Positions 1 through 20,000 of a stretch of 20,000 nt of DNA are shown here, piece after piece. Below the pieces are notes generated by a model. It made no database searches. It saw only the letters and a list, made by a program, of their open reading frames with translations, and was not told where the DNA came from. The translations under genes and the position numbers were made by a program. How positions within the stretch are numbered: position 1 is the first letter of the stretch; each line of letters starts with the position of its first letter. The DNA comes from an uncultured virus (IMG/VR IMGVR_UViG_3300021400_000864) (taxonomy: Duplodnaviria > Heunggongvirae > Uroviricota > Caudoviricetes): IMG/VR virus record IMGVR_UViG_3300021400_000864, positions 55,125 through 75,124 of that record. One strand, given 5' to 3'.

Positions 1-70
1 TTGTTTCGGGGTCTGTGTATTTGTTGTATAAGGTTATGGTATCGTTCCACCAACTTGGATAAGTGTTCAT
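1..70 (-). CDS. 5' part of a probable head-closure/virion protein (runs off the window)
   Basis: ATG at 68-70 overlaps the TGA of the 67..402 ORF. Reads MNTYPSWWNDTITLYNKYTDPET. Function inferred from position after the head-tail adaptor. Confidence 0.55.
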   Translation of the reverse strand, partial: MNTYPSWWNDTITLYNKYTDPET

Positions 71-402
71 TCTTCTTTCTTCTCTTTCTTTCTACGAGTT
101 CTCTTAGTTGGTTTTTCAGCTTCAGGTACATCTGATACCTTTTGCTCAAAGTTATAAAATTTCTCGTCATTTTTTGCGTTGTAATCTTTCAAAATTAGGT
201 CATATGCCATATCGCAATCCTTGACTGTTTCACAAGCCTTTAGCATATTGACGATAAATTTATCAGCTCCATACTTTTCAACGTCAGAAAGTACACCAGG
301 TTCGTTTCCTATATACTTCTTATCAAACTTTACGCTGAGATACTTTCCTATATAGACCTTTTTTGTAATCGTGTTTTCTGCTTTAAAAATATAACCTACC
401 AT
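67..402 (-). CDS. GIY-YIG-like protein, probably catalytically degenerate
   Basis: N-terminal GYIF..N....KVYIG, then FD..YIG, KYG.DKF and FYN, as in Seg-type GIY-YIG nucleases; basic C-terminal tail. Confidence 0.6.
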   Translation of the reverse strand: MVGYIFKAENTITKKVYIGKYLSVKFDKKYIGNEPGVLSDVEKYGADKFIVNMLKACETVKDCDMAYDLILKDYNAKNDEKFYNFEQKVSDVPEAEKPTKRTRRKKEKKEE

Positions 403-403
403 A

Positions 404-850
404 TTATTCTCCCGGGTAGATGCCTCTATATAGAAGATTTCTTCCTAAATCATTGATGATACTGCCGAGATACTGTTTTATGAGGTCATCTTTTGTCTTA
501 CTTCCGTTAAGATATGTCATCAACTCTCCACTGCTCATAGTATTGTAGCTTACTGACACACCATCGTTAGTTTCCTGTGTTATACCTGCTTCTTTAGTCC
601 ATCCTACTCCCCATCCTGCTCCACCTGAGCTTGATGCCAGCATTTCATTTTCAAGTTGCTTTAATCTTATAAGCTGGTACATACAACGTTTCAACTCTTC
701 GGTTTCTAAAGCAGATGCCCATTCAGGCTTCTTTAGTCTGTTAAACGTGTACCAGTTTATTGTGCTTTCTGCATCAAACTCTAAATCGTTGAAGGCGGTC
801 TCATCTAATGCTCCGCCGTATTCTGAATATTCGTCATAGGTAAGATACAT
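404..850 (-). CDS. head-tail adaptor/connector protein
   Basis: Directly after the major capsid gene. MYLTYDEY...YTFNRL...ETNDGVSVSY...LLYRG pattern typical of Bacillota phage adaptors. RBS GAAAGGCGG. Confidence 0.75.
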   Translation of the reverse strand: MYLTYDEYSEYGGALDETAFNDLEFDAESTINWYTFNRLKKPEWASALETEELKRCMYQLIRLKQLENEMLASSSGGAGWGVGWTKEAGITQETNDGVSVSYNTMSSGELMTYLNGSKTKDDLIKQYLGSIINDLGRNLLYRGIYPGE

Positions 851-912
851 AGATTCAACCGCCTTTCAAAGATTATGAAATGGAATATTATGAAGAGATA
901 GTGAAGGCCAAT

Positions 913-1980
913 TTATCCGAGCGAGATGATTCTTCCGATAGGAATAGCCTTATGAGGAAGATAAATCTTGCTTGTACCACCAGTATTAACAAGCTCCCAG
1001 TTATCTCCATCAGCAAGTTCAGCATCAGTAGGTGAAAGTGTAGCAATATCACCGATGCCCTTGAAGGAAATTCCATAAGGTGCCCAGCACTGTCTGTTAC
1101 GAGTAATGAGAGTATCATTACCGCCATTGGTGTAAGGGTCTCTTGCCATCTCAGCAGGAACCTTAGCACCACAGTTTGTGTACTCAATAGCGCCTCTACC
1201 AAAGACGTATGTAACATACTTCTTTACAGCAGATGTGCCAGAGCCCTCTGTAATGACAGGCATATCATCATCAACGATAACCATACGTCCGTTGAGAGTA
1301 GCAATGTTGAGGTCTCTCTCAATACCGTTGGCATCATTGTATTTCAGATATACAAGCACCTTCAGGTTCTCAAGGTGAGTAGCAACTGCGGAGTGCATAA
1401 GAGTAAGTGAGAAATTCTGCTTATGGTCTCCGAGAGCTTTCTGCATACCAGTATTGAGTGTGGTAGCATCCATGTAGCCAAGTACGCCTTCACTATTTGC
1501 AACTCCGGATACATCATGAGTATGCTCCTCTACAAACTCAGCACCAGCATCATCGGACATACCGAAGATACCATCAAGAATCTTGATGAGAATAAGCTGA
1601 TTCTGCTCATCCCAATACTCTGCAACCTGCTCTGCGACATTCTGCATGAAGTCTACTCCACCAGTGATGTCGTATGAGAAGTCTTTCTCTGTCCATGCTT
1701 TTGCACGACCAACAACTACTCTGCTGTGTGAGTAGGTCTGTGTGCTTGTTGCTGTGATGTTGGTAACACCATCATAGTTCAGAGGTGTTCCGCCAATGAG
1801 TCCCTTCAGAGGAGTTGTGAGGAAGTTTCCACCAACCTGGTCTGACATAGCGCCAGCAAGCTCGGGTCTTCCAATGATTGCTCCTGAATTGATGAGTGTG
1901 TTCAGGTGCATATTAGGCACTCTGTCCACATACTTCTGGAAAACTTCACCATTAAAGAGTTTTGCGTCAAAAAATGGCAT
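913..1980 (-). CDS. major capsid protein
   Basis: 355 aa, downstream of the scaffold gene; GRAKAW, LNGRMVIVDD and NWELV...IPIGRIIS motifs typical of phage coat proteins; RBS GAAAGGAG. Confidence 0.9.
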   Translation of the reverse strand: MPFFDAKLFNGEVFQKYVDRVPNMHLNTLINSGAIIGRPELAGAMSDQVGGNFLTTPLKGLIGGTPLNYDGVTNITATSTQTYSHSRVVVGRAKAWTEKDFSYDITGGVDFMQNVAEQVAEYWDEQNQLILIKILDGIFGMSDDAGAEFVEEHTHDVSGVANSEGVLGYMDATTLNTGMQKALGDHKQNFSLTLMHSAVATHLENLKVLVYLKYNDANGIERDLNIATLNGRMVIVDDDMPVITEGSGTSAVKKYVTYVFGRGAIEYTNCGAKVPAEMARDPYTNGGNDTLITRNRQCWAPYGISFKGIGDIATLSPTDAELADGDNWELVNTGGTSKIYLPHKAIPIGRIISLG

Positions 1981-1999
1981 AGTATTTTCTCCTTTCTAT

Positions 2000-2671
2000 T
2001 TAATCAAAACTTACAACGAAATCGGGATTTTCATTTTTAGCCTTCATCATTTCTGATAAAGACATCTTTGCGCCCTTTTCTTTACCACCAGGTGTAGAAC
2101 CTACAAACTGAGGGTCGGGCGTCTTAGGAGCTGATTCTTTCTGAATAAACGCATCGGCATTTGTCTTTGCGTATACTTTCATATAGTCCTCTGCCCCTAT
2201 TATCGTTCCATCATCCATAGGAAGATTTTTGTTAATCATTGACCGCTCAAAATCTCGTCTTGCGGCAGAGCTAGAGAATTTCTGCTTACCGGCAAAATCA
2301 CGAACAGCAAACTCATACGCTTGTGCGGATAGCTTTGTCTGCAATGCTGCGGTGTCAGCATCATACTTCGCCTGGAGAGCGGTTAACTGAGAATTTACCT
2401 CATCTAACTTCCCGGCATCACTTCCAGCATTTTCGAGCTGAGATTTTAACTGCTCTAGGTCTGTGTTTCTAGTCGCAATAGTGTCATTCAGAGATGTAAT
2501 CTCCGTGTCCTTCTTTGCAAGGTCATCCTCATACTTCTGTCTGTCTACATACTTGCCTTCTGACAGGTCTGTAAACTTTGCTTTGTTTTCCTTAGCAATC
2601 CGCTCAAACTCCTCCAAGGTAAGAGCTTTGTTTTCAGATGTCGCCTTGTCAAAAATGTCCTTTAGTAGCAT
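2000..2671 (-). CDS. capsid scaffolding protein
   Basis: Coiled-coil, charged protein immediately upstream of the capsid gene, ending ...SLSEMMKAKNENP. Start moved to ATG at 2669-2671, which follows GAAAGGAG. Confidence 0.85.
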   Translation of the reverse strand: MLLKDIFDKATSENKALTLEEFERIAKENKAKFTDLSEGKYVDRQKYEDDLAKKDTEITSLNDTIATRNTDLEQLKSQLENAGSDAGKLDEVNSQLTALQAKYDADTAALQTKLSAQAYEFAVRDFAGKQKFSSSAARRDFERSMINKNLPMDDGTIIGAEDYMKVYAKTNADAFIQKESAPKTPDPQFVGSTPGGKEKGAKMSLSEMMKAKNENPDFVVSFD

Positions 2672-2880
2672 AGATTCTCCTTTCACATTCTTCAATCAGT
2701 TTAATTTATAAAGCCGCAGTCGCTTTCTGCGATGGAATGTACGGTTAGTTTAAATGTCTCACCGCATTGACGAATTTATAATAATCTCATATCGAGTTAT
2801 TACCTAAACCCTGGCAGCCTCACATACTACCAGGGAAGTAGGAGGGTTACAGTGATGACAAAATCAACACCACACCCATA
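2672..2880 (-). ncRNA. putative structured 5' leader of the scaffold/capsid mRNA
   Basis: ~200 nt between promoter and RBS with several stems on the minus-strand RNA: CCCUGGUAG/CUGCCAGGG, CGCAG/CUGCG, ACAUUC/GAAUGU. Confidence 0.4.
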
Positions 2881-2883
2881 ATC

Positions 2884-2912
2884 ATTATAGAACACATTTT
2901 CGAGCCTGTAAA
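2884..2912 (-). promoter_or_regulatory. sigmaA-like promoter for scaffold/capsid genes
   Basis: Minus strand TTTACA-N17-TATAAT directly after the portal stop codon. Confidence 0.7.
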
Positions 2913-4727
2913 CTACTTGGATGCAGAATTTGTCTTACTTGCGGCAGTTTCTGCTTTGTTAAATGCCCCTTGCTTTGCTTTAGCTTCGGGATTATTGTTA
3001 TCGCCCGAGAAGTCTTTACCTTGAGCTACATCACCGAGCTGAGCCTGAGCTTGGATATTTGTTTCCATGCTCTGCTTCTTCTCATCTTCGACTTTCTGTA
3101 ATGCGGCTTTTGCCTGGTTCTCAGTCTCTCCGAAGTACCACATTCTTGTTTCGAGCTTAGATGTGATGCCTGCACTTATCATGGACATTCTCTTTTCAAG
3201 CTCTACTTCCGTATCTACTATAATAGAATCATCCCACTTGAATGAAATCTGATATTCACCAGGAGGAGTCATATTGTAGAGCTTGCAATATACATCCATT
3301 GCATAGACTGTATCTCTTAAGGCATCTTCAAGTGCCTGCTGTATATCCTTGTTTGCGGCATAACTTCTCTGCTTGTTAATCTTCAACTCTGTTGCAGTCT
3401 TTACTTGTATTCCTACATCTTCGGAAAGAGTGCCACGGCTAAAGCCTACAACATCTTCTATTCTAGTGAGTATAAGATTAAGTCCATGAATTATGGAGTC
3501 ATCTCTGAGAGGAGGAGCAAATACTTCATAAGTTTCCTCACTGTTCAAATCCACTTTTCTGAACAATCTCTGCTGTTTAGCGGGCAACTGAGTCTGTACA
3601 GTGCCGTTTGTGAATGTCTGTATGGATAGAGCATCACGGTCAACATCAATAGCAAGTTCACCACCTTCAAACTCCCACAGCATTCTCGAATACTGCTCAT
3701 CGGCATCTCTTATAAGAGAAATTACTCGGCTATACGCTGACACGCCAAGTGGAGAATAAGGGTCAATAGTGTTGGCTTCAGGCATCTTGAAATATCCAAA
3801 CAACAGTCTGTCAACATCTTTTATCTTGACCTCTTCTTCAAGATTAGCCCATTGATGAACTTCTTTTAGACTGCATGGCTTTCCAAGGTCATTAGCATTT
3901 TTTATTACACCTCTTAACATACCATCAACATTCGTTCTGACAAAGGCATAATTATGCACAGTGAGAAGATGGTCCTCTAAAAGATGATGCTCTAACCTTG
4001 TATACATCTTATCTTTATCAACATGGGTAGCTAAAAATGCTACTTCTGTAAGATTGCCATTGCTGTCAAAAGAAAGAGGATAGAATCTGTCTGCCTGTAC
4101 ATAATCAAATCCTATATCATACTTAGGAAGAGGGTTATCAGATGAAAGTCTTTCATCGTCTCCTTCTTTTGTCTCTTTATCTCTTGCCTGAGTCTCTATG
4201 CCGTCATCATGTATTATAGGATAAGGCTTAATTACCAGACCGCCCTTAGCTATACCATATTCGAGCTGTCTGCGTATCTGCTTTATCACCTTTTTGTACT
4301 GCTCATTCATGAAGTCCGCACGTTCAGTAGGTCCATCAGGTTCAGGTTCTGTAATCATCATAGACTCACGACCCATATTTACCATGCCTGTAGACTCATC
4401 TACTGATGGAGGCTCATAGTCAGGATTTTCTTTTTCTACATCTTTCATAGGAGGGGTAATCTCACTCTCCATTTCAAGTGTAGCCATTCTTGCTTTTTCA
4501 CTTGCTATGAGAGCAGGAAGTCCAAGTGAAACGACTCTCTCAAATTCACCTCTCATAACATTAGGCTCTTTTAACCACGGTGCTCTGCCTTCATACATTT
4601 CTGACCAAAGCTGAATCTGATTTATCATCTCTGCCGACATGGCAGGTTTTACAGCTAGTACCTGTTGTATAACATCACGGCCCAACATATGATTTACTGC
4701 TCCTTTCAATTTATCCAATAAGCCCAT
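2913..4727 (-). CDS. portal protein (SPP1 gp6/A118-like)
   Basis: Follows terL; WSEMYEG, FKMPEANTIDPYSPLGVS, TATE and WDDSII motifs; RBS AAGGAG. Confidence 0.9.
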   Translation of the reverse strand: MGLLDKLKGAVNHMLGRDVIQQVLAVKPAMSAEMINQIQLWSEMYEGRAPWLKEPNVMRGEFERVVSLGLPALIASEKARMATLEMESEITPPMKDVEKENPDYEPPSVDESTGMVNMGRESMMITEPEPDGPTERADFMNEQYKKVIKQIRRQLEYGIAKGGLVIKPYPIIHDDGIETQARDKETKEGDDERLSSDNPLPKYDIGFDYVQADRFYPLSFDSNGNLTEVAFLATHVDKDKMYTRLEHHLLEDHLLTVHNYAFVRTNVDGMLRGVIKNANDLGKPCSLKEVHQWANLEEEVKIKDVDRLLFGYFKMPEANTIDPYSPLGVSAYSRVISLIRDADEQYSRMLWEFEGGELAIDVDRDALSIQTFTNGTVQTQLPAKQQRLFRKVDLNSEETYEVFAPPLRDDSIIHGLNLILTRIEDVVGFSRGTLSEDVGIQVKTATELKINKQRSYAANKDIQQALEDALRDTVYAMDVYCKLYNMTPPGEYQISFKWDDSIIVDTEVELEKRMSMISAGITSKLETRMWYFGETENQAKAALQKVEDEKKQSMETNIQAQAQLGDVAQGKDFSGDNNNPEAKAKQGAFNKAETAASKTNSASK

Positions 4728-4763
4728 ATCAGTTCTCCTTTATGAGTGCCTACTTATATATGT

Positions 4764-4792
4764 AGTATAACATTGTAGGACAGTACCTTCAA
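4764..4792 (-). promoter_or_regulatory. sigmaA-like promoter for portal
   Basis: Minus strand TTGAAG-N17-TATACT with extended -10 TG. Confidence 0.6.
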
Positions 4793-4796
4793 CGAA

Positions 4797-6113
4797 TTAC
4801 TGTCCTCTTCTTACCCAATATTTTGATGTAGCATATCTGATAGAGTCTATGCTATGGTTATCTTTATCGGGATAGCCACTGATTACTTCATCTTCCTTAT
4901 CTCTATCATACTCATATTCTATAAATTCTTTGTAAGTTTCGGGGCATCTTACGGGGTCTATATAGATTCTTTTTAGGGATTGAAGCCATTTCATCGAGTA
5001 ATTTATGCTATCCGGGTCTTTCTTTACAGGTCTTGCACCATATGCCCCATAGCTTTTCCAGTCTGATATAGATTTATTCTCTGAACTATCACAGATTATG
5101 ATGTCATCAGGACCTGCAAAAGGACGGTCTGCTATCCTTAGTTCATGGAATATCTTGTCATACGTACCTTTGTTCGATACCTTATTGCACCGATACTCTC
5201 CAAATATATACAGCACTCTCTTTGACGGGTCAAAATGCGAAAGAGTAAAAGCAAAAGGGTCTGGATACCAGCCCCAATCGACTCCTCTTAGCCATCTCTC
5301 AAAGCCTAAAATATATTCATCGTTCATATACATTGGCTCTACATTTTCAAAGACGTTTCCTCCAGTGCCTACAGGTATTCCGAGATATTCATGCTCATAC
5401 GCAAGCGGATTCGTGTCTCGTAAATCAAGTGCCTCATCTATAAACGCTTGCCCTAACCAATCTTCCGGTATATCTACATAATTAGTAGAGGTAACAAGGG
5501 TATTCACTCTGCTCATAGCATCAGTGGCATACTGATTGGCCCAATTAAGATTAGAGATAGGCGGGTTAAAAGAACGAAAGTCCCAAAACTTTATGCCGCC
5601 ACGCATTGTTGACTGTAAGACTTTTCTTATCTCTTTCTCACCAGAATATTGGTCAAGCTCCTCAAACCATGTTATGCCAATATACCCAAAGGGTAGCTTC
5701 ACAGACTTGACTTTATTAGGGTCATCAAGACCCATAAACAATATCTGCTGTCCTGTGGGTTTATAGACGATAGGATTAGCAATGGTCTTGGGTATCTGAA
5801 AATAATCTCTTAGCCCCCACTTGTCTATTCCCCAAATAACCTGGGACCAGACTGAGTTCTTTATAGTATTACCGACTTTTCTGAAAACAAGGGCGTGAAC
5901 TTTGGGATTACTAATCATAATAAGAGGAATCATCTCAGAGATAAAAGATGACTTAGCAGAACCTCTTCCGCCCTTAAAGACATAATGAACGTGCTTATGG
6001 TCTAAAATATCGTCCATAGCATCAAAATATACAGGAGCAATACATTCATTGACATCAAGGATAATCTCACTGTCCTGCTGAGTCTGTTTGCGTGGTCGTC
6101 CTCGCCTGGCCAT
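4797..6113 (-). CDS. terL: terminase large subunit (PBSX family)
   Basis: Walker A GGRGSAKS, Walker B WFEE, FNPP coupling motif, nuclease motifs GVDWG and DNHSIDSIRYA. Confidence 0.95.
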   Translation of the reverse strand: MARRGRPRKQTQQDSEIILDVNECIAPVYFDAMDDILDHKHVHYVFKGGRGSAKSSFISEMIPLIMISNPKVHALVFRKVGNTIKNSVWSQVIWGIDKWGLRDYFQIPKTIANPIVYKPTGQQILFMGLDDPNKVKSVKLPFGYIGITWFEELDQYSGEKEIRKVLQSTMRGGIKFWDFRSFNPPISNLNWANQYATDAMSRVNTLVTSTNYVDIPEDWLGQAFIDEALDLRDTNPLAYEHEYLGIPVGTGGNVFENVEPMYMNDEYILGFERWLRGVDWGWYPDPFAFTLSHFDPSKRVLYIFGEYRCNKVSNKGTYDKIFHELRIADRPFAGPDDIIICDSSENKSISDWKSYGAYGARPVKKDPDSINYSMKWLQSLKRIYIDPVRCPETYKEFIEYEYDRDKEDEVISGYPDKDNHSIDSIRYATSKYWVRRGQ

Positions 6114-6604
6114 TATTCCCTCCTCAATACAAGATGTACTTCCTTGCCGCCACCTACTGAATCACCGACTTCTAACTCACGAAGTCTGCGATTGAGTTCC
6201 TTAGCCGCCGATGTTCTTTCCTGTAAAGACGCATCTATGCCGAACTGGTCTTTCTCGTCACCACGCATTACTCTTGTGAGGTACATCAATATCTCTTTAG
6301 TGTCGGCTATCTGTGAGTCTCGATAGTCATCCATTCTTGCCGCTATCTCTGCTTTGATGTAGTCCTTCGACAAGATAGATTTACCTTTGCGGGCATATGC
6401 CAGCTTTCTGTCTTTTCTCTCAGCACGAACTAAATAACCTGCCTCCTCTGCAGCCTGTCCCGCATCACTGTATTTTATGTACAGCGTGATGAATTTCTCC
6501 TCTTTAGGACTAAGCCTTGTGCCGTCATGCGTAGTCAGTGTAGTGGTCAGTATCTTATTCTTTATGCCATTTCCGTAGGCATCAGGTACCTGTGCTTCAT
6601 TCAA
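6113..6604 (-). CDS. terS: terminase small subunit
   Basis: LSPKEEKFITLY...AGQAAEEAGY helix-turn-helix and EILMYLTRVMRG...ERTSAAKEL; TAATG overlap with terL. Confidence 0.88.
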   Translation of the reverse strand: MNEAQVPDAYGNGIKNKILTTTLTTHDGTRLSPKEEKFITLYIKYSDAGQAAEEAGYLVRAERKDRKLAYARKGKSILSKDYIKAEIAARMDDYRDSQIADTKEILMYLTRVMRGDEKDQFGIDASLQERTSAAKELNRRLRELEVGDSVGGGKEVHLVLRRE

Positions 6605-6963
6605 AACGAATCGCCTCCTTTATACCGGTCTAACATATAGTCTATACTCTTCTGTAAACTCTTTTCTGAAAACACATGAAGATAGCCTTCATTGGGGTTG
6701 TCCTCAACTTTCTTCTGCTGAAACGCATACAGCAAATCCCGCATAAATAGGCAGGCATAGACACCACTAGATGTCTTAAACAACTCCTTGTCAAAATACT
6801 TCCTAAAAGGAATCTCGCCATAATAGCTGTCTTTAATAGTGTACATCTTAACCTGGTGGCCATTTTTAAAAAAGTTACTCTGGTTAATCACTACATGAGT
6901 TTTAAACGTCATATTGAGAGCATTGGCAATGGTTCTTGCTATTGTTATAGGTGATTGTGACAT
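6601..6963 (-). CDS. hypothetical protein coupled to terS
   Basis: 120 aa, RBS AGGAGG, ATGA overlap with terS. Confidence 0.7.
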   Translation of the reverse strand: MSQSPITIARTIANALNMTFKTHVVINQSNFFKNGHQVKMYTIKDSYYGEIPFRKYFDKELFKTSSGVYACLFMRDLLYAFQQKKVEDNPNEGYLHVFSEKSLQKSIDYMLDRYKGGDSF

Positions 6964-7093
6964 TCTGTAATCCTCCTGTCTGTAAACATACTATAACACA
7001 AACAACCTAAAAATGACAATGCCAGCACGGTATATAGTATTGGTCCTCCGAAAAATCCCACGTACCAGCTTATCCAGTACGTGGGACTCGATA

Positions 7094-7209
7094 CGGTTTA
7101 TATAAAATTGTCCAGGTGGTGTCCGAAATTGAAGCGACACGGTATATAGAAAAATGCCAGGCTGTGTCCAGGCGTTGCTCGGTATATAGAAAAGTACCAG
7201 GCTGTGTCC
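7094..7209. repeat. ~30-bp direct repeats upstream of the packaging operon
   Basis: CGGTATATAGAAAARTRCCAGGCTGTGTCC at 7140-7169 and 7180-7209 (28/30 identical), degenerate copy at 7094-7124, partial copy at 7028-7037. Confidence 0.85.
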
Positions 7210-7237
7210 GGGAGTCAACTCGCAAAGCTCGTCACAT

Positions 7238-7251
7238 CGAACGGGTGTTCG
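7238..7251. promoter_or_regulatory. LexA/DinR (Cheo) box
   Basis: CGAACGGGTGTTCG matches the Bacillota consensus CGAACRNRYGTTYG at every position; lies inside a longer inverted repeat at 7230-7259. Confidence 0.6.
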
Positions 7252-7267
7252 GTGTGACGGGGTGGTA

Positions 7268-7283
7268 TGTTTCACGTGAAACA
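7268..7283. promoter_or_regulatory. parS: chromosomal-type parS site (ParB/Spo0J binding)
   Basis: TGTTTCACGTGAAACA, a perfect 16-bp parS consensus palindrome (18 bp with flanks), in intergenic DNA. Confidence 0.85.
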
Positions 7284-7298
7284 TTGTATGCAATTTAA

Positions 7299-7682
7299 TT
7301 ATGCTTTGACTGTAGCAGTCACTTTTTTAACTGCTCCTACTTTTTTGACTGTCGGTTTACGGATTGTCACTATTTCGCCAGTGACTATCGACTCTAAGTA
7401 TGTCCCGTTATACGTTCCGTTATCCGTGATATGAAATATATCTATACTGTCAAAGTCGTTATCATTGCCACTATATGCACATATATGTGATGATACTATA
7501 TCATTGTTTCTATCGACAACTATAGTTGCTATATGAATACCGTCACGGCTGTTTTCGTATACTTCCAACTGATATACATCATATTGTTGATGTATCATCT
7601 CTATGTGATAAAACATCTCATATGTGTGATTATGTGACAATAAAGCCAGTGCTATTTCATTAAGATTTATGAATTTTACCAT
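7299..7682 (-). CDS. hypothetical protein
   Basis: 127 aa, RBS TAGGGGT; basic C-terminal tail ending ATVKA. Confidence 0.7.
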   Translation of the reverse strand: MVKFINLNEIALALLSHNHTYEMFYHIEMIHQQYDVYQLEVYENSRDGIHIATIVVDRNNDIVSSHICAYSGNDNDFDSIDIFHITDNGTYNGTYLESIVTGEIVTIRKPTVKKVGAVKKVTATVKA

Positions 7683-7708
7683 TTTCGTTACCCCTATTCT
7701 TTGATTGT

Positions 7709-7784
7709 ATCGGTCTGGTACGTAACCAGACCGATTATAACTGTTATTTTTGATTTATTGCTACTGCTATAATTAGCAGTAGCA
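7709..7784. other. two perfect intergenic hairpins
   Basis: ATCGGTCTGGT-acgta-ACCAGACCGAT (7709-7735) and TGCTACTGCTA-taat-TAGCAGTAGCA (7759-7784). Confidence 0.75.
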
Positions 7785-7796
7785 GTATAAGCGTTA

Positions 7797-8261
7797 TCAT
7801 GCTACAGTCGCTTTAACTGTAGCGACTTCTTTAGTCTGACGATTGACTGAATGAGCTTGTAAGTACTGTAGAATAGCAGTGACGAAAAACTTTACATCAT
7901 TAGCACTATAGCACTTTATTCTGTATTCTGAAGTATCATTGAAAGATGTATCTATGTTACCGATTAAAGCACTCATGCTGGGAATATCGTATAACCCCGT
8001 TTTAACTCTTATTCCATAGCTGGCTTCTTCTTTACGCTTATTTCCTTTTCTTTCGTGACGTGCCCACACTGTTATGAAATCAGAAACGTTACTTTCAACT
8101 ATGCAAACGTCTTCAGTGTCAATTTTGCTTTTTTCTGTAAGTGCGTACTTCTTATTTTTACCCTCAGGTAACTTAAATAGCTTTGACTGAATAAGCTCAT
8201 TCTGAAGTGCTAACATAGTCTGCTGATTGTCGTTTCTTTCAAAAAGATTGATACGTGTCAT
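7797..8261 (-). CDS. hypothetical protein
   Basis: 154 aa, RBS GAAAGAGGT; ends ATVKATVA. Confidence 0.75.
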   Translation of the reverse strand: MTRINLFERNDNQQTMLALQNELIQSKLFKLPEGKNKKYALTEKSKIDTEDVCIVESNVSDFITVWARHERKGNKRKEEASYGIRVKTGLYDIPSMSALIGNIDTSFNDTSEYRIKCYSANDVKFFVTAILQYLQAHSVNRQTKEVATVKATVA

Positions 8262-8336
8262 AAAATACCTCTTTCTCTGTTTTAACGTCTTTGTCAGCTG
8301 ACAGTCATGTGTTGTGTGTTGTATATCTATAAAGCA

Positions 8337-8585
8337 TTACTCTGCTTTATATTCCATTGTTAACCCGTTACGAAGTGTTATTTTTGCTCCATCACTAAAA
8401 CTTTGTACGTGACAATACCTATCTAAATTATCATGAAATTCTATATCAATATAGTTACTATCCCAGTGACATGTGATAATGTCTTTTATATGTACATCAT
8501 AGTTACGTGATAAATTGTAAGTTTGTATTCTAGCATTGATTAAATCAAAATCAGAAAAGAAAACTCGTATAAAATCGTTACTCAT
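8337..8585 (-). CDS. hypothetical protein (82 aa)
   Basis: Start moved to ATG at 8583-8585, which follows RBS GAAAGAGGT. Confidence 0.7.
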   Translation of the reverse strand: MSNDFIRVFFSDFDLINARIQTYNLSRNYDVHIKDIITCHWDSNYIDIEFHDNLDRYCHVQSFSDGAKITLRNGLTMEYKAE

Positions 8586-8663
8586 GTTTTTACCTCTTTC
8601 TTTCTTTAATTGTGTGTCATTGTCACACAATTAAGTGCTTTTGTTTGTGTCGTTTTTCTTTTA

Positions 8664-8692
8664 ATTATACACTTGACTTTTGTCATAAACAA
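8664..8692 (-). promoter_or_regulatory. sigmaA-like promoter for the three-gene island
   Basis: Minus strand TTGTTT-N17-TATAAT. Confidence 0.55.
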
Positions 8693-8771
8693 CTAAAAAT
8701 TGTGATGTCGTTAAAATAAGTCAAGAAAAATAGTTGTTTTCTACAAAATAGATAAAAAATATCAAGCATTA

Positions 8772-8786
8772 AATTGTCTGACAATT
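8772..8786. promoter_or_regulatory. CodY-box-like palindrome
   Basis: AATTGTCTGACAATT against consensus AATTTTCWGAAAATT, two symmetric mismatches; the palindrome extends over 8770-8788. Confidence 0.45.
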
Positions 8787-8790
8787 TAGC

Positions 8791-8839
8791 ATACTATATA
8801 TTGTAGTTGAGCAGCGATCAATCATACAATATATAGTGT
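8791..8839. promoter_or_regulatory. tandem NrdR-box-like sites
   Basis: ataCTATATATTGtag (8791-8806) and ataCAATATATAGtgt (8824-8839) match acaCwAtATaTwGtgt; starts are 33 bp apart. Confidence 0.5.
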
Positions 8840-8934
8840 GATTGCGTTTCTACTATATTAATATAGTTTTGACACATTTACACTTTTACGCTTTACTTCG
8901 CTAAAGCGTGAGCGAAGCGAACAGCGAAGCTATC

Positions 8935-9560
8935 CTACCCGCCTAGGACCCGTACCCTAGGCCATCTACCTAATGGAGCTGAGGACTGCCCCATAATGGA
9001 CCTAGGGCAAATGGCCCTTTTCCAGGTCGACAAATGGAGGATTCCCGGACGAATAGATTCCGGGCCTATAATGGAGGGAGGCAAGGGGGCGAAATGAAAT
9101 CCCGGCAGCCTATAATGGAGAAATCAGTGCAATCGCAAAGCCTGTCTGCGTTTGCGCTTATTTCCGGAGAAAGGCCCGGAGGCATGTGGAAATTATCGAA
9201 ATAATGTTATTTTGACCCCTATAGGAGACACGAAATATCGTCAAGTTCCCTCATTCGTTATACTCTACTAAAAAGTGCTCCAAATGCACCAACCGTGCGT
9301 GTTTGGAGCACTTGTGCAATTTGCACAAAGAGCCTTCCAAAGGCTCTAAAAATGAGGGTTGGAGGACATAAAAATGGGGAAAAATACTAGCAAAATACAA
9401 AAATGCCCAACTATACCACTTTTTGGACTAAAAATGGGAACACGCATGGTTGGTGCGTTCCAGACGTGCGCTTGTGCAAGGTGCACTATGAAAAGTTTGG
9501 AATTTCCGGGAAAATTTTCTGGGAAGGCCAGCTTCCAGGGAAAAGGATGGTAATCAGGAC
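8935..9560. repeat. GC-richer non-coding region with short repeats and inverted repeats (candidate ori or genome terminus)
   Basis: Repeated WAATGG, GCCTATAATGGAG twice (9064, 9108), CCTAGG three times, a 12-bp hairpin at 9273-9313, long-range inverted repeat 9285-9303/9439-9457, A-tracts. Confidence 0.6.
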
Positions 9561-9759
9561 TTGCTTACGAGACAGCGAGGAAAACTAGAAGGATGCTCGA
9601 TTAGGCTAGATGGCTACTGAAATGGCTCTCCTCTACTTATACTATTACTAATGGTATTATTTAATATGGATATTAGGATTTATGGTTATACTGCTTCTCT
9701 TTATTCCGCCCTGTTTTTGCTCTTGATGTGATAGTAGTGTAGAATAGATGGTTACTGTA

Positions 9760-9786
9760 TTTGGCGACTCTTTTGGGGTCGCCAAA
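9760..9786. terminator. hairpin, possible intrinsic terminator
   Basis: TTTGGCGACTC-ttttg-GGGTCGCCAAA, followed on the plus strand by T-rich sequence. Confidence 0.4.
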
Positions 9787-9891
9787 ATTTTCATTTTGGA
9801 GTTGTCGTTGATTTGTAGCGTAAAAGTATTTTTCATCTTCCTATTTGTAGTTAATACCATTCTTTGTTAGGGGTTACTATAAATTAAGGTA

Positions 9892-10203
9892 TCATTTTAG
9901 GCACTCTGCCCACTCTTTTCGCCTCTCTTCAAGCTCTATGAGGTAATCCTTATAGTCGAACTCGTTGAGGATGTATATGCTACTCATGTAGCATGGCTCA
10001 CCATACTGTTTATAGAACTCTATACCTAGCTCTATACTGGCACTGGATATTAGTTCTTCTACTGAGAAGCCTGGTGCATAATCCATTTCATACTTAATAT
10101 GGTCTTGCTCATGTTTTGCGCCGTATAATCCCCACCCATGTGCTATAACTCTTACATCTTCATCCTCAGGTCTTGTGTATCTTCCAACATTTATATTCAA
10201 CAT
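9892..10203 (-). CDS. hypothetical acidic protein (103 aa)
   Basis: Start moved to ATG at 10201-10203, which follows GAAAGGAG. Confidence 0.75.
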   Translation of the reverse strand: MLNINVGRYTRPEDEDVRVIAHGWGLYGAKHEQDHIKYEMDYAPGFSVEELISSASIELGIEFYKQYGEPCYMSSIYILNEFDYKDYLIELEERRKEWAECLK

Positions 10204-10217
10204 AATGGTCTCCTTTC

Positions 10218-10418
10218 TCAAAATTCGGGGTCTGTGCTCATCACTACCATTGCCCACTCTTCATCTATAACATCAACGACTACGGAAGGGTCGTTCTTAT
10301 AAAGGTCTGCATAATAGCGGTAGCAGTCTCTTGAATCAGCATAATCCAGATGGTTTACTTCTGTTCTGATTACAGGATTAAGTTTCTTGTTCGTGCTATA
10401 AATTTCTACGGTATACAT
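10218..10418 (-). CDS. hypothetical protein (66 aa)
   Basis: RBS GAGAGGAG, downstream of repeat copy 1. Confidence 0.75.
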   Translation of the reverse strand: MYTVEIYSTNKKLNPVIRTEVNHLDYADSRDCYRYYADLYKNDPSVVVDVIDEEWAMVVMSTDPEF

Positions 10419-10441
10419 AATGGCTCCTCTCTTTCAATAAA

Positions 10442-10496
10442 TAGTTGTTTTCTACTAATTATAGGGTATCACATGGGTGATACCCTAGCAACTGGA
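10442..10496 (-). promoter_or_regulatory. 55-bp cassette repeat, copy 1
   Basis: TCCAG-TTGCTA-N17-TACCCT-ATAATTAGTAGAAAACAACTA; 11-bp internal hairpin at 10462-10487. Confidence 0.85.
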
Positions 10497-10673
10497 TTAT
10501 TCAAAACTTCTGACTAAGAGGTAAACTCCTCTCTTTGCTGTTATCTCTTCGCCATTGATTGGCTTTGTCTCTTCTGCTTCTCTCATTTCCTGGTCATCAA
10601 AGCTGTTGAACATCAACCATGCCATATACTGCATTACAGGTCTCATATTCTCTCTGGCTTCTTCTCTTGTCAT
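10497..10673 (-). CDS. hypothetical protein (58 aa, not in ORF track)
   Basis: MTREEARENMRPVMQYMAWLMFNSFDD...VRSFE; RBS GAGAGGA; TAA abuts repeat copy 1. Confidence 0.75.
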   Translation of the reverse strand: MTREEARENMRPVMQYMAWLMFNSFDDQEMREAEETKPINGEEITAKRGVYLLVRSFE

Positions 10674-10699
10674 TTTGGTATCCTCTCTTTCATAAATGA

Positions 10700-10754
10700 T
10701 AGTTGTTTTCTACTAATTATAGGGTAGCACACTGGTGCTACCCTTTCAACTGGA
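10700..10754 (-). promoter_or_regulatory. 55-bp cassette repeat, copy 2
   Basis: TCCAG-TTGAAA-N17-TACCCT-ATAATTAGTAGAAAACAACTA; 10-bp hairpin at 10721-10744. Confidence 0.85.
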
Positions 10755-10756
10755 CT

Positions 10757-10996
10757 TTAGTCTCTTGTATAAACATTCCACTCATTTAAGGAATACATTG
10801 TGAAGGGCTGTGAAACTTCGTTCTCAGAAGTGGGATAAAATACATTTGCTACAAGCTCACCGGACTCTTCTTCTATCATCAGACTTTCGGCATCTTCTAT
10901 GAGAATCTCATAGCCTTCATATGCTCTTATGATTTCCCCGGTAGTCTCATCTTCAAATCTTGCCCCATCAATTCTTGCGGTTAATAAAATCTTCAT
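10757..10996 (-). CDS. hypothetical acidic protein (79 aa)
   Basis: Start moved to ATG at 10994-10996, which follows GAAAGGAG. Confidence 0.75.
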   Translation of the reverse strand: MKILLTARIDGARFEDETTGEIIRAYEGYEILIEDAESLMIEEESGELVANVFYPTSENEVSQPFTMYSLNEWNVYTRD

Positions 10997-11023
10997 CTTT
11001 GGTTCTCCTTTCAATCTATACAT

Positions 11024-11078
11024 TAGTTGTTTACTACTGATTATATGGTACTACAAGCTGATGCAGTATGCAACAGGA
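11024..11078 (-). promoter_or_regulatory. 55-bp cassette repeat, copy 3
   Basis: TCCTG-TTGCAT-N17-TACCAT-ATAATCAGTAGTAAACAACTA. Confidence 0.85.
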
Positions 11079-11155
11079 ATATAATCTATATCCTCACGCT
11101 CACCAGGCTTTGTTCCTGACGTTTTTATTTAGCTTTTGATAATTTATTCAAGAAC

Positions 11156-11197
11156 AAAAATAAAGCGTCAGGAATCGACTCCTAACGCTTTATTTTT
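11156..11197 (-). terminator. intrinsic terminator
   Basis: Minus RNA GCGUUAGGA-gucgau-UCCUGACGC followed by UUUAUUUUU. Confidence 0.75.
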
Positions 11198-11347
11198 TCA
11201 AGCCTCATAATCTACACACGCTTCTCTGTCTGGAGTATCTAAAATCTCATCCCTTAGGACGCACTTGTAGTAATCAAAGGTTGCATCCGTATAATCGTCA
11301 TACTCAAAGTCCTCTTTAAACCATACACAATCTTCGCATTTACACAT
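11198..11347 (-). CDS. small Cys-rich acidic protein (49 aa)
   Basis: MCKCEDCVWF...YKC...ACVDYEA; ATG follows GAAAGGAG. Confidence 0.7.
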   Translation of the reverse strand: MCKCEDCVWFKEDFEYDDYTDATFDYYKCVLRDEILDTPDREACVDYEA

Positions 11348-11360
11348 AATGGGTCTCCTT

Positions 11361-11528
11361 TCAATCTTCATAAAATGCTCTTCTGGCCTGCTCTTTTTCA
11401 CCCTCTGCTATAAGGGCATCCCTTCTTTTCTTATCTGTCTTTGTCATTCTGCCTTCACATGGCATTGTTCTCATATTCTCACCGCATTCCTTAAAGTATA
11501 TGCAGTTTCTACATGGGTATTCACACAT
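11361..11528 (-). CDS. small Cys-rich protein (55 aa, not in ORF track)
   Basis: MCEYPCRNCIYFKECGENMRTMPCEGR...; RBS GGAGG; TGA runs into the next RBS (TGAAAGGAG). Confidence 0.7.
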   Translation of the reverse strand: MCEYPCRNCIYFKECGENMRTMPCEGRMTKTDKKRRDALIAEGEKEQARRAFYED

Positions 11529-11531
11529 ATC

Positions 11532-11798
11532 TTATTCCTCCATCAAGTATCCACGGACTTCATCATAGTAGAACTTCACTATATTGGTAAACCACTTCTC
11601 GTTGCAATCTATTCTAGGTTTACCTGTATAGATGGTCATGTGATTAGTGTCCTCATTCTCTACTCGGAATATCTCTCTTCCGTACTTCTGTACTTCTCTC
11701 TGTAACCAGTCCATAGCTACATTGTAGCTGACTTCTGATAATACCATGGTGTATCCTGTCTCTTCATCTATACAGGTAGTTACAAATTTTCTCATCAC
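11532..11798 (-). CDS. hypothetical protein
   Basis: RBS GGAGGT; start is GTG at 11798 or ATG at 11795, overlapping the upstream stop. Confidence 0.7.
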   Translation of the reverse strand: MMRKFVTTCIDEETGYTMVLSEVSYNVAMDWLQREVQKYGREIFRVENEDTNHMTIYTGKPRIDCNEKWFTNIVKFYYDEVRGYLMEE

Positions 11799-11983
11799 TC
11801 TATACCTCCACCTTCTTTAAACTCTGAACATAAGGGCTGTTCATCTCTTTCCCAATCTTCTTCACATAACCAAACTGAATCAAATACTTCTTCGTCCACC
11901 TGCTTCTCTTTACTACAAAAGTATATGCGGTCAGACTCATTCCATTCACAATTTACGCAGTTATAACATCCCATCTTACTCAT
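11795..11983 (-). CDS. small Cys-rich acidic protein (62 aa), paralog of 13226..13486
   Basis: GCYNCVNC...YFC...DEE...W...W...QPLCSEFKE; ATG follows GAAAGGAG. Confidence 0.75.
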   Translation of the reverse strand: MSKMGCYNCVNCEWNESDRIYFCSKEKQVDEEVFDSVWLCEEDWERDEQPLCSEFKEGGGIE

Positions 11984-11997
11984 CACTATTTCTCCTT

Positions 11998-12117
11998 TCA
12001 CTTAATCATCAGAACGGTAAAACCGTTGCTGAGTGCTTCGTAGACCTGCATCATTGTCAGTTCCCTAACATCTCTGGTGTTGTCGTTAAATACATAATAG
12101 GTGTGCTTTGTAAACAT
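11998..12117 (-). CDS. hypothetical protein (39 aa, not in ORF track)
   Basis: MFTKHTYYVFNDNTRDVRELTMMQVYEALSNGFTVLMIK; RBS GAAAGGAG right after repeat copy 4. Confidence 0.7.
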   Translation of the reverse strand: MFTKHTYYVFNDNTRDVRELTMMQVYEALSNGFTVLMIK

Positions 12118-12142
12118 TGGTTACTCCTTTCGATGTGTGTTA

Positions 12143-12197
12143 TAGTTGTTTTCTACTAAGAATATGGTACTGCATCTCTAAAAGAAAAGCAACAGGA
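12143..12197 (-). promoter_or_regulatory. 55-bp cassette repeat, copy 4
   Basis: TCCTG-TTGCTT-N17-TACCAT-ATTCTTAGTAGAAAACAACTA. Confidence 0.85.
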
Positions 12198-12216
12198 ACT
12201 TTGACATTCCTGTTGC
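12180..12216 (-). terminator. intrinsic terminator overlapping the -35 of repeat copy 4
   Basis: Minus GCAACAGGAA-tgtcaaag-TTCCTGTTGC followed by TTTTCTTTT. Confidence 0.7.
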
Positions 12217-12226
12217 CTGTGAATCA

Positions 12227-12571
12227 TTATCCCCAATCACCTCTGGGTACTTCTATCAGCTCTACATAATCACCGGGCTCAAGCTCTAGGTCATATACAT
12301 TCTCCGCGGTGTGCTTTCTCAGCACGATGTTATCGTCCTCATTCTGAAAAGCGTAGATGCAGGAGTAAGTGTAAGAGGATGCTCCTGTGATATGAAGGTT
12401 AAACCCGTCTACTGACTCGCACTCTCTCTCAATCTTTCTCCAGGACTCTGCTTTCTCACGGCTGACTGATTTATACACATCCCAAATGGTAGTACCCTTA
12501 TAATGATTGTGAAGGAAATCGTGAATCAGCTCGTCTGCTTTCTTTGTTCCAAGGTTTACTTTTGTACTCAT
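12227..12571 (-). CDS. hypothetical protein (114 aa)
   Basis: Single-gene cassette between repeats 5 and 4; RBS GAAAGGAG. Confidence 0.8.
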   Translation of the reverse strand: MSTKVNLGTKKADELIHDFLHNHYKGTTIWDVYKSVSREKAESWRKIERECESVDGFNLHITGASSYTYSCIYAFQNEDDNIVLRKHTAENVYDLELEPGDYVELIEVPRGDWG

Positions 12572-12596
12572 AATATACTCCTTTCAATATAAACAT

Positions 12597-12651
12597 TAGT
12601 TGTTCTGTACTAATTATAGGGTAGCACACAGGCACTACCCTATCAACTGGA
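12597..12651 (-). promoter_or_regulatory. 55-bp cassette repeat, copy 5
   Basis: TCCAG-TTGATA-N17-TACCCT-ATAATTAGTACAGAACAACTA; 9-bp hairpin at 12616-12643. Confidence 0.85.
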
Positions 12652-12654
12652 ATA

Positions 12655-12918
12655 TTACTCATCACGACTAACAACCTTATCTATATATAGACCTCCATCT
12701 TTATGCGCTCTGCTCATAATCTTGGTGAACAGATACATCAGGTCTGCAAACGTATCATCGTCCAGATAACACTCAAGGTCATCGTCTGTGGTATTCTCAT
12801 CAATATCCCCATCTGCTACCCCGCACATAAGCCAGGGCTCTATCAATTCTTCATTGTTGACGGAGCGTACTAACATCTCCATCGCTCTTACTGCATTGGC
12901 TCTTTCCTTCACATTCAT
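12655..12918 (-). CDS. hypothetical acidic protein (87 aa)
   Basis: RBS GAAAGGAG; D/E-rich core DGDIDENTTDDDLECYLDDD. Confidence 0.8.
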   Translation of the reverse strand: MNVKERANAVRAMEMLVRSVNNEELIEPWLMCGVADGDIDENTTDDDLECYLDDDTFADLMYLFTKIMSRAHKDGGLYIDKVVSRDE

Positions 12919-13001
12919 ATCGTTCTCCTTTCAATCTGTGTACTGGCATTTTCAGCATCTACACTGGCGATATACGCTCGGCATAGAGTCTTACTCTGTG
13001 C

Positions 13002-13056
13002 TAGTTGTTTCTTACTAATTATATGGTAGCACAGAGTAAGTCGTCCTGCAACAGGA
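13002..13056 (-). promoter_or_regulatory. 55-bp cassette repeat, copy 6
   Basis: TCCTG-TTGCAG-N17-TACCAT-ATAATTAGTAAGAAACAACTA; 14-bp inverted repeat 12990-13003/13027-13040. Confidence 0.85.
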
Positions 13057-13221
13057 TTATTCATCTTCCATCTGCTCAAAATTTCTATAGCCGGTTCTTG
13101 CAAACAGAACATCCATCAATGTCTCTTCGGAATATCCATTGATGTCAGTCACCAGCTGTAATTCTGCTTCTGTGGCTATACCTCTTGCAATCAGTTCTTC
13201 CCATATCTCATTCTTATCCAT
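13057..13221 (-). CDS. hypothetical acidic protein (54 aa)
   Basis: Start moved to ATG at 13219-13221, which follows GAAAGGAG; TAA abuts repeat copy 6. Confidence 0.75.
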   Translation of the reverse strand: MDKNEIWEELIARGIATEAELQLVTDINGYSEETLMDVLFARTGYRNFEQMEDE

Positions 13222-13225
13222 AGCA

Positions 13226-13486
13226 TTATCTCCTTTCACTGAAACGCTCTTCATGGGCATATCTATCCCAATACTCATCTTCTTCTGTGGGAGCTTCTTC
13301 ATATCCCGGGCATAAAGGTTCTTCATTGTGCTCCCATTCTTCTCCATTTTCCCAAGCTCGTCTCACCTTTTCTTCATCAGCTACAACATTGTCCCAAACA
13401 GTCGAGACACACTCATAATCATCGGGATCCCAATATCTCCCGGGATAACATTTACAATACTTACAATTTGAACATCCGCACTTCAT
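13226..13486 (-). CDS. Cys-rich acidic protein (86 aa), paralog of 11795..11983
   Basis: GCSNCKYC...YEC...DEE...W...W...EPLCPGYEE; ATG follows GAAAGGAG. Confidence 0.75.
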   Translation of the reverse strand: MKCGCSNCKYCKCYPGRYWDPDDYECVSTVWDNVVADEEKVRRAWENGEEWEHNEEPLCPGYEEAPTEEDEYWDRYAHEERFSERR

Positions 13487-13500
13487 AATCTTCTCTCCTT

Positions 13501-13755
13501 TCAATTAAATACATGGTCATGTGCTTCTGCATATTTGGCACATTCGTGCATGAACCAATATTCTGTGGCATCTCTAATCTCCCCGTCTTCATTCTCATAT
13601 ACAGCGGCTACTGAAATATTCTCAGGCAGTCTCTTTGTGTGATGTTTCCACCACTTTCTCAACTCTTTCTCGGAAAGCTCTCTGTTAGCTCTCCTCTCTG
13701 ACTTTGCGGTATAACCATACATCTCATCAAAAAATACTAAGGTAGGATTCTTCAT
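13501..13755 (-). CDS. hypothetical protein (84 aa)
   Basis: RBS GAAAGGAG after repeat copy 7. Confidence 0.8.
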   Translation of the reverse strand: MKNPTLVFFDEMYGYTAKSERRANRELSEKELRKWWKHHTKRLPENISVAAVYENEDGEIRDATEYWFMHECAKYAEAHDHVFN

Positions 13756-13781
13756 AACTACTCTCCTTTCGATATAAACAT

Positions 13782-13836
13782 TAGTTGTTTCTTACTAAGT
13801 ATATGGTACTATAGATTTTCTATCTCTGCAACAGGA
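13782..13836 (-). promoter_or_regulatory. 55-bp cassette repeat, copy 7
   Basis: TCCTG-TTGCAG-N17-TACCAT-ATACTTAGTAAGAAACAACTA. Confidence 0.85.
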
Positions 13837-13902
13837 ATATTTCATGCTATCCGGCTTCGATTCCTCGCTTCTTTTATCTGCTGACATATAAATTATCAAT
13901 CT

Positions 13903-13937
13903 AAAATAAATAAAGCGCCAGAAAGACTCCTGGCGCT
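13903..13937 (-). terminator. intrinsic terminator, related in sequence to 11156-11197
   Basis: Minus AGCGCCAGGA-gtct-TTCTGGCGCT followed by TTATTTATTTT. Confidence 0.75.
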
Positions 13938-13957
13938 CACAATCTAGTACCTATAAA

Positions 13958-14149
13958 TCAGTCGTGTGTTGCGTGAAAATTCTCTATCGCCCACTTATTA
14001 CCTGTGGCATAGACTTGTCTCTTTGTTCTCTCATAAGGAGTCTCTCTTCTCTGACCTCTACTATTGTCTGTAATAATCATTTCACTTATCGGGCTATCAT
14101 CTACTCTTACTCTACCTCTTCCTGGAACTATTTCGTATCTCTCGCTCAT
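13958..14149 (-). CDS. hypothetical protein (63 aa)
   Basis: Start moved to ATG at 14147-14149, which follows GAAAGGAG; C-terminal TPYERTKRQVYATGNKWAIENFHATH. Confidence 0.75.
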   Translation of the reverse strand: MSERYEIVPGRGRVRVDDSPISEMIITDNSRGQRRETPYERTKRQVYATGNKWAIENFHATHD

Positions 14150-14255
14150 CTTTAATCTCCTTTCTCTCATAGTCACCACATCTCGTATCTCCCACTAAAT
14201 CTCTCTTGGCAAGACATTTCTTATAGTACCTACAGGTCTTAGCTTTACAGCTCAT
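14112..14255 (-). CDS. small Cys4 basic protein (47 aa, not in ORF track)
   Basis: MSCKAKTCRYYKKCLAKRDLVGDTRCGDYER...; RBS GAAAGGAG; overlaps the next gene by 38 nt. Confidence 0.6.
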   Translation of the reverse strand: MSCKAKTCRYYKKCLAKRDLVGDTRCGDYERKEIKDEREIRNSSRKR

Positions 14256-14282
14256 AGGCTCTCCTTTCTAAAAAGAGCTGGC

Positions 14283-14633
14283 TTACGCCAGCTCTCCATT
14301 CTCTTTGTAGGCTTCTTCAGATTCAAGCGCCATGAACTGAACTCCGTTGTAGTAGAACTGCAACTCGTAAGGATAATCTTCATCGTTCCCTCTAGGAACT
14401 ACTGCTATGGGCAGCTCCATAATCTTCGCTACATATCTCAGCGCCTCATTGCCAATGTGTATATGGTCTGTGCTGGAGTAGTTTTTAAGTACGATGTCAG
14501 GAACTATCTCACCCCTCTCATCATCAGACAGGTAGTCAATCTTCTCTGTAAGGGTCAACATATTGTGCTGAATATACATAGCCCCTACCTGTGTGTCTAA
14601 CCACTGCTTAATCTCGTTCTTGGTTGCTCTCAT
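14283..14633 (-). CDS. hypothetical protein (116 aa)
   Basis: RBS GAAAGGAG after repeat copy 8. Confidence 0.8.
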   Translation of the reverse strand: MRATKNEIKQWLDTQVGAMYIQHNMLTLTEKIDYLSDDERGEIVPDIVLKNYSSTDHIHIGNEALRYVAKIMELPIAVVPRGNDEDYPYELQFYYNGVQFMALESEEAYKENGELA

Positions 14634-14660
14634 AATTCATTCTCCTTTCAGAATATATGT

Positions 14661-14715
14661 TAGTTGTTTGCTACTGATTATATGGTAGCATATCTAAAAC
14701 TGTCCTTCAACAGGA
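14661..14715 (-). promoter_or_regulatory. 55-bp cassette repeat, copy 8
   Basis: TCCTG-TTGAAG-N17-TACCAT-ATAATCAGTAGCAAACAACTA. Confidence 0.85.
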
Positions 14716-14717
14716 AC

Positions 14718-14984
14718 TCACAGCAATTTTTGATTTTCCAAAAACTCTTTATGATAGAATATTTCCAGTATCTGAACTACTGATACGCCTAACATATTAG
14801 CTATATTGAACATTCTGGAAACAGACATCTTCCATGTGCCATCAAGATTGCAATACAGATTAGACTGGTCTAACTTTGCGTCCAGACAAAACTGATGAAT
14901 ATTCTCATATCCCGCATTTTTAACTAATGCCTCTAATTTCTCTTTTAACTCCTGCGCTTCTTCGGTTCTTATGCTGTTACTCAT
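14718..14984 (-). CDS. XRE/Cro-like helix-turn-helix protein
   Basis: NIHQFCLDAKLDQSNLYCNLDG...SVSRMFNIANMLGVSVVQIL fits the XRE-type HTH pattern. Confidence 0.7.
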   Translation of the reverse strand: MSNSIRTEEAQELKEKLEALVKNAGYENIHQFCLDAKLDQSNLYCNLDGTWKMSVSRMFNIANMLGVSVVQILEIFYHKEFLENQKLL

Positions 14985-15154
14985 CTATTATTCTCCTTTC
15001 TCCTTAATCTCTCTAATCTTGCTGGAACAACTATAGTGGCATTGCACTCATCACAGCATCTGGCATCTTCTGCTTCTATTACTGGCCAAGGGTCATTTCC
15101 CCAATCTGTACAAATCTTACCACAAATACAGCACTCATATCCTAATTCACTCAT
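14981..15154 (-). CDS. small Zn-finger protein (57 aa, not in ORF track)
   Basis: CCICGK...WGNDPWP...RCCDECN...VVPAR; RBS GAAAGGAG; ATGA overlap with the HTH gene. Confidence 0.8.
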   Translation of the reverse strand: MSELGYECCICGKICTDWGNDPWPVIEAEDARCCDECNATIVVPARLERLRRKENNR

Positions 15155-15167
15155 AATTATTCTCCTT

Positions 15168-15385
15168 TCAGTTTGCTAAAAATGGGTCATTCCACCATTG
15201 CTCGTTTTCAACTACTTCCTAATTCTAAGATTCTTATGTCCTTTCATAAGAAGAAGGTCATTCTCTGTTGGAGCGTACAACATACGCTCCAACGTCTTTT
15301 CTGCGAAAGCTCTTGAGCCCTTACATACTTTTATAAGGCAATCCTTAAAACTCTTTGTGTCTCCTACTATGATGTACTCAGTCAT
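15168..15385 (-). pseudogene. hypothetical gene with an apparent 1-nt frameshift near its 3' end
   Basis: Frame from ATG 15385 stops at TAG 15212-15214 (57 aa). The shifted frame continues EVVENEQWWNDPFLAN to a TGA at 15168-15170 that is coupled to the next RBS. Confidence 0.55.
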
Positions 15386-15663
15386 GCTAATTCCTCCTTT
15401 CTTACATAGTATGCTGAATACTTACCAAGCTCGTTGTACTGGCAGTTGTAAAATTCAAAATGGTTTACTCTACTATCAAACTTCAACTCCCATTCAAGAG
15501 GCTCTACATCAAACTTATCTCCCTTATTGATGTCGAGGTTGAACATATTGTTGTCCACATAAACTTTCACAGGCACAAGTCTAATTGTCTTGCCCTCACC
15601 ATACAGCCTTCTTGCTGTCATCTTAGAAACTCTTACCCATCCATTAACTGTTATCTGATTCAT
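15382..15663 (-). CDS. hypothetical protein (93 aa)
   Basis: RBS GAAAGGAG after repeat copy 9. Confidence 0.8.
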   Translation of the reverse strand: MNQITVNGWVRVSKMTARRLYGEGKTIRLVPVKVYVDNNMFNLDINKGDKFDVEPLEWELKFDSRVNHFEFYNCQYNELGKYSAYYVRKEELA

Positions 15664-15691
15664 CTTGGTACTCCTTTCATATCTTGTGTGC

Positions 15692-15746
15692 TAGTTGTTT
15701 TCTACTAACTACATGGTAGCACAAGCACACAAGATATGCAACAGGA
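15692..15746 (-). promoter_or_regulatory. 55-bp cassette repeat, copy 9
   Basis: TCCTG-TTGCAT-N17-TACCAT-GTAGTTAGTAGAAAACAACTA; 15-bp inverted repeat 15678-15692/15724-15738. Confidence 0.85.
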
Positions 15747-15748
15747 AC

Positions 15749-15811
15749 TTATCTAAAGTTAGCTCCACCAAGAGACATTAGTATCATTGCAATCACTACA
15801 ATCCACAGCAT
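15749..15811 (-). CDS. 20-aa hydrophobic peptide (not in ORF track)
   Basis: MLWIVVIAMILMSLGGANFR; RBS GAAAGGAG, TGATG coupling, stop 2 nt from repeat copy 9. Confidence 0.65.
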   Translation of the reverse strand: MLWIVVIAMILMSLGGANFR

Positions 15812-15996
15812 CACTTGGTCTCCTTTCTCAGCACATTCAGTCTCCATATAATAAGATTCTGTACATCTGTATAGGCTTCAAGTTTGCCTACAAGATAATC
15901 GTACTCCTTACTTCCCTTTGGAGTATGTACCATCTGCCCTATAATCTCTTCTACCTGACTTGATACTGCTGATAATGCCATCTCTAATTCCTTCAT
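15811..15996 (-). CDS. hypothetical protein (61 aa)
   Basis: RBS GAGGAG; starts 1 nt after the upstream stop. Confidence 0.7.
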   Translation of the reverse strand: MKELEMALSAVSSQVEEIIGQMVHTPKGSKEYDYLVGKLEAYTDVQNLIIWRLNVLRKETK

Positions 15997-15997
15997 C

Positions 15998-16354
15998 TTA
16001 TAATTCTCCTCTCATATCTTTATAGATTTTAAATAGTTCCACTGAAATCTTGGCTTTTGTGAGTTTATTGTCCTCTATAAGCTGCCTTATCTGCTCTATT
16101 CGCTCTGCGGTCTCCTCTACAAAATTATGCCAGCTCTCATTTGACTGTTCAAGATTATGGAAATCAGAATTAAACTTCTGTTGGGCGATATTCTCCTCTA
16201 CATTTATTTCCAATATTCTCTCTGCCACATAATCATGTACATCTTCACCCATATCCTGATAAATCTCTTCTAAAACATCATAATCACTAAGGGGCGTAAA
16301 TGTACGCCCCGATTTAGTTGTCATAGTATGGAAATCCCTAAAATCACTCATCAT
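15998..16354 (-). CDS. hypothetical acidic, coiled-coil protein
   Basis: 118 aa, RBS AAGGAG. Confidence 0.75.
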   Translation of the reverse strand: MMSDFRDFHTMTTKSGRTFTPLSDYDVLEEIYQDMGEDVHDYVAERILEINVEENIAQQKFNSDFHNLEQSNESWHNFVEETAERIEQIRQLIEDNKLTKAKISVELFKIYKDMRGEL

Positions 16355-16535
16355 ATACTCTCCTTACATTTTCTCTCACAGCTTTAGCGGCATAGAGCTG
16401 AGACTGCATATCAAGTCGTATTTCAGGAAGACAATCTTCTTCAAGGCAGTCCTCTATATGTCGGATATACTTGTCTAACTCCTTAGCTAATACTTCTGAA
16501 TTTGGCATTACATTATAGTATTCATCATGTGGCAT
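16344..16535 (-). CDS. hypothetical protein (63 aa)
   Basis: RBS GAAAGGAG after repeat copy 10. Confidence 0.75.
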   Translation of the reverse strand: MPHDEYYNVMPNSEVLAKELDKYIRHIEDCLEEDCLPEIRLDMQSQLYAAKAVRENVRRVYDE

Positions 16536-16560
16536 AACATATCTCCTTTCAAAATATGTT

Positions 16561-16615
16561 TAGTTGTTTCTTACTAATTCTATGGTAGCACATGACTGCT
16601 ACCATAGCAAGTGGA
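16561..16615 (-). promoter_or_regulatory. 55-bp cassette repeat, copy 10
   Basis: TCCAC-TTGCTA-N17-TACCAT-AGAATTAGTAAGAAACAACTA; 11-bp hairpin at 16580-16607. Confidence 0.85.
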
Positions 16616-16617
16616 AC

Positions 16618-16908
16618 TTAATCTGTTGTCTCCAGATAATATCTCAGCTCATCACCTTTAAGATGGTTGCAGGCATACTCATGTGCTTCATAGTAAAGGT
16701 CTGAATACAGCTCACTCAGCTCCTGATTGCCCATATCATACCAATACCAGCATGAATGATTGAGAACCATTACCAAATCTGTGAGATACTTGTACTCCTT
16801 CTTCCACTCTTTAAACGCTCTCTTATAGGTATCTTTGATTGCGCTGACGCCAAAGGCGTCAGCTATTCTGAAATCTGTCCAAAATGTTGTGGTAAACTGT
16901 TCTGCTAT
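16618..16908 (-). CDS. 96-aa protein with an apparent ATA start (not in ORF track)
   Basis: Open frame (M)AEQFTTTFWTDFRIADAFGVSAIKDTYKRAFKEWKK...YYLETTD fills the gap exactly; RBS GAGGAGG; TAATA overlap with the upstream stop. Confidence 0.7.
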   Translation of the reverse strand: MAEQFTTTFWTDFRIADAFGVSAIKDTYKRAFKEWKKEYKYLTDLVMVLNHSCWYWYDMGNQELSELYSDLYYEAHEYACNHLKGDELRYYLETTD

Positions 16909-17132
16909 TATACATATACCTCCTCTTCATCTTCTTCAGGCTCATCAAAAATGTGCTGACACTCAGAACACATACCAGTTTTCAGAAACTCCCTCTTGTC
17001 TGCATCAAGGGGAATATCTTGAATATATCCGTATCCTGCTAAATATCTCTGATACAGTTTGTTCACCTCTTCTGTAATCTCCAGAGATGACTTCTTACCA
17101 CACAGCATACAATTCTTTGTAATCTTTACCAT
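16908..17132 (-). CDS. small Zn-binding protein (74 aa)
   Basis: CMLC...REFLKTGMCSEC, acidic tail; RBS AAAGGAG. Confidence 0.8.
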   Translation of the reverse strand: MVKITKNCMLCGKKSSLEITEEVNKLYQRYLAGYGYIQDIPLDADKREFLKTGMCSECQHIFDEPEEDEEEVYV

Positions 17133-17148
17133 AGCCTTTACTCCTTTC

Positions 17149-17337
17149 TCAAATCAATTCTTCAATGTAATCCATTTCTAGCCCGTACTCTGCTGACATC
17201 ATATCCTCTACATCATCGTATGATGCCCCATCTTCAATCATTTCCCATATAGCTTGTCTTGCCTCAGCTCTAGCTCTCTTAGCCTCATCTACTGTCATGT
17301 GGTCACGATTGATTAGTACCCTTTCAAAATCTGTCAT
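17149..17337 (-). CDS. hypothetical acidic protein (62 aa)
   Basis: First gene after repeat copy 11; RBS GAAAGGAG. Confidence 0.8.
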   Translation of the reverse strand: MTDFERVLINRDHMTVDEAKRARAEARQAIWEMIEDGASYDDVEDMMSAEYGLEMDYIEELI

Positions 17338-17358
17338 AATAAACTCCTTTCAATATGC

Positions 17359-17413
17359 TTGTTGTTTGCTACTAAGTACATGATATATCGGGCATAACTA
17401 CTTTGCAACTGGA
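17359..17413 (-). promoter_or_regulatory. 55-bp cassette repeat, copy 11
   Basis: TCCAG-TTGCAA-N17-TATCAT-GTACTTAGTAGCAAACAACAA. Confidence 0.85.
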
Positions 17414-17418
17414 ACAAT

Positions 17419-17454
17419 AAAAAAATCGACTAGGCAAATAGTCTAGTCGATTTT
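17419..17454 (-). terminator. intrinsic, possibly bidirectional, terminator closing the replication operon
   Basis: AAAATCGACTAG / CTAGTCGATTTT stem with a U7 tract on the minus strand. Confidence 0.8.
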
Positions 17455-17478
17455 CTTCATATTATAAGTAGAAACAAC

Positions 17479-17793
17479 TCAATCCTGTAATTCATCTACT
17501 CCATATCTAGCTTGTCTTAACTGTCTTTTCCAGAATGATGATTTCCTTTTCATATCCGGATTATTGCATCTATCCTCTGCCCATGACTGGTCTTTCACAA
17601 GTGTCTCCCTAACAAAAAATGTATGACCTAGCATACATTTATATAATTGTAGAGTCTCATCGGGCAACCTTAATGGCTTAAACTCTTGCTCACTTATAGG
17701 ATAGCCTAACTCATCACAAAATGGACACATATAAGGGTACACTACCTTTAATGGACGCTTTTTTAGTTTGGCAATAAAAACTTTATCTTTCAT
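17479..17793 (-). CDS. hypothetical Zn-ribbon-like protein (104 aa)
   Basis: CPFC...CMLGH motif; RBS GAGGTG. Confidence 0.7.
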   Translation of the reverse strand: MKDKVFIAKLKKRPLKVVYPYMCPFCDELGYPISEQEFKPLRLPDETLQLYKCMLGHTFFVRETLVKDQSWAEDRCNNPDMKRKSSFWKRQLRQARYGVDELQD

Positions 17794-17802
17794 ATATCAC
17801 CT

Positions 17803-17976
17803 CTATATTAATGGTTTGGTATTCTGCTCATTCTGCCATTTTCTATAACATACTGGACCCATACCAAGTTTTCTGCTCTCTTCGCTTCTCAATTTTCTAC
17901 CACATCTAAAACAGAGGGGATGTTGGTTTTTTAGGAACGATTGGCTTTTCTCTTCCATCTCCAAAGCTGACTTCAT
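17803..17976 (-). CDS. DUF6011-like small Zn-finger protein
   Basis: CFRCGRKLRSEESRKLGMGPVC motif; probable start ATG at 17974-17976 after AAAGGAG. Confidence 0.65.
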   Translation of the reverse strand: MKSALEMEEKSQSFLKNQHPLCFRCGRKLRSEESRKLGMGPVCYRKWQNEQNTKPLI

Positions 17977-18187
17977 ATTCAACTCCTTTCTTTTTAGCCC
18001 GGCATTTTCTCTGACGCTCTCTAATCCACTCATCAAAATAAGGCTTTACTTGCTCAGACGGTGCAACCTCTTCTCTAGTGTAGAACTTAAAGCCACACAC
18101 ATCACATTTTCTGTATCGGAGTGTGGCTTTTTGCTGATTGATTGTCTCTAATACAGATATTTCTCCATTACAACTAGGACATAACAT
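17906..18187 (-). CDS. NrdR N-terminal-like Zn-ribbon protein (no ATP-cone)
   Basis: MLCPSC...VLET...RYRKCDVCGFKFYTRE resembles NrdR MxCPxC...VxDSR...RRRxCxxCxxRFTTxE; RBS GAAAGGAG. Confidence 0.7.
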   Translation of the reverse strand: MLCPSCNGEISVLETINQQKATLRYRKCDVCGFKFYTREEVAPSEQVKPYFDEWIRERQRKCRAKKKGVEYEVSFGDGREKPIVPKKPTSPLF

Positions 18188-18203
18188 AACAATTCTCCTT
18201 TCT

Positions 18204-19124
18204 TTATATGACTCTAACTAAGAAATACTCCACTGACAAATCATCTGGAATAGTCCCTGTTTTGACTCCCTTTTCACACTCTCTCAATATGCTCAAGGCA
18301 TTAACTAGCTCCCCATTCGTATAATTGTTCTTGTACGCTATAACATTCTTTACTGCAAACCCGTTCAATCCTAAGCTCCTGGTGTCTTTTGCTGATTGTA
18401 CTTGTAGTAATGTCTTAATATTATTATAAAGCACTGAAATAATGACCAGGCTCGCTTCTCCGACTGCTTTGCAATCTTGCAACAGATTATATGCTTTAGA
18501 AGGTCTGCGCTCTAATACAGCGGCTACAAAATCGAATATTGCATCTTTGGGTTGGAAATATATCTGCTTCTGCTCTATAAGAGTATCAAATGCCCAATCT
18601 ACAGTTACTGCTTCTGCAATGGAGTAATTTCTTACTTTATCAATCTCTAAAAGTATTCTTCCATAATACCCATCACACGCCTCAATCAATTTCATGCACT
18701 GAGCATCACTCAGCATAGGGGCCTCATTCTTGATATATTTGACTAATATCCTATCTTCTAATCTGCTGAACTCGACAGCACGGTCTTTGTTATTCTTCCA
18801 AAATTTTAAACGCTTGTCTGCTGAGGTGTAATAAAAGACTACCACATCATCTTTTAGTCCCGTAAACTTCTCCCACATCTTCTCATTAGTGAGATATTCC
18901 TTATCATCTAATACTACATATAAATGGCGCTCTGGCACTAATGCTTTTGTCTTTGCTCCAGTCATTAAATCTAGGAGACTGTCAACATAGGTCAATCTCA
19001 TGTTGCCTTTTGTTGCCATCATTTTTAGATATATCTTCATAACGGCATGTTCTTCACCATAAAAGATGTAGGATTTTTGAAAGTTGCCTGTCTTTATCTG
19101 TTGTTTTACATCTGCGATTTCCAT
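18204..19124 (-). CDS. holA: DNA polymerase III delta (clamp-loader) subunit-like protein
   Basis: YIFYGEE N-terminus, LEIDKV, IFDFVAAV...AYNLL and C-terminal EKGVKTG are HolA hallmarks; 306 aa. Confidence 0.85.
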   Translation of the reverse strand: MEIADVKQQIKTGNFQKSYIFYGEEHAVMKIYLKMMATKGNMRLTYVDSLLDLMTGAKTKALVPERHLYVVLDDKEYLTNEKMWEKFTGLKDDVVVFYYTSADKRLKFWKNNKDRAVEFSRLEDRILVKYIKNEAPMLSDAQCMKLIEACDGYYGRILLEIDKVRNYSIAEAVTVDWAFDTLIEQKQIYFQPKDAIFDFVAAVLERRPSKAYNLLQDCKAVGEASLVIISVLYNNIKTLLQVQSAKDTRSLGLNGFAVKNVIAYKNNYTNGELVNALSILRECEKGVKTGTIPDDLSVEYFLVRVI

Positions 19125-19127
19125 ATA

Positions 19128-19868
19128 TTACACTAATTCCCTTCTAAGTATTTTACCGTATATGCCGTCAAATCTAGCTACCTTTCTTATTACAGACATA
19201 GCAACATTAAATTGTATAGAAAGCTCCTTTATTGACATTCCACTGTTCAATAAGGCATTTATCTCAAATACATCATCTATTTTTAATGCCGCCCTATTTA
19301 ATGCCTGTTTTTGTTTTGAACATTCGCTACGAACAGTGCCTAAATGAGCAATTCTATTAGATTCGGCTATTTTCTTTTTTGTTTCATCAGATAAAACTCT
19401 TCCTAAACAATTTTGTTTTCCTTTCATAGACATGCTCATTTTCTTACGGGTCTCTAATGACTTAGGCACTCCCTTCAACTTACTAGGTCTATTTTTTAAC
19501 CTCTCACTAGCCCGTCTATTTCTTGTGCCATAATTTACATTATATTCATAAGTACACCACTCAAGATTATCAACAGAATTATTTTCCTTATTCTCATCTT
19601 TATGATTAACACAAGGAAGATTATCAGTATTTGGTATAAATGCCTGTGCAACAAGCCGATGCACTTTTAATAATTTTTTATCATTATTTTTTGATACCGT
19701 GACAGAATAATATCCTCTATCAATTTTTTGAGATAATATTTTTGATTTTCTATGCACAACTCTGCCATCTGTATATTGTATCGTTCTATCAATGCTCCTC
19801 ACTCTACCTAGATTACTAACTTCATAATAATCATCATATCCTACAACTTTTCTCCATTGCTCTTTCAT
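19128..19868 (-). CDS. NUMOD4-HNH homing endonuclease with NUMOD3-like repeats
   Basis: WRKVVGYDDYYEVSNLGRVRS (NUMOD4); VHRLVAQAFIPN...VNHKDENKENNSVDNLEW (HNH); SLETRKKMS and SDETKKKIAES (NUMOD3-like). Confidence 0.92.
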   Translation of the reverse strand: MKEQWRKVVGYDDYYEVSNLGRVRSIDRTIQYTDGRVVHRKSKILSQKIDRGYYSVTVSKNNDKKLLKVHRLVAQAFIPNTDNLPCVNHKDENKENNSVDNLEWCTYEYNVNYGTRNRRASERLKNRPSKLKGVPKSLETRKKMSMSMKGKQNCLGRVLSDETKKKIAESNRIAHLGTVRSECSKQKQALNRAALKIDDVFEINALLNSGMSIKELSIQFNVAMSVIRKVARFDGIYGKILRRELV

Positions 19869-19907
19869 ATTATCTCCTTTATGATATTTAATATTTTTTT
19901 TTCATAC

Positions 19908-19936
19908 ATTATATCATAAAGTAGTACCAAATTCTA
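19908..19936 (-). promoter_or_regulatory. extended -10 promoter for the HNH gene
   Basis: Minus TAGAAT-N14-TGA-TATAAT. Confidence 0.5.
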
Positions 19937-20000
19937 CTTAAATATTTTACGAATAGATAAGTACATATTATCCATCAGCATCATTTTATTTATACCCTTG
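19934..20000 (-). CDS. 3' end of an upstream gene, possibly a delta-prime-like clamp-loader subunit
   Basis: Reads ...KGINKMMLMDNMYLSIRKIFK*; assignment rests on resemblance to clamp-loader C-termini and adjacency to holA. Confidence 0.4.
   Translation of the reverse strand, partial: KGINKMMLMDNMYLSIRKIFK

Follow-up and report, generated by a model that had tools for sequence, protein, structure and literature searches.

A 55-bp element that probably joins promoter, hairpin and recombination linker punctuates an array of small phage genes

Eleven copies of a 55-bp element punctuate an array of small genes in the 20,000-nt stretch of phage DNA analysed here (the window). The element is best explained, with good confidence that stops short of certainty, as a composite regulatory cassette of the PeSL (promoter-early stem-loop) type, in which a host sigma-A promoter is usually fused to the hairpin that ends the previous gene, and whose copies probably also serve as recombination linkers.

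The array and its repeated element

The complete genome of the phage comprises 75,124 nt. The phage is siphovirus-like, derives from ruminant gut samples, and probably has a Firmicutes host. The array was located between the clamp-loader side of the replication module and a non-coding stretch ahead of the packaging genes, and 23 of 24 array proteins had no PHROG family. Each element copy is followed by a GAAAGGAG-type ribosome site and one to five small ORFs, with a median distance of 24 nt from the element end to the start codon; the exception is the 83-nt leader behind copy 13002.

All 11 same-orientation copies reported in a preliminary description of this DNA were found on the minus strand, and their 55 nt could be aligned without a gap. 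The weight matrix derived from these copies scored their own sites at 53-75 bits, and revealed nothing above 8 bits elsewhere on the two strands of the complete genome. The reported length of 55 bp was correct, but the consensus as originally written sums to 54 nt; the 3′ block is AAACAACTA, and conservation reaches one T past the 5′ edge first given (TTCC, not TCC). The neighbourhood was also as first described, with strong ribosome sites and tiny ORFs after each copy, a stop codon 0-3 nt from the TCC edge in seven copies (termed flush), and terminator-like hairpins before the other four. In the list below, type A denotes a spacer that is reverse-complementary to the -10 region, with the -10 box as the 3′ stem arm (four of the 11 own copies); type L, a spacer that pairs with the leader; and type B, a terminator whose 3′ arm is the -35 region (one copy).

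9892..17413, minus strand: whole array, 11 cassettes led by putative promoters, about 30 small genes
17422..17454, minus strand: terminator-like hairpin with T run, closing the upstream genes directly before the first copy
17359..17413, minus strand: copy 1; -35 TTGCAA, -10 TATCAT, no TG, no internal stem; after terminator 17422-17454
16561..16615, minus strand: copy 2, type A; stem CTATGGTAGCA/TGCTACCATAG pairs spacer with -10 box, core dG -18.0; flush, stop codon 16618
15692..15746, minus strand: copy 3, type L; 13-bp inverted repeat (spacer versus leader) around -10 and start region, duplex dG -24.2; flush, stop codon 15749
14661..14715, minus strand: copy 4; flush, stop codon 14718; no strong stem (core dG -5.5), the exception among flush copies
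13913..13938, minus strand: terminator-like hairpin with T run, preceding copy 5
13782..13836, minus strand: copy 5; no TG, no strong stem; after separate terminator 13913-13938
13002..13056, minus strand: copy 6, type L; 12-bp inverted repeat CTTACTCTGTGC/GCACAGAGTAAG around the core, dG -24.3; flush, stop codon 13057; then conserved 83-nt leader
12919..13001, minus strand: long conserved 5′ leader behind copy 6; blocks GAGTAAG, GTATA, TGCTGAA and a hairpin with some covariation
12597..12651, minus strand: copy 7, type A; core dG -17.2; flush, stop codon 12655
12143..12197, minus strand: copy 8, type B; 5′ end TTCCTGTTGC doubles as 3′ arm of the overlapping terminator hairpin 12187-12218; run TTTTCTTTT next, inside the spacer
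11156..11197, minus strand: terminator-like inverted repeat with T runs on either side, preceding copy 9
11024..11078, minus strand: copy 9; no TG, weak stem; after terminator-like inverted repeat 11156-11197
10700..10754, minus strand: copy 10, type A; stem AGGGTAGCAC/GTGCTACCCT, core dG -17.7; flush, stop codon 10757
10442..10496, minus strand: copy 11, type A; stem AGGGTATCAC/GTGATACCCT, core dG -16.8; flush, stop codon 10497
8731..8748, minus strand: 13th copy, 3′ start region only, TTTTGTAGAAAACAACTA, 18.6 of 27.2 bits; upstream sequence AT-rich and of another kind; situated ahead of the packaging genes

A putative promoter and hairpin within one element

The sigma-A layout TTG-N17-TAnnnT is present in all 11 own copies, and seven also carry the TG of an extended -10 box. 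Relatives have the element at the corresponding place, and when 61 copies from seven related phages were aligned, TTCC.gTTG, Tg.TA.c.T and the start region stood out as conserved columns, TG being present in 44 of the 61; conservation coincides with the -35, the extended -10 and the start region, and the promoter reading first proposed is supported. More distant relatives carry the canonical TGnTATAAT in the same place (4/4 copies listed for L010 and 7/7 for L014), and all 37 profile matches in the loci of 80 relatives are on the same strand as the genes. Measured against an E. coli-type consensus, the own copies are weak (-35, 3/6; -10, 4/6), and a simple promoter scanner picked up only one of the 11. 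No RNA polymerase was annotated in the complete genome, and the Sigma70_r2 (sigma-70 region 2) domain was not found there, so that no sigma factor is detectably encoded. Promoter activity and early timing of the element are inferred. With TTGnnn as -35 and TAYCNT as -10, separated by the 17-nt spacer, the element would be bound by the RNA polymerase holoenzyme of the host, and transcription would begin about 7 nt downstream of the -10 box, in the conserved TTAGTAG. The predicted transcript would consist of a short A/C-rich leader, the GAAAGGAG ribosome site, and one to five small genes.

A stem, internal or enclosing, was present in 20 of 28 copies flush with an ORF end, compared with 3 of 26 non-flush copies (Fisher p=8.5e-6). 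Type-A stems covary across phages: in a set of 17 copies, which was selected for strong folds, pairing holds for 96.5% of cells, and changes on both sides occur in 8 of 12 pairs, a level reached by 0 of 500 shuffles. Type-A stems lack a proper U run (AUAAUUAG in the own phage), and were not called as terminators by scans of the window or of relative L086. At flush copies, read-through RNA from upstream would fold into a hairpin whose end lies directly ahead of the next start site, and this hairpin may attenuate, terminate or stabilise the upstream transcript. The double use of the -10 box as a hairpin arm is proposed to account for its unusual C-rich sequence. The flush gene junctions, which had been taken as a sign of a recombination joint, are better explained by a promoter-embedded hairpin that would end the transcript of the upstream gene than by an integron-like joint.

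Exchange of cassettes and alternative explanations

The array is a mosaic whose seams include the element: cassettes bounded by it change place among relatives, several breakpoints fall at or inside it, and its copies evolve in concert. These observations support the element as a place where genes are exchanged. The alignment of cassette P-[6]-P (P, element) starts 1 nt ahead of one element and extends through the final nt of the following one, yet the cassette occupies different slots in relatives L085 and L086. In this swap, the spacer and -10 go with the upstream gene in two of three pairs, the leader goes with the downstream gene, and the switch of ancestry falls within element positions 35-55. 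When L086 was compared with L005, homology restarted at the first base of the element after a 231-nt alignment gap. Two contig breakpoints (12178 and 10735) lie inside the element, and copy 7 (12597) is missing jointly with gene 12655-12918 in variants from runs X3 and X4. The 3′ part of the element has an identity of 0.78-0.80 among the copies of one genome, versus 0.60-0.66 among positional orthologues. Gene neighbours were retained at 23 of 57 junctions with the element and at 99 of 134 other junctions, counts over genome pairs that are not independent; counted by distinct neighbour pairs, the effect was not significant (2/19 versus 8/24, p=0.14).

The recombination genes of the phage comprise RecA, two junction resolvases, a Cas4-like nuclease and SSB (PHROG and Pfam annotation). 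The cassette swaps and the concerted evolution fit homologous recombination, the phage having its own RecA. As judged from sequence comparison, the copies, which lie in direct orientation and are nearly identical over 55-80 nt, would be linkers at which homologous recombination and gene conversion take place, with RecA and the junction resolvases of the phage as the probable enzymes; whole cassettes could thereby move, be lost or be replaced.

Thirty variant breakpoints were distributed as follows: seven in the element or within 5 nt of it (10% expected, p=0.028), six in the leader, and 17 elsewhere, 11 at gene boundaries without the element and six inside genes. The preliminary interpretation as a whole is partly supported. 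The 17 outlying breakpoints and the test on distinct adjacencies favour the view that the copies are promoters only, with built-in hairpins, alike by selection and common descent and with no mechanical role in recombination; seams would lie nearby because exchanges that break up a transcription unit are lost. The same view is favoured by the variant joints, none of which equals one repeat-to-repeat distance, and by the one element-removing deletion (347 nt), which ends in an 11-nt ATTGAAAGGAG ribosome-site homology, outside the 55-mer. We nevertheless consider this explanation unlikely: the two contig breakpoints inside the element and the ancestry switch in the L085/L086 swap argue against it, and selection by a shared host polymerase leaves unexplained why the 3′ half and the -10 box are more alike within a genome than among positional orthologues. 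An integron-like system, as first suggested, in which the element would be an attC-like site where a site-specific recombinase inserts and excises cassettes, is highly improbable and largely refuted. The cassette layout, the seven flush junctions, palindromes in some copies, and the whole cassettes that switch place among relatives speak for it. However, no tyrosine or serine recombinase was found in the complete sequence: a six-frame search gave no Phage_integrase or Resolvase domain (control genomes positive 14/14 and 12/14), and no integrase occurred among 117 predicted proteins by PHROGs or among 70 ORFs scanned by Pfam. The GTTG...CAAC boundaries, first taken as one sign of a recombination joint, are present in 11/11 own copies and in 9/10 of one relative, but are missing from 27/27 copies of L086, L087 and L005. 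It is the -10 box, not the element ends, that lies within the palindrome, which occurs in only 4/11 own copies; every cassette has its own putative promoter, and the breakpoints are scattered over element, leader and other gene boundaries.

It is also rather improbable that the copies are middle-type promoters, which would need a phage-encoded factor (an activator or a sigma appropriator reading TTCC or the genome-specific start region) and not the host holoenzyme alone. Such a factor would suit the conservation beyond -35 and -10 (TTCC and 21 nt after the -10 box), the weak own -10 box, TACCAT, and the genome specificity of the start region, which recurs behind a different upstream sequence at 8731. 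However, no sigma domain was found, the array resembles a first-expressed set of small orphan genes, the same layout occurs in relatives with canonical TGnTATAAT, and CC-n-GTTG is retained in relatives whose promoters, by consensus, need no help. Slightly more doubtful still is the proposal that the TTCCU edge is an anti-Shine-Dalgarno sequence, masking the ribosome site of the next cassette on read-through RNA so that each cassette would be translated only from the transcript of its own promoter. On own transcripts, a fraction of 0.76 of the ribosome site is predicted to be unpaired, versus 0.51 on read-through RNA, where a C-to-A change at the edge lifts this fraction to 0.59 (p=0.0014), and edge-to-site pairing is at least 0.4 in 8/43 copies. 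The mean pairing probability is just 0.125, however, with 35/43 copies below 0.4; longer RNA shows more pairing anyway, and distant relatives have ACC/GCC instead of UCCU.

Comparison with known systems

A composite of promoter and hairpin, the reading preferred here, shares features with several known systems. The host-takeover module of Bacillus phage SPO1 has many sigma-A early promoters and terminators ahead of small genes, and resembles the array as a cluster of small early genes, belonging to a phage of Firmicutes, in which strong host-type promoters recur with terminators between them. In SPO1, a large myovirus, the module is part of the terminal redundancy, whereas the present assembly closes on itself via a 107-nt overlap. 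To our knowledge, SPO1 promoters have not been described as sharing the -10 box with the hairpin of the previous gene, nor as exchange seams. Integron cassette arrays, which are built on attC sites and the IntI integrase, are likewise one-direction arrays of small unrelated cassettes parted by a repeated element, with an order that varies among relatives. In contrast to integrons, the phage has no integrase, each cassette has its own putative promoter where integron cassettes share one, the element is of fixed length without conserved paired ends, and exchange points are not limited to one position.

Integrons have been compared with PeSLs (PMC2839356), and the same paper summarises the modular theory of Botstein and Campbell, in which conserved "linker" sequences of lambdoid phages, short and intergenic, steer homologous module exchange and keep modules correctly regulated. 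Linkers, as summarised there, are common to different phages at module borders, whereas the present element is a defined 55-bp promoter-hairpin unit, found 11 times in one genome.

The closest described counterparts are the PeSLs of the T4-type myoviruses phi1/RB49, T4/PST and KVP40/nt-1 (Arbiol et al. 2010, PMC2839356; Comeau et al. 2014, PMC4122927), whose promoter, terminator and mini-circle activities were established by experiment, while the element here was analysed as sequence. As described in PMC2839356, PeSLs are likewise repeated composites of a sigma-70-type early promoter and a stem-loop, with the stop codon of the upstream gene at the 5′ end and a Shine-Dalgarno site and start codon at the 3′ end; their copies cluster in a plastic region of small orphan genes, with gene gain, loss and replacement beside them, and without a dedicated recombinase, only general phage recombination genes being present. 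In these accounts, PeSL phages are T4-like myoviruses of Gram-negative bacteria with about 50 scattered copies, whereas one tight array of 11 is found here in a 75-kb siphovirus-like phage of a probable Firmicutes host. Relative to PeSLs as described, the frame here is fixed at 55 nt, TTCC stands upstream of the -35 box in place of an AT-rich tract, the promoter belongs to the extended -10 class, its C-rich -10 box doubling as a stem arm, the GGGG/CCCC stem is absent, and the start region is conserved and genome-specific. The array is an analogue of PeSLs, not a sequence homologue; the design of promoter and hairpin cassettes, already known from T4-like phages, occurs here in a different kind of phage.

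Genome, array region and probable host

The window forms the final 20 kb of one 75,124-nt contig (37% G+C), which is classed in IMG/VR as having direct terminal repeats and is rated 100% complete by CheckV. The genome ends (positions 1-107 and 75018-75124) repeat 107 nt, as a rotated but otherwise identical copy from a second collection revealed. The map is thus circular, and the clamp-loader genes at both ends of the contig are neighbours. The minus strand holds nearly all genes. PHROGs identified structural genes (small and large terminase subunits, portal, scaffold, major head protein, and a 2219-aa tape-measure protein), replication genes (a split DNA polymerase, clamp, clamp loader, helicase, primase, and SSB), and recombination or nuclease genes (two Holliday-junction resolvases, a Cas4-like nuclease, and a RecA/UvsX-like protein), and assigned no integrase in the genome. 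The closest portal relatives among GenBank phages (24-39% identity) belong to phages of Clostridioides, Clostridium, Faecalibacterium, and Ruminococcus, and the public runs that contain the array come from cattle, sheep, and goat, as metagenomes of gut or rumen type. Gene content, portal relatives, and these runs together indicate a virulent-looking, siphovirus-like phage, whose host probably belongs to the Firmicutes.

On the minus strand of the phage (locus L001, 5827-7893 and 14837-18124), RecA carries Pfam matches to Hint and LAGLIDADG and thus probably contains an intein, and the DNA polymerase is cut into two genes by a GIY-YIG homing-endonuclease gene. Other HNH/NUMOD endonuclease genes lie at 19131-19868 of the window and at L001:11324-12616. 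Three genes resembling the glucosyltransferase that modifies hydroxymethylcytosine (L001:11324-14837, minus strand) suggest modification of the phage DNA.

Comparison of the window with GenBank phages by megablast gave zero matches. An exact-pattern scan of IMG/VR with the phage's own core motif returned a single match, on a giant-virus contig, which was taken as chance. The same scan of metagenome contigs recovered the identical rotated genome (100%), one 100% identical fragment, and a 1.7-kb relative (70-86% identity), along with three matched loci (L090, L093, and L101) without corresponding context; it produced no near-identical variant with indels.

The array is flanked on one side by the clamp-loader end of the replication genes and on the other by a 1.3-kb non-coding stretch that precedes the packaging genes. 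No PHROG family was found for 23 of the 24 predicted array proteins, and the array ORFs scanned with Pfam gave no match up to the cut-off. Rfam (E up to 0.1) had no match in window 8000-18000, and a tRNA search was negative. Small size, acidity, and an abundance of paired cysteines (CxxC...CxxC) mark many array proteins encoded within 11198-15154 (minus strand).

Features of the array region, in window coordinates
8600-9890: non-coding stretch of about 1.3 kb without convincing genes, from the array to the packaging genes
12919-13001, minus strand: 5′ leader of 83 nt, conserved in five phages, with the blocks GAGTAAG, GTATA, and TGCTGAA
11198-11347, minus strand: paired-cysteine example
11361-11528, minus strand: paired-cysteine example
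11795-11986, minus strand: paired-cysteine example
13226-13504, minus strand: paired-cysteine example
14981-15154, minus strand: paired-cysteine example
16908-17132, minus strand: paired-cysteine example

The non-coding stretch contains short degenerate, CCATTATAGG-like repeats at about 8960-9140, and the relatives have short repeat families of their own there; the stretch may serve as a packaging site or as an origin. The leader at 12919-13001 folds into a hairpin with some covariation and is without an Rfam match; in variants from two metagenome runs (X3 and X4) it is joined straight to the next gene (12227-12571). The 16618-16902 frame (minus strand), a homologue of a 95-98-aa gene family of the relatives, stays open over 94 codons. 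Near its 5′ end it lacks ATG, GTG, and TTG alike, and an out-of-frame ATG overlaps the ribosome site.

The element as a probable promoter with a built-in stem

The 11 minus-strand copies of the 55-bp element that the preliminary description had located between 10442 and 17413 were confirmed, and they align without gaps over 55 nt. A weight matrix built from them scored these sites at 53-75 bits, with no other genome site above 8 bits on either strand. Their described surroundings also proved correct: a stop codon lies 0-3 nt before 7 of the 11 copies (termed flush), terminator-like hairpins precede the other 4, and a strong ribosome site of the GAAAGGAG type, followed by 1-5 small ORFs, stands behind every copy. 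In the terminator-like hairpin at 12187-12218, the 3′ arm is the element's own TTCCTGTTGC. The median distance from the element end to the start codon is 24 nt, the exception being the 83-nt leader behind copy 13002.

The earlier proposal that the element is a sigma-A promoter is well supported by comparative sequence evidence. TTG-N17-TAnnnT is present in 11 of 11 own copies, and TG in 7, which in this genome are exactly the 7 flush copies. In 80 loci of terminase relatives taken from IMG/VR, 37 profile matches were found, all on the gene strand and confined to 7 loci; the closest relatives (72-87% terminase identity) have 5-14 copies of the homologous element in the same place and orientation. 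An alignment of 61 copies from 7 phages revealed conserved columns at TTCC.gTTG, that is, the −35 TTG with CC just before it, at Tg.TA.c.T, an extended −10 of the form TGnTAnnnT, and over the 15-20 nt that follow the −10 box. The −10 hexamers in this set are TATCCT, TACCTT, TACCAT, TACCCT, TATAGT, and TATAAT, with TG ahead in 44 of the 61. Canonical TGnTATAAT occupies the same place in two distant relatives (4/4 listed copies in L010 and 7/7 in L014). The own hexamers are poor matches to the E. coli-type consensus, and a simple promoter scanner lists 1 of the 11 copies. An A/T-rich tract upstream of the promoter was found in L014 only; in the own copies, this place is taken by TTCC and a coding end. 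Among the public runs listed as containing the array there was no RNA run, and two metatranscriptome runs from the likely source sample held next to none of the sampled array words.

In the simplest reading of these patterns, the element would be an extended −10 promoter for host sigma-A. No Sigma70_r2 (sigma-70 region 2) domain was detected in a six-frame search of the genome, and no RNA polymerase is annotated in it. Two alternatives, recognition by a phage RNA polymerase and an N4-type hairpin promoter, were dropped, as no polymerase-like protein appeared among the PHROG results. The retention of CC-n-GTTG in distant relatives suggests that TTCC is part of the −35 context; a function of TTCC as an anti-Shine-Dalgarno is weakly supported. 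A single further copy of the start region alone (8731-8748, minus strand) precedes the packaging genes and stands behind a different, AT-rich upstream sequence, and lone start regions are present in the same setting in four relatives (L005 5007, L086 12410, L087 15395, and L085 12111/12222). This hints that there may be a second promoter class with a common start site. In a more distant terminase relative (L026:800-8400), a different repeated promoter, TTGACC-N17-TAYACT, has a GGGGC...GCCCC hairpin placed after the start site, not before it.

Many copies have a spacer that forms the reverse complement of the −10 region, as in AGGGTAGCAC-nnnn-GTGCTACCCT. Four own copies have this spacer/−10 stem (type A), two have a spacer/leader inverted repeat (type L), one has a terminator hairpin that uses the −35 region as its 3′ arm, with a T run after it (type B), and four are without a stem, all of them behind separate terminators save flush copy 14661. 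The 5′ arm of type B shows compensating changes (GCAACAGGAA, GCACTAGGAA, GCTACAGGAA, and GCTACTGGAA). Folding was extended to 54 copies from six phages, with flush copies defined by the end of an open frame of at least 25 codons, type A by a ΔG of −14 or lower, and type L by a 12-13-bp stem. An A or L stem was found in 20 of 28 flush and 3 of 26 non-flush copies (Fisher p=8.5e-6, the copies being non-independent because homologous positions recur across phages), and the three stem-bearing non-flush copies each have a terminator upstream as well. Across 17 aligned type-A copies, pairing in the 12-pair stem reaches 96.5%, a percentage that is partly circular because the set was picked for strong folds, whereas the double changes, with both sides altered in 8 of 12 pairs, are not. 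This covariation was reached by 0 of 500 shuffles, and slid controls collapse.

The type-A stem ends about 7 nt ahead of the expected start site, so it could form only on RNA reading in from the upstream cassette, which suggests that it may terminate, attenuate, or stabilise the upstream transcript at its 3′ end. Some evidence argues against a strong terminator role, since no proper U run follows the type-A stems and terminator scans of the window and of L086 call none of them. The C-rich −10 box would represent a compromise between promoter and stem.

Probable exchange of cassettes at the element

The preliminary description had also proposed that the element serves as a recombination joint. 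This holds insofar as copies are probably frequent seams of exchange, at which swaps and breakpoints fall; they are not exclusive ones, 17 of 30 breakpoints lying elsewhere. Gene-family maps (P, element; numbers, families) revealed conserved flanks, with cassette content and order differing between relatives. L085 has the order P[6] P[39 40 41 42] P[43 8 9], and L086 the order P[39 40 62 42] P[6] P[43 8 9]; the alignment of the moved piece starts 1 nt ahead of one element and reaches the last nt of the next. In this swap, the leader goes with the downstream gene, and in 2 of 3 pairs the spacer and −10 go with the upstream one, implying a switch of ancestry inside element positions 35-55. Between L086 and L005 (92-98% identical), an alignment block stops 231 nt upstream of an L086 element and homology restarts at the element's first base, and two other changes start 17-25 nt past an element's end.

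Contigs of three other ruminant-gut runs (X2, X3, and X4, the last with a 77-kb contig; 90-97% identical) supplied 30 distinct breakpoints among the rows listed, which leave out 19 loose ends and 33 pieces. Of these listed breakpoints, 7 fall within the element ±5 nt, compared with an expectation of 10% (binomial p=0.028), including 16561 in all three runs, as well as 12178 and 10735 inside an element. A further 6 lie in the leader or ribosome site just behind the element, and the other 17 comprise 11 at element-less gene boundaries and 6 inside genes. Neighbouring families were kept in 23 of 57 genome-pair comparisons at element junctions versus 99 of 134 at junctions elsewhere (p=1.6e-5, the comparisons not being independent); counted by distinct adjacencies, the values are 2/19 and 8/24 (p=0.14). 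In the 3′ part of the element, copies of the same genome are 0.78-0.80 identical and positional orthologues 0.60-0.66, indicating concerted evolution. Among the listed rows of assembled contigs on the array, no joint matched the repeat-to-repeat spacing, whether as deletion or circle. A 347-nt deletion that removes copy 12597 and its gene has both ends within an 11-nt ATTGAAAGGAG homology of two ribosome sites. It is concluded that the copies are probably frequent, non-exclusive seams of homologous exchange and gene conversion, and not sites of a dedicated recombinase.

A broader and rather improbable reading would join these features into a self-contained, self-homogenising expression socket that isolates each cassette from its neighbours in transcription, termination, and translation. 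It supposes, as parts of one whole, that the −10 box was recoded to TAYCNT in this lineage, that the same 10-12 letters act as −10 on DNA and as closing hairpin arm on RNA, that the conserved flanks act in trans-independent insulation, the UUCCU edge masking the next ribosome site on read-through RNA, that the genome-specific start region, which also stands in an otherwise different promoter at 8731, marks all phage messages with one leader, and that RecA-driven gene conversion keeps the copies uniform.

Comparison with integrons, SPO1 and PeSL cassettes

Integrons combine an IntI-type tyrosine recombinase with promoterless cassettes that are read from one common promoter, and their attC sites, one at each cassette end, are imperfect inverted repeats whose paired outer boxes are conserved. 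In contrast, each cassette here opens with its own promoter-like copy, an internal palindrome is present in only 4 of the 11 own copies and lies over the −10 box, and an IntI-type recombinase (PF00589) is absent. The search for a recombinase beyond the window, which the preliminary description had called for, found neither tyrosine nor serine enzymes in the complete genome (PF00589, 0 matches, with controls at 14/14; PF00239, 0 matches). The proposed GTTG...CAAC boundaries occur in none of the 27 copies of three relatives and were rejected as paired ends because the relatives do not keep them. The integron-like array was thus abandoned in favour of a promoter-hairpin cassette of the type called PeSL (promoter-early stem-loop) that probably doubles as a recombination linker. 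The predicted layout also resembles the host-takeover module of SPO1, with a small-gene cluster, many putative sigma-A early promoters, and terminators. The SPO1 module sits in the terminal redundancy of the packaged genome. The present genome assembles as a circle via the 107-nt end overlap.

According to Arbiol et al. (PMC2839356), the PeSL of T4-type phages is a sigma-70-like early promoter with a stem-loop between or overlapping its boxes, an upstream stop codon at its 5′ end, and a Shine-Dalgarno and start codon at its 3′ end. These units lie in plastic regions of orphan genes and are exchanged via the phage general recombination system, an arrangement that the authors liken to integrons. 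PeSLs are also the subject of PMC4122927. Further traits of PeSLs are stem-loops that end or attenuate upstream transcription, indels and replacements at the units among close relatives, and mini-circles formed when neighbouring units recombine. Literature searches on such cassettes in other phage groups yielded papers on T4-type or jumbo phages, or citing papers, and the design is not claimed to be unpublished for Firmicutes phages. The array extends the PeSL idea, that repeated promoter-hairpin units express orphan genes and help shuffle them, from T4-like myoviruses of Gram-negatives to an unrelated siphovirus-like lineage common in ruminant-gut samples, which suggests that phages have in this design a general solution for their early gene regions. 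The putative −10 box, which would at the same time be an RNA stem arm, is also a clean case of two constraints acting on one sequence, documented by covariation across relatives, and the 11 copies mark likely early transcription units of an uncultured phage group, with about 30 candidate genes for host takeover.

The likeness to PeSL includes the putative promoter layout (−35, 17 nt, −10) in every own copy, a stem-loop between or overlapping the boxes (4 A, 2 L, and 1 B), a stem position that would fit upstream termination or attenuation, a stop codon at the 5′ edge (7/11), the ribosome site and start that follow, and the plastic orphan-gene region. Unlike PeSL, the element has no AT-rich upstream tract, keeps a fixed 55-nt frame, uses a C-rich −10 box as a stem arm, and carries a conserved, genome-specific start region. 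The carriers differ as well: PeSL belongs to T4-type myoviruses, whereas the present phage has a 75-kb genome, a 2219-aa tape-measure protein, and portal relatives in phages of Clostridioides, Clostridium, and Faecalibacterium. Since this phage is not a T4-type myovirus, the element is regarded as the same kind of device as PeSL, and not as its homologue.
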